Shown piece after piece: positions 1 to 64,000 of a stretch of 64,000 nt of DNA (positions are counted from its first letter, which is position 1; each line of letters begins with the position of its first letter). A program made the position numbers and the translations under genes. The notes below the pieces were generated by a model. The model saw only the letters and a program-made list of their open reading frames with translations, was not told where the DNA came from and did no database searches. Origin of the DNA: Caerostris darwini (lineage: Eukaryota); contig BPLQ01011166.1 in assembly GCA_021605075.1 (NCBI GenBank), forward strand, positions 407,264-471,263, written 5' to 3'.

Positions 1-563
1 TATAACCAATAGCTCAGGTAGTACTGCTTTAGCATACTGTCGTAGTGCTACTTTAGCATACTAAGTGTTAAGAGACTTTTCCCAGCACTGAAGTTTACAA
101 AACGCTATCTTGGATCAACAATGAATGAAAATTGTATAGAAGCTATTCTATTATAAGGGAAAAAATAAGTTTTAATGTATTTCAAATATAGAATTTCAAT
201 GCTTAAAATGTGCATTTTAATATTTTTTTTATCTTAAGCTATTCTATAATTCTTTGGTTGAAAATACAAATGTTTTCATTAATATTTATACATATATAAT
301 TTTTATAATTGATGATATATTGATTTTTATAGCATATAAATCACAATATACAATAAAAATCAACGTATTGCAACTCTAAAGCCTAGCAATGTATAAATCT
401 TATTTTCTTCTCACTCTATCAATAGATGACACATTTAAAAATTTATAATCAAAGACATTATAATTAAAAACTTTAAAAAAGCTTAAGTCAATAATTTTTA
501 TCAGTTTAAACTTCATACAATAAAATATGAAATACTACCTATATTTAAATTAACAAATAATTA

Positions 564-764
<201 letters not shown>

Positions 765-1789
765 TTAAAATTAATTAAAGTAGATTATATAACTAAAATT
801 AATTCATTTTGGGGTGATTTGTATATCACAACACATTTTTTACAAACTATATGATAAAGAATATAATAGTAGCATTTCTTAACTTCCACAGTACCTTTTT
901 GACAGATGCAATACACTTTTAGAATATTTTATTTGCATAAAATTTTTTTCAAGTATTAATTTCTGTACAGTTTCACTATCATACATTATTTTTTAAAAAT
1001 GTAATAACAATTTTTAATTATTTTTATTTATACTGTCAAAATTTACATAATTATGTAAAAAAGTTATATAGTTTGTTCACAGCATTCAAAATTATTTACT
1101 ATAATTGAATACAATTTTACATTTCTTGTTTCTTACATTTACTGTAAGAAATATGCTTAATGCAAAGAAATTTAATGTGCCAGTTAAAACAATAAAACTA
1201 CAATTCCAGTTTCAAATATGCATTAACTTTATCACTAACTTAATAATTCAACACAATTACTCAAACAATAAAATATTTTCTTTATATAATTTTATATCTT
1301 TTATATCATATACTCTTTATTTTATACATATTTTTTCTAATTTGTTATGAAGGTAATTAAAAGGCAAATAGTGAATTTAACTTTAGGTGAAACTGCATAG
1401 ATTTAACAATTATTTCAATAGTTGCCTTTTAATTTTTGTAACAACAAAGCAAAAAGCTAAATCTAAATTTTCATTAATCAAATGAATGCACTTTTTTTCA
1501 TTTATAACAAAAAATGTTTGTTTGTTATATTTACTAGAACTCAAGAAGGTTTGCTAATTTTAAAGCATCATGTAGCAAAGTTTTATAATTTTAAAATATT
1601 TATTGAGATAAATTTAACTAACAAGTGATATAAAAATTAAAATAAAGAATAGCTAGGTCACCAAAATTAAATGAATAAAGGACATTCTATGTTGCAGTTT
1701 ATGCATTGGTTGCAGCATGGACTGTAGTATATGTATTTTTAATCTACATGATCCAATATTTAAATATTAAGAAACTATAGGAAAAATAC

Positions 1790-3047
1790 CTGGTGGCAAA
1801 CCTTCATCCTTACTGTCATTTTTTGGTGCATCTTCATCACTTACATGGTAATCTGAATAACCACCGTCTGAGTCATAAACATCCTCATCAAAATCAAGAT
1901 GATGTATTCGTTTATAATCTTTTACCATGTAAGAGGGTGGTTTTGAAATTCTTCCTGAACGAGTTCTAGGTCTCTGTTTCTTTTTTTCTTCACGTTCTTC
2001 TTTGGATAAATGAGAATTTCCTTTATCATCATCATCTGTAAGTTTTCTATGGCGTCTTTTTGCTTGAGAAGAATTGGAGGATTTTCTATTGGCATTTGGC
2101 TTTGAAGCAGATTCAATTCTGGGATTATTACCCTGCACTTCAGATGGATGAACAACACGACACACAATTCTTGTTTTAGTGGAAGGATCGTACAGTACAG
2201 ATTTTCCACCATTCTGAATTTTGTTAGTTTTTTGGTTTTGCAAAACATAAGAGATTTGTTGTAATTGAGCTTGGGTTAAAACCTGAGTTGTTTCATATGA
2301 ATCACCTTTATGAGTTATTTGAATTGGATTTTCTACTGATCCCAAAGGTGCATTCGTTTTTTTCGTCAGTAAATTTAAGCTGGTTAAATAACTGTTGCTT
2401 GCTGAAGCTATAGATGATGAAAGAACAGTATCAGTTTGAATTGATGGATTACTAGACGATACAAGATCTTCAGAAATAATTAATGCTTCGCTTCCACCAA
2501 CAGTTTCATCGACATATATGCTTTCATTACAATTGCTATCAACTGAACCAGAATTAAAAGTTAAATTATGGTTATTTAAAAGTATTTGACTATTGTCAGT
2601 TAATATAAGGGGTTTTAAGTCATTATTACATGAATTAGAAATGCTTTTATCAGATTCAATACGGAAGTCTTGCAATTCTAAATTTTTATCAATTTTGTTA
2701 GAAACCACAGAACTATCAACTAGCTTTAAATTTTTGGAAACAATTTGGTCAACGGCTGAATCTAGGTTTAAAGATTTTACATTATGAATATAGGAATGAT
2801 CAGAAAGATGATGAATATTATCCAAAATAGTGCTTGGGGTTTGTATCAAATTATTTTGATCATATTCATCAATTTCATTTACAGTTGACTGCAGTGTACC
2901 AGTAGCTATAATATCTTTATCATTAAAGTGTGTGGGCAATTCCTGTGCAGAAATATTTTCAACAACTGGCACATGTTTATTTATCACAAGTGTTTGTTGT
3001 GAAAGTTCCTCCGCCATGCTAGAAACAGTCATATTACTTGTTGTCAT
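1790..3047 (-). CDS. Large coding exon (419 codons) of a low-complexity Ser/Asn/Asp-rich nuclear-type protein; possibly the first coding exon
   Basis: A 426-aa minus-strand ORF in an otherwise ORF-poor, AT-rich region. A strong donor CCAG|GTATTT sits at 1789-1788, and the last 7 ORF codons are probably intron. The acidic/basic C-terminal patch reads KRRHRKLTDDDDKGNSHLSKEEREEKKKQRPRTRSGRISKPPSYMVKDYKRIHHLDFDEDVYDSDGGYSDYHVSDEDAPK. An in-frame TAG lies directly upstream of the ATG, preceded by a possible acceptor ttttgcag. Confidence 0.5.
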
Positions 3048-3900
3048 CGTCTAATTTTTATTGAGATCTGCAAAATTTTATTTAATGAAAATTTATATCA
3101 CTTTATTTTTTTATAAAAAATTTTTTACATGATTTTCAGAAGATTTTTTTTTTTTTTTTTAATAATCATATTATAATTGTAAACAGACAGCATGACAGTT
3201 TCGCAGTTTCTGTTCTACGATGTTGCCGTTCTTCAAAATGACGTAAGTCGCAATATATTTTCTAAAATTTTAATGATGACAGGAGTTACCTCGTAAACAG
3301 AGTTTTTCAACTGAGAAACACAATTCAAAACCCAACAAGTGAGACTGAATCGGAAGTTTTCATGTCTAACTCAGGTACAGCGTAATAAATCTGTAGGCCA
3401 GAATGCTTTTTTTGTTTGAGCTCAAAAAGGTGGCAAGGATGGATGCGAATCCTCAGATGAATGTTGCGAATGACGGTAATTTATGATGACAGTAAAATGT
3501 CAATATATCGCTAATCAGCTCTATTCTAATTAAGTTTTCTTTTCTTCTTATTATAGCTTTGGCATTATCATTAGTAACCGCTTTTCAATGTAGGCCAAGA
3601 AGGTTATGCCCTTTAAGTAGTCGATTATTATAGTTGTCATAATAGACTCCATCTTCTACTTAAATTTATAGATTTTAACTCTGGAAAAGAACTAAATTTC
3701 AAAGTGAATGACAACAAATTTAACAAATCTTCGATCTGTAACCTAACTTGACGTTTTATCTTTTATTACATTCGCAATATCAAGCGGAACAATTCCTAAG
3801 GCCAATCCTGAAATCTTAAAAGATAACCTCCTTTCGGAGCTTGCAACATTTTAACATATAGATCATATACGCATGATTAGGCAGTGTAAATTACTAATTG

Positions 3901-3903
<3 letters not shown>

Positions 3904-3937
<34 letters not shown>
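3904..3937. repeat. (TA)n microsatellite
   Basis: Run atatatatatatatatatatatatatatatacatat. Confidence 0.9.
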
Positions 3938-5435
3938 GAATGGACTTGAAAAATAGTCAATATTAAAGCTATAATGGACATTCTCGTTATCGCATCTTTT
4001 AATCCAGAAAGCATAGTTACAAGTTTCTTAGTCGAAAACCTCTCGCTTGATATAATACAAAAGGAATACAAATCTTTTTGATATCATAGTAGACTCTGAT
4101 CAGGTCGTCAATCGTCCATATGTTCATAAACTTACTTGATCCGGTTGGATTACTACCACATTGCTTTACTTAAAGTGGGATCTCCAATAATTTTACTATG
4201 GAACCTCGACCCGCCAAAATTTTGCAATGACACCAAGACCGTCTCTAGCCAAGTAGTGATTCAAGGCATTTACAGATATATGAACCCCCCTTTTATTTAA
4301 ATTATACACTAAGAGTACATAGAGATAATTTCGTTTTCCTCTATCCTAGGGAAATTTCGAAAAAAGTGCGTATCACATAATCAAATTGGTTCAATATTGT
4401 TATCGTGGAAGAAGGACAAACACACTTTCGGATTTTTATAAAAGGTGTTGATTGGAACTATGACTTCCATATTCCTTCACAGATGTGAATGCCATACTCA
4501 AAAAATGAAAAAAATTTTTTTTTTTTTTGCTTCTCCATAAGAAGCTTATCAGCTCCAAAAAGATTTCGTATGAAGAAGTCAAAATATTTTTTCACTTTCG
4601 ACATTTCAGAAGAAAGTTGCTTGATATAATGAGCAAATCACCCCCAGCCTTTCACGGTTCAAATCAACATCCTATATTCAGACACACACCTAGAGAGGGT
4701 GTTTAGGGGGCTTGAGCCCTCCAAATTTCCTAAATGAAAGGTGTGCATGTATTCAACTTTGATTTAAAAAAAGATTGAGTAAAAGAAATTATAAATACAT
4801 TACAAATGTTTTCGGCTACAATAAAGATTCCCAATATCCTTATAAACATCAGCATTTTTGCATAAATGACAAATTTCAATTGTAGTTCGCTTAACTGTAA
4901 TAATAAAAAAAAACATCTAGTTCTTGTAGTTGGTTAGTTGATTGACTTTTGATGGAACAAGGACCAGACTTGGTCAAGCTGTACAAAACAACTGGTAATA
5001 CTCATAAGAAAATTCTTGCATTGTTAAAACGTACAATGTACAGAAAGTGAAATAGTTTAAAGATTGTTAAGATACTATAGATATCTATATAAACTATACA
5101 ATTTATCAGTAAAACGTTTAATTTAAGCATATCCAAAATTGTAGGACTAAAACAATCTTCATCGTATTCCAGCAACAACAACAAAGAAAATATTAATAAT
5201 TGAAAAATAGTGTAAAAAACCGATATTTTTTAAAAAAGCATAGTAGGTTATAGCAAGGTTTGATCGCCCCTGGTACGGAGTTGAAACTTATTAACCCCGC
5301 ACAATTCCTTCCCCCCCCCCCTCCTACACCAAAATATAAAATCTTGTTCATTGAGAAATCAATTTTTTATTCAATTGGTTAAATAAAGAGAGTTTCATAT
5401 TAATTATTTTGTAACGTTTTTTTTTTAATAAATAA

Positions 5436-5839
5436 TTGTTGTTGTTTCTTATCCCACTTGGCTGGCCAAGCCCACGAGCCCATACGTACTCATGATTGAA
5501 GGGGAAGGAAGCAGCTTCTGTTGTGATGGAGCCCACGTAGGTAGAAGTCTGACTTTGGCTCCGTGACGCTCTTACAGTCATAGGAGACCGGGACCTACGG
5601 CTTAAAGTGGATTCCGAACCACTACAACCATCCATGGCTCCGCCGGGATTCGAACCCGAAACCTGTGGCACCGAGCGCCAGAGCGCTAGACACTCGACCA
5701 TTCAGGTCCCAAATTTGTGAATGCCAACGGCACGCGGTATTCCCAAGTGGTCACCCACCCAAGTACTGACCGCGCCCAATGATGCTTGACTTCGGTGATC
5801 TAACGAGAACCGGTATATTCAGCATGGTATGGCCGTTGG
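5436..5839 (-). mobile_element. Composite SINE: 5S-rRNA-like head + tRNA-like module + conserved core + (CAA)n-type tail, flanked by a 12-bp TSD TTTAATAAATAA (5424-5435 / 5840-5851)
   Basis: Near-identical to 10551-10937. Read on the minus strand it goes 5S-like (118 nt), then a tRNA-like segment with GGTTCGAATCC, then the core CCATGGATGTTTGTAGTGGTTCGGAATCCACTTTAAGCCGTAGGTCCCGGTCTCCTATGACTGTAAGAGCGTCACGGAGC. Direct repeats flank the unit. Confidence 0.8.
5722..5839 (-). other. 5S rRNA-like sequence forming the 5' head of the SINE (pol III promoter module; not an independent 5S gene)
   Basis: Reverse complement reads GCCAACGGCCATACCATGCTGAATATACCGGTTCTCGTTAGATCACCGAAGTCAAGCATCATTGGGCGCGGTCAGTACTTGGGTGGGTGACCACTTGGGAATACCGCGTGCCGTTGGC. 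This is collinear with animal 5S rRNA (GCCAACGACCATACCACGCTGAATACATCGG...GGTTAGTACTTAGATGGGAGACCGCCTGGGAATACC...). No T-run terminator lies between it and the tRNA-like part. Confidence 0.75.
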
Positions 5840-6413
5840 TTTAATAAATAAAAAAGGTAAAATGCCATTTTATTAATAAGCCAGTTTAATGTGTAATGCA
5901 ATAAATCTTTTTTCTGGCGTATATCTTCATTATTATTAGAATACAGTTTAATGAAAACTCATTTTTTTTTACTTTTCGTTCAAGCTCTAATCCATCCAAC
6001 AAACTGTACTCTATTACGTCAACAAAATCGATATTTTCAGCTAGACTATTTTCAATTGACAAAATGGCTAAGCTAGAGAGTCGTGCTTGGTTCACAGAGG
6101 ATTTCAGACAATTCTTAATTCGAAAAAAATATCTCTCATGATGCAACAGAAATGCTTAAAGTAAATAAAAAATCTTAAAATTTCTATACAACCTATATAA
6201 TTCCCACGCTCTTGATTACTCAGTATAAATATCCCAGCAGCGGGCAGAAAGTTTTCACATAATGAAAAGCACTAAATGATACTTATTAGCTTTCTTTCAT
6301 ATAAAATGCAATTTTTTTAGAGACATCATGTTTATTTGTGTTTATAATTAGAATTAATATCCATTTTATTTTATTTTTATCCATTTATTACTATCATTTA
6401 CTTATTTTTAATA

Positions 6414-7313
6414 CTACTGTGCCCAAAAACTAAGACCAATCATTTTGTAAGAATAAGACCAAAAACTCTTTATTTATTCTTCCAAATTTATTTCATCGCC
6501 TTCAAAGTAATCCCCTCCAGACATAATGAACGTATGCCAACTTTTTTTAAAACCCTCAATGCATGCTAAAAAGTCATCGGCAAGAATGGCCTTCAAAGCG
6601 CGCGCGATTCACGTTGAATGTCTTCAATCGACTCAAAACGATGTCCCCGGAGTGGTCTTTTGAGTTTAGGGAATAGCTAGAAGTCGTACGGTGTAAATAC
6701 GGTGATTGTGGAACGACATGGGACTCATTTTCGGCGAAAAAGTCACGAAGAATCAATGCAGTGTGAGCTGGCGCATTCAGTTTTTTCGGTACCAATCGAG
6801 ATTTGACGCGTTTGAGGCCCAAAAGGAAATTGACCGATCCTTTTGAAATTCCAACATCATCAGCAAAGTCTCTCATTGTAAATCGACGGTTTGCAAGCAC
6901 CAAATCTTTAATTTTTGGATGTGAGCTTCGTTGGTTGAGGTTGATAGTCGACCAGAGGGCTCTTCGTCTTCAACGCGTTCTCTGCCTTCTTTGAACTGTT
7001 TATACCACTTCTAAACATTTCTTTCCGATATAGGAATGCTCATCGAATGCCCTGCAGCATTCTATATGTTTCCTTAAACAAAATTTAGTGTAATTTCTTT
7101 GCTCAATGAATTCAGACATTTCTAAAATCGCCGGTATCACTTTTAGCTTCTTACAAAGAGAAACGTAACTCAAACACTAATGAATGTTTTGACGGGAAAT
7201 TTTACACAGGTGTCAAAGACAGTGCCAGCAACCTAAAAAAGAAAAAAATTGAAACTCCGTAAGACCCGGGAATTTTAAACTGAAAATTGGTTTTACCTTT
7301 TGGACACATTTAG
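6414..7313 (-). mobile_element. Internally deleted mariner-like element (non-autonomous), TA TSD, about 28-bp terminal inverted repeats CTACTGTG(C/T)CCAAAAA(C/G)TAAGA(C/T)CAAT
   Basis: Minus-strand ORF remnants give a mariner HTH region (…LVLANRRFTMRDFADDVGISKGSVNFLLG…KRVKSRLVPKKL…) joined to a C-terminal end (…SGGDYFEGDEINLEE*). A TTAGGTTGCTGG motif lies 70 bp inside the 5' end. A second copy is at 36911-37734. Confidence 0.7.
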
Positions 7314-7518
7314 TACATATATATACAATGACTACTATTGGATTCTGTAGTTTTCCGAGATATTTAATGTCTTCACCTGGCAAACTTTTTGAACCCCTCA
7401 AAATACGTATTCTTTCAAATTGATCAACAACGACAGAGACAGTCGTATCACAAAATTTTTTTTCTTAGAGGGCGTTCATTTTCATTTGCTTCTCTTGTAA
7501 TACATCTTTCGGTGTCTT

Positions 7519-7600
7519 TACCTCGTAAATTTCCCTTTCTCTTTTTTACCTCGTAAATTTCCCTTTTTTCCCGTAAATTTCCCCTTTTTTTTCCCCCCGT
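7519..7600. repeat. Short tandem repeat (ACCTCGTAAATTTCCCTTTT-like unit, about 3 copies)
   Basis: tacctcgtaaatttccctttctcttttttacctcgtaaatttcccttttttcccgtaaatttcccc. Confidence 0.7.
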
Positions 7601-8251
7601 CCTTTAGATAACTTCATTTTTCAATTTCTTCTATTAGCTCACACTCTCCTTATATGTATTTTGTTCAAATTTTCAATCGTTCATGAAATACTTATTATTC
7701 GTCCACTCGAGTTCACATACATTTTTTTATTTTTATTTTTGAACTTGTAGTGGATGACACTTGATGTTAATACAGTTTTTTCAAATATTAATTCAGCAAT
7801 TAAATTTAATTAATTAATTATAGTTTTTTTTAATTTAAAAAAAGGTAATTAGGTAAATTAGTTGCATATATCTACCAATAGATGGCGCCAGATAAAATTA
7901 AAAAAATGAAAAGTAGTAAAAAAGTAGGAATTGACTTAAATTTTTTTTTTTATATATATTACTTGTTTCCAATCCATTTATTAATTCATGTTGTATTTTT
8001 ATTCCACGTGGTTGATAGCAATATCTAGATCAAGTCCTTGAACCCGTGTGTCTTAAACCGACGAGTCATGATAAAGGGTAAAAAATGCAGCTTCTTTTTT
8101 GTTATCGACCTTGTGACATAAAAACATGGGGCACCCAAAGGGAGATGTCTGACTTTACACCACCCGGAAACTGGATACCCCTTTTAAGGCATGAGGGGTT
8201 ACAATGGGGCTATTCTAACCCGGAACGACACGACAATTAATTCCTTTACGG

Positions 8252-8989
8252 CAGGGATAGGCAAACTACGGCCCACCGGAAGGTTCTATCCGGCAAGCGG
8301 TTTGAATTTTAATTTGCCGGTCCGATGCAAATTAAAAGAAATATATATTTATATATTATATATCCATCTCCTATTCTACTTTGATTAAATATTTTTTTTT
8401 TCATCCTTTTTTTAAAGGACTGATGATCTTTTTACTTTCTCTATTTTTGTTCTACAAAACAAATTGACGGAAATAGCAAGCACAGATAGCTTTCAATCGG
8501 TAAAGTGTTGAAAGCGGAAGTTCTTTGTTAGTTATAGCTGTAGATTGGCGCCAACAAGCGTTACCTCTATCTCCCAACAAGCGTTACCTCTATCTCGGGG
8601 AGCAGTCGTATGGGAATCCAATATAGGTGAATTAGATCTCACTTGTGGCAGACTGCGCATTTTAGGTTCCAGATAGCGACTTTTTCTTTTGCCGAGGGTT
8701 CTAATGTTATTGGTTGCGTATGGATAGATTGCGGACATATAACAGCATTGTGAATAGTGGTGAAGTTATTAAAGGTATAGCATAGCTAGTGCTTATTTGG
8801 ATTATTCGTAAAACATTTCAAAAATAAAGTATATATATTACTGGTTAATAATATTATAAATATTATGGTAATAATAAATGATTATTAATATTATAAATAT
8901 TTTTAAATTTTAGTAAAATTGATCTTGGCCCGTAAAACTTTTTTTTCTTCGATTTTTGGCCTGCGACCGAAAAAGTTTGCCCATCCCTG
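8252..8989 (+). mobile_element. MITE (about 738 bp) with terminal inverted repeats CAGGGAT(A/G)GGCAAACT…AGTTTGCCCATCCCTG and an internal 23-bp tandem duplication
   Basis: The ends are inverted (cagggataggcaaactacggcccaccgg … ccgaaaaagtttgcccatccctg). The whole element is about 80% identical to the reverse complement of 10956-11472. The spurious ORF 8191-8388 lies inside it. Confidence 0.65.
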
Positions 8990-9365
8990 CTTTATAGATT
9001 AAACCGCAGACTTATCTAAATTATCTATCTCTTCCTTAACTAGTGTTATTGAACAATTTGATATTTTTTCTGGAATAGTTACGTTTCTCCTTCAAGTGTG
9101 GCTTGAAACCAAAAGAAGTTTTTGGTGATGTATTTCCACCACAAATTTTCCGTTCAATCTTTTTGTCTCCATTGCTCGATTTTTAGTTTTTTGTATCCTC
9201 TTCGTCTTCATCGCTGCTATCCTCCAATGGCTTTGTTGTCAGTTCCTGTAGCATTTTTCCCACTCGAAGAGTTGTGGCATTTTTTACCCAGGAGAGGGGA
9301 ATGTATATATTCTTTGACAAATACATAATAACAACCTGTGAAATATATCACTCAAATTTGACAGC

Positions 9366-9650
9366 AAAGGCCTCGCGAGTGGCTAGCGCTCGGTACCACA
9401 GGTTTCGGATTCGAATCCCGGCTGTGCCATGGATATTTGTAATGGTTCGGAATCCACTTTAAATCGTAGGCCCCGGTCTAACATGATAGTAGTGCGTTGT
9501 GGGGGTATTGTTACTTCGCGTCCGTGGTTTATCTTCAAGCTACACGCATCTCCTTGGTTATGCTAAGTGAGTAACGTTGGTGCAGCGTTTGCCTTAAGGC
9601 ATCAAAGACAACTGTCTAAGTGTTTGCCAGCTGCATTAGAACAAAAAAAT
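9366..9650 (+). mobile_element. tRNA-derived SINE copy (tRNA-like head GGCCTCGCGAGTGGCTAGCGCTCGGTACCACAGGTTTCGGATTCGAATCCCGG + core), A-rich end
   Basis: Shares the core CCATGGATATTTGTAATGGTTCGGAATCCACTTTAAATCGTAGGCCCCGGTCTAACATGA. Imperfect flanking repeats are TTGACAGCAAAG and TTGATAGCAGATAAG. Confidence 0.55.
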
Positions 9651-10550
9651 TTTTGATAGCAGATAAGCAGTGTTGTGAGTAGTTATATTACATGCAATTG
9701 GTGTTTTGTACTAATGGGAACAACCTGTCACTCAAATCTGATAGCAGATAATCAGTATCATGGATAAGGATATCATGAAATTAGCGATTGTCTGTGCGAA
9801 CTTACAAAAAATGACCGAAACAATTACAGATGGAATATGGACTACACCATGAGCTGTCGCATCGTGATTGATGATAGACCAAGGACTAAGAAAATGCCTA
9901 CTCGAAGAAGAAGTGGGGAAAGCTGAACCCTCCCCCCTCTTAAAGGGAGGCTTTTGGAGAAGTAGAAGAGAGTTCTGCAACGAGTCGACAAACAGTGTTG
10001 TTTTTCTCTTTTACTGAAAGTGCAAGCCGGAGTTTCCTCCTGTTTTACAAAATGAGCCCCTTGTCATTTCGTGTATTACGCCGTGTGTTAATTGATGTCT
10101 GCCGCAGACCACGTGTTTTAAATTCATTGTAGACTCGAAAACTGTGAAAATCTCCGTCCTTGGAGAGAAATGCACTAGTGAAATTCAAATTTAGATATTC
10201 AATTTTCTTTTTTTGTAAATAATAAATTGTATTAACAAAGAGTTCAATATATATATATATAACGCTTGTAAATAAAAATTTGGTGTTCCTATGAACCTGA
10301 AGGTGTCGCTTTTTTGAAGCCGTTATAGGTCTAGTACAGGGGGAGAAGTTACAGTTCCATTTGACTTTCTGAATCAGCATTAACAAACCACTCTCTCTGA
10401 TTATATAGCTTTATATAAAGATTATAATTTAAGATTAATTTTACAATTTCTCTGAATTCTTCTTCAACATCATCAATAAGCGAATGAATGATTATAAGCG
10501 TCTTCATCTAATTGAAATTGTTTTCTTTCCTTTATGTGCTCTGTTGGTAT

Positions 10551-10937
10551 GTTGTTGTTGTTGTTTCTTATCCCACTTGGCTGGCCAAGCCCACATGGAC
10601 TCATGATTGAAGGGGAAGGAAGCAGCTTCTGTTGTGATGGAGCACCCGTAGGTAGAAGCCTGACTTTTGCTCCGTGACGCTCTTACAGTCATAGGAGACC
10701 GGGACCTACGGCTTAAAGTGGATTCCGAACCACTACAAACATCCATGGCACCGCCGGGATTCGAACCCGAAACCTGTGGCACCGAGCGCCAGACACTCGG
10801 CCATTCAGGTCCCAAATTAGCCAACGGCACGCAGTGTTCCCAGGTGGTCACCCACCCAAGTACTGACCGCGCCCAATGATGCTTAACTTCGGTGATCTAA
10901 CGAGAACCGGTATATTCAGCATGGTACGGCCGTTGGC
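10551..10937 (-). mobile_element. Composite 5S-headed SINE, second copy, flanked by a perfect 14-bp TSD TGCTCTGTTGGTAT (10537-10550 / 10938-10951)
   Basis: About 93% identical to 5436-5839 over 5S + tRNA-like + core + (CAA)n tail. The 5S-like part is 10820-10937. The TSD is read directly from the sequence. Confidence 0.85.
10820..10937 (-). other. 5S rRNA-like head of SINE copy 2
   Basis: Reverse complement reads CCAACGGCCGTACCATGCTGAATATACCGGTTCTCGTTAGATCACCGAAGTTAAGCATCATTGGGCGCGGTCAGTACTTGGGTGGGTGACCACCTGGGAACACTGCGTGCCGTTGGC. Confidence 0.75.
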
Positions 10938-10955
10938 TGCTCTGTTGGTATAGAA

Positions 10956-10995
10956 CAGGGATGGGCAAACTTTTTCAGTCGCTGGCCAAAAATCG

Positions 10996-11026
<31 letters not shown>

Positions 11027-11472
11027 GGCGGGCCAAGATAAATTTTTTTAAAATTTTGAAAACACCTAATAGAAACGCACCTTGTAATTTTTTTAAAATT
11101 TCACCTATATTTTCTTCCCATATGTCTGCTCCCCGAGAAAGAGATAACGCTTGTTGGCGCCAAGCTACAGCTATAACTAACAAAGAATTTCCGCTTTTAA
11201 CACTTTACTGACTGAAAGTTGTCTGTGCTTGCTATTTCCGTCAATTTATGTTTTGTAGAACAAAAATAGAGAAAGTAAAAAGATCATTAGTCATTAGAAA
11301 GTAAAAGTCCTTTAAAAAAAAATATTTAATCAAAATAGAAAAGGAAATGGATGTATAATATAGATTTCTTTCAATTTGTCTCAGACCGACAAATTAAAAT
11401 TCTATCCGCTGGCCAGATAAAACCTTCCAACGGGCCGGAGTTGTCACGCGGGCCTTAGTTTGCCCATCCCTG
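10956..11472 (-). mobile_element. MITE, second copy of the CAGGGATGGGCAAACT-TIR family (517 bp), inverted relative to 8252-8989
   Basis: Termini are cagggatgggcaaactttttcagtcgctggcc … ggccttagtttgcccatccctg. The interior aligns with the reverse complement of copy A (caaattgacggaaatagcaagcacagata…, gctacagctataactaacaaagaa…). Confidence 0.65.
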
Positions 11473-12053
11473 GTATAGCATAACTATTACTATTATCAGA
11501 TTCTCTTCTTATCTCTCTGTTCTCCTCATCGCCAATATTCATCTCGTTTTCTGATACAGCTGCCTTGTATACGCTACTTTCATTATTTAATGCAGCTATA
11601 AAAACAAATATTATTCAGAACAACTTGAGAGAGAAAATTAATCACGTTTGTTCAACATAATATTATATATAAAGCAATTGTAAATATCATAAAGTAATTC
11701 AGTTGAATGTGATTTTACTTTTTTTAGGGAGAAAAAAATACTTTTTTTTTCCTTTCGAAAGGAATGCTTTTTTTAAATGAAATTCCTGTTTGTTTGAAAA
11801 AAAATTTTTTTTTTTTCACTTCGATCAGTTCATCTTTAAAACCAGTTGATAATTTTCCCCCCTCTCTCTTTCTAAAAGAGTGTTATTCAGTTGCTATTTA
11901 TATAATAACAATGCTATTAAGCATAACAGTGCATTATTTATAACATGCACAATTTATTAATACACTCATGACGATAAATTAAGGATAATTCAGAATCACA
12001 CAGAAATTGAACTCTAAAATAAAAATTTCACCTGTAGAATTATCACACACATC

Positions 12054-13233
12054 TTGAAGAAGAATATGCAAATTACAGGAAGCCACCAGATGGCGCGGAT
12101 AATACGTCACAATGACGAGAGTGTAAGAGAGGGGTATAAAAGGAATGGTGGCAAGGAAGTAAAATTGTTCACAAGCGCTTTAAAAGCCTTTCAGTACAAT
12201 AACCGCATAGTTATGGCACAAAGGAAGCATTTGGATGATTTTTTACGTGGTAGAATTATCGGACGACTGGAATGTGGACGTACCCAGCTGGAAGTATCCG
12301 AGGAACTTGGAATCGCCCAGTGTCATCTCCAGGCTTTGGCAACGATTCCAAGATGATGGTAATGTGAGTAAATGTTACAGCACAGGTCCCCCCTCCCCCG
12401 AGTTACAACGCCGAATGAGGACCGGTATTTAGCAGTTACTGCCAAAAGAAACAGACGGAGCACAGCATCAGACCTGTCTCGTCAGCTACCGGTACGACAG
12501 TTTCAAGGCAGACAGTGTACAGACGCTTAGGGCACATTGATCTGTATGCTCGTAGGCCTGTCAGATGTGTTCCACTTACCCGCAACTCACTGTCGCCTGC
12601 GATTAACCTGGAGTAGAGAGCATGCATTGTGTACACCGCAACAGTGGTCTTGTGTGATGTTTTCCGACGAGTCCAGGTAAGTTTGCAGTCTGATTCTCGC
12701 AAGACTTTGATATGGAGAGCGCCAGGTACCCGTTACCACCAAGAGAACACCATTGAACGACACCGTTACGGTGGTGCAGGATGGCTCGTTTGGGGAGGAA
12801 TTATTCTTGGTTCCAGAATTGACCTGCATGTTCAGAGTGTAACGATGACAGGCCACATCTATCGGGATGTCATTCTGGAACAACATGTACGTTTGTTTCG
12901 GGCGCCATGGGTGCTGAATTTCTGTTTATGGATGACAACGCCCGTCCTCACCGTGCAGACATTGTAGATGAATGCCTTCAATTGGAGGATATCACCCGCA
13001 TGGATTGGCCTGCATACTCACCGGACTTGAATCCAATAGAGCATGTGTGGGATATGCTTGGCCGACGAATTGTAGCCCGTCAACCCCCTCCCACCTGTCA
13101 ACCGCAACTTCGGAGGGCATTGCTTGATGAGTGGTGTAATATTCTCCAAGATCAGATTGATAATTTGATACTCAGCATGCCTAGGCGTTGTAAGGCCTGT
13201 ATTGCATCGTCCGGGAGACATACTCTATATTAA
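12054..13233 (+). pseudogene. Tc1-like (DD34E) transposase pseudogene, frameshifted into at least 4 ORF pieces; TIRs not identified
   Basis: Pieces read …LDDFLRGRIIGRLECGRTQLEVSEELGIAQ… (HTH), …WLVWGGIILGSRIDLHVQ…, and …FMDDNARPHRADIVDECLQLEDITRMDWPAYSPDLNPIEHVWDMLGRRI…SMPRRCKACIASSGRHTLY*. The spacing from the second D to E is 34. Confidence 0.8.
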
Positions 13234-13879
13234 CCATCATACTAACCATGTTATACTGTTTTTTGTAAATAGGTTCTTTTTTGAAATTTGCTCCAGGGAG
13301 TAAAAATCGCAATTTTTATTAATTATGTCAAACATATAGCACCTTTTTTGCTCTTTACCTTCTGTTTAATAAATAGACTTTACAAATAAGTCCAATTTGT
13401 TTTGCTTCTGTCTCTTTCTTTGCCTGTACTTCATTATCCTTAATTTATGGACATGAGTGTAGTATTGTGAACATGGTTGAATCAAGACATATAACATAAA
13501 TATGCTTTATGAGAAAAAAATAATTTTAAATCAAGAATCAGAAATTTTTAAATATTTTAACATTGAGCTCTGTTGAAAGTATAATTATTAATCTATTATA
13601 TATAGTATACAGCACAATTATATTATATATAGCATACTGGTATTATATATATATACCAGTCTATTATATTTTTTTCTAAAACTGTTGGACGAGTAAAAAA
13701 AAGTTCAATGTACATGTTTGTTTCTTGAATATCAAAATATGATAGATTGCATCATAATTTGCCAAATGGCTCTCCAAAACAAGAGTAATTTGATTTATGC
13801 CATATTATTTAACGAAACTCAGAAACATTTTAGGGTTTATTATGTTTTTACCTAAAATGCTAGCTGATTTAAAGACGGG

Positions 13880-14085
13880 TAAAAACGCAGAATAGGGGCT
13901 GTTGGAATTTGGCGTCAAAAAATCTTTTCGCCAAATTGCGTCAAGTAACGGGTTACAACTGTAAATGAAGTGAATTGTAAACAATACAAGAAACCATATT
14001 TGGCGACTTATCACTCAGTTGGCCCCACAGAAATGTCACCAAATTTCAACGACTCTTATTTTGCGATTTGGCCTAAAGATATTTA
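13880..14085. repeat. About 200-bp dispersed/tandem-like repeat, copy 1 (second copy at 14470-14665, about 80% identical)
   Basis: Shared strings ttggaatttggcgtcaaaaaatc…gtaaatgaagtgaattgtaaaca…atttggcgacttatcactcagttggccccacag…ttttgcgatttggcc. Confidence 0.5.
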
Positions 14086-14469
14086 AAAGGATTTGTTTCC
14101 TGAATGTCAAAAACTGATATATTGTATTCTAATTTGCCAAATTACTCGCAGAAAGCCATAGTAATTAAGTTATTTTCATATTACTTAGTGCTTAAATTAA
14201 AAATATAAATAGCATTCTTCTATAGTGTATTACATAATAATCTCGTAATATACTCATATTACTAGCTGCGTATTACAGATTCTTCTCTAACCTGGTATAT
14301 GATTTCTTGATCTCTCATGGAAACGATATTGGCAATATCTTGCTTAGGATTCAGTTACATGAGATGGCTTGTCAATTACGTTAATCCGTAGTAATGAAAT
14401 AATCTCCTCCCGTATTTCTATCATATCATGTTTTAGGTCTTTCTTTTGATCTGCCTACAAAAATAAACT

Positions 14470-14665
14470 GCAAAATCGGTTGTTGGCATTTGGCGTCAAA
14501 CATTCGTTTCACTAAAGTACGCCAAGAAAAGGGTTGCTATTGTAACTGAAGTGAATTGCAAACAGTTCTAGATATCCTGTTTAAGACATTTGGCGATTTA
14601 TTGCTCAGTTGGGGCCACAAAAAAATTGTCAAATCCCAAAGGCCACTATTTTGCGATTTGGCCAA
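14470..14665. repeat. About 200-bp repeat, copy 2
   Basis: ttggcatttggcgtcaaacattc…gtaactgaagtgaattgcaaaca…atttggcgatttattgctcagttggggccacaa…ttttgcgatttggcc. Confidence 0.5.
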
Positions 14666-14910
14666 ATAAACACCATGCTTAATTACATTGCTTAAACTTA
14701 CGAGTTATGTTTACATTTCGCATCTTCAAAAAGTATTATGTATATAGTTCAGCTAAAATGTGTGTATGTTTTCAAATACAACTACCCATCGTATCTTGTA
14801 AAACGCAGTGTAAGCACTACTTTAAGTACATATTGGAATTAAATAGCACTTTTTTTTAATGTTGCTAGTTTATAAAAACATCAATTTCCTGTAACAAAGC
14901 AAATGTCACC

Positions 14911-15140
14911 TACTACTACTACTACTACTACACTACACCGCCTAGAGCTGAGTTGCCAGTTTGGTAATAATGTGGGTGAGAAGTCTGACTGGGCTCCGTG
15001 GCGCTCTTACAGTCATATGAGACTGGGGCTTATGGCTTAAAGTGGATTCCGAACCACTACAAACATCCATGGCATTACAGGGACTCGAACCCGAAGCCTG
15101 TGGCACCGAGCGCTGAACACTCGGCAATTCAGGCTCCGAA
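14911..15140 (-). mobile_element. tRNA-headed SINE of the same subfamily as the 5S-headed copies but without the 5S module; (CTA)n tail
   Basis: Minus strand reads CGGAGCCTGAATTGCCGAGTGTTCAGCGCTCGGTGCCACAGGCTTCGGGTTCGAGTCCCTGTAATGCCATGGATGTTTGTAGTGGTTCGGAATCCACTTTAAGCCATAAGCCCCAGTCTCATATGACTGTAAGAGCGCCACGGAGCCCAGTCAGACTTCT… followed by a (TAG)n tail. Confidence 0.7.
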
Positions 15141-15491
15141 TTTTTATATAAGAATTATAATATTTAACTTTTCTTTAATACTTGAAATGTTTGTAAACAT
15201 TGTAAGGCCCGGGGACATGTGTTTGTGCAAGCAACGTCATCTGTAAAGCTCTACGGGGAACATTCGAGTTTAAGCAGAGTTGTATGTGTGTGTGAAAACA
15301 GATAGCGCGTGGCGAGACCCTCCTCGAGAGTGATTTCGGCCCAAATTAAAGCCCACTTTAATAAATAATAAAAGTTCAGCACAAATAAAAGTCCAAAAAA
15401 AAAATTTACAGTCCACATTGTTTTCATTTGTCTTAAATTCGAAGAAAAGAGCTGTCGAACAGCAGTCAAAAATGGGGTAAATTGTATTTCA

Positions 15492-16658
15492 CTATTCAAG
15501 GTGGGAAAATTTTTCTTCTTTTAGTTGGGGGCTTTCTAGATGTCGTTTTTCTTCTGGGCATCGTTCTCGATTCGGACCTTTTCCTTTTCTGCGCTGGCTT
15601 AACACAGGAATCTTGTGCCCGCTTTCTTCTCCGAACACTTGATTTTGGGTTCGCTTTGGACGCCTCACGTATCTCAAGTTTCCTTTGCGATATGCAGCGA
15701 CATCAGAAGTAGCCTTCATCAGAGCGTGCTCTTTGAGCAGATACGAAAATGCTCTTAAAACAGCCTGTGTCAGCTCTTCGTCACCCATGTCAGTTTTTTT
15801 TATCTGGCATATTTCTGCAGCAATCTCTGCCAGATGCTCAGCGATCTCGATTAAAAGGAGTCCCAGGTACTTTGGAGGCTTCGAGTCGATGTGGGACAAC
15901 GGATCCACTTCTGAAAAAAGCCTCTTGATGGAAGAGGTGAAACATTCCGCGAATTCCGGTTTAGAAAAACCATCACTCCACAAACTCCTTTTCTTCAGTT
16001 TTAAATCGAGTAAGCTGTTTTCGTATAAAGCTAAATACCTATTCGCTTCGTTGACAGCTGCATTGAAAACGTTCTTTTCAAAATATTGGGGTAAAATGTT
16101 TTTTAAATCCAGAGGTCGGAGCTCTTCGTTTTGACCATAAGTTCCAGCTGCTTTGGCGGTTATTGCCTTTCCGAATTGATATATATATAAAGCTAACGTA
16201 TCCCTGGCTTTTCTGTCAAATATTAAATTCTGTAGGCATTTGGAGCTCAGGTTTGCAACTCCGGATTTGAAAGGGTTAGTGTTTCTTCTAATATCAACAT
16301 CTTGGCGGATTTCTTTTTTCTTTGCTTTCACTTTTAATGCACCATTGCCGCCATACGTCATACAACCACTCTGTAATAAAGCTAATTGCTTAAAAGCTTC
16401 TGATAAAGCGTGCCTTTTCAAACCTCCTTCAAAATATGTGCCAATTACTTTATGAGCGATAAGTTGTATGGTGTGTCCATTCATTCTATTCACAGCATTA
16501 TATTCTTCTTCAATGCGAGTTATTATTGTTGAATTTACTTGGTTCAGCAACTTTGAAAGTAGTTCAAGGAAATTGTTTTCTACTTTTAAAGCCAAGGCCT
16601 GATCACTAATTAAATTCTCTAGGCCTGTTTTGTAACTAATATCTTTGGTGTAAACCAT
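15492..16658 (-). CDS. Intact intronless 388-aa ORF of unknown family, with a basic C-terminal tail (…YRKGNLRYVRRPKRTQNQVFGEESGHKIPVLSQRRKGKGPNRER…)
   Basis: The longest ORF in a 60-kb TE-rich interval. I recognise no DDE, RT, zinc-knuckle or YR motif and no splice signals inside. Codon usage is less AT-skewed than the neighbouring DNA. Confidence 0.5.
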   Translation of the reverse strand: MVYTKDISYKTGLENLISDQALALKVENNFLELLSKLLNQVNSTIITRIEEEYNAVNRMNGHTIQLIAHKVIGTYFEGGLKRHALSEAFKQLALLQSGCMTYGGNGALKVKAKKKEIRQDVDIRRNTNPFKSGVANLSSKCLQNLIFDRKARDTLALYIYQFGKAITAKAAGTYGQNEELRPLDLKNILPQYFEKNVFNAAVNEANRYLALYENSLLDLKLKKRSLWSDGFSKPEFAECFTSSIKRLFSEVDPLSHIDSKPPKYLGLLLIEIAEHLAEIAAEICQIKKTDMGDEELTQAVLRAFSYLLKEHALMKATSDVAAYRKGNLRYVRRPKRTQNQVFGEESGHKIPVLSQRRKGKGPNRERCPEEKRHLESPQLKEEKFSHLE

Positions 16659-17482
16659 TATTAATCTTCGGGAAGATGATTTGAATTTGTAAAAAAGTGA
16701 TTAATAATTTGAAGTGAAGATGATTCGAATTTCTAACCTAAATTTTGTTACATTTCATTTTGATATAATTAATAACAAAACAAAACATGTAAGGGAAAAT
16801 AAAAGGATGTTCAAAACATGATGCCACGAAAAAAATTACCATTATCGAAATTTAATAAAAAACTTGTTAAAAAGCATGCAATTTGATATTTAAAAAATTC
16901 TGCCTTCAACTGAGATTCAAATCATTTCCTGATTATCTAGATCAGTGTGTGTAGTTTCTTTAGATAAAACTTTCCATTTATGAATACTCCTCTTCTTTCA
17001 GAAAACCCTCTACCCTTCTTTCTACGTACAAAACCAGTTTTGATTTTACAGTTTAATCCAATTTTTTAACTGGCTTAATACAAATCAAATGGCATTATAG
17101 TATTTTCCACCACATTAACTTATGATGAAAGTTCACAACAATTACTTAATTTCATAGGAAGCTTTTCAAGAGCTAGCTTTCAAGAATTTCAATGTGAATC
17201 ACAGAACTTGTTTCATTAATATAAGTTTTATAAAATGAGGCTCAGACGAAGACAAATATTATCTGAGCTTATTTCAATATTTATCCTTCATATGCGCATA
17301 CTTGAGAACGTGAAAAATTATAAATATTTTATTGTTTACAACTTAGTTCTTAGTACTCTTCTATTGCTGTTGAGAAATTAATAAGATTTTTATTTTTGAA
17401 GTCATATAGTAAGGAAGAATAAGGTTAAAGTTCAATCAATATTTTCATTTCATGAAGCTGATAATTTTTCAGCTTATTGAAA

Positions 17483-17646
17483 GGTTTTGTTTGGTTTGTT
17501 GCTCTGCGGTCATTTTTTGCACACTCTGGACTAATTATTCCGGGACCTACAAGTTAACGTGGATTTCGAACCACCAACAAACATCCATACCACCGTCAGG
17601 ATTTGAATCTGAAGCCTGTGGCACCAATTGGCCATCAGGCAGCCAG
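17483..17646 (-). mobile_element. tRNA-derived SINE copy (core + tRNA-like head GCTGGCTGCCTGATGGCCAATTGGTGCCACAGGCTTCAGATTCAAATCC)
   Basis: Core and tail are shared with 19178-19345 and 62718-62900. Confidence 0.6.
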
Positions 17647-17884
17647 CTTACTGAAAGAACAAATCATGAAATTAAAATCTTGAACAAATTAGAAATAAAA
17701 TTATCTTCACTCCATAGCTTTGAGAAATATTGTTTGAAGGACACATTATGTCCTTTTCAGTGTTCCTCCAATTAAGGTATTGTTTTCAGTATGCATTAGA
17801 GTGGTTGTGCATGTATTAAAGGGTTTGGACAAGAATACGGCATTAGATCCATGAAGAGCAACTTCTTTGGTGAGAGAGCATTAT

Positions 17885-18530
17885 TATGTATAGTAGCCAA
17901 GCATACATTTTTCAACATCCGAGCAAGCATTACAGCATATGACCCAACTAAGTCCATTTTTACAAAAATAAACCTGAATAACATTAAATATATTATTTCA
18001 TGTGCATCTTTTAATGATAGGATAGCATGATATAATATTTTATCCAGCACATTTTTTTTTCTTCAATGGTGCAACAGCCTCATGGTAGATTAAGGCCATC
18101 TGCCTACTGGCAGATTTCGGGATAGGAGATGTCAGTACTTACGTATTAACGCCACCGCAGCTACAGATTTGGCGGTTTTTAAGTGGCGCCAATCTACACT
18201 TAAAAATTTTGTGACAAATCATAAAATATATAAAACACTTTATTTAAAAACAAAGTAGTCAATCGGATTTCGGTGGAAAATGTTCCGATATAGAGTTTAA
18301 AAATAGATTCAAAACAGTTTTTATTTTGGCGCATTGGTAGCTCTTTATTGGCGCATTAGCGCAACTTCTGCTGCGGTGGCGTTAATACGTAAGTACCGAG
18401 ATGTTTTTTTACGGATAAGGTTGTCAGCCCTACGTTCAACAGTCATATCAGACCGAGACCTACGGTTTAAAATAAATTCCGAACCACTACAAGCATCCAT
18501 GGCACCACTGGGACCCGAATCCGACACGTG
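17885..18530 (-). mobile_element. Long SINE copy (about 400-bp body) with a head truncation, interrupted by a nested MITE at 18133-18398
   Basis: Collinear with 18655-19044 (…catcttttaatgataggatagca…ggtgcaacagcctcatggt…gatttcgggata…) when the 266-bp insertion is removed. Confidence 0.6.
18133..18398. mobile_element. Nested 266-bp MITE with 27-bp TIRs (C)AGTACTTACGTATTAACGCCACCGCAGC, flanked by a (G)AGATGT duplication
   Basis: The left end reads cagtacttacgtattaacgccaccgcagc and the right end reads gctgcggtggcgttaatacgtaagtaccg. The flanking SINE sequence is continuous in the sister copy 18880-18920. Confidence 0.6.
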
Positions 18531-18650
18531 GATTAGCATGTATGCATATAGCATGTATGCATATATAAGCCATGTATGCATATATAAGCCATGTATGCAT
18601 ATATAAGCATGTATGCATATATAAGCCAATGCATATATAATATGTATAAT
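18530..18650. repeat. Minisatellite, about 19-bp unit CATGTATGCATATATAAGC × about 6
   Basis: agcatgtatgcatatagcatgtatgcatatataagccatgtatgcatatataagccatgtatgcatatataagcatgtatgcatatataagcc. Confidence 0.85.
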
Positions 18651-18654
18651 AGCA

Positions 18655-19044
18655 TAGATTTTTCAACATCCATGCAAGCTTTACAGCAAATAATCTAACT
18701 AACTCCTTTTTCACACAAATAAACCACAAAAAAGTATTAAATGTATTCTCTCATATGCATCTTTTAATGATAGGATAGCACAATATAATATTTCCATCTA
18801 GCAAATTTTTTTTCTTCTTCATTGGTGCAACAGCCTCATGGTGGACTAAAGCCATCCCGCCTACTGGTAGATTTCGGGATATGAGATGTTTCCTTTTTAT
18901 GGGTTGGATTGTGAGCCCTACATTCAACAGTCATATTAGATCGGAACCTACGGTTTAAAGAGGATTCCGAACCACTAGAAGCATCCATGGACTCGAATCC
19001 GAAAAATATGGCACCAAGTGCTAGTCGCTCGGCCATCAGGCCCC
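18655..19044 (-). mobile_element. Long SINE copy with tRNA-like head GGGGCCTGATGGCCGAGCGACTAGCACTTGGTGCC…GGATTCGAGTCC
   Basis: Core GGATTCCGAACCACTAGAAGCATCCATGG is on the plus strand; the body matches 17885-18530. Confidence 0.65.
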
Positions 19045-19177
19045 ATTTAACACATTGTCATAGAAATATTTTGCAATAATAAGAAAAATTGCGAAATTGG
19101 AAGCATTCTTGTTTTCATCCATCTCTATCGAAAAGAAAGAATTGTTTTTGTTTTTTTTAAAGTCTTTTAATTACTGT

Positions 19178-19345
19178 TTTGGTTTGTCTCTCCACGGTCA
19201 TTTTGTGCACACTTTAGGTCAATTAGACAGGGTCCTACAGTTAAATGTGGATTCCAAACCACTAACAAACATACATGCCACTGCCAGGACTCGAACCTGA
19301 AACCTGTAGTACCAAAGGCCAGAGCGCAGCCAATTGGCCATCAGG
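19178..19345 (-). mobile_element. tRNA-derived SINE copy
   Basis: Minus strand reads GCCTGATGGCCAATTGGCTGCGCTCTGGCCTTTGGTACTACAGGTTTCAGGTTCGAGTCCTGGCAGTGGCATGTATGTTTGTTAGTGGTTTGGAATCCACATTTAACTGTAGGACCCTGTCTAATTGACC. Confidence 0.7.
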
Positions 19346-19753
19346 CAATTTAAATTACTGTAGATTCAATGTCGTAGATATGTTCTCCGAGAAATTATAT
19401 TTTATTTAAATTAGAATACTGTACATTTTTCTGGCATGGTCTTACTGAACAGCTGGTCATGACAGTACAGCTTCTTCAATATAAGATCTCAAATGTTAAG
19501 CTATTGTGGGATTTTTACCGCTTTTAGCAATACGATAATTTTTTCTGTACAATGCTTCAACGCCCATTGTGTGCAGATATTACAAAATAATATAAGATTT
19601 GGGCACTTTGATAATCACTAAAAAAACTAGCGTTTTATGTTTATAAATTTTAATCTTTAAATGGCCTATTAATAGAGATGTTTCTTGGAACCTTTGGACA
19701 AAATTTCCACACAAACAACTGACAACGTTTTCATCTCGTGTTATTGAAAATCC

Positions 19754-19915
19754 GGGCCTGATGGCTAAGTGGCTAGCGCTCTGCTCTAGCGCACAGGTTT
19801 TGAGTTCAAGTCCCGGCAGTGCTATGGGTGTTTGTTGTGGCTCGGAATCTACTTTAAATCGTAGGTCCCGGTCTAATATGACTGTAGAGCGTTGGGTGAC
19901 CAACCTTAAACAGTA
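19754..19915 (+). mobile_element. tRNA-derived SINE copy (plus orientation); forms an inverted pair with 19178-19345
   Basis: GGGCCTGATGGCTAAGTGGCTAGCGCTCTG…GTTTTGAGTTCAAGTCCCGGCAGTGCTATGGGTGTTTGTTGTGGCTCGGAATCTACTTTAAATCGTAGGTCCCGGTCTAATATGACTG. Confidence 0.7.
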
Positions 19916-22229
19916 AAAAGAAAACATATCCTGTCTCAAAATCTGCCAATAAGCAGAATGTTTTGGCCAAAACATTCTATGTTGCGCCAATGAAGAAGTT
20001 ATTGAAAATCCATATGACAAACATCCATCGCAATATTTTTTTCTTTTTTTGACAAACACTTTTCTTGTGGTTTTCTTACATGTTACTCTCTTGCATTTGT
20101 AAGTCATCAGACTGCTTCGAAGTACTTGCAGCTTACAATTCAACTGTCTGATTTTCAATGCTATTTGCATCTTTCTTAAGAGTTTCAGTTTTCAACTAAT
20201 TATTAATTTCGTGGCACAAACAAGTATCAACAAAAATTCCCTTCAAAACACTAACATAATAGATAGCAATCATAATTTAAGAACTCTTTAAAAAAAGAAA
20301 GATACTAGGCTATTCAATTGTTACTGAATTAAACACTAAAATGATGGCCTGCTTTTAAATGTAATGCCGAAAGACGATTCGAAATTATCCTAGAATAATT
20401 ACTAGACACGAAAAGAACAAAAGAATACATGTTTAATCACCCAACATAATGGCCAGTGGACGGTGGCTGTTAGCAATCAGTTATAAATCACATACACGTA
20501 TCCTATATTGAATAACTGATAGAACCATTGATCTGAATAGCTGATTCTAGTAGGGATGAAAATGAGTAAGAAATAACTCCAGTTGCAAATGTACACTTTA
20601 AAATATTGTTAAAAAACAAACTTTAAAATATTATTAAACGTACATTTTTTTTTTCTTTCTCTAAATGTTGGATTTTACACTTCTTAAATCTCATCTATGC
20701 CTAATAACCTTAAATTTCACTTATATCCAATAATAAAATATCTAGTGAAATAGTTTCAACATATCTAAGGAGTATTGTTAGGTATTGAACATTTTTAAGA
20801 AAAGAACTTTCTGCTTTCATAAAAGAGGTGATTCAATAGTGATTATAACAGCAACATAACGTTTCTGACTCAGCAATGATTTTGTATGAGTTTGTCGTGG
20901 GCAAACAGGATTGACAGCAAGAATTATTTGCATATGTCACCCAAATGCTGCTTATAATTCAATTTTTTTATTATAAGTAATTTGTAAAACTAACAAAACT
21001 TTTATATTAATGGAGTAAAATGCAATAATAATTTTATTTTTAAATGGCCATCTATTTGAAAAAAAAAAAAAAAATGATATTAGTATGTTTACTTAAAAGA
21101 CAATCTAATAGTATATGCGAATTATTTTTTTAATTCTTTTTAAAATTCGACATTAATAATATAGATTTCAAGTTACTCAGTTGTATCAAATATATTATCA
21201 GTATAAAAAAAAAATTCTACTGATTTATTTACTTGTATTTCTTCAAATTCCAGTTTATTATGATAAAAAATAATTAATTACCATACTTTTATGTTATAAA
21301 ATATTTTACACTTTATATCAGCAACATGCAACTTTATATTTTTGAAAAACAGAACTTAAAACATTAAAAATTTTTTTTTTAAGAATTAACATTAGTAAAT
21401 AGTTTTTTTAAGAGTTAACATAGTTCACAAATTATTATAGCATTTATTGGTCTGTGTAGCAAAAACAAATAATTTTGTTGAACATCAGGCTTTAAGAAAC
21501 AAAAAAAATTCTAAAATGATATTTCACTAATAACTTAAAATAAAACATTTTAAAATATACTGTTATCCAAAACTGGCATTACGGCATTCTCCACAATATT
21601 TTGGTTTTTTATTTCAATATATTGTAGTTCTGAAGGTAAAGTCAATCATATATGACTTATATTCAAATACGAAAAATCTCACTTGGAAGAAAAAGTCATA
21701 GCTATCTTCATTTAAAACTTTTTAGGCCATTTTTCACAGAAAAAATAAACATTCATAAAAATACTTTTAGGTATTGATATTAAAAATAACATATAGTAAA
21801 GGCATTAATATTAACCAAAAATAGGAACTGTTAAATTCATAATCCTTCATTCCAGATGTGATGATAAGACAGACATTTAACACAATTCTTTTAATTTTTT
21901 TAAACACAACAAACACAATTTTTTAAACATGTAAAATCATGCATAAATTAAAAATTTTTAGTTTATACATGAATTGAATGTTTATAATATTGTTGATATT
22001 ATATGAATTGAATGATTGATGAATTATAATTGAATGATTTACTCTTTGAGTTTTCTTCGGAAATACATTCTTGGATTGGTATCTTAAATTGCTAAATTCA
22101 TAATCCTACATTCCTGATATCATGATAATGTAGACATTCAATCAATTCTTCTCTTTCCAGTTTCTTTACTGGTGAACATCCTAAGTTCACACATAAATTA
22201 ATTAAGTTTTTTGGTATAACATATTTTAC

Positions 22230-22382
22230 CTCTTGGATATGTTTTGGAACAACATACTTGAATCTTTTATCATAAAAAAGATTCTCATTGAAGGATACAA
22301 CGAATAAATGGCAATAAGAATTTTTCCAATCTGCAGCAGTGAAATCCAAAATCATCTGAAATGCTCTTTCTTCAATATGATC
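22230..22382 (-). CDS. Candidate internal coding exon (51 codons, phase 0-0): DHIEERAFQMILDFTAADWKNSYCHLFVVSFNENLFYDKRFKYVVPKHIQE
   Basis: The acceptor is tttttttttttttctag|GATCAT and the donor is CCAAGAG|GTAAAATA on the minus strand. The frame is open across the exon and its phase fits the exon at 23543-23850. Confidence 0.4.
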
Positions 22383-23542
22383 CTAGAAAAAAAAAAAAAT
22401 TTTTTTAAACAGAAATATTTCAATTTCGACAAAGCTTATCATTGCAAAAAAAAAAAAGTTTCAACTAGCAATAAAACATATGTAACCATGCTTCCTCACA
22501 CACACTGCAAGAGCGCCCCATGTGGCATTCAGGAGAAATGGTCAGTAGGCATTGAGACTCTCACACGAGAGACGTTTAGTTTAGTCTCTCCCTCCGAGAG
22601 AAAATATAGTTAGCACAATCCTGAGCATAAGTTGGACTACAAACTCTCATCCTGAGAGGAAGTATATATCCTGAGTATGGGAAGTATATCTTGTGCATCC
22701 AAAGCAAACCTGAATATCTTTATTTTTGGCTTAGAAGTGGAATCCTTCCACTAATCTTTAATTAGATGTCTTTAAATGTTTTAACTATGGTATGTGTGTT
22801 GTATTTAGGCTAATGTAAATAAAGCTGTGTGTTCTCAAACCTGTGTCTCAAGTCTCAGCGGAACCACACCCAGATCTAGCTGCACAAACAATTACTCCAC
22901 TACAATTATTTATTATTATTTAATCCTAATTAAAAATGATTACTTACAGTTTTACTCTTTTTAGCTACTAGAAATCAATTATAAAGGAATAAAAACAATT
23001 ATTTATTTATTCATTTCTATTATTATTTATTAATTATTGATTTATTTATTCCTGTTACAATAATAATGTTCTAAAAATAACATGGTAAAATTTAATTTTT
23101 ATAGATAAACTTATCTATGAATAATATTTTAAAAGCTTCACAATGTTAAATAATGGGCATTAAAAGTTAAACTGAACATTTATTTAAGTGAAAACTATAA
23201 CTGATATTTTTGTAAATTTTGTGCACAACTAAATGAGAAAAATTGTTTTTTTGCAGCAATCTAATTATCTGAGTACCTTTTATAAAATCATTGTTTGTAA
23301 TTTTATGAATAATTAAATGCAAATTACTTATACATAAAATTAATATTTATCAACACAGTCATATCAATGAAAGCATATTTTCTGATTCTTTCATTAAATA
23401 TTTTAACTCATAAGCATAGTTTTGATTTGATTAAATGTGTGTTAGCATTTTTAATTACTTAAAATAACCTAATAATTTCTTGAATAATTAGAAATGAAAA
23501 AAATTAACAAAATTTTGTGATACACAATTCAAAAAGTCTTAC

Positions 23543-23850
23543 CGAAATAATATCTTCAGAATTTGCATTCCGTAGAACTCTTTCAGAAATAACTATAATA
23601 AATTTTTTGTTAGAAACACAAAATTTTCCAGTCCCAGGGCAATCACATTCCAAAATTTTTGAAATACAACAATGACGTTGTTCTAGAAGATCATGTATCA
23701 TGTCATCAAGTGTATAAACATTTAATAGAGCACATTCTTGAAGAAAATTTTTCAATAAAGCAACATCATTTTGAATGGAATGATCATCAAGAGAATGAAA
23801 AATATACACTTTGTCCACAATTTGAGTCAATATTGGAAGATTTTCTTCAG
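23543..23850 (-). CDS. Candidate internal coding exon (about 102 codons): …EENLPILTQIVDKVYIFHSLDDHSIQNDVALLKNFLQECALLNVYTLDDMIHDLLEQRHCCISKILECDCPGTGKFCVSNKKFIIVISERVLRNANSEDIIS
   Basis: The acceptor is tgctttttttcttcgcag|CTGAAG (AG at 23852-23851) and the donor is ATTTCG|GTAAGAC (GT at 23542-23541). It ends on a codon boundary, which matches exon 22230-22382. Confidence 0.4.
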
Positions 23851-26800
23851 CTGCGAAGAAAAAAAGCATACCTAAATTTTATTGAAGAAATAAAAAAAAT
23901 AAAATTGCTCGATTAAATTATTAATTAAAATATAAACATAACTAAAATAACTTTCCTATCTTTTTCTTTGGCAGATTTTAAATTGTTGAGATTTTCTACT
24001 TAAAAGATGAAGTATTATTAATTATAATATTTTTAACACTCATCAATAGTTACATGCTATTTTGAAGGAATTAAAAATAAATAATTGAAAACGCTAGATA
24101 TATGTAATTTAAAAAGTAAGTGTGTTGTAAGATAATATCTCCTTAAAGTTATTATTAGCTAATTATAAGTTAAAAAATATTACAGCATATTAATAAGTAT
24201 ATTAAAAATTTAAAAAAAATTAAGGTATTAATTTTTATATTTTAAAAATCTGCAATCAATAATAAAACATTTTAAATTATCTTTCAAAAACTTATTTAAT
24301 CTTGCACTAAATTTAAAAAAATAATATTAAAATTGAATTTAATATAGGCTGTCAATATCTGAATAAAATAAAAATGCATCTAAAAAAAAGCTATGATTAA
24401 ATTCTTCTTCTTTTTATTATAAATTGAAATATCTTTATAAGCCTTTTAATATCAGATTGCTAAATTTTTGAATATTTAAAAATACTATAAAGCCTTTAAA
24501 AAAAAGTAAAAACTTTTTCTTCCTTTCCCAACAAATTTTATAGTTTTAAATATCCATAAAAGTAAAGCCATATATAAATCAAGACATAAATACATAGGAA
24601 TTGGTTAACATTTGAAAAAATTTTTGTTTAGCATAGTTAAACATTTTTATGTAACTTGGGCTTATGTAGATGACAGCATTAATGGCAATTTTTATATAAT
24701 TTCCCATTTATGTACATTATAAATAATTAAAATTAAAATTTTAATTTGTATTTCAATTAAAAATTAAAACATGAGAGATCTATAAAATAACCTATAGTGT
24801 AAAATAGTGTTTAACTATTTTTTCTTAAATGTTTTTAAATTTATTATTTCTAAAGGATTTTTGAAAAATAATAAACATTTATGATGAGATAAAACCAATA
24901 TTCCAATATTATTTTACTTAAATAAAACAATATTTTACTGCTACTGTATTAATCAAGTATAAATAACACAAGTATGAAAAATTAACGTTTAAACAAAACA
25001 AATAAGCATGGCTTACCATAGGCAGAAAAGTCCACACCCTTCTTAATTTTTGTTTCTAAAAAAATACATAATTAATTTTTAAATATTTTCAAAAAAATTT
25101 AATCACAAATTAATTTATAAATAAAAAAGATGAAAGTACTTACTTAGTATAACTTTAAAGCAAGACCATAAACTACAAGTAGTGATAAACAAAAGAATAC
25201 ATATAGCTAAAATGACTTCATTTGGAAAATTTTGTCTCTTAGTTTTTTTAATATTCACATCATCTATCTCTGTACTTGAAATATTTTCTACTAAAATAAT
25301 AATATGTGTGGTTAGATAAATATATCAAGATGGAAAAAAAAATCATAAATTTTTTTAAACATGTATATATTATTTCATAGTGTTTGATGAATATACTCAA
25401 TTAATACTACATTTTATTTTAGTTTAATGATTTTCAAAAGAAAAGCACTTTCGCTAAAGGATGATCTATGGTGGTCTACTATAATACACTCACATATTGC
25501 AACTACAATTAGAAAAGAACATCCTCATACATGGTATCTCAAAGGTGCATATCCACCCCTCATCCTCTCTGAACCCAACAAAATGGCTTTATTTTATGCA
25601 GATAAAATAACGGATTTATGCTTCTTTCCCACAAAGATAGGGAACAAACATTGTTTTTCGTTCATCTACACTTTATACCATGCTCTTTTGGGACCAAAAT
25701 TCATCCACCAACCTACTCCACCTCCGTGCATTTTGTAATAACACAAACAATATATTTATTATAAAAATAATTATTTTAAATGTCGCTGATTAGAACTTGT
25801 CCATTCCTCTGGTAAATTTATAACAAAATGAAAAGATCTCTAAAAATGTCCAAGTGCTTATAAATACTAGACGGAAAAATATGTTTAAAAAGAAATTGAT
25901 TTCAAATGGTAAGAATTTTTTTTAACTATAGTATAGCCTCTCTAAATATCTGTATTTCAGCCTTCATATTTAAATACTTTCTTTAAAGAGAGAAAAGCTT
26001 TAAAAATTTTAAACGATCCGTTCAATCTCTGTTTTTCCCTAAAGTGCATTAAATTCTGTGTTAGAAAATTTATGATTATGCATTAGGATTCACTTTTCAG
26101 TTCAATTATGGTTGTTTGCCTCAAGATTCACCGGGAGATGGTTTGTATCTCTTTGAAGGGAAATGTTATGGATTCGTGACACTTGAATTGGAGACTGACA
26201 TGCAATTTAACAATATTTATATTGTTTAAATTAAATTTCTTCAAATTAAAAAAAAAAAATCATTTTTTGAAAGATGTTTAGAAAAGCAATCTTCCTTTAC
26301 TTCTTATGCATAATGCATCAAGACAGAACTCTAATTAATGCTAAATCTGCCATTATCAATGTAAAATCACTGAATTGGAAGTAATTATTGTTTTAGTACA
26401 CACACATTACCAGTAAACAATATAGTTATTTCAAAAGATTTATATAACAATTACCTCAAATATAGACTGCAATTTTATTTATTGTAATGAAGAATTATTC
26501 AATAAAAGTTATTTTTTTCATTTTTGTAATCCTATTTATACTTTAAAATATTAACAGATATTATCTATAATTTTCAAGTAAATATTAATATATCCTAGTA
26601 AAACATTGAACCAATATGTGTGACATTTTTTATCCATATAAAAAAGTTTCTCAAAGTATTATTCCAGGTTTCTCCACAATTGCACAATTTAAAATCTTGA
26701 TACATCAAGTTTGGTTTTATAAAAATATATAAACATATTGTTATTTTTACAAATAACAGTAACAACAAATTTCAAGTTAAATCTCATGTAACCAATATAC

Positions 26801-29800
26801 CATGTAAAAATACAAAAATTAATATGGTTATAATTATTACTTCATTAATATTTCTTTTTTGCAATTATTGTACTGTCATTTTATCTATCATTTGAATTTT
26901 TAATAAAAAAAGTAACATATAGTCTATAAAGGGCCGAATAAAATAAGATTTCAAATATGATACACATATTGTTTGTCAAATAATATTTTTCAAAAATTTA
27001 GACTGTTTTATTATTTTGTAACTATATTTTTTAGCATATAAATTTTAGTCTATTGTAATTAGTAAGCATATGCAGAAAAAAATGTTTTACTTACACATTA
27101 GGCCAATTATAAAATATTTTGTGACTAAACGAATCAATTATTTTAAAACGGGAATAAAGATAATAAACACTAATTCAGCAATATTTACTAACAAATCTAA
27201 TAATCTCTGTTCCACTTAAGATAATTTTTAATTTTAGAGACATTTTAATGTTTCTTACATTTATTAAGTTTTTTTCTTTTTCTTATTTCAATGATATGAA
27301 GAATATTTTAAATTAAATAAGAATAAGTATTACCAATACAATTTAAAAAAAACTGTACCTTTAAACACACTCACATAAGTTAAAGCAATTGTGCTATATA
27401 AAATTTTAAAATACATAAATATAAAGAATAAAAAGTGAATTAATGCATATATAAAATAATATATATGGGGCATGAATTTTAGATTTAAAATTTCCTCAGC
27501 AAATTGATATTATTGGTAATAATTCTGAAAAATCGCTTTTTCTAATACAATCGATGAAATCGGTGTCCCACCCCCTTCTCTATGCTACAAAGGAGCTATA
27601 AAGAAATCTAAAGCATATAAGATTTATTTATTTAAAAATAAATTTTTTTCTGATCAACACTTCATAAAAATACCTAAAGAATAAAATTAATTTGTAAGCA
27701 TACATTTTTTATTTATTTTGCAGATGTTTTATTAGATAAATGTTTTGAAACATTTATTATACACACAATTAAAACATTTATTACAGCAGTTAATTCTCTT
27801 GCACGAACTTAAACTAATTTTACAACAATGTCCTTTTTTTAATACAATTTTCACTGTATTTTCAAACAAAAAAATTATGTAAAATAAAATAACTGTTCCC
27901 ATTAACTTTTATTAGCTTTATATTTACAAATAATTACATTTTATGGAATGAGTCTGTGTTTACATGAACTGTACATAAAACTTTATATTATCTCTGTCTT
28001 GAGAAACATTAGAATTTCAAAATAATCATAAATAATAATCAATAAAAGGAAATGCAGATGTCTACAAAAATTTACCAGTAATATTAAAGATATCAGAATT
28101 TAACGCCCATGTTCGCAATGGAGTTCTTTCAATAAAAGGTACAACCTAGAAACATACATAAAATTAGTAATAAAATAAATTTCTAAATACGAAAATAAAT
28201 TGGAATTAAACATTACCAATATGCAATAATATCCAGATTTTTTTATTGGGAAAACAAATATTTCTTCAATACTGTAATTCTGAAAGTGCATGAAAATAAT
28301 AATCATTATTATTTATCTATTAAAAACAAAAAAATCAATATTAATAAAAAAATTAAAATAATAAATACATTTTTTAAGTGAAAAAATATTATAGAAACAT
28401 AAATAAAAAAAATAATATCATTTCTAGCAAATTACATATCAGAATTTATGTTATAACTAAATTAGTCCATGAATAATGATATAGATATTATGTGGCAAAT
28501 TTCTGCATTACTAGTAATTTTAAATGCTTATTTCAAAATCAGTAATAGTTTAAAATTATTGACACTTATTTCTCATATAAATATAGCAATGTGAATAAAA
28601 TATAAATTACATCAACTTGAAATGGGGAAAGGAAAATACACAGTTTTTGGAATAAAACAAACATAATAAAAACAAATAGAATATAGTACTTATAAAAATG
28701 TAATGAAAATTGATTAACAAAAAACATTTAAAAAAAGATTGTGTGACATCAAAGTGACAGTTGATTTCAATATATATATATAACAAAAAAATGTCATAAT
28801 AACTAGACAAATTTTATGCATTTATTATTCAAAAATATTTACATATTTTAGATTAAATATCACAGAACAATTTAATTAGGTAGTATTTAAAAAAAATCAA
28901 TTACCATTATTTTTAATTTTATAGAGTGCATTCAAAAAATATTTTATTTAAGAATATTTTTATGGGAAATGTATGTATACTTATATGAAATATAAGAGGA
29001 ATCATGCAATAAAACAATAAGTTACCTTATTAAATTTTGGATTAATTCTGAAGAAATCTGGCTGTACTATTCCTCTTTTTGGTTTACATTCAAAATACTC
29101 GAATTTATACAAATATACATTATAAAAATCGAAACATTTTATATACTCATCCCACAAGCTAATTTTAACAGTTATTTCTTTTCTAAAATAAAAATAGAAA
29201 TAATATTAATTCAATCATCATTGAACTTATTCCTCTGTAAAAAAAAAAAAGTTATATCTAATGATTACAACTCATCATGGTCCAAGAAGAAATTTTATTC
29301 TTCCTTCTATTTTGCAAATAAGTAATTATAAAAACTGAAAGTAATTGTAACTGCAAGTAATTATAAAAACGGAAAGCTGCCATATTTTTTATATTAAAAT
29401 ACAAATTGCATTAATCTATATTTATGTGAAAAAAATTCTTTCATCCATATTTTATATTTACTGTCACCTGTGAAAAGGGCAGTTTTTCAAAAATCAAAAT
29501 CCTTATGGATGTATTGATTAACAAAGCTCAGTCTTTTTTCTCTAATTTGCTCTGGATTCGAGATTCTCTTTTCAATAATGGCATGAAATATTTTTTTCAT
29601 TTCTCAAATAAGAGTGAAATTGTGTGACATTCAACAAAAGCACCTCTTGCATTCTTGCATGTAGACTTTTGTGACACCAAATTTTACATTTTTTTTTTTT
29701 TTTCATATTCTGGAGAGATATTTTGTATTTTATCATTTATTTTTATAAAAATATTGTTTAACTTATGATACCTTGCTGTAAAATTAATTATTTTATGATG

Positions 29801-30557
29801 TTTATAATTTTTTTAAATCTTCTTATTTTAATTGGTGTATGTCGACTTTTATGACAGACTGTATAGGTATTTTTTTCTTCATAAATTTACATTACAGTCA
29901 ATAATATTTATTCTAAAATTACAAAAAAATTTTTATTTTTGTGTACTCTAAAATTGCTTAAAAGTTGTCACATGAATTCTGACTCATTCTGTATATTATG
30001 TGTATAATTTACATATATATATAAAGTGACTGAGAATTATTGTACACATTACAGAATTATGTAAAAACACACTAGAAAAAAAATAAAATAAAATCGTTTT
30101 GATAACTTATAATGAAACAACAAAAGAATCTATGTGAGATATTTTGGCTGCTGGTACACTGGACCCATCTCTTATGTAATTTTTTTGTGTGCATTGGAAT
30201 ACCAGAAATGTTTTTCATTCATTTTATTCACTTTAATCAATTAACTTGAAGTCTAAGTTAGAAAAAATTTCGTCAATCAAAAGCTAACTTATAAGCTTTA
30301 AACCATAACATTCTCCTTTTAACTAAGAAAATTACATTTTATGGAATTACACCTTAATAGAATTGCACATTAAAAGATTTGAAATTTTAGTTAGTCATTT
30401 TACAATGAATTAGAGCTTATTGAAATACTGTAACATTACACTGCAATTATGAATGATTTAAATAAAAGAAAAATACTTAAATGTATCTTGTTTCACAGAA
30501 GCATAATCTAAGGTCAGACTCCAATTTTCGCAAGAATATTTTGATTCCTCAGGAAAA

Positions 30558-30686
30558 AGAGCATTGAGATCAATGCTCTTTGAAGAGCTCTCTCTCTCGA
30601 GATCAATGCTCTTAGGGGAGATCTTTCTCTCGAGATCAATGCTCTTTGGAGAGCTCTCTCTTTTGAGATCAATGCTCTTTGGAGAT
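30558..30686. repeat. Minisatellite, 33-bp unit GAGATCAATGCTCTTTGGAGAGCTCTCTCTCTC × about 3.8, with near-palindromic subunits (gagcattgagatcaatgctc, gagagctctc)
   Basis: Direct tandem units are visible at 30566, 30599, 30632 and 30665. Confidence 0.85.
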
Positions 30687-32184
30687 ACTACAAATAAAAT
30701 TTTAACATTAAATAATTAATTCTGATTATGTAGATACAAGAAATTCACAAGAAAAAAATTCTTCAATAGAATAATTTAAAATAAAAGAAATATTTAATTT
30801 TATACAAAAAATAATAAATTAGTAAAATCTAATGAATATTTAAGGAATTACAATTAATTACAAAATGACAATAACTTAAGGAATTTAATAAACTAATTTA
30901 GTTTATCAGAACAAAAAGTATCCTTTTTATAATAAAAAATGAGTTTGTTAAAATTATACTGTTTTTAGTAATTAGATTTTTTTTTAAAAAAATGAAAGTG
31001 TTAGCAACCAGATTAAATAAAATAATTGCATCAAAAATGGATAATATGAATTAATTCTTATCTACTTAAATTGAAAAACTTTTTTATCTTATAAAAATTA
31101 TTAAGTTGCCTATGATTTTCACACATTAAGTTAGTGATTTTAAAAATATTTTTTTCAAAACTAATTGAAGGAAGATTATTATATTTTTATTTCGTAATAT
31201 TTGTCAATAAATCGAAAATTCTGATTTAAAATTATTAAAAATAATAAAGCTTATTTTACAATGATTAATATTAATATAAAATCCAGATTAATTGGAGATT
31301 ATTTTTTTCTATTTGTGAATGAAAAATTCTGCTTAATGCAAAAATCTTTTACTAATATTATATAGATTGTGCAATGCTTTAACATTATATATAAATATAA
31401 ATACAAATACTAGGAGAGAAAAGTAGCAATTTGAATTAAAATTTATGACTAATAATTTTGTAAAAAAAATGGAATTACACTGAAAAAAACTGATTTCAAT
31501 GAAGCTGTTGGGATGTGTATAGTCACAGTGCAGATGTTTTGTAAAAATAGCCTGAAATAAAGGGTTAGTAAATTTTAAAATAATTAGTACAAAAAGGAAA
31601 ATTATTTAAAAATATTTGCAGAAAATGCTTAAAGTATTTTAGCCACTTAAAAGATAGCAAAATCTTAGAATGATGCAAATGTTAATGAATTTTTTAATTT
31701 GTGATATAAGTTCATGAATTTATATGAAACATAAGACTTCATATATTACTTGTCCAGTCTTTTCGGTTTATTTAAATAATAATTTGAAGTAAAATAGAAA
31801 ATAATTAGTATCAATAGGATAATTAAACTATACTAACATACATGTTTCTATAAAAAAAATTATTTTCACATAAATCACATATATTCTCTCTCTAATAATA
31901 TTACTTTATATCTTTCAAAAATTAAATCATAAATATATCTTTTAGTATTATTAATTTAAATGTATTAAGAATTGATATAAATCTTTGGAGTGTATATTAC
32001 AGGTACTAAAATGCATTGTTTAAATAATTTCTTAAAATCTTACTTACATAAACACAATACTTTTGACAAGTTGTAAGAAGGCTTCTATTACAGCTCTTTG
32101 TATGACGAGACTAATAAAAATATTAATATGCTAAGAATATTTTAAATAAATTTAAGTCTGAAAATAAAAAAGTACTAAAAAATA

Positions 32185-32238
32185 ATGCATTGTTAGCTAT
32201 ATATTTACTATTAAGTAAATATATAGCTAACAATGCAT
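32185..32238. repeat. Perfect palindrome: 25-bp arms ATGCATTGTTAGCTATATATTTACT / AGTAAATATATAGCTAACAATGCAT separated by ATTA
   Basis: Read directly from the sequence; no mismatches. Confidence 0.9.
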
Positions 32239-35200
32239 ATATTCAGTATTTCAGTAGACTTAAACAGTATACTGAAATGGGAATTACTTGTTGAAAACAC
32301 TTAAAATTTCCATAGACACTAGATAAACCACTCCATACAATCTTCATGAATTATTTTTTATTTCTAAAAATATCAGTAAAAATGAATTCCTATAAAAAAA
32401 TACGGTATAAAAAGTATTTTTTTTTTTCTTCTCAGAATATATTAGATAAGATTGGCAGGAGAATGAAATAAATAAATTTTTTAAAATGAGAAATTTAAAA
32501 GATGGCATACATTCTAAATCAAAAACAAAAATAATGCCTCAAGAAGTAGTTACCTGCAAATGAACTTCTGGAAGTGAAAAAGGAAAAATTTCATTTTTAG
32601 GGCATAACTTCATTTCATATATCTACTCATTTTTTACTGTACCAAGGATTTGTATATGGGTTTGAGCACAGTATGGGCATATGTCACTATTTGAAATAGG
32701 ATGTATGATTAAGGTGATTAATGAAGATTAAGGTATGATGATGATGGTTAAAGAAAAGGACGCAATGATTAAGGTAAAGGAAGCAAAGTGATCAAATCAA
32801 AGATTGGCTCAGGATTTGAGTCAAAGTGAAGTCACCATTTGCAAATGTTGTCAGGAATGCTTAAACTATCACAAAATGCAGTATCTTGAAGGCAGCTATC
32901 AACCTAGAGAAATGACAGTGACTCTGACAGAATTTAATCAGTCAATATCAATAATTCAACGTGATCATCTGGGACACCAGAGTCAGAGTTTGACTTTTGG
33001 CAAGCATATTTGTGGTGCATATTTGCGTTTGCATCTATTCGACTAGGAATTTCGCATAGAATAAATTGCTTTTAACAATGAGTTTGGTTTTGAATCAAGC
33101 CTCAATGGTCAACAAATATTATGAGGAGATATCCAGTTAAGTGGTGGGACAATAATCTCATTGAGGATGCCACATAACCTAGAATTATGGTCTGTGGTGC
33201 AATTTATTACATAGTCAGACCTTTTAAATGTTAGCCATGATGGCCTGTCAACATGTCCATATGTCCACAATAAATACACTCTGTTGTGTGTTTGTGGTCC
33301 TGTTTTTTCATGGACCCTTGGGCTAACTTTTTAATATATTAATACTCTGCAACATATAACAATTATTTTATAGATTGACTTTATGCTTGTTATGCTTTCC
33401 AGACCACATAAATAGTCATATTTCTCTCCTTGATAGAGCTCATTTGGAGTATGATAATAGGTGCCTTCAAATGTACCAGAATCTCACAGATCCAACTCAA
33501 TAATTGGAGATTGTTTCGCAAAATTTACTGCATTATGACATCTTTCAATTCTACAGATCAATACCATGCTAGATAACAGCTGATATGCTAACTATATACA
33601 TATATATCTTCAGAGTACAACATTCAATTCCTCTATGAAATTTTAACTATTTAATCTTATAGGTATCTAAAAATTCATACATCATAGTATGAATTTTTAT
33701 CCCATTTGAATAACAAAGTTTTGGTGTGTTATTCTTTTATTAAATATGAACAAAACTCGGATATTTTCTGATAATTAATTTGTATCACTTGAATTCTACC
33801 ATAAACTCTGAACATTTCTATTCAATGAATATCAAGTTGCATGTAGAATTTCAAACTATTTTGAGACTATTTTTTATTATACTTATTTAAATAAAATAAA
33901 ATCTCCACATCTGACAAAACTTCATGGATATTAGAAAAATATAAGGACATGAATCTAATGTGTAAAGATTAAATGATAGACAGGACTTAGCCATCTCCAA
34001 TCACATATTTTATAAACAGACTATATTATGATATGCAAATTGAGTCATATTTGTTAAGTGAATAACATTTAAACTATTAAGCAATTTACTATCAAAAAAT
34101 TTAAATAATAAATTCAGAGAATGGAAAAAAGTTTCAATTTCTTTTTAAAAATTAAAGTAATAAAAAGTAAAATTGGACATTGCAAATATTATGCATATTT
34201 ATAATATTTTGCCCAAATAATAATAATACATTAAATATTAGGATGTATTATTAATAAATACATCATAATGATTCATTCTAATTAATACATGACAGTACAA
34301 CATATGCTTAAAATTAACTGCAACAACTCAAAAAAATATACTGGGCTAGAAATTGTGTATAAATTAATATTTACTTAAATTGTCACTGTTTTATTTATAT
34401 ATTAACTATTAGTTGCTTGTTTCTAAATATAACTAAATTTAAACTTTCCAAAATGTATCTGACCAGCTTTTTAATTAGCAGTGAAAAGCAGTAAATAAAA
34501 TTTAATTTCTATTTCCAGAAATAATTCTTAAATATAGTGAAAAGAAAAAAAAATTACTTTCTTGGAATCAAATGACCATCTATGAACTAGAGCATTTGTG
34601 TCACACATGTGATCTTTGGATGATTTATATATTGAGATATTGTAGTTGAAAACACAATATAAATGCTGCTTGGTTCTCAAAGTGAGGTAAAAATTATTTT
34701 TATTGATAGCATGGTTATAATTAAATACATTCCCTCTGAACTCATTCACTTTTGTGACATCTGAAAAGAGGAAAAAAACAAATCATAATTAATTCATAGA
34801 AATTTAAAAAGTCTTAAATATTCAACACATACTTTCATTCTTATTTTAATAATAAACATATTTTACATAATTTTTTCAAATTAAATAATTTTTAAAATTA
34901 CATTAAGAAAAGCAAAACTTAAAATACATGTTATAAACATTACATCAAAGCACATTTTGATCTTTAAAAATTCAATTACAACATATAATTAAATATTAAA
35001 AATTACTTTTCATATATTAAATGGCATTATACTTTCCATATAATTTTAAAAATAACAACTTTAAAATATTACTATTTCAGCTTATTTTTTTTTAAATAAT
35101 TTTGGAAATTGAAATTTTAAGTGTTAATAAAAATTTTGTCTTTTTAAGCACACAAAACTTTTTGAAAGAGAAAGTTAATTATAATAATGTTTTACTGATA

Positions 35201-36910
35201 TCATTTATAATAAAATACTGAAATAAATCAATATATTTAAGGTCAGAAATTAAAACTTGATTTTTTATTTATTTTTTTTTTCATTTTTCATATTTTTAAA
35301 TTATTGCAGCAATTACAAAAATTCCATAATTATTTTTAAAAAGCATACTTTTAAGAGAATAGTTGGTTGCTTGTAAGAAAACCATTTCCATATCTTCCTG
35401 ATGAACAGACATGTAAATTATTAAATGATTCCAATTAAATGGTTGTAATTTGATGCAAGGAAGAATAAAATCACCCTAAAAATATAACATTTATATTGGA
35501 ATATTATTATTCAAGTGATATAAATGAAAGAAAAGAAACAATCTTCCAAAGATTCCTTTCCTTGTACATTTCTATGAATTAATCAAATACATATATTTTT
35601 CATTTAAAATAGTCTCATTAAATTAATGTAACAATTAGCCATCTAAAAACTTAGATTTAACATATAATGATAAAGATGATAAATAAAAGTTAACTAAAAA
35701 AAGCCAAAATAAAAAAAATTTGGATTTCTCATACTGATAATAAGTGAAATAATAACTTTATTTTAATGTGTCAAATATTTATTGATTATTTCATTATAAC
35801 ATATAATAATGATAAAAACTCAATATTAAAATGAACATAAATGATAATTAACATACTGTACCAAATTTGAACTCTTTTGACTTTTTAATGTATGGATATT
35901 TCAAGTAAATAAAAATACAATTTAAAAAAGTAGTTTTATTAAATCTAACTATCAAACAGCAAACAGAATCAAAATGAATACCAAGAAATACGTAGCTCCC
36001 ATGCAAAAAATATCACAGAGACAATAATGCTAAGTTCACTGTTTAAAAGCAAGCACTCAACTAATTATGATTATTGCTATATGGCATACTTTTATTTAAT
36101 TTTGCATGGCTTTTGTGAGAATTTTTTTCAAGACATCCTCTCAAGTTAAGCTCTTAGTTGTTTCTAGAAGCTTCATGAAATCAATCACTAATATGAGTAT
36201 CTCGGGAAACATTGCCAAAATCACAAAATTTGCTGCCAACTTGGAAATACTTTCAGTCTTTTTAGTTAATTAATCAACTATAAACAATTATTTATATATT
36301 TGAAAATTTAATACTACTAAAAATTAATCCAAAATTACTAACCTTTAAGTGAATAAAAAAAGAAAATGGAATTATAAATTCATAACAGGATTCATATCCC
36401 ACAAATGAAATTCTTATGAAAAAAGAAGACATGACAAGATCTAAAAAAGAAAATTTGATATAACATGATAATCTTTAAGAGAAAAACTTGATTAATTTTA
36501 AACAATTTTAACATAAGATGCGGAATTAAAAAAATATCAACAACTGATAAACATAGAATAGTAAAGTATACTTGACTGAAATTTAATGGAACATGGGTCG
36601 CCATGCATGAAAAACATGTAATTCAAAATATTGACAGTATTAGTGGAACAAAAAACAAATCAAATGGAAAACCATTACGAAAAGTAACTATAAATAACAA
36701 AATAATCAATAGATTAGAAGAAAAAATAAAATGATCAAACAAGTATTACAAAAATGATGAAGACTGTAATTTTGATGATGAATAGGAAAACACGGAGAGG
36801 ATATAGAACGAAAAAGATCACTCATTATCCCGGAATCATGACACTCAAACACATGTAAAAGAGATACATAAAGGGAGATAAAATAATTTTTTATTCTGAA
36901 AAATATCTTA

Positions 36911-37734
36911 CTACTGTGTCCAAAAAGTAAGATCAATTTTCAATTTAAAATTACCGGAGCTTATGGAATTTCAATTTTTTTTTCTTTTTTAGGTTGCTGG
37001 AACTGTCCTTGACATCTGTGTGAAATTTGACGTCAAAATATTCATTAGTGTTTGAGTTAAGCTTGGCTTTGTGAAAAGCTAAAACTGATTTCGACGATTT
37101 TTGAAATGTCTGAATTAATTGAGAAAAGAAATTACACTAAATTTTGTTTGAGGAAAAGTATAGAATGTTGCAGGGCGTTCGGTGAGCATTCCTATATCAG
37201 AAAGAAATGTTTAGAAGTGGTATAAACAGTTCAAAGAAGGCAGAGAACGCGTTGAAGACGAAGAGCCCTCTGGTCGACCATCAACCTCAATCGACGAAGC
37301 TCACATCCAAAAAATTAAAGATTTGATGCTTGCAAATCGTCGATTTACAATTAGAAACCTTGCTGCTGATGTTGGAATTTCAAAAAGATCGGTCTTTTTC
37401 GTCAAAATTGAAACCCATAGCATTTCAATCCCCATATCATCAATTGAAACCCATATCTTCAATCGACTCAAATCGGTGGGACCGGAGTGGTAAAAAGACC
37501 ACTCCAGTCCCACCATTTTGAGTCGATTGAAGATTCAATGTGAATCCCCGCACGCTTTGAAGGCCATCCCTGCCGACGACTTTTTAGCGTGCATTGAGGA
37601 TTGGAAAAAAAGTTGGCATAAGTGCATTGTGTCCGGAGGGGATTACTTTGAAGGCGATGAAATAAATTTGGAAGAATAAATGAAGAGTTTTTTAAAAAAA
37701 AAAAGTAATTGGTCTTACTTTTTGGGTACAATAG
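36911..37734 (+). mobile_element. Internally deleted mariner-like element, second copy, TA TSD (36909-10 / 37735-36), with a perfect palindromic hairpin at the deletion junction (37456-37515)
   Basis: Termini are CTACTGTGTCCAAAAAGTAAGATCAATT … AATTGGTCTTACTTTTTGGGTACAATAG. Coding remnants read …LCCRAFGEHSYIRKKC…VEDEEPSGRPSTSIDEAHIQKIKDLMLANRRFTIRNLAADVGISK… and …SGGDYFEGDEINLEE*. The junction carries gactcaaatcggtgggaccggagtggtaaaaagaccactccagtcccaccattttgagtc. Confidence 0.7.
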
Positions 37735-37772
37735 TAATATAAAAATCACCCTTAAAGCTAAATTCTACATTT

Positions 37773-37858
37773 GACTTAAGGACCAGCTTAATTTGATAGA
37801 ATGACATAAAATTTAATAGCTATATGCCATTCTATCAAATTAAGATGGCCTTTAAGTC
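37773..37858. repeat. Hairpin-forming inverted repeat (31-bp arms GACTTAAGGACCAGCTTAATTTGATAGAATG / CATTCTATCAAATTAAGATGGCCTTTAAGTC, 24-bp loop)
   Basis: Read directly; it lies immediately 3' of the mariner-like element. Confidence 0.7.
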
Positions 37859-39067
37859 ATATAAAACACAGAGAACAGAGTAGAAGAGTATAGAAGAGAG
37901 TTTATTTTTAAAAACTTTTACACATATGAACAGTTTAAAGAGATATAAATGCTTAACAAAATTAATGTTATAAACAAATATATATGTATAAATCTTTTAA
38001 AAACACATATTAATTTTATAAAACCCAGTTTACTTAAAAGTAACAACTATAAAATATGCAATAAAATAGAAAATATACATTAAGAAGTTATAAAAATTTA
38101 AAGAACTTGAATTAATAGAATAATCTATATAAACAAGCTCACTCATAACTTGGGTTAAATAAAGCATTAACTTAAGATATGTTATGACTCTACAGAAAAA
38201 ATATATATATTTATATGGATTACAAATTTGTCTTTGCATAACTGGTATCACTTAAAATAGTTGACTCATATGCACTTGGAAATTGCACTGTTCTTAAGTT
38301 AGTTGCAGTATTGTTTTCAAGGGTTTCCTCACGTACTTTGCCAGAAAAAAATAGATCCAAGAATTCAATATATCATTATTATCTCCCATAACTAAATTAA
38401 TATAATGATTATTTAAAAAAAAATATATTATTAACCAACCTATTAGCAGAATTTCAGAAGCAAAATACTAAAGTGCAAATACTTCCTATATTGAAGAAAA
38501 ACTATAACTAAAATATTCTTTGACTTAGAAAATCTATGCTATTACTTAATATTTTTATTAATTATATAGTTAATAAAATAAAGGATAGTACTTTTTTTTT
38601 ACAAAATGGTTTCCATATTTTTTAGAAAGAAGAAATTTGATTATAAAATAGAATCTTAGTACTGTAATTTCTTGCCTATAATCTGCAGTCATAATTTTTG
38701 GAGGTTAAATGAAAATATCAGATGATTGATTATTATTATTACTACTATGAATCCCTTGTGATTAGAAATTAATTGAATTATAATTGTTCAAAACAGTTCA
38801 AAATATCAATTAATCAAATGCTGCAGTTATCCTGTTTTAATTTGAAAAATTAAAACAGGATAAACTAAAAAAAAAATTTTTAATTAAATTAAACTATAAA
38901 AAAAAATTAACAGGATTTACTCGAGAAAACAGTAAGCTGTTAAAATATCATTAGATTTCGATTGTTAGAAGGCTTATCAGATGTTATTGGAAAAAATTAA
39001 AGAACTTTTACAACTAAATAAGCATAGTTCTAACTATGTACTTCTACAGAAAAAATGAAAGACGAAG

Positions 39068-39070
<3 letters not shown>

Positions 39071-39104
<34 letters not shown>

Positions 39105-39110
39105 AAAAAA
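39071..39110. repeat. (CA)n microsatellite followed by an A-run
   Basis: acacacacacacacacacacacacacaaaaaaaaaaa. Confidence 0.9.
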
Positions 39111-42100
39111 GCTATTTTAGCCCACAAATTAAAAGAGATAATTTTGTTAATAGAAAGAAAAAATAGTTTCTTCGTCGACGCTAATTTGCAATCTGCAAGT
39201 TCAAAATGCCCTATTTGAAGCTGAAGAAACTTCGCGGGGAAATTTAAGATTGGTTGGCATTTCGTATTTGCAGTTTTGTGGTTCCTTGTTCTCAAAAATT
39301 GACGATCGTGACACTGATGAAATCGACAAGTTCTAGAGCGTGATGCAAGCGACTATTCTGAATTCCAGGGTACAAGAATTAGATGAAGGCTTTTTACCAT
39401 TCTATGAAAATTATGGAAAAGTAATTTATTTTTTGAAATCTCGGCTCGGTAGGGATGATCTATTATTTGATTATTATGTCCGGAAACTTACTTAGATAAT
39501 CTGAAAAAAAAGAAAAAGAAGAAAAAAGTGAGGCTATTGACAGTTTATAACCATATTAAAATTCAGCTAAGATTATTAGAAACCCTTGGTTTTACTACAG
39601 AAAAATAAATCATGTTATTTCCACTCTTAGAATCCTGTTTGAATGAGAGCCAGACAGAGAAATAAATCTATAAGAAAAATTGGAAATAAAGGAGATCTGA
39701 TGATCGATCAGTGCAGAAAAAGGATCTCGATTAGAGAGTCTAATAAAATTTCTGAAGAACAAAGTTGAAAATGAAGACATGGTGGCCTTCCCATGAAAGG
39801 CTTCTCGTTGGGGAAAAAAAAAAATACAAGGAGTGCCAGAGGAAAAAGAGGCTACAAGCCGAATCAATGGTTGCAGATCTGTTTTCAGAAATAGAAACCT
39901 GTGATAAAGAAAACATGATTCAAACTATTGCCATTAGCTCATAACTTGGATTTAAGGGAATAAATAATGCGATTAAAGAAATGAGGACGTTCCAACAGAT
40001 GTTTCAGTATCGGTCTCGTGCCAGAGGAATGCGAAGTCAGAGTCTGGTTAGAGAACTGCGACCAAAGACATCTTATAATGATGGAAAGACAGTTGGATCT
40101 TCCATTTCTAAAAAACAGCTTTGACAACAAGGTGAAATGTTCCAATACATTGTTCAATCTAACATATTCTATGTTTTACTACAAACTCTGGTTGTGCTTC
40201 TTCGAGTTGAAAATGAAGATTTTGCAGATATTTTGATATCGAAAGTCAAAAATCGTATATTACGAAAGAAACAGTCGCGAAGATGAAATATCTTGTTAAA
40301 AGAAGAAAGCCTTTATATTTTGTTTGGAGGAGAAAATTTTTGTAAGTGATTTGGTTGAATACTCTTAGAAAGATCATCAAACAGTTCAAACTCTGTAAGC
40401 AGTATCCTGATAGTAACAAACTTACTTGTTGAATTTAATTTAATTAATGCCATTAGTGACTTGTAGAAGTTAGAAGCCCTGTCCAAAGAAAGGCTGATAC
40501 TTTGGAGTATTCATCAAGATACTTTGGAGTATTTTCGAGACACTAATGATCAATGAGGAAGGCAGGTACAAGGTTCCTTTACTTTGGGTAATAGAACCCT
40601 CTCATTCACACGGTTTTTTTTGACAACGAACAAATAGCTGAAACACACCTTATTTCTAAATTTGCGAAACAGAACTGTAAGGTAGTTTTATTACGAGAAC
40701 TCAGCACTTCCCACACCTTTTGGCACTGGTTCTTATACATTATAGGAATTTACATATGCATGGTCTAGATGTTACCAGATATAAATTAATTAAATAAAAA
40801 CTTACAAAAAAAAAAAGACTCGTTTCATTCAATAAACTGGGTTCGATAAATATTGGATTCAAACACGGAAGTTTCATTTATGGGGCAATATTAACTGGTT
40901 GGAAAGACGGAGTATTTTCAATTAATTTTTTTAATGCTTCTGAAAAAAATAAAATGCAAATTTTAGGCAGGTGCAATAATCTCCACCCAAAAAATTATAC
41001 TATTTTAAGAATAATTTATGAGTTATAGGCAAAAAATTGACAGTACAAAATATTTTCATTACTCGGACATCTTAAATGTTTTATCCTTATTTTATTCACT
41101 ATTTCCATAATTAATAAATTATATTAATTAATGGTCTTAAATAATTGAGCACAATATGAAATATCTTTAATAATTATAAAGATTATTTAATAGAAGATTG
41201 GCAAGACATGTGAATTTAATTTTTAGAAAATTTAAATAAATTTAATTCATTCATTGCGGGAGACATTTCATATTAAATACTTATCACAAAATCATATTTG
41301 TTAAATGTCAGTCAGAAATATTACCTTTATTTCTAAAATTAAAAGATGAAGTTAATTTAAGTTGAATCCAAGTATCTTCGTTTTCTTGCTTTACAGTGAC
41401 ACCCTTTAAACCAATATGAAAATATTGATTGGATGAAAGAGTAGCGCAAGTCGAATCGGTTCCAACTAAAATATCATATAATATTATATTAAAATAATTT
41501 TACAATACTAAAATATTTTAAAATCTTTTAAGGTTTGTATAAACATTATTCATGTATAATTTGATAAAAATATTAATTATTTATATTATTTTCTCCATAA
41601 AGCTCTTTATTTTCTAAAAAATCTCATCACTACTTTTGACTTCTTTGAAGAAAATATTTACAAAAATCTCACAAAGTGTAATATCAAGTTGAATAACTAC
41701 AAGTACAATGACAAGTAATGACAATATTGTCACTATTCTTCCAGTTAATCAGATTCAGTCTTCAGTCAGATTGCAATTTTTTATTCTTCCTTGTATAAGT
41801 TTGGATCATATGTGCATTTTAAATTTAACCTGGTTGTTTCATTAATTTAACCTTACAAATGGATGAGTACATTTACAAACTGCTATACATCACATCAATC
41901 ATGAAAACAGTTAAAGGTCTCTTTAGGGCTAAGCTATTCAGTAAACTATCATAAATAAAAAAAATTATTTAAATAGCAGCTAGTTAGAAAATAATAATAT
42001 TGAATGGCAAAATAAAATTAATATAATTTACATTTAAAATTAATAAAATCTTTTTTCCATAAACTTATTTAAGTATATTTTTCATTAAGTTACTTGTTAA

Positions 42101-45100
42101 AGGCATTCGTACAATTTAATGTATTTCAGAGTTTTTGCTATCTTAAAATACAAAAAATACCATATTTTCTTTTCTATCTTTAAATTTCTATATACAGGAA
42201 CACTTTCAATTCAATATATTTTAGCATTAGTAAATTAGACATGTTATGTAAAACAGATATATTAATTCTGCTTATATTGTTATTGATGTAAAAAAATATT
42301 AATTTTAATATTGCTAAAAAATGCTTTGTTTTAGCTACTTGTTTTTTGTTTTTTTTTCAAATTTCAAAGAATAAATTAAATTATTAACAAATTATTAAAA
42401 ATTTAACAATTAAATTATACAAATAATAATAAAAAATTGTCACAAAGGATAAATTGAAAAATTTGTTAATTTCCCAGCTAAAATTTGCTAACAAATTAAA
42501 ACCACTACAAAAAGTATAATGAATTCATCCACTAGCTATTAAAAAAAAAAAACACATATACAAATTATATTCATATGCAAATAATAAAAAAAGGCACAAA
42601 ACTAAAACTTTATTATTATTATGTTAAATGCACATAAAAAATAATATTGTAAAATGAAACAGCATTCATCACAATTACTATAAATTGATTTATTTTTATG
42701 TTTTCAACTCTCATGAAAGTAGATTTAGCTTGCGCCCATAAGAATAAATTAATTTATATTTTCGAAAAATTTATCAAATTAGAAAATATTTTACAATTCT
42801 TTAAAAATTAAAAAATATTACCAAGCATAGGGCATACAGGTGATACTGCACATTCAATTGTTGTTGAGTTTATGACCTACAAGCAAATTCAAAAAGTAAT
42901 TAATACAATATATCCTACACATTTAATAAAAACTATATTTATACAGCTACATATAGCATTTATTACAGTTATATGCAAATATTTATAAATTCCATTATGT
43001 TACAAGGATATTAAACATTTTGTCCTCTCTAAGAAATGTGACAATGTAAAAGTGTATTATATAGAATGTGTATTATAAAGATTAAAATGTGTATTATAAA
43101 GATTTATCCTAAAATAAATCCTAAGTCCAGTCAAATTTAAACAGGAAACTTTTTAGATAAACATTTATCTAAACCATCAATGAAAAATTAGTAATTTTTA
43201 GCTTATTATAGATGTAAAAACAAATTTTTTAACTAATTTGTTTTTAAGGATTTTGAAAATTCTGTTCTATATTTATTTTATTGAATATTTTCAATTAAAA
43301 TAAGTTCTTGCTGTTTCTTAAAAAATAAAATGTCAGTTATGCTATTTTAAAAATATATATATAAGCCCCTTTTTTATGCAATTTTTTTTTACACAAATTT
43401 AGAGTTATAAAATTGAGATATAAAAAAAAATATATATATATATCCCTAATTTTTATTAAATTTTACACAGTTAACCCAAAGTTCGATTTAAAAAATATTG
43501 AAATTTTGCAGAAGTGCATTCTGTTTCAATTAAAAAAATTCAAAATACTCAAATTGCATAACTGACTGCATAGTGGTGTCTGTAATAAGATTAGTCAGTA
43601 TTTTTTTATTTCAATGTGAATTTTTTTACTACTTAAATTTTAAGAATGTATCAATTGTGAAAAAAAAGACTTAGGTGTACTAAAAATGTATTCTCATTCA
43701 GTATTGCTAAGAAATATGGTTAATATGATAAATAATATTTTAGACATTTATTGGAACTTTGCATTAACCTAATTGTATAAATTTTTTTTTTTTTTTAATA
43801 TTAGCATTTTGCATTACCTAATTTTTTTTTTTTTTTTTTTTTTTTATCCTGCTCAAGAATTCAATAGATTTTGCAGGCATAATTGCTTACTAAAAGAATA
43901 AATTTAAAATCATAAAATTAAAACTTTTTTGTAAAAACAACAAATCTATGACAGTTGAAAAAGGTGTGATTAAACAGTTATTAATTATAATTACAGCAAA
44001 CTTAACAGAAATGTCTATGCAGGACAGTTTAATTGATTTGATCAATCTTTTACAATATTTCTATAAAATATTGTACTTTGTAAATTATTTGCCACTGAGT
44101 TTTTCATTGCAACAAGTTAATTTATTATTTTTTTTTCTTTTAAAATTATTTAGAAGCAATAAGAGATGGTAACAATTGGGTTGTAGTTAGCCACAATTCT
44201 TCCAAACAAAATGTGGTAATTTTTCTATTTGTCAGAGATATTTTGAAGGAAATATAATTTTTATTTTTAAAATACTTGCTAAAAACAAGATTAAAGATTT
44301 TGTTTCTCACAATAAAATACACAAAGAAAACTTTCATTTAGATATCTGTAAGCATAATTTTTTTTTCTTTTTGTTAGTCTTGATATATTGTCCTTCATTT
44401 TAATGTACATTCATTGACTTTTTAGGGAAAAAAAGTTACACAACCTTAAAAGTCACTTGTAACATTATGTTTTTTCTTTGTCTCTTAATAAAATGAGCAA
44501 CTATGTTACTACTTTAAAAAAAATAATAAAAAAGACAAAACCATAATGTTATAGAAAAGAAAATTTCATACATGTATGCATTATTTCGGTTATTTTGACG
44601 GTTTAGCTGCAGAATATTGCTTTTAGGTAGCAGGAAATAAAAAGACTTTCATATGAAAAAAAAAAAAAAAAAGCCTTAAAAACAGCTACTAAAATACAAT
44701 CAAATGTTTCAGAACAAGATTCATTATCTAATTAAGAAAATTCATTCTTGTTTTAAAAAAATTACGACATATATAAAAAATTAATTTCTTAAAAATAAGA
44801 AGAATGCTATGACATACAAATGATGATTTCAGAGTGATACCAAATGCATTGATTTAAAAGCACCTTTCTGAGCAGAATTGCTAGCTATATAAATATAAAA
44901 TTATAAAGAAATGTATTATTGTAATGTGTTCTTGTCTGTCAGGAGTAAACATTTGATCAGAATTACTATGCTTTTGTAGATTTCAAAAGACAACATATTA
45001 ATAAGTTCAAAAATGGGCAAATACTTAGATGCAATTTCAAGAATAAGGAATTTTTTTATTGTGAAGTTATGGCATCAGCAAGCCTTATTGTATAAAAATG

Positions 45101-46454
45101 AAGAGTATGAAAGTAATAAGCTAAAAAGAACTAGACGAGACTCCAACCTGGCAGTAGACCATTAAATATGATATCAACATAGGATGAGATACCTCATTTG
45201 CATGACAGTAAAAGATCAAACAGTTGCATCTTAACTATTGGCACAATGTTTGAGCTCTGCTACATGCATCTAAATATTGGCTACCACATTTTACAGGCAT
45301 TAATTGAATTCACTTATTCCAGGATTTGCCCGACACAAAATCAGCATCAAATTCATCATCAGCCAGCATCAAATTAGACAAATTCTAAACGTGATGATCT
45401 TTTGGATATCAAGAGCAGTCAGAGTTACTCAGATATTTCAATCATCTATATCTATAGGGGCATTGATTTACATGCTTAAAAAATAAGAGAGAAATTATGC
45501 AATAAAATTAAGTAATCAAGTAAGGAATTCAAAGGCAATCTCTTCTTCTGATAGTGCAACAAACAATAAAAATTAATCAAATGATTTCATCGAAATAAAT
45601 GTGTTTATAAAAAGCATGAATAACTGTTACTAATTAATATATAAAAATTATTACAGGAGAAATTTTATTTATGCTTTTTAAGCCCCAAGTTATATTTTAT
45701 TATTTTTTTTCATTTTAATTTGTAAAATACTCATTAATTTTCCAGAATTAGTTTTTATTTTGCTTCAAGAACATTACACTTGATATAAATAATTTTAAAA
45801 AATCTGAAGAAAATTTATAACTACTTTAATTGCAATGGCAGTTAATTGTATGTTTGTAATTAAGTGAAATTTCATACAGAGATTGGCAGATGTTCATTCA
45901 CACAGCCAGGATATAAATCACAGCCACTTTCTTGAATTACAATAGAATGTATTCCAGTGTTTCCAATTAAAAAATAAAACCACAATATATATGAAATAAA
46001 CATAATAAAAATTCATTCAATTTTACAACTTAGTTTAGCATAACGTAGGAAAAAAATAATAAATAAATAAACTTCAACATAATGTGCAATAATCAATGGT
46101 TGCAAACAGAAAAAAGATAACTTGACTTTTAGATAATGCTCAGCTTTATATGTTTTATCTCAAATTACTGATAAATAAGGGGAAAAAAAAGAAAGAAAGA
46201 TTACGAATTTATAGATCGCAAAATGAAATACATATATATATATATGAAAAAGTTTTATTTATAATTCAACAAGAATTCTATACAAGAAATGTGTCGCACC
46301 ACAATTAGAAATTTTCAGCATTTGACATCAAAACAATTTTTGAACTAAATTAAATTTTTTTGTTATGGCATTTTGTATCAATAAAACAACCAGAAATTTG
46401 CATTATGAAATATCAACATGATGCAAATTATATGATGACTTTAATGTGATCATA

Positions 46455-46640
46455 CAATAGTGAGACTTGCGGTGAGCATGACTGTTTGGCGAGCCATCTG
46501 CATCCCATTGGCATTTTGGATAGCCCAAATTGCCCGCCCTGTGGAAAAGACGAGATCATCTACAGATACCACATAGTAGAATGATCGGCCTTGAGTGTTC
46601 CTTCGAGGTGAAAAGATATTGGAGCACTAGAACTTTGCTG
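46455..46640 (+). mobile_element. Orphan 3' fragment of a non-LTR retrotransposon ORF2 (C-terminal Cys/His motif), 5'-truncated
   Basis: Plus-frame translation reads …ETCGEHDCLASHLHPIGILDSPNCPPCGKDEIIYRYHIVE*. This is the characteristic HL..IG...SP.C..CG..E...H C-terminal motif of insect LINE ORF2. Confidence 0.5.
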
Positions 46641-47898
46641 ATGAGACAATAAGTTTTTTTCTTATTATTTTCTTTTTACCTGTATGTGTCTTGCACTGTT
46701 TTGATGCCGTAAGAATTTGTCATTTTCTCTTACCATAGGAAATAATGATAAAAAAAACAAGTATTATAAAAAAAAAATTTAAAGTCAATTCCTACTTTTT
46801 TTTCACTATATTGCAGAAAGTCCTTTATAAATACAAAGGACTACACAAAGTTCGTAACCTTCCTCAACTTAAAGATTTCATTAAATACACTTCTCATAAA
46901 TTCTTCAATAGCCTCAATTTTCATGAGAATACTTCAATTCAGAATGTAGATTACTACTTTCAACACTGTAATATTAAAAAACGTTATCAAATTTCATTTG
47001 GTATTTGTTTTAATTTGTATTTATAAAAATTTTACTTGATATTTGTATAGATTTTAATTTCAGATTTAAAAAAAAAAATTTTATTTGTATTTATATTTTC
47101 TGGTTAATAAATTCTGGTCAATTTTTCATGCTCTGTCACTTTAAACCTACAATTACAGGATATGAAGCCCTTTGTGGCTGGCATACTCCAGGATAATTAA
47201 TTAACTACCTGCATCTGGTCCTTATTTGGCAAGTCAGTAAAGGTCCTAACGACTTTACCGAACCCCAACTATAGAAATAGCCTTAAGGAATTCATATCTC
47301 CATGAAGATTGTAATTAACAATCTTAAGCAAGTGCACAGCAGGAAAGCAATGTCTCCTTCTATTCAACACCATGATTTCAGAGATACCACTACAAAAAAG
47401 CATTTAGTACGAAGTAGTCAAAACTTTTCGCTAGTATAGATTGAGGATTCAATTCACACCGAAAATAAATTTGAAAATTTAGTAGAAAAAAAATTAACAT
47501 GGATGAGAAAATCCCTCCCAGACCACTCGTCAGATTACCGCCCATGATGATCCATCAAAATGGCCATCTCAAAGAAACCCGGAAGCTTATCGAGGGAGAA
47601 TTAAAGAAAATTGGGTCTAAGCTTTCCCGTTATCATACGAAATGTTTCCCTGAAACAGAGTCAAGAAATAAAGCTTTGATCACCTTCCTGAAAAAGAAGA
47701 AAATCTATTATTTCCACATCACGCCTAAATATAATAGATTCAATTAAAGCAGTTTTCAAAGCACTGAATGAGCACTGTTGATATCGAAGATTCATTCTAC
47801 TCCCTGGAATTCATACAAAGTTCGGCCAACTTAAAAACTCATTTAAATCTGGCAACTCATTTTCTCAAGGAGTGACAAAGTCAAAGGTAGTTTTGGTT

Positions 47899-48109
47899 TG
47901 TAGCGACACCTATTGATGTAAAATGGAATACAAATTGAACGACTTCTACTTTCACTGTTAAAAAGGGAATTTTCCCGCTAGAATAAAAATAGAACGTAGT
48001 AAGCGTTCGAAGTAGAATAAACATGTCGTAATTGTGGAAATTGATTATCGTCTTTTATTTTGCCGTCTGGATTTTAATAACACTACGCAACCTTTACAAT
48101 ACCGCCACA
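47899..48109 (+). repeat. 5' LTR (211 bp, TG…CA)
   Basis: Identical to 52302-52512. Confidence 0.9.
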
Positions 48110-48350
48110 TACTTGGTGACCCGTGAATTGTTTGCAAACAGTGAATTATTTACAAAATGAATGAATCTAATGAATCGGCGAAAAAAGATGAAGTAGCGCG
48201 GGTAAGTGTCAAAATACCTCCTTTTGGGCTGAAAAACCAGAAATATGGTTCTTTCAAGTTGAAGCACAGTTTTCAATTTGTGGAATAACAGCCGAGGATA
48301 CAAAATTCAACTACTTAGTTTCGCAATTAGAACCGAAGTTTGTTGAAAGT

Positions 48351-49571
48351 TTGTGGGACATTATAAGTGATGATAATAGAACAAAATATACCGCTGCTAA
48401 AACACGATTGCTGAATACTTTTAAAGAAAGCGAAAATAAGCGTCTTCAGAGACTGCTGACAGGACTTGACTTGGGAGATCTTAAACCTAGTCAACTTTTA
48501 CAAAAAATGAGAAATCTGGCTACTGATGGAATTACTGACAAGATACTAACAACATTATTTCTACAAAAAATGCCTGATTCTGTAAGGAATATTTTACTAG
48601 TCAGTGATGAAAAAATTGAAAAACTGGCATTAATGGCGGATCGTATTCTTGAAATGCAACCAAAACAAGAACTTTACCGCGTAAGCAATGTTTCATCAGG
48701 ATCAGATGCCATGACTGAGTTACAACAACAAATTACATCTTTGGAAAATAAACTTGAAAAACTGAGTGTCACAAGGAACTCTCGTTCCCAAACAACAAAT
48801 AGAGGTCGATACTCTTCTTCTCATCGAAGTCAGTCTCGCAATCACTCTTATAATCCTTCAGGCAAATACTGTTATTACCATTTCCGTTTTCGAGAAAAAT
48901 GTTTTCCTGATAAATGCAAAGCTCCATGTGCATGGCAAAAACAATCCTTCGGAAAATCAGAATCAGCAACAGAATTAACGGCAGACTCTGCTGCTGAAAA
49001 TACAAAACATTGCCGTCAATACCGTCTATTTGTCAACGACAAAAAAACGGGTTTACGCTTTTTGGTTGATAGTGGAGCGGACGTAAGTCTTATTCCTTAT
49101 ACTTCTAAACACAAATTTATTAGTGACTATAAATTATATGCTGCAAATAATACTGCAATCGATACTTTTGGTACAGAAATTTTAAATCTTGATCTAGGTT
49201 TACGCCGAGAATTTCAATTCCCATTTATTGTGGCCAAAATTAGTAAACCTATACTAGGTGCAGATTTTTTAAATAAGTTCAATTTATTAATTGATATAAA
49301 GCATAAAAGATTAATTGATGGTGTAACTAACCTTGCAGTTTATGGTAACATTGCACCCATCTCTATTAATGAAAGTGTAAATACAACGAGCAGCTTATGT
49401 AAATATTCTGATTTATTTTCTATGTATCCCAATATAACAAAACCAAATTTTCTTGTTTCAAATGTTAAACATAATGTAAAACATCATATTATAACTAAAG
49501 GACAACCTATAAATTGTAAAGCAAGACAATTAGATCCAAAACGGTTGGAAATAGCTAAAAAGAGAATTTAA
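48351..49571 (+). CDS. gag-protease polyprotein (406 aa): Cys/His knuckle CYYHFRFREKCFPDKCKAPC, aspartic protease LVDSGADVS
   Basis: Intact ORF. The D-S-G-A protease motif is read directly. The C-terminus …HHIITKGQPINCKARQLDPKRLEIAKK runs on, after a +1 shift, into RT (EFKYMLDNNIISPSSSEWASP…). Confidence 0.85.
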   Translation: MWDIISDDNRTKYTAAKTRLLNTFKESENKRLQRLLTGLDLGDLKPSQLLQKMRNLATDGITDKILTTLFLQKMPDSVRNILLVSDEKIEKLALMADRILEMQPKQELYRVSNVSSGSDAMTELQQQITSLENKLEKLSVTRNSRSQTTNRGRYSSSHRSQSRNHSYNPSGKYCYYHFRFREKCFPDKCKAPCAWQKQSFGKSESATELTADSAAENTKHCRQYRLFVNDKKTGLRFLVDSGADVSLIPYTSKHKFISDYKLYAANNTAIDTFGTEILNLDLGLRREFQFPFIVAKISKPILGADFLNKFNLLIDIKHKRLIDGVTNLAVYGNIAPISINESVNTTSSLCKYSDLFSMYPNITKPNFLVSNVKHNVKHHIITKGQPINCKARQLDPKRLEIAKKRI

Positions 49572-49575
49572 ATAT

Positions 49576-50973
49576 ATGCTAGACAATAACATTATTAGTC
49601 CATCTAGCTCAGAATGGGCAAGTCCATTACATATAGTAACAAAGAAAGATGGTTCTTTTCGTCCATGTGGTGATTATAGAAGATTGAATGATTTAACTAT
49701 ACCTGATAGATATAACATACCTCGAATCCAGGATTTTCAACATATTTTAACTAATAAAACTATATTTTCTAAAATTGACATTACTAAAGCATATTATCAC
49801 ATTCCTGTAGCAGATGAAGATAAGGCAAAAACTGCCATCATCACACCTTTTGGACTTTATCAATTCAATGTGATGAGTTTTGGTCTCAAAAATGCCCCTG
49901 CAACATTTCAAAGGTTTATAAATGAAGTTCTTTATGGTCTAGACTTTGTGTTTCCATACTTAGATGATGTGTTGATCGCCTCTTCTTGCGAGGAAGAACA
50001 TCGTTCACATCTTAAAATAGTTTTCCAGCGTTTAGATAAATATGGTCTACGGATTAATATTAGCAAATCAGTTTTGGGAGTACCTGTAATAGATTTTTAG
50101 GCTATCAAATATCTGCGGAAGGTTCACTACCTCAACCTCAAAAGATCAAAGCTATCATAGAATATCCATTGCCAGAAACTATGCACGAATTACGTTCCTT
50201 CTTAGGAATGATCAATTTTTATCGTAATTATATAAATAATGCCGCAAAAACTCAAGCCCCTCTACATGAACTTTTGAAAGGATCTACAAAAAAAAGATCG
50301 ACGCAAAATACCATGGACCGATGAAACTAGACAAAGTTTTGAAAAATGCAAACAAGATGTTGCTCAAATAGCGTTAATGGCATATCCCAACTCGGATTAC
50401 CCTCTGGCACTTCTCACAGATGCATCTGATTGGGCTATTGGATCAGTTATTCAACAAAAAGAACCAAATGGATGGAAGCCAATTGCATTTTTCTAAAAAA
50501 CTTAATGATGCTCAGAAAAATTACAGCGTTTATGACCGTGAACTTTTGGGTATATATTTATCCATTAAACATTTTAAGCATTTACTTGAAGGTCGAGATT
50601 TTGATATTTATACTGATCATAAACCGTTAATATTTGCTTTTAAGCAAAACAATGATAAAGCCTCCCCAGACAACTCAGACATCTACAATATATCTCACAA
50701 TTCTCTACTAACCTATACCATATCAGTGGTCGAAACAATGTGGTAGCAGACAGACTGTCTAGAATTGAGGACATCGATTCACCTATTGTCGATTATGACT
50801 TGATAGCTGATGCACAAATTAATGATGATGAACTGCAACAATTGAAATTACATTCCAAATCATTACATTTTAAAGAACACCAATTGCCATCAGGAAAGCT
50901 CTTGTATTGTGATACCTCTACTTCCAGTATCAGACCATTCATACCAAAAAAATTTTCGAATGACAATATTTAA
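49576..50973 (+). pseudogene. pol RT-RNaseH region, recognisable but split over 5 frames by frameshifts located in homopolymer runs
   Basis: RT reads …FSKIDITKAYYHIPV…TPFGLYQFNVMSFGLKNAPATFQRF…YLDDVLIAS…GVPVIDF|LGYQISAEG…RSFLGMINFYRNYI… and RH reads …LTDASDWAIGSVIQQ…PIAFF|SKKLNDAQKNYSVYDRELLGIYLSIKHFKHLLEGRDFDIYTDHKPL…DKAS|PRQLRHLQYISQFSTNLYHISGRNNVVADRLSRIE…. Shifts fall at T5 (about 50095), A8 (about 50285), T5/A6 (about 50485), C5 (about 50660) and A7T4 (about 50945). Confidence 0.8.
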
Positions 50974-52111
50974 TACAATTCACAGTTTATCTCATTCTGG
51001 AATTCGAACTACTGTAAAAGAAATAACTAAAAGATTCATTTGGCCAAATATGAAAAAAGATGTTAAACAGTGGACTCAAACTTGCATCAACTGTCAGAAA
51101 AATAAAATAACTAAACATACAAAATCAGAATATTCACAATTTCAAGCACCAGATGAGAGATTTAGTGTCGTTCATATAGATTTAATTGGACCTTATTCAC
51201 CTTCTAATGGATACACATACTGCTTGACGTGTATTGATCGGTTTACCTCTTGGATGGAAGTGGTACCGTTATCAAATATCACTGCAGAAAGTATAGCAAA
51301 AGCTTTTTATGAGCATTGGATTACCCGATTTGGTGTACCTACTTGTGTTATTACTGACAAAGGCACTCAATTTATTTCAGAACTATTTCGAAGTTTAGCT
51401 GCGCTATGTGGTGTTAAAGTAAACCATACGTGTTCTTACCATCCTCAGAGTAATGGAAAAGTTGAACGTCTTCACCGTACCTTGAAAACAGCTATTAGAT
51501 GTCATAACAACGTTCGTTGGACGGACACATTACCAACGGTTCTTATGGGTTTGCGAGCTGCTCTACATGAGGACTCTAAGTATACAATAGCTGAAATGGT
51601 TTATGGCAAAACTATTAAACTACCAGGCGAATTCTTTGAAGAATCCAGATTGCCAATATCTGATGATAATTTCGTAAGTAATCTCAGAAAACAGATGGCT
51701 GACTTAAAACCATACCAATCCAAAAACAAATGTAAACAAAAGATCTTCATTCCAAAAGATTTGTACACATGCTCACATGTGTTTCTGCGAATTGACAGAG
51801 TCAAAAAACCATTAGAACCCCCATATGAAGGACCCTATTTGGTATTGCAAAGATCCCCGAAAAACTTTCTTCTATCAATTAAAAATAAACAAGTTAATAT
51901 TTCAGTGGATAGATTAAAACCGGCATATGTGTTACAACCTAATGAACTTCTGAATCCAACATTATCAAATGATCATACATCTCTGCCGAGTGAACAAACA
52001 TTTATACCAAGTCAGCAAGTTGCACAACCAAATACAACAACACGTTGTGGAAGACAAGTAAAACTTCCTGTTCGTTTCAATGACATTATTGACTTTTCTT
52101 CAAATTTATAA
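50909..52111 (+). CDS. Integrase (HHCC zinc finger + DDE core), intact from the shift point
   Basis: HSLSHSGIRTT…CINCQKNK; D in HIDLIGP, D in CVITDKGTQF, E in SNGKVERLHRTLK; GPYSPSNGYTYCLTCIDRFTSWMEVVPL and SYHPQSNGKVER are typical gypsy integrase strings. Confidence 0.85.
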   Translation: MIPLLPVSDHSYQKNFRMTIFNTIHSLSHSGIRTTVKEITKRFIWPNMKKDVKQWTQTCINCQKNKITKHTKSEYSQFQAPDERFSVVHIDLIGPYSPSNGYTYCLTCIDRFTSWMEVVPLSNITAESIAKAFYEHWITRFGVPTCVITDKGTQFISELFRSLAALCGVKVNHTCSYHPQSNGKVERLHRTLKTAIRCHNNVRWTDTLPTVLMGLRAALHEDSKYTIAEMVYGKTIKLPGEFFEESRLPISDDNFVSNLRKQMADLKPYQSKNKCKQKIFIPKDLYTCSHVFLRIDRVKKPLEPPYEGPYLVLQRSPKNFLLSIKNKQVNISVDRLKPAYVLQPNELLNPTLSNDHTSLPSEQTFIPSQQVAQPNTTTRCGRQVKLPVRFNDIIDFSSNL

Positions 52112-52301
52112 TTCATCCATTCCATTTTAAAAATTAATTTGATTTATTGTATGTAAATGTTTATATGTAATTGTATTTGTAATTATTTTGTGCAAATTTA
52201 AATTTGTATCAATGTGTATTTGTTCGCTATTATTTGTATAGATATATTAATTCGTCTACCATTTTCAAAGTAACGTAACTTTGTTACTGGTAGGGGAGTG
52301 A

Positions 52302-52512
52302 TGTAGCGACACCTATTGATGTAAAATGGAATACAAATTGAACGACTTCTACTTTCACTGTTAAAAAGGGAATTTTCCCGCTAGAATAAAAATAGAACGT
52401 AGTAAGCGTTCGAAGTAGAATAAACATGTCGTAATTGTGGAAATTGATTATCGTCTTTTATTTTGCCGTCTGGATTTTAATAACACTACGCAACCTTTAC
52501 AATACCGCCACA
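52302..52512 (+). repeat. 3' LTR (211 bp), preceded by the PPT
   Basis: Identical to the 5' LTR. Confidence 0.9.
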
Positions 52513-53123
52513 GGTTGAAGGAGTACCTAGGGAATGAGTGCCCCTATATCTCCTATTGCTTAAAATGAAAATAAATTACTTAAAAGGGTTATGCATGTGG
52601 AATTAAATATTTAAAGGAATTAATAGGTTAGAGCCATAGCTCAGGATAGAGCCATAGCTCAGGATTAGATGAAATAATTATCATGGTAAAAGAGGAAGTT
52701 TAAATGATCAGAAATTTTTTTTAAAAGATGTCCTTTGCTCAATGTGCAGAATTAATGGGGCTAGTATTCACTAGTCGTTCCAAAAATTCAGATAGGTAGG
52801 AAAAGGGTTAAGAAAAGGGGGTGTCAAAGAGTTTCTTAAGGACACAGTGTCCTGGTGAACGTGTACTGCTCGAATGTGAAGAGTTCGAGTTCGCAGAGCG
52901 TTTTACTCGTGAACAAGAATGCTGCTCTCTTTCTATTGGCTGGTAAGATCCGGGGAGAAAGAAGAGGCGTGGTTAGTAGTATGTGAAGTGCGGAGGTCGC
53001 GTAGCGCCATCTGTTGGAAAAGTAGGATCTAGTAATGTAAATAAAGCTGTAATGTAAAATGAAGAAACGGAAAGAAATTTTGAAAACAAAACGTGAGCGT
53101 TAAGGAATGAGATCGAGAATGAA

Positions 53124-55503
53124 TTATCCTGGGTCGAAGTTAATTCTTTTCGCTGTTGGAAAAGAGATGAACATAGCGTTATTAATGGCACGGGGCCTTT
53201 TCTTTGCTTTCGGGTGTTTGTAATCGTAGATGGGTAAATTATTGATGAGCGGATTGTTAGATCTATTGGTGTTGTTAATGAAATCGGTTGCGATTCGCTT
53301 AGAGTAGTCCAGGATAGATTCTAGGTTGAGATTTTTGTGGAGAAATTCTCTGCTGAGGTGAAAAGGAGCGTTTGTAATTTTGAGCAATTGTTGATTTTGG
53401 AAAACCTGCAATTTCCGTAAAGTGGAGATGGGTGAGGAGATCCAAACAGGAGCCGCATAGGTGATAATGGGTCTGATGATGGAAGTATATAGAGTGAGTT
53501 TACTTCTGATAGATAATTTACTAGTGAAGTTGATCAGTGGGTTGATTTGGTGGCTGGCAATATTTGCCTTTCTGATAGTATCCTTTAGGTGAGGATTAAA
53601 ATTTAGTTTCGATTCTAGAATGACCCCAAGGTACTTGTATTCATTTACAAACGGTACTGGTTCGTTGAAGATCTTGAGCTGTGGTGGGTTTGATCGTCGT
53701 TTTTGACGAGAGAAAATTAGGCAGGCACACTTTGAGGCATTGACCTTCACTTTCCATCGTGAGAGCCATGTCTCCAGGTGTCCTATGTAATTTTGCAGAT
53801 TAGTAATGATCTCAATGTTATCCTTGCTTCGAGTAATAATGGCGGTATCATCCGCGTACATGGCCATCTGAGTATTGGTCGTGCGTGGGAAATCGTTGAC
53901 ATAAAGGTTGAAGAGTAATGGTGATAGAAGTGAACCCTGCGGGAGGCCGCTGGCGATTGCTCGTGGTGTTGATGTTTGGTTGTTTACCTTCACTTTGAAG
54001 TTCCGGTGTGAGAGAAAAGAGTTAATTAAGAGTGCAATAGGTGCTGGAAAGTCGAGTTGCATGAGTTTGAAAATTAGACCGGTATGCCAAATCTTATCGA
54101 ACGCTTTCGCGATGTCTAAGAAGAGTATACCAGTATTAATTTTCTTGGAAAAACCGTCGTGTATAAGTTCAGAAACTCTGAAAAGTTGGTGTGTAGTGCT
54201 GAGTGATTTCCTGAAGCCAAATTGCTCAGGAATTATGATGTTGTTTTGGGTGCAGAAATTATTAATACGTAATAAAATGGCGTGTTCATAGATTTTACTG
54301 ATGCTGCTAAGTAATGAAATAGGTCTATAGTTTTGTGGCCGATTTATATCTGTACCACATTTGTGTATGGGTGTTATTGTGGCTGTCTTCCAGCAGCTAG
54401 GAAAATGGTAGAAGCTAAGAAAGTGATTTAAAATGATGTTTAGCCATATGATGTATTTAAATGGAAGATGCATGATCATGGCTTTGTTTATGTTGTCTTC
54501 ACCCGGAGCTTTTTTAATTTTTAGTGAGTGTATAAATTCGAATGTCTCCGAGGCGGTGATAGCATTAATGTAATTTACATGAGGTTCGTGTAGATAATGA
54601 TGAGCAGCAGAAATGATTAACGAGTTGGTGGAGACGTGGTTGTCTGTTAAGTTGGGAGAAAATTGAGCTTGCCAGCAGTCTGCAATTAATTCGGCTTTTT
54701 CTTCTGGAGAGATTACCGTTGATCCATTATCAGATATTAGTGGGGGAATCTGAGTGTTGTTTTTACGGAGTGCTGAAACTTTCCTCCAGAGTGAGGTGCT
54801 ATTACTAGAGAAATCATTGGTGATGTTGGCCCAGCTATTGCTTTTGGGCAGATTTATTTTCTTCTTGATGATGTTGTTTAATTTATTGATGCAATTTTTG
54901 AGAGCCGGATCTTTAGATCTTTGCCAGGCTTTCCTGATCTTATTTCTGTTTTTGATGATCGTTTTGATTTCCTTTGGAATCTTTTTCCCCGGATGGTCAA
55001 AGTTTCTTTTGGAGCTTTTGTCTAGAGCTTCTAGCATAGTGTTTGTGAGGTTATTTAGTGCGTGTTCCGCATCGTGGGCTGAGTTTATTTTGCTGATAGG
55101 AGGCATGGAGTGTTGAAGTGTGTAACTGTAGTTGTGCCAGTTTGTGGTTTTACGTTGGGTGGAAGTAGCAAGATTACTATTGAGATTTAAGGTAATAATG
55201 ACTGGCATGTGGTCAGAGTTTAACTCGTGTATCACTTCCATGGAGCTGCTATATGGGATGTTTCTAAGAAGTGCGAAGTCTATGGTGGTGTTCCCATACC
55301 GGGCCTGAGGGCTGAAATGGGTGGGGGTGTGTGGTGCAATTATTTTTATATCATTCCTGGAGTTAAAGAATTTATTGAATTTAATTCCACGTAGGGTGTG
55401 TTTTGTATTGTTCCAGGATGTGTGTGAGGCGTTAAAATCTCCTGCGAGAATGGTGTTTTTATTTGCCTCAATTAATTTCTTTAGACAGGAGTATGAAAAT
55501 ATT
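53124..55503 (-). mobile_element. Non-LTR retrotransposon (APE-endonuclease LINE) ORF2, 793 codons open, 5'-truncated inside the endonuclease domain; the 3' UTR probably continues toward about 52517, where the LTR element is inserted
   Basis: EN C-terminal half reads …ILAGDFNASHTSWN…SDHMPVII. RT reads …PGEDNI…FDKIWHTGLIFKL…LPQGSLLSPLLFNLYVND…MYADDTAII…YLGVILESKL…. The frame is open from 55503 (preceded by TGA) to the stop at 53124. No RNase H or CCHC motif was seen. Confidence 0.8.
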
Positions 55504-55846
55504 TGATCTCAAGAAGCTTCTCTACTTAAGCTTATTTTTTCCAAGATGATCAATCAGAGCAGAAAAATTTAATTACATCCATGGTGCAGCCCTATGCGTT
55601 TTTTTGCAACTACTCCATCATGAAGTAGTAACTGCAGAAACTAAACCGAGATACCTCAAATGAGGGGTTTTCCGCTTTTTTAAAAAATGCCCCACAGCTG
55701 GACTTATCGCCTTCTTTGCTATCGAATCTATCTCGAAATTTTCCTCAAATCATAATCGTGTAATTCTTAATTTCAGCATTAATTATTTCTCTTAAACTTA
55801 ATTGCTCTCAATTCACTAATTGAATAATTTTTTGAATACTCTAAGC

Positions 55847-56156
55847 CAGAGGTCTCCAAACTACGACCCGCGGGTCAAATCCGGCCCTCCAGTGTCATCA
55901 ATCCGGCCCGCGACAGCGAATAGCTTATTGTTGCTGTAATAAGTTGGATAAAAAAATACAGAATGATAATAACTCGGTTTTATTGACTTGCTAGGAAAAG
56001 CTTAATGACAAGCATAATACGCAGAAAATTTAACTTAAGCATAACAATTAACTGGAAATTATAGATAATGGCAGAAAAATTAAAATGGTTTTGGCCCTTG
56101 GTACTTACTGGAGTAAACAGTATGGCCCTAAGGCGGGAAAGTTTGGAAACCCCTGC
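55847..56156. mobile_element. MITE (310 bp) with TIRs CAGAGGTCTCCAAACTACGACCCGCGGG / CAGGGGTTTCCAAACTTTCCCGCC, related to the 8252/10956 family
   Basis: The ends are inverted. It shares the CAGGG..CAAACT + ACG(G/A)CCC terminal pattern with the other family. Confidence 0.55.
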
Positions 56157-56284
56157 TCTAAACGATTTTGCTTTTGAACACCTTTCTATTGACTCTCTGA
56201 TAGTGATCTTGAAACACCTCTGATCATTGAACTTGTTCACGATGTTCACACTTCTTCCTCTATAATTTTTAAAGATAAGAATAT

Positions 56285-58150
56285 TCTGTTTTTTCTTCCT
56301 TATATTAAAACTTTAATTTCTGATCGCAATCGTGCTCATAAATTACAGCAGTTTCTTCAAGATTCTCCCTGAAAAATATAATTACAAAGAGCTCAAGCGA
56401 TACTTAAGCTCGGCATCCGAAAAAGACTTCTGGACTGAATTGCAAAATCTCGATTCGGAGGATAGCTCTCTTTGGAAAGAGATTAATAGATTCAAACGCA
56501 AAGCTACTAAAGTTCATATTCGGAAAGATCCAAATACTATTCCTCTAATTCTGCCATCACTGGCACTCAAAACGCTACGCCTAGCCTACCACCACCTGCC
56601 TTCGGGACCTGCTTCAACTTTCTAATCTTCATATTGACGGGTCAGCTCAGTCCTCCATCACTAACCTGGCCTTTGGTACCACAGGCTTCAGGTTCGAATC
56701 TTGCCGTTGACATGGATGTTTGTAAGTGGTACGGAATTGACGTTAAACTGTAGGTCCTGGTCTAATTAGCCTAAAGTGAGCAAAAAAGGACAGTAGAACG
56801 ACAAACCAAGCCTCCATTACTAAATTATTTGAAACGTCTCATAAACAATAAACATTAGCTCCTCTTTAATTCATGAATACATTCGAAAAAGTTCAAATTA
56901 AACTAGCTGCAGTCATTGACTGCATCACTAATAAAATGTTTAATAATTTAACTTTCAAAATAATTGTTCGTATTTCTCTTTTTATTATCAATTCCAATAT
57001 CACCCTTTCATATTTTATTTAAACATGAAAAACAGCAATTATTCTTTCCATTATGAAGACAAAAAAAAATCCTTCTAACGCCAATAACTACTGGTCTATC
57101 CACTCACACCAAAATTGCTGAATTGTCAACAAAATTAACTCATATCATTACTTCTAACTTTATAATCCCTTAATAATGTAGATTCATTACTAATCTCTTT
57201 GACAAAAACCACTAACTCTCTCTAATCACCAACTTCTTAATCACTTGAACTAATCTCTGAAGGACTCGGGAATAAATCTATCATGATAAATGTATCTTTT
57301 CTTCGCGTGTGGATCGAATGGCTCATCTTTAGATTAATCTACTTTAAATTTCACATCCGTCTTCTTCGGTTAATTTTTTCCTATATTTCCAATATATAAC
57401 ATTAACAAAATCCGTAACTCTTTCTTTCTTTTTAAAGTCAATATTCCACAAAGCTCAACTATTGAACCCATTTTCTTCAAATTTCAAATCAATAAGGTAC
57501 ATTTATGTTCTATGCTGATGATCTTTCTATTGCTGTCCAGTCCAATAGTATTCGTCTCTTACTAATTAACCTTGAAACTTGGTTTGTCAGGTGGAAATTC
57601 CTTCTTAATGCTGATAAAACTGAAGATGCTCTTTTTACTTAAAAAGTCATTCTTCTGTTACGTTATTTACGATTATTTGATCAAACGAGGTCAAATGCCT
57701 GGGTGTAATTCTTGATAAAAGACTAACTTTATATTATGTTAACTATAGGAAGAAAAAAAATTGATTTTTATGTTTGCACCTAATATGCACCATTAATTGA
57801 GATTTCTTCTTCTCTGTTGAAAATGAACTACTAATCTATATGTACTATAGACGTCGCATTATCACATATGCTTCCAGGTTTGGAGTCCAGCTGCAAAAAT
57901 TAGAATTAATTGTATTCAAATGTTAAAAATAAAATTCTTCATATGATCACTAACGCACCAGGGTTCTTTAGAAATGATGACAACCGTAATTCTCTAAATC
58001 TTCCCAGTATCAAAATGTTTATTTTTAAATTTTCCACCAATTTGCTTATAAAACTTGACTTTTCTAATTTAGTAAAATCCTCCACAACTGCGATCACACC
58101 CTGACCTCCAACTCCAAAAGCTCAAAATATTTTATCCCAGATTTCTTGTC
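56285..58150 (+). pseudogene. Second, degenerate copy of the same LINE family (plus orientation), with a SINE fragment inserted at 56665-56785
   Basis: 56332-56625 reads …DFWTELQNLDSEDSSLWKEINRFK… (compare LINE A …DFSSNSTSLWRKVSALRKNN…). 57500-58110 reads …FYADDLSIAV…LETWFVRWKFLLNADKTE…, with frameshifts and stops. Confidence 0.6.
56665..56785 (+). mobile_element. Partial tRNA-derived SINE (5'-truncated head) inside LINE copy B
   Basis: ACCACAGGCTTCAGGTTCGAATCTTGCCGTTGACATGGATGTTTGTAAGTGGTACGGAATTGACGTTAAACTGTAGGTCCTGGTCTAATTAGCC. Confidence 0.6.
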
Positions 58151-59149
58151 ACCATTCTTAAGTTTTCATTGCTGCCTCGCAGCTGCTAACTCCACCCGTT
58201 TGGGTATCGACTTTTTATTTTTATTTACTCTCTTTATTATTATTTAATGCTTTGTTTTTATTTATCCTTTTTTTTTTTAATTTACCTATTTTTAGCCTAT
58301 TATGTTAAACTTAATTTTATTTTAGCTTTTTTTGGTAGGGTGGCGGGGGTATTTGCATCCCGACTTATTATGATCATATCTTGCGAATGTGGATGTGTTA
58401 CCTTTACCTGTTTGAACCAATTTAAACATTTCACCGTGTCCAATTCCCCACCATGTACTTCAAATCTTTAAGTTTATCAATTTTTAGCCACGAGAGACCA
58501 AAGGTTTTTAATTAATTCCGTGATCAAAAACGATTCAAATGTATTTATTGTAGATATGAAAACTACTCACCATGCAGTTGGGCGTGAGCAAATACAAAAA
58601 GTGAACAAATACTGTTTTTGTCGTTAAAATAAAAATAATGTACTAAAATAATAACAATGATGAAGGATCATTGCTTAAAATAGATGCAATAAAATTGCTT
58701 ATTTCTCTTTTATAATTTAAATCTATCTACAAATATACAGACGTTTGTGGCCCACTAGAATACTTAAGACTTTGGGTAAGTTTGGCATTTTAGATTCACA
58801 AGGAAATTGCTAATTGCAAGGGAATTGCTGCTTAATGTCATTATATTAAAAAACGACTTTCCGAACAATCGTCAGTTTCAAATACGCAAGTCATGTAAAA
58901 TACAAATTATATTAATTTGCAAAGTCGCACTAGAGGAACTTCGTTGATTTCAAACCTTTATAAAGTATCTTTTTAAATGGGGCTTGATCTGTATAACAAA
59001 AAAAGAACTGATAATGCAATTTGATTTTTTTTCATTAATTTTATTACAGAAAGGTTAAAAAAAAACCTTTTTCATACATTGAAAAAAAAAATATACAACC
59101 AACGTATACTTTTGTATGGAAATCTATCATTAAATTTTTTGTTCGAGAA

Positions 59150-59390
59150 AACTCTCGTGACGTCACAGCGCTAAATTTAAAATAAGAATAAAAAAATATT
59201 TCCGTGATGTCATGATATTGTGATTGGTTATAAAGTGTTCACTTTAAAACTGATTGGTCGAGCAATCCTGAAGCCTATTACGAAATCCACGTTAAATCGA
59301 AATTTTTTTTTTTCTGAGTAATAAAAGTGTACGTTGTAGGAGTAGGAAAATCATTCGAGTAGAAGATTTCTTACACTGATTTAAGTAATT
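59150..59390 (+). promoter_or_regulatory. Putative H2B promoter: CRE-like palindrome TGACGTCA (59157-64), two inverted CCAAT boxes GATTGG (59223-28, 59252-57), TATAAAG (59229-35) and TAATAAAAG (59319-27)
   Basis: Motifs read directly. CCAAT boxes are a known requirement of histone H2B promoters. No TSS was mapped. Confidence 0.45.
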
Positions 59391-59759
59391 ATGCCTGCTA
59401 TACCGAGCGGTAAAGCTATGAAAAAAGTCGATAAGGCACCTCGACCTGGGGACAAAAAGCTTAAAAGGAAAAAGAAGAGGAAGGAAAGTTTCAGTATTTA
59501 CATCTACAAGGTTCTGAAGCAAGTTCATCCCGATACCGGTGTTTCTAGTAAAGCTATGTCTATTATGAACAGCTTTGTGAACGATATTTTCGAACGTCTT
59601 GCTGCCGAATCCTCTCGTCTTGCTCATTACAACAAGCGTTCCACTATTACAAGCCGAGAAATACAAACAGCCGTTCGTTTGCTGTTGCCCGGAGAACTTG
59701 CGAAACATGCCGTTTCAGAAGGAACCAAAGCCGTGACCAAATACACCAGCTCCAAGTAA
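59391..59759 (+). CDS. H2B: Histone H2B (122 aa), canonical
   Basis: [122 protein letters not shown] is essentially the invariant H2B histone-fold and C-terminus. Confidence 0.95.
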
Positions 59760-60752
59760 AATCAACCAGTACTAAATATCTGTGAACATTATAACCATCT
59801 TCAACGAACATTTTTAAATTCTAATTCTAAGACATTTTTGACTTGTCATTTTAATTCTAATGTGCCTGGTACGAACACTGACAGAACTGTGCCAAAGAGG
59901 CTTATCTTTGAACACTAGTTGCTTCAATGTGAACTTTTCCTTTTGCGACTATTGAGTAATTTTTAATCCTTTATTTTTGCAATACTTATTTCTATGTGAC
60001 TAATTCAAACTTCTTATTTTGCGTTCTTTTGAAATCTTAAGCTTTCAATTCCTTGTAATGAGTAGTACTCTTATTAAAATTTGAATGTCATTCTTATCTT
60101 TGCTGTTCATTTCCTATTTAGTATTGTTAAAATAAAAACTTTGTTTACATTTAAGCGTCTTTTTGTTTAGTGTTCAATGCTATTAACTGTTTAAAAAAAT
60201 TACTATGGAAACAAAACTTGCTTGGAAACGAAAGTGACATTTTTGTTGCTTTGTAAGATTAAATTTTTCTGCCTAGTTAAATATGGGTTAAATTATTGAA
60301 AGAATTGCTGTAAAGAAGCCTTCGCCTATTTAATAGCTCAAATTTTAAAGTGGATTAAAAAAATAATTTTCCTTGTGTTCCTATAGAAAATGTGATAGCG
60401 TTCCTTCAATCTCTCGTACAAATGACCCTGTTAATGTTTTGGAACTTCTATTTCCATTGCAAATTGTCTGAGCTGGAATACATGTTCCAAAATTAAAGAA
60501 ATATTAAATGACTACCTATAATGTAAGTCTTCTTTGAAGCGAGGGACTTGGACATTGTTAAAACATTATAAATTTTTCTTCGAGTATGGATTCGAAAGTC
60601 ATCCAAAATAATTCCTTTTAATTAAAGTGTATATAAAAATTAAACAAAAATTCCCTCAAAGTTAAAGTATGCTGTACACTACCCCCCTTTAAGACTTATA
60701 AATAATATTATACTACAAGTGTGATTGGGGGAGGGGGGGCGAAGAATAAAAT

Positions 60753-60753
60753 G

Positions 60754-60780
<27 letters not shown>
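60753..60780. repeat. Poly(T) tract of 28 nt, preceded by a G-rich run GGGGGAGGGGGGG
   Basis: Read directly. Confidence 0.9.
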
Positions 60781-60785
<5 letters not shown>

Positions 60786-61457
60786 GAATGTAAAAACAGT
60801 TATTTATTAAACATAAATTTTAGGGATACTAAGATTTATGCAGTTTCGATAAAACATGTGTAACATTAATAGAAAATGTGTTTTGTTATAGAAACTGGGT
60901 GTTTCTAATTCGTATCTTCTCGGTTCTTTTTTTGATGTTGCTATAAATGTGTTGTGTCCTTTATATAGTATGTGTTTTATTACATAATAAATTTTCGTTA
61001 AAGACAACTCTAAAAATGGCTACTGAATATTTTTACTAAATTTAGTATCGGACTAATTGGTAACAGTCATATTTGATCAAATTATTTTCCCTCAAATTAA
61101 TTTAAAACAATTTTTATTCTATTAAAATATTTTTACATGGACATTTAGAAGGGTTTATGTGTAAAAACATATTCTTAAAATTTGTGCTTTTTTACAAAAG
61201 CTTAATTTTTAAATGTGAATAAAAAGACATGAAAATCTAAAAATGAAAAAAAATGCATACACAATAATAGAAACATAAATATGGATAAAAGAAAAATAAA
61301 TGGTGCCCAATAAATATCCCAATCACGCATGAGTGATAAAAGAGTTGGGAACTGAATTGTAAGTGTAAAATCTTAATATACAATAAAATAGTATACATTA
61401 AATTGATAAATTCAGATAGTAATTTATAATTCCTACTGCGGTATATATATATATATA

Positions 61458-62675
61458 CACTGAAGTGACAAAAGTCATGGGATAGCAATATGCAAATTTT
61501 CAGATGGCAGTAGCATCGCGTAGAACGGGTATAAATGCGCAGTGCTTTCGCAGAGCTTTCATTTCTGTTCAAGTTATTCATGTGAAGAGGTTTTGACGTG
61601 ATCATGACCGCACGACGGGAATTAACAGACTTGGAACGCGGAATGTTAGTTGGAGCTAGACGCGTGGGTCATGCCATTTCGGAAATCGTTAGGGAATTCA
61701 ACATTCCCAGATCCACTGTGTCAAGAGTGTGCCGAGGGTATGAAATTTCAGGCATAACATCCCACCATGGACAGCGCAGGGGTCGACCGCCTGCACTTAA
61801 CGACCGAGACCGGCGACGTCTGCAAAGAGTCGTAAATTCTAACAGACAAGCAACACTGCGTCAAATAACCGCAGAAATCAATGTGGGACGTACAAGGGAC
61901 TTGTCTGTTAGAACTGTGCGGAGAAATTTGGCTTTCTTGGGCTATTCCAGCAGAAGACTGACTCGAGTGCCTTTACTGACAGAACGACATCGCTTGCAGC
62001 GACTCTCGTGGGCACGTGAGCATATCGGTTGGTCCCTAGATGAATGGAAAACCGTGGCCTGGTCCGATGAGTCACGATTTCAGTTGGTAAGAGCTGATGG
62101 TAGGGTTCGAGTGTGGCGCAGACCCCACGAAGCCATGGACCCAAACTGTCAGCAAGGCACTGTTCAAGCTGGTGGTGGCTCCGTAATGGTGTGGGCTGTT
62201 TTTTCAGGGCATGGACTTGGTCCTCTGGTGCGACTGGACCGAACATTGACTGGAAATGCTTATGTTCAGCTACTTGGAGATCACTTGCAGCCATTCATGG
62301 ACTTCATGTACCCAAACAACGATGGGATTTTTATGGATGACAATGCGCCATGTCACCGGGCCACAACTGTTCGCGATTGGTTTGAAGAACATTCTGGACA
62401 ATTCCAACGAATGATCTGGCCACCTAGATCGCCCGACATGAATCCCATCGAGCATTTATGGGACATCATCGAGAGGTCTGTTCGTGCCCAAAATCCTGCA
62501 CCATCAACGCTTTCACAATTATGGACGTCTATCGAGACAGCATGGCTCAATATTCCTGCAGAAGACTTCCAACGACTTGTTGAGGCCTTGCCACTTCGAG
62601 TTGCTGCACTTCGCCGGGCGAAAGGAGGGCCGACACGATATTAAGAGGTATCCCATGACTTTTGTCACTTCAGTG
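61458..62675 (+). mobile_element. Complete Tc1-like DNA transposon (1218 bp): perfect 27-bp TIRs CACTGAAGTGACAAAAGTCATGGGATA, TA TSD inside a (TA)n microsatellite, TATAAAT box at 61530-36
   Basis: 5' TIR 61458-61484 and 3' TIR 62649-62675 are exact reverse complements. TA flanks both ends. Confidence 0.9.
61598..62644 (+). CDS. Tc1-family DDE transposase, 348 aa, uninterrupted
   Basis: HTH reads …LTDLERGMLVGARRVGHAISEIVREFNIPRSTVSRV…. Catalytic residues: D in WSDESRF, D in FMDDNAPCH, E in SPDMNPIEHLWD (36 residues between the second D and E by my count, against 34 in the pseudogene at 12054). GGGSVMVWA and …LPLRVAALRRAKGGPTRY* are also present. Confidence 0.9.
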   Translation: MIMTARRELTDLERGMLVGARRVGHAISEIVREFNIPRSTVSRVCRGYEISGITSHHGQRRGRPPALNDRDRRRLQRVVNSNRQATLRQITAEINVGRTRDLSVRTVRRNLAFLGYSSRRLTRVPLLTERHRLQRLSWAREHIGWSLDEWKTVAWSDESRFQLVRADGRVRVWRRPHEAMDPNCQQGTVQAGGGSVMVWAVFSGHGLGPLVRLDRTLTGNAYVQLLGDHLQPFMDFMYPNNDGIFMDDNAPCHRATTVRDWFEEHSGQFQRMIWPPRSPDMNPIEHLWDIIERSVRAQNPAPSTLSQLWTSIETAWLNIPAEDFQRLVEALPLRVAALRRAKGGPTRY

Positions 62676-62717
62676 TATATATATATATATATAGTTGGAT
62701 ATTATTCCATATAATTA

Positions 62718-62900
62718 TTTCTGTGGGCTTGATTTGTAGCTCTACGGCCATTTCGCACACACGTTAGGCTAATTAGACTGGGACCTGTAGTTTAACGTGG
62801 ATTCCAAACCACTCACAAACATGCATGCCATTGACAGGATTCGAACCTGAAGTCTGTGGTACCAAAGACCGGAGAGCTAGCAAATTGGCCATCAGGCCCC
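62718..62900 (-). mobile_element. tRNA-derived SINE copy (minus), left member of a head-to-head inverted SINE pair
   Basis: Minus strand reads GGGGCCTGATGGCCAATTTGCTAGCTCTCCGGTCTTTGGTACCACAGACTTCAGGTTCGAATCCTGTCAATGGCATGCATGTTTGTGAGTGGTTTGGAATCCACGTTAAACTACAGGTCCCAGTCTAATTAGCC. Confidence 0.7.
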
Positions 62901-62979
62901 TGTCTGTTTGGAGAAGATTGATATGATGGAATTACAAGGAATAGTAAAATCAAAGTTATTAAAAATCCCCCTCGTTGTG

Positions 62980-63125
62980 GACTTGAATGGCCAATTGGCT
63001 AGCGCTCTGACGCTCGGTACCACAGATTTCAGGTTCGAGTCCCGACGGTGCCATTGATGTTTGTAATGGTTCGGAATCCACTTTAAACCATAGGTCCCGG
63101 TCTAACATGATCGTGGTGAGTGACG
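62980..63125 (+). mobile_element. tRNA-derived SINE copy (plus), right member of the inverted pair
   Basis: GGACTTGAATGGCCAATTGGCTAGCGCTCTGACGCTCGGTACCACAGATTTCAGGTTCGAGTCCCGACGGTGCCATTGATGTTTGTAATGGTTCGGAATCCACTTTAAACCATAGGTCCCGGTCTAACATGA. Confidence 0.7.
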
Positions 63126-63539
63126 TATTAAAATAGGGAAAGCGAACTGTTCCTATATAGTGATTAGGGGATTATAGTCCTTGTTGCTTCGTATACCCAT
63201 CCATTCATTCCTCCTCGTTGTGTGTTATCAGGTCAATCCGTTCTATAGATTAATTTTCCAGATGAGTGGAGCCGATCTTGATAATTGAGAAATATTTCTT
63301 GTATGAAGAAAACAAATTAAGCAAATAGGATTTATTAGCTCTGACGTCGCGAATTATCCATTTTAAATTGTGTAATGGAGCATTTATTGAACATGAAAAC
63401 AAAAATTAAGCGGAAACAATAGAAAAATTAATAAATAAAAAAAAAAGGTGTCTAAACTTCTTATTTAGCTCTCTGAACTGATTGTTAAGCCGACCACTGT
63501 GTTGTTTAAATTTTGCAGAATTTCGAAGCCCAATTTTCC

Positions 63540-63670
63540 TGCTTTTAATTTTTTTTTTATCTTACTTCATTACATTTATATCTTACTTCATTTTATCTTA
63601 CTTTATTTTTTTTTTTATCTTACTTTTTATCCCTTCAGTACACTACTTATTTGTAGTGTACTGAAGGGAT
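63540..63670. repeat. Degenerate tandem repeat (TATCTTACTT-containing units) followed by a small palindrome CAGTACACTAC…GTAGTGTACTG
   Basis: tatcttacttcattacatttatatcttacttcattttatcttactttattttttttttttatcttactttttatccc; cagtacactacttatttgtagtgtactg. Confidence 0.6.
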
Positions 63671-64000
63671 AGTGTACTTTCTTCATCACTTGGCTGAGTG
63701 AGATAAGGGACACAGTAATGTTTCCAGTCAAAAGTTTTAATGGTTAAGAAGATTATAGGCGAAATATTTTGATCATTACCTGAGTTTCAGTGGCTTGCTG
63801 CTTTAATATTGTAAAGAGTTCATCTTTAATGTAACCAGAATTTACAACAAGGGTAGATTTAAGTTTAGAAGAAAAGGAATCTTCTTACTGAAATGAATAG
63901 GATATAACCTCCAAGATTCTATAAACGAAAGACGATTAAGAGTCTTAAATTTTAAACAATCTTCCTTAGTTTCCCGTTTAGAACATGTAGTATCCATGGC

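Follow-up and report, generated by a model that had tools for sequence, protein, structure and literature searches.

Two copies of a composite SINE with a 5S rRNA head and a tRNA-like module in the spider Caerostris darwini

SINEs that carry 5S rRNA sequence at the 5' end and tRNA-related sequence further downstream are known from vertebrates and insects. AmnSINE1 consists of a 5S rRNA-derived promoter, a tRNA-derived region, a Deu domain, and a 3' tail (PMC3234267), and a few vertebrate SINE families have composite promoters of 5S and partial-tRNA sequence that probably arose via a template switch (PMC4824008). In moths, HaSE3 of Helicoverpa is a chimera of 5S rRNA and a tRNA-SINE (PMC3272025), and PxSE4 and PxSE5 of Plutella are present in thousands of copies (PMC8010984); a template-switch origin has been proposed for both AmnSINE1 and HaSE3 (PMC3234267; PMC4824008; PMC3272025).

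The element considered here is a spider example of this design, which is already known from vertebrate and insect SINEs. A 64-kb stretch of DNA from C. darwini (the window) contains two composite copies in which a 5S rRNA head is fused to a tRNA-type SINE, at 5436-5839 and 10551-10937 (404 and 387 bp), both on the minus strand; with a probability of about 0.8, they are separate and fairly recent insertions of one SINE family. The original prediction called a tRNA head retained downstream of 5S unusual, a view that gives way to the precedents of AmnSINE1, which has the same design (PMC3234267), and HaSE3, a moth chimera (PMC3272025). In the literature searched, no spider SINE of this kind is described.

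AmnSINE1 and related vertebrate DeuSINEs with composite 5S and tRNA heads share with the C. darwini composite the proposed origin and, if its tRNA-like module is indeed tRNA-derived, the module order, as far as the work of Nishihara et al. (2006) is relayed in later papers (PMC3234267; PMC4824008). The likeness to AmnSINE1 is one of module order, and the composite is not filed as a DeuSINE; its host is a spider and not a vertebrate, its 5S head is far less decayed (102 bits), and its tail is (CAA)n. The vertebrate composites are described as containing a partial tRNA, whereas the C. darwini composite contains a whole SINE head with leader. HaSE3, PxSE4, and PxSE5 resemble it as arthropod 5S-headed elements with trinucleotide-repeat tails and flanking direct repeats (TSDs) that are read as chimeras of 5S and a tRNA-SINE, and their body and tail are common to a co-resident tRNA-SINE (PMC3272025; PMC8010984). 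However, HaSE3 as described has the body and 3' tail of HaSE1 with 5S in place of the tRNA head, whereas the C. darwini composite keeps a tRNA-like head downstream; and the lepidopteran heads are ~63% identical to 5S rRNA (PMC8010984), compared with ~90-93% identity of the C. darwini heads to spider 5S genes. Zebrafish SINE3 (Kapitonov and Jurka, 2003) is similar in its 5' 5S head, internal type-1 promoter, and dependence on a LINE, as far as the descriptions available to us go, but belongs to another lineage, and its body and tail seem unrelated as judged from the literature and not from an alignment. Chimeric retrocopies of small RNAs and LINEs (Buzdin et al., 2003, as cited in PMC4824008) likewise have a small pol III RNA 5' of a retroelement and TSDs around the whole; in the citing account they are one-off products carrying a functional RNA, whereas the C. 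darwini copies share derived 5S substitutions, a fusion point, and a private 3' body. What makes the spider element of interest is its chelicerate host, a 5S head that is still very fresh, and a tRNA-SINE kept complete with its leader. With head, junction, and leader still legible, it gives a cleaner snapshot of how a fusion forms than the ancient vertebrate examples do, and the family is a possible clade marker within Caerostris; the general view of how SINEs work is unchanged by it.

Both copies have the module order 5S rRNA, short linker, tRNA-like module, conserved core, 3' body of ~100 nt, and (CAA)3-4 tail, read 5' to 3'; the element sequences first reported are reverse complements of the window, since the elements lie on the minus strand. 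In copy 1, the 5S head, which lacks its first G, occupies 5722-5839(-); the linker ATTCACA, which joins the 5S 3' end to the tRNA-like module and has no T-run, 5715-5721(-); the tRNA-like module 5636-5714(-); the conserved core, common to 10 other window loci, 5551-5635(-); and the family-specific 3' body with its (CAA)n tail 5436-5550(-), the tail itself at ~5436-5448. The full-length 5S head of copy 2 lies at 10819-10937(-) and is followed by the tRNA-like module, with the leader reduced to T+AATTTGGG, at 10747-10818(-); sequence comparison places the conserved core at 10662-10746(-) and the 3' body and (CAA)n tail at 10551-10661(-). The 3' end of the element reads ...GGCCAGCCAAGTGGGATAAGAAA(CAA)n, and the non-5S body measures 270-285 nt. 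Substitutions between the copies amount to 2.4-5.1% per module (5S, 5.1%; remaining element, 2.4-3.7%), plus three short indels.

As predicted, each unit is bracketed by its own direct repeat. Direct reading gives for copy 1 the TSD TTTAATAAATAA (on the plus strand) at 5424-5435 on the 3' side and 5840-5851 on the 5' side, identical at 12/12 positions, and for copy 2 the TSD TGCTCTGTTGGTAT at 10537-10550 on the 3' side and 10938-10951 on the 5' side, identical at 14/14; given the base composition of the window, repeats like these would match by chance at fixed positions with probabilities of ~3e-6 and ~2e-9, respectively. The copies are 5.1 kb apart, interspersed, and non-tandem; in BLAST comparison the similarity between the loci ends at the element borders, beyond which the flanks are unrelated, so that the copies are two separate insertions as opposed to a segmental duplication. 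Because the TSDs enclose the 5S in both copies, the 5S belongs to the transposed unit, as the original prediction had it. The predicted lack of a T-run terminator between the 5S and the tRNA-like module is also borne out; neither copy contains a sense-strand run of at least 4 T, and the 5S/tRNA junction has TTT at most.

In terms of the SINEBase definition (PMC3531059), both copies are short (<1 kb), interspersed, non-tandem repeats, and through the 5S they have at least 60% identity over at least 60 nt to one of the tRNA, 5S rRNA, or 7SL RNA references; the extra body and the five 5S substitutions shared by the copies (relative to the 5S genes of other spiders) set them apart from retropseudogenes as distinguished there (PMC3531059). 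The (CAA)3-4 tail and the 12/12 and 14/14 TSDs are general SINE marks. Mechanical ORFs of 117 and 115 aa, at window 5348-5701(-) and 10504-10851(-), traverse the SINE, and one of them crosses the 5S/tRNA junction; the protein collection contains no homologue of either, and they almost certainly do not represent genes. Two homopolymer runs lie nearby and have no evident connection with the copies: a stretch of at least 25 A at window 10996-11022, 45 bp beyond the 5' TSD of copy 2, and a run of ~12 C at window 5311-5322, ~110 bp downstream of the 3' end of copy 1.

A scan of the 64 kb at Rfam gathering thresholds gave exactly two matches, both to 5S_rRNA (RF00001) over model positions 1-120: 5722-5840(-) with 102.1 bits and 10819-10937(-) with 102.2 bits. 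The expectation of a complete or near-full-length 5S head is thus upheld by the alignment to the RF00001 model, with the qualification that copy 1 starts CCAACGG right after its TSD, the first G of 5S being absent.

Genuine spider 5S genes for comparison were reached through a search of 5.8 billion proteins with a SINE-traversing ORF, which returned only a translated genuine 5S gene (P0001). Its contig, L001, contains H4, H2B, 5S, and H2A genes; its H2B and H2A match proteins of Argiope bruennichi, Araneus ventricosus, and Parasteatoda exactly. Histone look-ups yielded twenty more loci in six spider assemblies, with 5S genes in four of the six. The resulting reference set consists of five intact bona fide 5S sequences of spiders other than C. 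darwini, from four assemblies plus one Logan contig. The genes recovered (L001:1464-1582 and others in L126-L136, for example L126:5537-5655(-), L135:4967-5085(-), L134:4994-5112(-), and L136:6493-6609(-)) belong to histone repeats; a T-run follows their terminal GGCAT(A/T)C, and the Rfam scores of the four complete genes that were scanned are 108-110.6 bits. In several spider assemblies, including that of Araneus ventricosus (GCA_013235015.1), the 5S gene lies between H2B and H2A within the histone repeat and is repeated along with it. One histone-linked 5S gene, L133:3440-3576(-) in GCA_010614865.2, is internally duplicated over 18 nt in tandem (GAAAGTACCGGTTCTCGT x2), with a score of 96 bits; an intact neighboring copy is found in L136. 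The window itself has a solitary H2B at 59391-59759 (exact match to GIY56199.1), with no 5S gene nearby, and a 388-aa ORF at 15492-16658 that matches GIY56193.1 exactly; both accessions are proteins of C. darwini, an araneid spider, encoded on a 535-kb contig.

Both SINE heads carry T24, T39, A40, T63, and T84, where the five bona fide spider sequences have A24, C39, C/T40, C63, and A84 (5/5); the remaining seven differences between the two heads are private to one copy. Identity of the heads to the bona fide genes is 89.7-93.2% over 116-118 nt, with copy 1 differing at 10-15 of 119 positions and copy 2 reaching 93.2% with the 5S gene of GCA_019973975.1; genuine spider 5S genes differ pairwise at 1-11 positions. 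The region of boxes A, IE, and C, which we take to span positions ~50-97 on the assumption that the limits of the Xenopus gene apply to the spider heads, departs from the genuine spider genes at no more than three positions per head, the shared 63 and 84 and one that is private. The heads begin at the TSD boundary and so have the place that defines the SINE3 class, a 5S head at the extreme 5' end with boxes A, IE, and C, given these assumed box limits. A C.U mismatch in helix II was considered as a pseudogene mark and rejected, as it also occurs in the bona fide 5S genes of GCA_019973975.1.

The tRNA-like module contains a perfect B box, GGTTCGAATCC, at 5646-5656(-) and 10757-10767(-), and in both copies an A-box-like motif, TGGYCGAGTGT, that matches the A box at 9-10 of 11 positions (TGGTCGAGTGT at 5690-5700 in copy 1). 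ARAGORN finds no tRNA anywhere in the window, and the module scores 14.8 bits (E 3.9) with the Rfam tRNA model, below the gathering score of 29, and 27.7 bits (E 0.0015) with mascRNA, also below gathering; the head of a relative in another spider reaches 23.4 bits with the tRNA model against the gathering score of 29, and ARAGORN detects none there either. The claim of a tRNA-like module downstream of the 5S therefore stands for the A and B box motifs but falls below the thresholds for a tRNA, and the label tRNA-derived would rest on these motifs and a T-arm-like hairpin. Relative to copy 1, the module of copy 2 has an 8-nt deletion, a state also seen in a 5S-less sister copy. The core holds a second B-box-like motif, GGTTCGGAATCC, at window 5609-5620(-) and 10720-10731(-), ~40 nt downstream of the true B box and within a GTGG/CCAC hairpin; over the ~74 nt surrounding it, C. 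darwini and a distantly related spider have ~85-88% identity. The conserved core may, to judge from these features, be a decayed second tRNA-like unit. It has no exact match in viral contigs, and a full-text literature search with the core sequence returned no relevant paper.

The 3' body is private to the composite. That of copy 1 matches only copy 2 within the window, at 89% including an 8-nt indel (substitution divergence, 3.7%), and searches of the prokaryote-genome and viral collections gave no exact match to the composite 3' body. Two candidates for its role in retrotransposition were discarded: a 3' stem-loop as a reverse transcriptase recognition signal, the 3' region of copy 2 folding no better than shuffled sequences (z = +0.8), and the non-LTR element at 53124-55241 in the window as partner LINE, which has no similarity to the SINE 3' end.

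Without 5S, the tRNA/core SINE is abundant in C. darwini, C. extrusa, and at least one further spider species. By self-BLAST, nhmmer, and alignment, 10-12 further window loci have the same head and core, and all are without the 5S and without the composite 3' body. They include a copy at 9352-9511(+) that keeps the ..TCACTCAAATTTG.. leader, a cluster of five between 17536 and 19908 (17536-17631(-), 18345-18530(-), 18926-19047(-), 19211-19342(-), and 19747-19908(+)), one at 56665-56772(+) found by BLAST and nhmmer, and an inverted pair within 62766-63124 (62766-62901(-) and 62975-63124(+)). The cluster packs its five copies, in both orientations, into 2.4 kb. On average, the window has a superfamily copy every ~5 kb; a 22-kb C. 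extrusa sample has one every ~2 kb, with ~12 superfamily copies in total and no 5S or composite copy. The third species was met in JGI metagenome contigs scanned with a core 20-mer (at least 120 contigs, 875 kb, 34% GC); their host is another spider, whose SRP72 has 80% identity to the Stegodyphus dumicola protein and 76% to the C. extrusa one. BLAST with the core gives 134 hits on these contigs, to a ~180-bp SINE in which the same B box and core are followed by a CAAACCAAA-type tail; the ~875 kb contain no 5S head directly upstream of the core SINE and no composite copy. Loci sampled through mariner hits, in the L002/L003 assembly and in 21 kb of Araneus ventricosus, contain no SINE.

The copy at 14911-15149(-), put forward as a sibling lacking the 5S, does have the same head and core and no 5S, but shares only these ~165 nt with the composite, at 82-86%; its 3' region is different, it has a (GTA)n tail and no clear TSD, and its family also occurs in C. 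extrusa (L125:2706-2862 and 17524-17713). It belongs to a sister family and is not the direct progenitor. The proposal that a pre-existing tRNA-SINE acquired the 5S is consequently well served by the wide occurrence of the tRNA/core SINE without 5S, and not by the sibling cited for it.

The junction reads GGC-ATTCACA-AATTTGGG in copy 1 and GGC-T-AATTTGGG in copy 2. 5S-less relatives, too, have ATTCACA..AATTTG or a close variant just ahead of the tRNA-like head, at window 9350-9362 and at ~17532 in C. extrusa L125. The sequence that meets the 3' terminus of the 5S (...GTTGGC) in the fusion is therefore the extreme 5' terminus of a full-length tRNA-SINE, as would be expected if the template switch took place where the SINE RNA ends. 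In the scheme that we propose, a complete tRNA-type SINE with leader, A and B boxes, core, LINE-type 3' body, and (CAA)n tail would have gained a full-length 5S at its extreme 5' end, most likely when reverse transcriptase, on reaching the 5' end of a full-length tRNA-SINE RNA, switched to a 5S transcript as template, and the whole unit of ~390-400 nt would have been retrotransposed after the fusion.

A rather unlikely origin at the DNA level would have a tRNA-SINE insert in or next to the T-run terminator of one 5S gene, with read-through transcripts then serving as master. Such an event would fit the way in which genuine 5S genes pass from GGCAT(A/T)C into a T-run, as in the L001 gene with its trailer GGCATTC+TTTTT, and the way in which GGCATTC of copy 1 runs straight into the SINE, as though the terminator had been replaced; yet ATTCACA precedes 5S-less relatives too, so the ATTC need not stem from a 5S trailer, and neither a T-run remnant nor an internal TSD is visible at the junction.

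Whichever way the fusion arose, both copies probably descend from one composite master and not from two accidental 5S/SINE chimeras. The sharing of T24, T39, A40, T63, and T84, absent from all five bona fide spider 5S sequences, argues for a common master, and together with the private 3' body common to both copies it makes one composite master the most likely source. These states could in principle be specific to the functional 5S of C. darwini, because genuine spider genes differ from one another at up to 11 positions. It is quite unlikely that the two copies are independent chimeric retrocopies, formed by reverse transcriptase jumping each time from SINE RNA to cellular 5S with no 5S-headed master. 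Template switching, the probable origin of such fusions (PMC4824008), yields just this architecture, in which a small RNA precedes a complete SINE and the TSDs enclose the two, and the heads are full length and 90-93% identical to real spider 5S genes; the unlike junctions and the 8-nt indel between the tRNA heads would also fit two separate fusion events. On the other hand, apart from the shared substitutions, the 5S is found on both of the two window copies with this 3' body, an outcome that a rare side-reaction would hardly give; the fusion position is the same in both, at the extreme 5' leader of the SINE; and the 5S divergence of 5.1% is not below that of the SINE part (2.4-3.7%), although a lower value would be expected of heads fresh from a conserved gene. 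That ordinary 5S genes or pseudogenes, or a 5S rDNA array, merely adjoin SINE insertions is very improbable in spite of the ~102 bits over the full length, given only two matches in 64 kb, 5.1 kb apart with unrelated spacers and no terminator (no run of at least 4 T after the heads), TSDs that each enclose 5S plus SINE, and the location of genuine spider 5S genes in histone repeats with T-runs at their ends, and here the original prediction, which had set aside a neighboring gene or tandem 5S array, was right.

For a composite master, pol III would initiate at +1 of the 5S head by way of the internal type-1 control region (boxes A, IE, and C), and transcription would run on through the tRNA-like part, core, and tail into the flank, because no run of at least 4 T lies inside the element. 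The 3' body and (CAA)n tail would be recognized by the reverse transcriptase of a partner LINE, and target-primed reverse transcription would then create the 12-14-bp TSDs. The motifs present point to a putative dual pol III promoter. An extension of this, which we consider unlikely, is that both promoters are active, the 5S type-1 promoter and the A/B-box type-2 promoter 130 nt downstream, so that nested transcripts with and without 5S would be made, one locus would yield both types of progeny, and the 5S would be an exchangeable 5' module gained repeatedly by spider SINE lineages.

5S-headed SINEs are not rare in spiders, and the rarity that the original prediction ascribed to 5S-derived SINEs was overstated, since a separate one is common in another spider. 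In the JGI-contig spider, an old and abundant SINE of this kind (L087:11297-11520, continued by L016:1-270; relatives in L069, L039, L105, L006, L046, and others) is present in at least 17 distinct copies. Its 5S-like head scores 61.5 bits, and its tails are (GAA)n or (CAAA)n. A head of full length that runs on without a terminator and a tail of simple repeats link it to the C. darwini composite, but it differs in having an unrelated body without the tRNA/core module, in being much older and more diverged, and in sharing no diagnostic states with the C. darwini head family-wide. Descent of the C. darwini head from this SINE, considered on account of A40 and T84 in common with L087, was rejected, as most members have A84 and a different loop C. 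In many copies of the L087/L016 family, helix I is kept by a compensatory change (CCCGACGTG...CACGCGGG instead of GCCAACGGC...GCCGTTGGC), which suggests selection on a folded 5S domain of the SINE RNA; that two spider lineages have 5S-headed SINEs, with helix I preserved in this way in one of the two, is a hint that the folded 5S is selected in SINE RNA.

Other mobile elements occur in the window besides these SINEs. An LTR-retrotransposon pol region (RVT_1; Integrase_H2C2, rve) lies at 48351-52111(+), and its 3' end is not in common with the SINE; beside it is the non-LTR element at 53124-55241(-), with an RT ORF of 705 aa. An intact Tc1/mariner transposase ORF (Pfam DDE_3, HTH_Tnp_Tc3_2) at 61598-62644(+), directly upstream of the two inverted SINE copies, has 95% identity with a protein in ENA assemblies and 82-87% with fragments from Stegodyphus mimosarum.

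Follow-up and report, generated by a model that had tools for sequence, protein, structure and literature searches.

A structurally complete gypsy-type LTR retrotransposon of Caerostris darwini interrupted by seven frame changes at mononucleotide runs

Organisation of the element

Positions 47899-52512 of the window, the 64,000-nt stretch of Caerostris darwini DNA analysed here, are occupied by a genuine full-length insertion of a gypsy-type LTR retrotransposon, ordinary and structurally complete. All the parts of an autonomous element are present: LTRs, a primer-binding site (PBS), a gag-protease-reverse transcriptase-RNase H-integrase (gag-PR-RT-RH-IN) frame once the frame changes described below are removed, and a polypurine tract (PPT). 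The features are as follows.

47895-47898, + strand: target-site duplication GGTT, 5′ copy, the same as 52513-52516 (direct reading)
47899-48109, + strand: 5′ LTR, 211 bp, TGTAG...CCACA (repeat search, 100% identity with the 3′ LTR)
48114-48125, + strand: primer-binding site TGGTGACCCGTG, tRNA-Trp type, 4 nt past the LTR (sequence)
48157-52111, + strand: gag-pol coding region, start ATG 48157, stop 52109-52111 (three-frame map and reconstruction)
48214-48461, + strand: Gag N-terminal domain, Pfam DUF7041, residues 20-102 (Pfam E=2e-23)
48870-48929, + strand: Gag Cys-His signature CYYH-x11-C-x3-C, CHCC type (alignment columns 301-325)
49062-49088, + strand: protease active site LVDSGADVS (conserved in alignment with relatives)
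49639-50111, + strand: reverse transcriptase RVT_1, with YLDD at 49957-49968 (Pfam E=1.6e-33)
50314-50703, + strand: RNase H, RT_RNaseH_2 and RT_RNaseH, with DAS, E and D motifs kept (Pfam E=4e-31 and 3.8e-29)
50941-51445, + strand: integrase, HHCC zinc domain 50941-51109 and DDE core rve 51161-51445 (Pfam Integrase_H2C2 E=9.7e-18, rve E=1e-10)
51824-51844, + strand: GPY/F motif at the integrase C-terminus, YEGPYLV, aa 1224-1230 (translated sequence)
52289-52301, + strand: polypurine tract GGTAGGGGAGTGA, adjoining the 3′ LTR (sequence)
52302-52512, + strand: 3′ LTR, 211 bp (repeat search)
52513-52516, + strand: target-site duplication GGTT, 3′ copy (direct reading)

The preliminary description of this locus had reported LTRs identical at 211/211 positions, an intact GGTT duplication and an open integrase of 400 aa, and these stand: the two LTRs (47899-48109 and 52302-52512) are direct repeats with TG...CA ends, the short duplication flanks them on both sides, as in Ty3/gypsy elements generally, and the integrase ORF spans 50909-52111. 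The absence of any difference over 211 bp bounds the per-site divergence of the LTRs only to less than about 0.7% (95%). The gypsy-type assignment is likewise upheld by the gag-PR-RT-RH-IN order and by Pfam matches to RVT_1, RT_RNaseH, Integrase_H2C2 and rve. By Pfam matches and motifs, pol runs PR-RT-RNase H-IN with the integrase last, which is the arrangement that defines Ty3/gypsy. On the polyprotein, DSG lies at aa 305-307, RVT_1 at 495-652, RT_RNaseH at 720-850, Integrase_H2C2 at 930-985 and rve at 1003-1097, and the integrase residues H943, H947, C977, C980, D1009, D1068 and E1104 are invariant in the alignment with relatives. Neither an env gene nor a chromodomain is found among the Pfam matches to the polyprotein, and the 3′ LTR follows the stop codon after only 190 nt.

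By analogy with the known mechanism of the family, the 5′ LTR would drive transcription, a single polyprotein would be made and then cleaved by its own protease, tRNA-Trp would prime reverse transcription, and integration would create the 4-bp duplication. Within the 64,000-nt window there is no further copy of the element and no solo LTR. Two proteins encoded in the window are identical to C. darwini GIY56193.1 and GIY56199.1.

Relationship to the CsRn1 clade and to other arachnid elements

On its sequence features, the element is placed in the CsRn1 clade of Ty3/gypsy, whose members include CsRn1, PwRn1 of Paragonimus westermani and AgCR of Anopheles gambiae. A 4-bp target-site duplication and an integrase GPY/F motif are listed features of the clade (PMC2582038), and both occur here, the former as GGTT and the latter without a chromodomain or env, as in the other members. 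The TGT...ACA LTR ends and the DUF7041 domain of Gag are also shared, and the tRNA-Trp-type PBS and the Gag signature, CHCC rather than CCHC in type, resemble those of the clade without matching them exactly. Conservation with CsRn1 of Clonorchis sinensis (Q9BM81; P0077) extends through the full length of Gag and Pol, DUF7041 included, with 98% of the query aligned at 42% identity (E=0). CsRn1 and PwRn1 each have one fused gag-pol ORF (PMC2582038), as does the C. darwini element once repaired, although as assembled it is broken seven times. It also departs from the clade in its short LTRs (211 bp) and in having a spider as host.

The Gag signature and the PBS differ in detail. The clade Gag motif is CX2HX9CX3C (PMC2582038), whereas the C, H, C and C at aa 239-258 of the present element are spaced CX2HX11CX3C; the two extra residues are common to the relatives P0001 and P0006, and P0027 has both but lacks the last Cys. 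The clade PBS consensus, TGGTGA(G/C)CCCG(T/A), is complementary to the 3′ end of tRNA-Trp (PMC2582038), and TGGTGACCCGTG has CCC where the consensus has (G/C)CCC, that is, one C fewer. The comparison was made with this published consensus rather than with a spider tRNA-Trp, and no tRNA was found in the window. A relative from Araneus ventricosus deviates in the same way, carrying the same PBS, TGGTGACCCGT (L002, 2974-2985), and it has GGTGGGGGAGTAA at the same place as the C. darwini polypurine tract.

The closest relative is the Logan contig SRR11192618_8548 (P0001/L001), which is 56% identical and, with its uninterrupted ORF of 1308 codons, represents the intact state. Together with Araneus ventricosus BGPR01000762.1 (P0027/L002) and Trichonephila clavipes BMAU01007022.1 (P0044/L003), it belongs to a set of arachnid relatives with 56-66% protein identity that resemble the C. 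darwini element in domain order, Gag motif spacing and the form of the PBS and PPT. These are different families, none having been found that is more than 66% identical, and the protein collection searched contained no C. darwini relative above 62%.

The frame changes and the restored reading frame

As assembled, the coding region contains seven frame changes, each at a mononucleotide run. Six are of ±1 nt and one of -2 nt; three gain a base and four lose bases.

48222-48225, + strand: frame change 1, 1 nt missing, T4 where PPF/WAE requires T5 (gap-free in 12/15 gag-covering relatives)
49557-49561, + strand: frame change 2, 1 nt extra at the PR-RT junction, within or beside A5 (IAK/REF; continuous and gap-free in 91/91 relatives)
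50094-50098, + strand: frame change 3, 1 nt missing, T5 where IDF/LGY requires T6 (gap-free in 93/93 relatives)
50288-50295, + strand: frame change 4, 1 nt extra, A8 where TKK/DRR requires A7 (without gap against P0001 and P0027)
50488-50500, + strand: frame change 5, 2 nt missing in T5-CT-A6 (AFF/SKK), either T7 to T5 or TCTC to TC (AF(F/Y)SKKL spacing kept in 86/87 relatives)
50664-50667, + strand: frame change 6, 1 nt missing, C4 where KAS/PRQ requires TCN CCN (peptide KQNNDKASPRQLRHLQ identical in two relatives)
50946-50956, + strand: frame change 7, 1 nt extra in A7T4 (PKK/FRM; gap-free in 89/91 relatives)

Six changes had been described, all between the gag-PR and integrase ORFs; those six are present, but a seventh in gag, at the T4 of 48222-48225, had been missed. 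The supposedly open gag-PR of 406 aa does exist as an ORF (48351-49571), beginning at a mechanical TTG; gag itself is nevertheless broken, with its real start at ATG 48157 and its first 23 codons in a different frame from that ORF. Two of the changes need correction in detail, in that the run near 50660 given as C5 is actually C4, C5 being the inferred intact state, and the T5/A6 change placed near 50485, found at 50488-50500, is a loss of 2 nt rather than a ±1 change.

The earlier statement that every change coincides with a homopolymer holds for all seven in the sense that each is at a run, with the qualification that the extra base at 49557-49561 falls in a 4-nt AAGA and lies inside the A run in one of its three possible placements. 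Runs of at least 4 make up only 11.3% of the coding bases, and if seven positions were drawn at random, the probability that every one would fall in a run or within one base of it is about 3e-6 as calculated from the run content. When the seven changes are removed, a single gag-PR-RT-RH-IN ORF of 1318 codons without a stop codon results; the catalytic residues of PR, RT, RH and IN are all intact, and at each junction the restored ORF aligns colinearly with relatives that have a single ORF.

Origin of the frame changes

It seems probable, though far from assured, that the seven breaks are residual nanopore homopolymer-length errors that are absent from the spider's DNA. This was among the preliminary suggestions, and it is the best-supported reading, if short of proof, given the assembly method, the frameshift-only damage and the recurrence of such damage in T. 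clavipes. For C. darwini, ONT R9.4.1 reads were assembled with Flye 2.7 and polished with three rounds each of Racon and Pilon, and the result was merged with a Supernova assembly. Racon-polished ONT assemblies are known to contain frame-breaking single-base insertions and deletions, in both directions, in runs of at least 4 (PMC7500977), and the lesion type, chemistry and tools are the same here. An ONT R9.4.1/Flye/Racon consensus would leave homopolymer-length errors, which Pilon, polishing with short reads, probably did not remove from a repeat that is young and multi-copy, and perhaps hemizygous, while the unique sequence around it would have been corrected.

In contrast to the documented cases, however, the errors would here be limited to one young repeat among clean neighbouring ORFs. 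A LINE open for 794 codons, a Tc1-like transposase of 348 codons, H2B and two host ORFs are all unbroken, with 0 breaks in 124 runs of at least 4 against 7 breaks in the 100 runs of the element, although for the LINE alone, with run length allowed for, the difference from the element is not significant (calculated P about 0.1). Such errors cannot be uniform across the window, and this reading requires that polishing failed locally. Illumina coverage of about 95x, moreover, should fix most homopolymers, those in repeats included, and several of the runs that were hit are short (4-5 in the intact state) and not classic trouble spots for nanopore reads.

Comparable damage recurs in T. clavipes, whose assembly came from a similar Flye and Pilon pipeline. 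There, L003 has LTRs identical at 354/354 positions and five frame changes with no stop, and L006 has LTRs identical at 446/446 positions and at least three frame changes, in both cases at positions other than those of the C. darwini element. That two other families, in a second assembly built from ONT reads with Pilon, have copies with identical LTRs and damage by frameshift alone points to a technical cause. Older copies do not carry more frame damage: the Araneus copy L002, with 5 LTR substitutions, has one frameshift and one stop, and in L005, with 10 LTR mismatches, the RT-IN stretch aligns in a single frame for 877 aa.

A minority share of the probability goes to real frameshifts that pre-date insertion, in a coding-dead copy that was transcribed, packaged and reverse-transcribed by the proteins of an intact relative. 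Identical LTRs around a broken interior are the outcome expected of such mobilisation in trans, and a precedent is offered by a Sanger-sequenced lambda clone of PwRn1, in which the LTRs are 99.7% identical and indels or substitutions have corrupted the interior (PMC2582038), so that real defective young copies exist. The unbroken neighbouring ORFs, which indicate that the assembly is not generally poor, fit as well, as does the query's slight and indecisive excess of mismatches at conserved columns, 12 of 253 against a median of about 7 among relatives. A lineage released from coding constraint, on the other hand, should gain about 10 substitutions per indel, as the old repeats of the window have done, and alongside seven indels one would expect about 3.6 nonsense codons, harm to catalytic motifs and a few indels of larger size, yet nothing of the kind is present; the T. 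clavipes copies also favour a technical cause. A recent, trans-mobilised, coding-dead copy of the CsRn1 clade whose damage is purely of slippage type, without nonsense or motif-destroying substitutions, is unlikely. If it were true, the mutation spectrum would be unusually slippage-biased, for instance through the element's reverse transcriptase, and, with the Trichonephila copies, araneid spiders would hold defective gypsy families parasitising intact relatives.

Real frameshifts acquired after insertion, by neutral decay or replication slippage, are improbable. Slippage at mononucleotide runs does naturally yield ±1 indels, and identity of LTRs of only 211 bp is a weak clock. Old repeats of the same window, however, show about 174 substitutions against about 16 indels, of which only 4/16 are of 1 nt, and at that ratio seven indels would be accompanied by about 70 substitutions, or about 1.8% divergence. 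About 3.6 stop codons would then be predicted, and the repaired ORF has none (P(0)=0.026); about 7-7.5 LTR differences would be predicted if the damage followed insertion, and there are none (P(0) about 6e-4). Natural decay is disfavoured because both counts are zero, whereas the older L002 does fit the expectation of decay.

Least credible is a programmed +1 shift of Ty3 type at 49557-49561, or rescue of the runs by transcriptional or ribosomal slippage, since seven successive low-efficiency shifts would give essentially no polyprotein and the six further breaks of like kind cannot all be programmed. The A5 could let a lysine tRNA re-pair in the +1 frame, and some Anopheles elements of the CsRn1 clade have overlapping ORFs, but there the shifts are of -1 and occur where gag meets pol (PMC2582038). 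The Ty3-type junction that had been entertained earlier is rejected: all 91 of 91 relatives read through this point without a gap, the nearest of them in its single 1308-codon ORF, and the break in L003 shifts the frame the other way and lies six codons farther upstream, so that no shift site is conserved. In Ty3 of Saccharomyces, the shift takes place in the GAG3-POL3 overlap, upstream of the protease, at a specific heptamer, GCG-AGU-U, from which the sequence at the present junction differs. Both are +1 changes in a gypsy-type element, but the one described here lies between PR and RT, in an A run of lysine codons, and is absent from relatives.

Structure and clade placement of the element

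The retrotransposon at 47899-52512 is bounded by long terminal repeats (LTRs) at 47899-48109 and 52302-52512, which are identical at 211/211 positions, begin with TGTAG, end with CCACA and are flanked on either side by GGTT. The identical LTRs and the intact GGTT duplication had both been seen in the sequence by the preliminary description, and the 406-aa and 400-aa ORFs that it recorded are likewise present. Joining eight frame segments yields a stop-free polyprotein of 1318 aa with Pfam matches to DUF7041 (Gag), RVT_1, RT_RNaseH_2, RT_RNaseH, Integrase_H2C2 and rve. Retained within it are the protease (PR) DSG, the reverse transcriptase (RT) YLDD, the RNase H DAS, E and D residues, the integrase (IN) HHCC and DDE motifs, and GPY. 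The closest database relatives are arachnid elements of 55-66% identity, among them a Logan contig (P0001/L001) with one unbroken 1308-codon ORF, and CsRn1 of Clonorchis sinensis (Q9BM81) is 42% identical across 98% of the length.

Members of the CsRn1 clade are distinguished by a tRNA-Trp primer-binding site (PBS), a CHCC Gag signature, a 4-bp duplication and GPY/F; chromodomain and env are absent, and gag and pol are fused in CsRn1 and PwRn1 (PMC2582038). The spider element has the duplication, GPY/F and, once its frames are joined, a fused gag-pol, with neither chromodomain nor env; its Gag signature and PBS are close to those of the clade, but each shows a small variation. The Gag Cys-His spacing is CX2HX11CX3C (48870-48929; columns 301-325 of the protein alignment), whereas that of the clade is CX2HX9CX3C; the form two residues longer is common to the closest arachnid relatives, P0001 and P0006. 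The PBS, TGGTGACCCGTG, is one C short of the clade consensus. A lost C here (CCC versus four consensus bases) was considered as an eighth lesion and ruled out, and the short form is taken as genuine, because the Araneus ventricosus relative (L002, BGPR01000762.1) has the same TGGTGACCCGT. Domains, motifs and relatives agree with the initial assignment to gypsy-type LTR retrotransposons and refine it: this is a complete CsRn1-clade gypsy retrotransposon of Darwin's bark spider. As one more such element, now recorded from an araneid spider, it has little biological weight.

Self-comparison of the window revealed no second copy or solo LTR. Searches for other C. darwini copies gave nothing above 66% identity with the full polyprotein and nothing above 62% with the integrase, and an exact-sequence look-up of the window's retrotransposon ORFs in the protein collection returned no match.

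Frame changes at mononucleotide runs

A three-frame map of the element contains seven frame changes in total, all on the forward strand:

48222-48225, +, T4, where the conserved peptide PPFW requires T5
49557-49561, +, A5, at the PR-RT junction
50094-50098, +, T5
50288-50295, +, A8
50488-50500, +, T5-CT-A6
50664-50667, +, C4
50946-50956, +, A7T4

The last six were all noted in the preliminary description, which gave the run near 50660 as C5 rather than C4. The change at 48222-48225 was missed, and the gag-PR region described as open is not fully so, because the first 23 codons of gag, from the ATG at 48157, lie in a different frame from the remainder. The frame change near 50490 consists in the loss of 2 nt, since the AF[FY]SKKL spacing is kept in 86/87 relatives. 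The earlier observation that the changes coincide with mononucleotide runs extends to seven of seven, which is far beyond chance (about 3e-6 by our own calculation), as runs of at least 4 hold only 11.3% of the coding bases. All seven lesions are of 1-2 nt, in both directions, and they are accompanied by no stop, larger indel or lost motif.

A genuine programmed +1 shift of the Ty3 type at the PR-RT junction, raised earlier as an alternative for that site, is rejected: 91/91 relatives are continuous and gap-free there, the closest (L001) is a single ORF, a related copy in Trichonephila clavipes (L003) is broken six codons upstream by a shift in the other direction, and the site is just one of seven breaks of the same kind.

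Possible assembly error, mobilization in trans or decay

According to the preprint of the genome paper, the C. darwini assembly was built from ONT R9.4.1 reads base-called by Guppy 3.2.10, by means of Flye 2.7 plus three iterations of Racon, three Pilon rounds that drew on 10x/Illumina data, and quickmerge with a Supernova assembly. Homopolymer insertions and deletions that break frames are documented in Racon-polished nanopore assemblies (PMC7500977). Sequencing chemistry best accounts for the pairing of identical LTRs with a riddled pol, provided that polishing failed locally, at this element.

Comparable copies occur in the T. clavipes assembly, which comes from the same laboratory and was made with Flye 2.7 and Pilon. 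L003 (BMAU01007022.1, 4262-9273) combines LTRs identical at 354/354 positions with five frame changes and no stop, and L006, a copy of another family (BMAU01019659.1, 4467-10573), has LTRs identical at 446/446 positions and at least three frame changes. The LTRs of L005 have diverged by 3.3%, but one frame suffices to align its RT-IN stretch. In these copies frameshifts do not become more numerous with LTR age, a pattern that fits errors gathered in the youngest copies, where reads can be placed least uniquely. Indels between L005 and L006 are a mixture of homopolymer and non-homopolymer types, and the T. clavipes copies match no Logan protein at above 90% identity. The gene models annotated over L003 and L006 are not direct translations of the DNA and are presumably bridged by predicted introns. 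L004, L005 and L006, three copies of one family, each shift down by one frame at two points from gag through PR to RT, with HSP boundaries that vary by copy (query aa 311-318, 371-373 and 402-407); any of these steps might be a -1 overlap of the kind that Anopheles AgCR elements have (PMC2582038).

Evidence against an assembly origin comes from the surroundings of the element, which include:

15495-16658, -, ORF, an exact match to C. darwini GIY56193.1 (CDAR_166922)
53127-55508, -, 5'-truncated non-LTR retrotransposon (LINE) with the tail of an endonuclease domain, RVT_1 and 794 open codons in an unbroken frame
59391-59756, +, histone H2B, an exact match to C. darwini GIY56199.1, which shares a 535,263-bp contig with GIY56193.1
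61442-62691, Tc1-like DNA transposon with an intact 348-aa transposase (HTH_Tnp_Tc3_2 and DDE_3)

Together, the LINE, the Tc1-like element, H2B and two host ORFs contain 124 runs of at least 4 and zero breaks, versus 7 breaks in 100 runs in the LTR element. Because these neighbors are clean, the assembly is not generally poor and a local failure of polishing must be assumed. Uniform assembly error is disfavored by the unbroken ORFs, although for the LINE alone the difference from the LTR element is not significant after allowing for run length. That some of the affected runs are short also counts against an artefact.

On the strength of the ONT/Racon method, the lesion spectrum and the recurrence in T. 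clavipes, we nevertheless favor, with moderate confidence, the earlier suggestion that the frame breaks are homopolymer-length errors of the assembly. The element is then probably intact in reality and, if the assembled run lengths are wrong, probably autonomous.

It is also conceivable, but rather unlikely, that the element is a genuinely defective copy moved in trans by an intact relative. Real cases exist, as a Sanger-sequenced PwRn1 copy has a corrupted interior and LTRs that are 99.7% identical (PMC2582038). However, natural decay as seen in old repeats brings substitutions and larger indels, whereas here there are 1-2-nt run changes with no stop and no larger indel. Compared with the conserved columns of 93 relatives, the repaired polyprotein differs at 12/253 (at least 90% conserved) and 2/130 (at least 97%), which is inside the range of the relatives themselves and so fits an artefact and real lesions alike.

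That the frame changes are real and arose after insertion is very improbable. Old repeat pairs within the window, from which the background ratio was taken, differ by about 174 substitutions and about 16 indels, only 4/16 of these being of 1 nt and several of 4-8 nt. At that ratio, seven indels should be accompanied by about 70 substitutions; since 5.2% of substitutions in the repaired ORF create a stop, about 3.6 stops are expected (P(0)=0.026) and none is seen. Decay after insertion likewise predicts about 7 differences between the LTRs (P(0) about 6e-4), which are identical. The older A. ventricosus relative does decay naturally: its LTRs differ by 5 substitutions, and it has a single frameshift and a single stop.

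In short-read-polished nanopore assemblies, transposon copies of the youngest class may seem damaged although their two LTRs are still identical. Such false breakage distorts how active transposons are estimated to be, how many copies are counted as intact or as defective, and gene models, in which spurious introns span the false frameshifts. If the lesions were real, the element would be a clean case of the trans-mobilization of a dead element.

Other features of the window

About 600 bp separate the LTR element from the LINE downstream of it. H2B is the sole histone gene in the window, where H2A, H3 and H4 were not found. An ORF of 426 aa at 1767-3047 (-) matches DUF4764 weakly towards its C-terminus (E=1.7e-7) and probably represents a single exon from a host gene; its exact sequence is absent from the protein collection. 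Mariner-like fragments at 6826-7322 and 36903-37400 form an inverted pair, 89% identical, and are part of the substitutions-per-indel background. The remnant of a decayed Tc1-like transposase at 12018-13230 (+) has a DDE_3 match and is spread over more than one frame, with a break near 12900-12910 within TTTCGGGCGCC, outside any run of at least 4. The Tc1-like element at 61442-62691 has perfect inverted terminal repeats, CACTGAAGTGACAAAAGTCATGGGATA, and lies within a (TA)n microsatellite that extends the apparent terminal-repeat match to 43 bp. Two full-length 5S rRNA genes, each scoring 102 bits, are found at 5722-5840 and 10819-10937 (-), with a spacing of 5.1 kb; their surroundings are about 91% identical across roughly 400 bp, with indels of 6-8 nt between them.

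Follow-up and report, generated by a model that had tools for sequence, protein, structure and literature searches.

The window, by which we mean the whole 64,000-nucleotide stretch of DNA that was analysed, almost certainly carries a full-length DD36E/Incomer (IC) transposon of the Clitarchus hookeri-type sub-lineage, lying at a TA dinucleotide inside a (TA)n tract of an araneoid spider. The element occupies positions 61458–62675, is 1218 bp long (1222 bp with both TA dinucleotides), and consists of paired terminal inverted repeats (TIRs) and a single open frame. Its catalytic spacing is not in itself a discovery, because DD36E/Incomer has already been named and described (PMC6875036). With the DD36E spacing known, what is new is the presence of this IC cluster in a host class that previously had no description of it. 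The features of the element and its insertion site are given below.

61442–61457, no strand: left microsatellite (TA)8; its last TA (61456–61457) is nominally the left member of the target-site duplication
61458–61484, plus strand: left TIR, 27 bp, CACTGAAGTGACAAAAGTCATGGGATA
61485–61603, plus strand: 5' untranslated region; TATAAAT motif, 61530–61536
61604–62644, plus strand: transposase gene, 346 codons and a TAA stop, from the ATG at 61604
62066–62068, plus strand: codon of catalytic D155, the first D (WSDESRF); column nearly invariant and aligned with the first D of all reference families
62339–62341, plus strand: codon of catalytic D246, the second D (FMDDNAPCH); column invariant and aligned with the second D of Sleeping Beauty (SB) and IC
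62396–62401, plus strand: codons of G265 and Q266, the two extra residues that make DD34E into DD36E; SB100X has a gap opposite them (HMMER)
62450–62452, plus strand: codon of catalytic E283 (NPIEHLW); column invariant
62649–62675, minus strand: right TIR, 27 bp, the exact reverse complement of the left TIR, starting 4 nt past the stop codon
62676–62693, no strand: right microsatellite (TA)9; its first TA (62676–62677) is nominally the right member of the target-site duplication

The first-pass annotation of this DNA had described perfect 27-bp TIRs, and the inverted match between 61458–61484 and 62649–62675 was indeed exact. At 27 bp and 100% complementarity, the TIRs lie within the 22–32 bp range of IC, and they begin with CACTG, as do the insect ICs of Table S1 (PMC6875036). 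A search of the 64-kb window for the pattern CACTGAAGTGACAAAAGTCATGGGATA with up to 3 mismatches returned 2 matches, when none was expected by chance. No further IC copies or MITE derivatives were detected in the window by tblastn, blastn or the TIR search at this threshold; apart from the element itself, these searches gave just an unrelated DD34E pseudogene. The TIR sequence was invariant across those related copies (L002–L011) that have that end of the element, while the elements as a whole were just 82–97% identical.

The split (TA)n tract is bordered by GGAATTCCTACTGCGG and GTTGGATATTATTCC. A TA adjoins both ends of the element, which is what integration of a Tc1/mariner element demands, but within (TA)8 and (TA)9 the duplication that had been claimed for this locus is inseparable from the microsatellite repeat itself. 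Related copies elsewhere stop exactly at the same TIRs with a TA outside, and contigs often end right at TA plus TIR. Two of these copies at other loci, L007 and L009, have a TA beside the TIR and flanks that are not (TA)n. Other insertions of the same subfamily do lie in (TA)n tracts, two of them in L005 and one in L008. Given these insertions, (TA)n is a plausible target for the element, in agreement with the suggestion of the first-pass annotation that such tracts are favoured. Rightward of the element lies a tRNA-like sequence, in which ARAGORN identified no tRNA.

We infer that 61485–61603 is the element's own putative promoter region. Its TATAAAT motif is kept in copies L001 and L002 and in the Clitarchus consensus, and is missing from L003.

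The open frame at 61598–62644 is unbroken and gives 348 aa when counted from a GTG codon, the length first reported for the transposase. The ATG at 61604 is the start in all close relatives, and 346 aa is the canonical length in the IC family; the probable protein is likely 346 aa rather than 348 aa. That is, the claim of an open frame was upheld and its length was likely overstated by two residues. Two Pfam models matched the transposase above their curated cut-offs, DDE_3 (5e-15) and HTH_Tnp_Tc3_2 (1e-13), and the helix-turn-helix models HTH_32, HTH_28 and HTH_23 matched more weakly. Sequence matches were also obtained to the catalytic domain of Sleeping Beauty SB100X (5cr4, E 2e-39) and to the DNA-binding domain of Tc3 (1u78, 6e-5). 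The helix-turn-helix, the GGGSVMVWA motif and the three catalytic acids that had been noticed earlier were all found, along with the motifs FMDDNAPCH and NPIEHLW.

Residues 1 to ~115 form a paired-like DNA-binding domain with two helix-turn-helix units. An RGRP (GRPR-like) linker lies at residues 59–62, where RRGRPP can be read from the sequence at 58–63, and the DDE catalytic domain spans ~residue 150 to residue 346. An AlphaFold model (32 homologues, mean pLDDT 84.6) contained six N-terminal helices at residues 9–111 and an RNase-H-like domain, and its RGRP linker was disordered. The best structural matches of the model were the Sleeping Beauty and Mos1 transposases, and its fold matched 5cr4 with a TM of 0.82 on target length.

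We then considered the spacing of the catalytic triad. There are 90 residues between D155 and D246 and 36 between D246 and E283. The value of 36, which the first-pass annotation had obtained by direct count, rests on three independent alignments: with database homologues, with 5cr4, and with published reference transposases. Among the best 120 database homologues, spacing was 36 in 92 of the 105 that had both D and E aligned. The MAFFT alignment with the published references recovered every nominal spacing (34, 35, 36, 37 and 41), and in it the window element came out at 36. The element had also been assigned to a less common spacing class, and DD36E is indeed narrowly distributed, although it already bears a name (PMC6875036).

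IC is a Tc1/mariner family described in 2019 (Sang et al., Mob DNA 10:45, PMC6875036). It is defined by a length of ~1.2 kb, one ORF of ~346 aa, TIRs of 22–32 bp, a TA duplication and a conserved spacing of 36 residues (PMC6875036). The sister group of the family is DD34E/Tc1; prokaryotes lack it, and in ray-finned fish it is common (PMC6875036). It is rare in invertebrates, with records from insects (four species) and arachnids (nine species), some of them with intact copies; the published arachnid and insect ICs measure 1217–1226 bp and encode 346–382 aa (PMC6875036). The window element agrees with this description in its 1218 bp, its 346-aa ORF with the ATG at 61604 as start, and the 36 residues between the last two members of the D155, D246 and E283 triad. 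A further criterion for IC, besides a nuclear localisation signal, is an N-terminal bipartite DNA-binding domain in which six helices make up two helix-turn-helix units and a GRPR-type motif is present. Such a domain was evident here from the Pfam helix-turn-helix models, the 1u78 match, the six modelled helices and RRGRPP.

Comparison of DDE domains placed the element close to insect members of the family. Identity to the window element was 90% for the C. hookeri IC and 72–74% for the ICs of Machilis and Cryptotermes. It was 48–57% for fish, frog, bat and published spider ICs, and at most 36% for the DD34E, DD34D, DD37D, DD37E, DD41D and IS630 references. We built a neighbor-joining tree from 153 residues with 200 bootstraps, using references from the PMC6875036 alignment: 12 published ICs and 14 members of other families. 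The tree placed the window element in the IC clade (94% bootstrap support), in the insect cluster (94%) and beside C. hookeri (88%). Membership of DD34E/Tc1 did not agree with these data, in which the element had a spacing of 36, an identity of 30–36% and a position outside the DD34E clade. Neither did membership of DD37E/TRT, for which the spacing was again 36, identity was 20–22%, and the mosquito references fell on a distant branch.

A mechanism can be proposed from the homologous Sleeping Beauty, Tc3 and Mos1. The 346-aa transposase would bind the 27-bp TIRs through its bipartite helix-turn-helix domain, and would then pair the two element ends. Excision would be performed by the putative metal-binding site of D155, D246 and E283 in the RNase-H-like domain. 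Insertion would follow at a TA dinucleotide, with the TA becoming duplicated.

Related copies provided evidence on the activity of the lineage. The P0171 variant comprised six 1218-bp copies that were mutually 100% identical and had differing flanks. These copies were found on five contigs of different samples, one contig holding two. Because six copies at different sites are 100% identical, the P0171 lineage has evidently transposed very recently, and in some genomes it may be doing so still. The P0171 copies showed 97.3% identity to the window copy, and the window TIRs were exactly common to all P0171-type copies. On these sequences, one would look for an active DD36E transposase in the P0171 variant sooner than in the window copy.

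The window copy itself had been called very recent or still active. Its perfect TIRs and open frame agree with that description, but the description proved too strong in the light of its private substitutions and their neutral-type ratio. With L002, a more distant copy, used to polarise the substitutions, the window copy carried 14 private substitutions (1.1%), where private means relative to copies from other samples and some may be common to a host-specific subfamily. They were located at 61527, 61549, 61633, 61664, 61737, 61780, 61901, 61959, 62207, 62585, 62588, 62595, 62604 and 62620, and the two at 61527 and 61549 lie in the 5' untranslated region. Changes in the coding sequence were divided between the two branches in the following way.

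Window branch: 1 synonymous, 11 non-synonymous
Sister (P0171) branch: 10 synonymous, 3 non-synonymous

The counts differed significantly between the window and sister branches (Fisher p = 0.001). The window ratio was compatible with neutrality (p = 0.17) and incompatible with the purifying selection seen in the family (p = 0.0009), for which ω between members is ~0.2–0.5. Because the ratio of non-synonymous to synonymous changes was 11:1 in the window copy and 3:10 in its sister, the comparison indicates neutral drift and decay after insertion, which was probably fairly recent. An unbroken ORF and perfect TIRs were, by this comparison, insufficient to call the copy active.

The strongest alternative is that the copy is fully autonomous and currently active, its private replacements being tolerated or adaptive in a host-specific active subfamily. 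We consider this unlikely. The catalytic triad is intact in an open ORF between perfect TIRs, total private divergence is just 1.1%, and the six identical P0171 copies indicate that very close relatives are mobile elsewhere. However, an 11:1 ratio is what neutral drift would produce, and it differs from that of the sister. Ten of the 11 window replacements were absent from all 18 close relatives examined, and those at conserved positions include F10L, P119L, W202G and S328A/M329L/R331L, none of which occurs in these relatives. Column conservation at these positions, measured over 65–119 homologues, was 94% for F10, 83% for P119, 89% for W202, 92% for S328, 84% for M329 and 78% for R331. The open frame is weak evidence of activity, because a frame of this kind remains free of stops after 12 random substitutions with a probability of ~0.57.

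Some of the replaced positions are variable outside IC: in the active SB100X, an A corresponds to W202 and an L to F10. Because SB100X differs at these positions too, the replacements fall short of proof of inactivity, and we conclude that the copy's own transposase may be impaired. That it still functions is conceivable but, in our judgment, rather doubtful. Because its ends are perfect, the copy could certainly be mobilised, as a possible substrate, by a transposase acting in trans. The reading we prefer for this copy is therefore one of insertion and subsequent neutral decay, within a lineage that is, or was until recently, mobile in some genomes.

The surroundings of the element are those of a spider. 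A large host exon at 1767–3047 (minus strand) gave its best matches to Araneidae (Larinioides and Araneus, 66%) and to Nephila (63%), followed by Stegodyphus (47%). The annotations of Stegodyphus mimosarum and Caerostris darwini include fragments of this lineage under the name "Tc1/Tcb2 transposase", and the Caerostris darwini fragments were 95–98% identical to the window protein.

These observations bear on a second alternative, that the sequence is no resident mobile element but a host-domesticated transposase gene, or else an artefact of assembly or contamination. We regard it as highly improbable. The GC content of the element (49.5%) is far from that of its flanks (31%), and IC-like contaminants do occur in unrelated assemblies, for example in contigs of 1.4–1.5 kb labelled Salmonella. 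In contrast, the present element lies precisely between the two halves of one (TA)n tract with both TIRs present, and the long contig around it also carries other spider repeats and a spider gene. The annotated Stegodyphus and Caerostris fragments of the same subfamily likewise argue against an artefact. Domestication entails loss of the TIRs and purifying selection on the gene; the TIRs and the neutral-type substitutions found here form the opposite pattern. Four observations led us to reject domestication and contamination: the TIRs, the exact junctions with (TA)n, the spider surroundings and the pattern of substitution.

As a resident mobile element, the window copy is by its sequence an insect-type IC lineage within a spider, because published arachnid ICs have other termini and DDE domains with 48–53% identity. 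The spider lineage was likely acquired by horizontal transfer. This conclusion is drawn because nucleotide identity to the stick-insect IC is ~90%, non-coding parts included, and because an element of 49.5% GC resides in DNA of 31% GC. Horizontal transfer is a general behaviour of IC, documented mainly for vertebrates (PMC6875036). No viral vector was indicated, because a scan of viral contigs for the inner-TIR 21-mer GACAAAAGTCATGGGATAGCA gave no match. The same 21-mer gave no match in JGI metagenome contigs, and an exact look-up of the window protein, in its 346-aa and 348-aa versions, returned no contig from a public contig collection.

A more specific scenario is a recent insect–spider transfer of a Clitarchus-type IC, for example from prey to predator, with the element still transposing in araneoids or their associates and preferring (TA)n. 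We would put the chances for and against this scenario at about even. If it is true, and the transferred lineage is live, the P0171 transposase would be a DD36E enzyme that is active in nature and a candidate tool for gene transfer, and the Clitarchus-type IC cluster would have invaded a second arthropod class with the spiders. The copy alone matters little, since DD36E elements, intact insect and arachnid copies included, have been catalogued since 2019. An insect-type IC found in a spider at ~90% nucleotide identity to a stick-insect IC is a probable further case, in arthropods, of an element crossing between classes.

Least probable of all is that the element is an ordinary DD34E Tc1 whose count of 36 stems from misidentified catalytic residues or from an indel elsewhere: DD34E/Tc1 is the sister group of IC, all motifs are common to both, and the homologue P0034, inside the IC clade, has a spacing of 34, but the D and E columns are invariant, the reference alignment that reproduces the nominal spacing of each family yields 36 for the window, and the window element groups with the DD36E references, apart from Passport, Frog Prince, Quetzal and SB. 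The HMMER alignment with 5cr4, the solved SB catalytic domain, contained a sole gap, in SB100X opposite G265–Q266, which places a two-residue insertion of the window element within the D246–E283 interval. An indel elsewhere restoring a spacing of 34, which the first-pass annotation had named as grounds for giving up its count, was absent. The SB100X and reference-set alignments together ruled out spacing 36 as an alignment artefact. In the AlphaFold model, G265 and Q266 lie in a loop (residues 263–267) between a helix (254–262) and a strand (268–271). The model suggests that these two residues, placed in a surface helix–strand loop, would alter the count and leave the catalytic residues unmoved.

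Lastly, we compared the DD36E element with known systems. DD35E/Traveler, DD37E/TRT and DD38E/Intruder are Tc1/mariner elements with a D-D-E triad and a spacing other than 34 (PMC7093834, PMC7731502). Their spacings are 35, 37 and 38, respectively, in contrast to 36 here, and Traveler and Intruder were set apart from the window element by spacing alone.

The element resembles those of DD34E/Tc1 (Sleeping Beauty, Tc1, Tc3, Passport and Frog Prince) in its paired-like domain, GRPR-type linker and DDE RNase-H-like domain, and the DD34E/Tc1 elements have the same TA target and cut-and-paste mechanism. They differ in having 34 residues from the second D to the E, in a DDE identity of 30–36%, and in forming a clade of their own. 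SB-type elements have long IR/DR ends of ~230 bp, whereas the window element has simple 27-bp TIRs. The window itself offers a DD34E comparator outside the element.

12054–13233, plus strand: DD34E Tc1-like pseudogene, with several frameshifts and stops; Pfam DDE_3

This degraded copy carries 34 residues from D to E (FMDDNARPH ... NPIEHVW), as had been counted before, and its identity to the IC transposase is 38% in the C-terminal part. The earlier proposal that the two elements belong to different lineages agrees with both the spacings (34 versus 36) and this identity.

Published arachnid ICs are known from Stegodyphus mimosarum, Latrodectus hesperus, Parasteatoda tepidariorum, Nephila clavipes and scorpions (PMC6875036). 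They share with the window element the DD36E spacing, a length of ~1.22 kb, TIRs of 25–30 bp, flanking TA and the host class. Their termini, in contrast, are CACAGTCCAGTCACATTAATGTGACCA, unlike the window TIR, and their DDE domains, just 48–53% identical to that of the window element, form a separate branch of the IC clade.

The closest known system is the IC of the stick insect C. hookeri, TMIC01, listed at 1223 bp, 346 aa, TIRs of 27/27, TA/TA and ~3956 copies (Table S1, PMC6875036). The two elements share the 346-aa transposase, the DD36E spacing, 27-bp TIRs, flanking TA and a length of ~1.22 kb. The window TIR is like the C. hookeri terminus at 25 of 27 positions, and nucleotide identity is 87% over the 5' 400 nt (untranslated leader included) and 91.5% over the 3' 400 nt. 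At one stretch of the protein, private replacements have given the window copy EALPLR; C. hookeri reads ESMPRR there, as do all others. Unlike the C. hookeri IC, the window element has a spider instead of an insect as its host, and its sequence is 8–13% diverged.

The IC element in the window, a DD36E/Incomer transposon of the Tc1/mariner group, lies among the following features.

Features of the window around the IC element
1767-3047, (-) strand: open exon of a spider gene, 426 aa, DUF4764
5722-5840, (-) strand: full-length 5S rRNA match (Rfam, 102 bits), within repeat 5436-5839
10819-10937, (-) strand: full-length 5S rRNA match (Rfam, 102 bits), within repeat 10555-10936
15492-16658, (-) strand: 388-aa ORF flanked by SINE-like repeats
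48351-52111, (+) strand: LTR-retrotransposon pol fragments with domains RVT_1, Integrase_H2C2 and rve
53124-55241, (-) strand: reverse-transcriptase ORF of non-LTR type, 705 aa
62729-62897 and 62979-63105: inverted pair of SINE-like repeats, immediately right of the IC element
about 5585-5710, 9383-9497, 10696-10812, 15013-15129, 17491-17627, 18443-18519, 18931-18990, 19179-19346, 19754-19881 and 56668-56812: other copies of the SINE-like repeat

The homologues of the open exon in Araneidae and Nephila are annotated as C2H2 zinc-finger proteins, and the exon served to place the host among the araneoid spiders. A gag-like ORF of 406 aa precedes the pol fragments on the (+) strand, and neither this ORF nor the 388-aa ORF had a match in Pfam. 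The region holding the pol fragments and the non-LTR reverse transcriptase is a crowded mosaic of transposable elements.

The SINE-like interspersed repeat, ~120-170 bp long, was present in at least 12 copies in the 64-kb window, with 70-87% identity among copies. By eye the repeat resembled a tRNA, with a GGTTCGAATCC-type motif; ARAGORN called no tRNA in this sequence right of the IC element. The two ~400-bp repeats that each carry one 5S rRNA match were 91% identical to each other, and the matches themselves agreed at 112 of 119 positions. Outside the 5S portion, both consisted of the SINE-like repeat dispersed throughout the window; they are either 5S genes with an adjoining SINE or a SINE derived from 5S.

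A related locus in a public assembly (ENA ERZ19025673 scaffold_23146) contained two IC copies (53-1270 and 1281-2498) that were 100% identical. They were arranged tail-to-tail within a single (TA)n tract, separated by a spacer of (TA)5 only. This pair could be a genuine double insertion in the microsatellite or an artefact of assembly.

Two NCBI proteins labeled "transposase [Salmonella enterica]" (P0045 and P0055) shared 49-51% identity with the window transposase and showed DD36E spacing, and their source contigs were about 1.4-1.5 kb long. Because IC is reported to be absent from prokaryotes (PMC6875036), these two proteins are probably eukaryotic contaminants of bacterial assemblies.

Another homologue of the window transposase, P0034, nested in the IC clade beside ICs of the Rhinella/Xenopus type, yet had only 34 residues between the second catalytic D and E, reflecting either a secondary deletion of 2 residues or an artefact of the gene model. 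This protein with 34-residue spacing among the ICs shows that spacing by itself is an unsafe marker of family.
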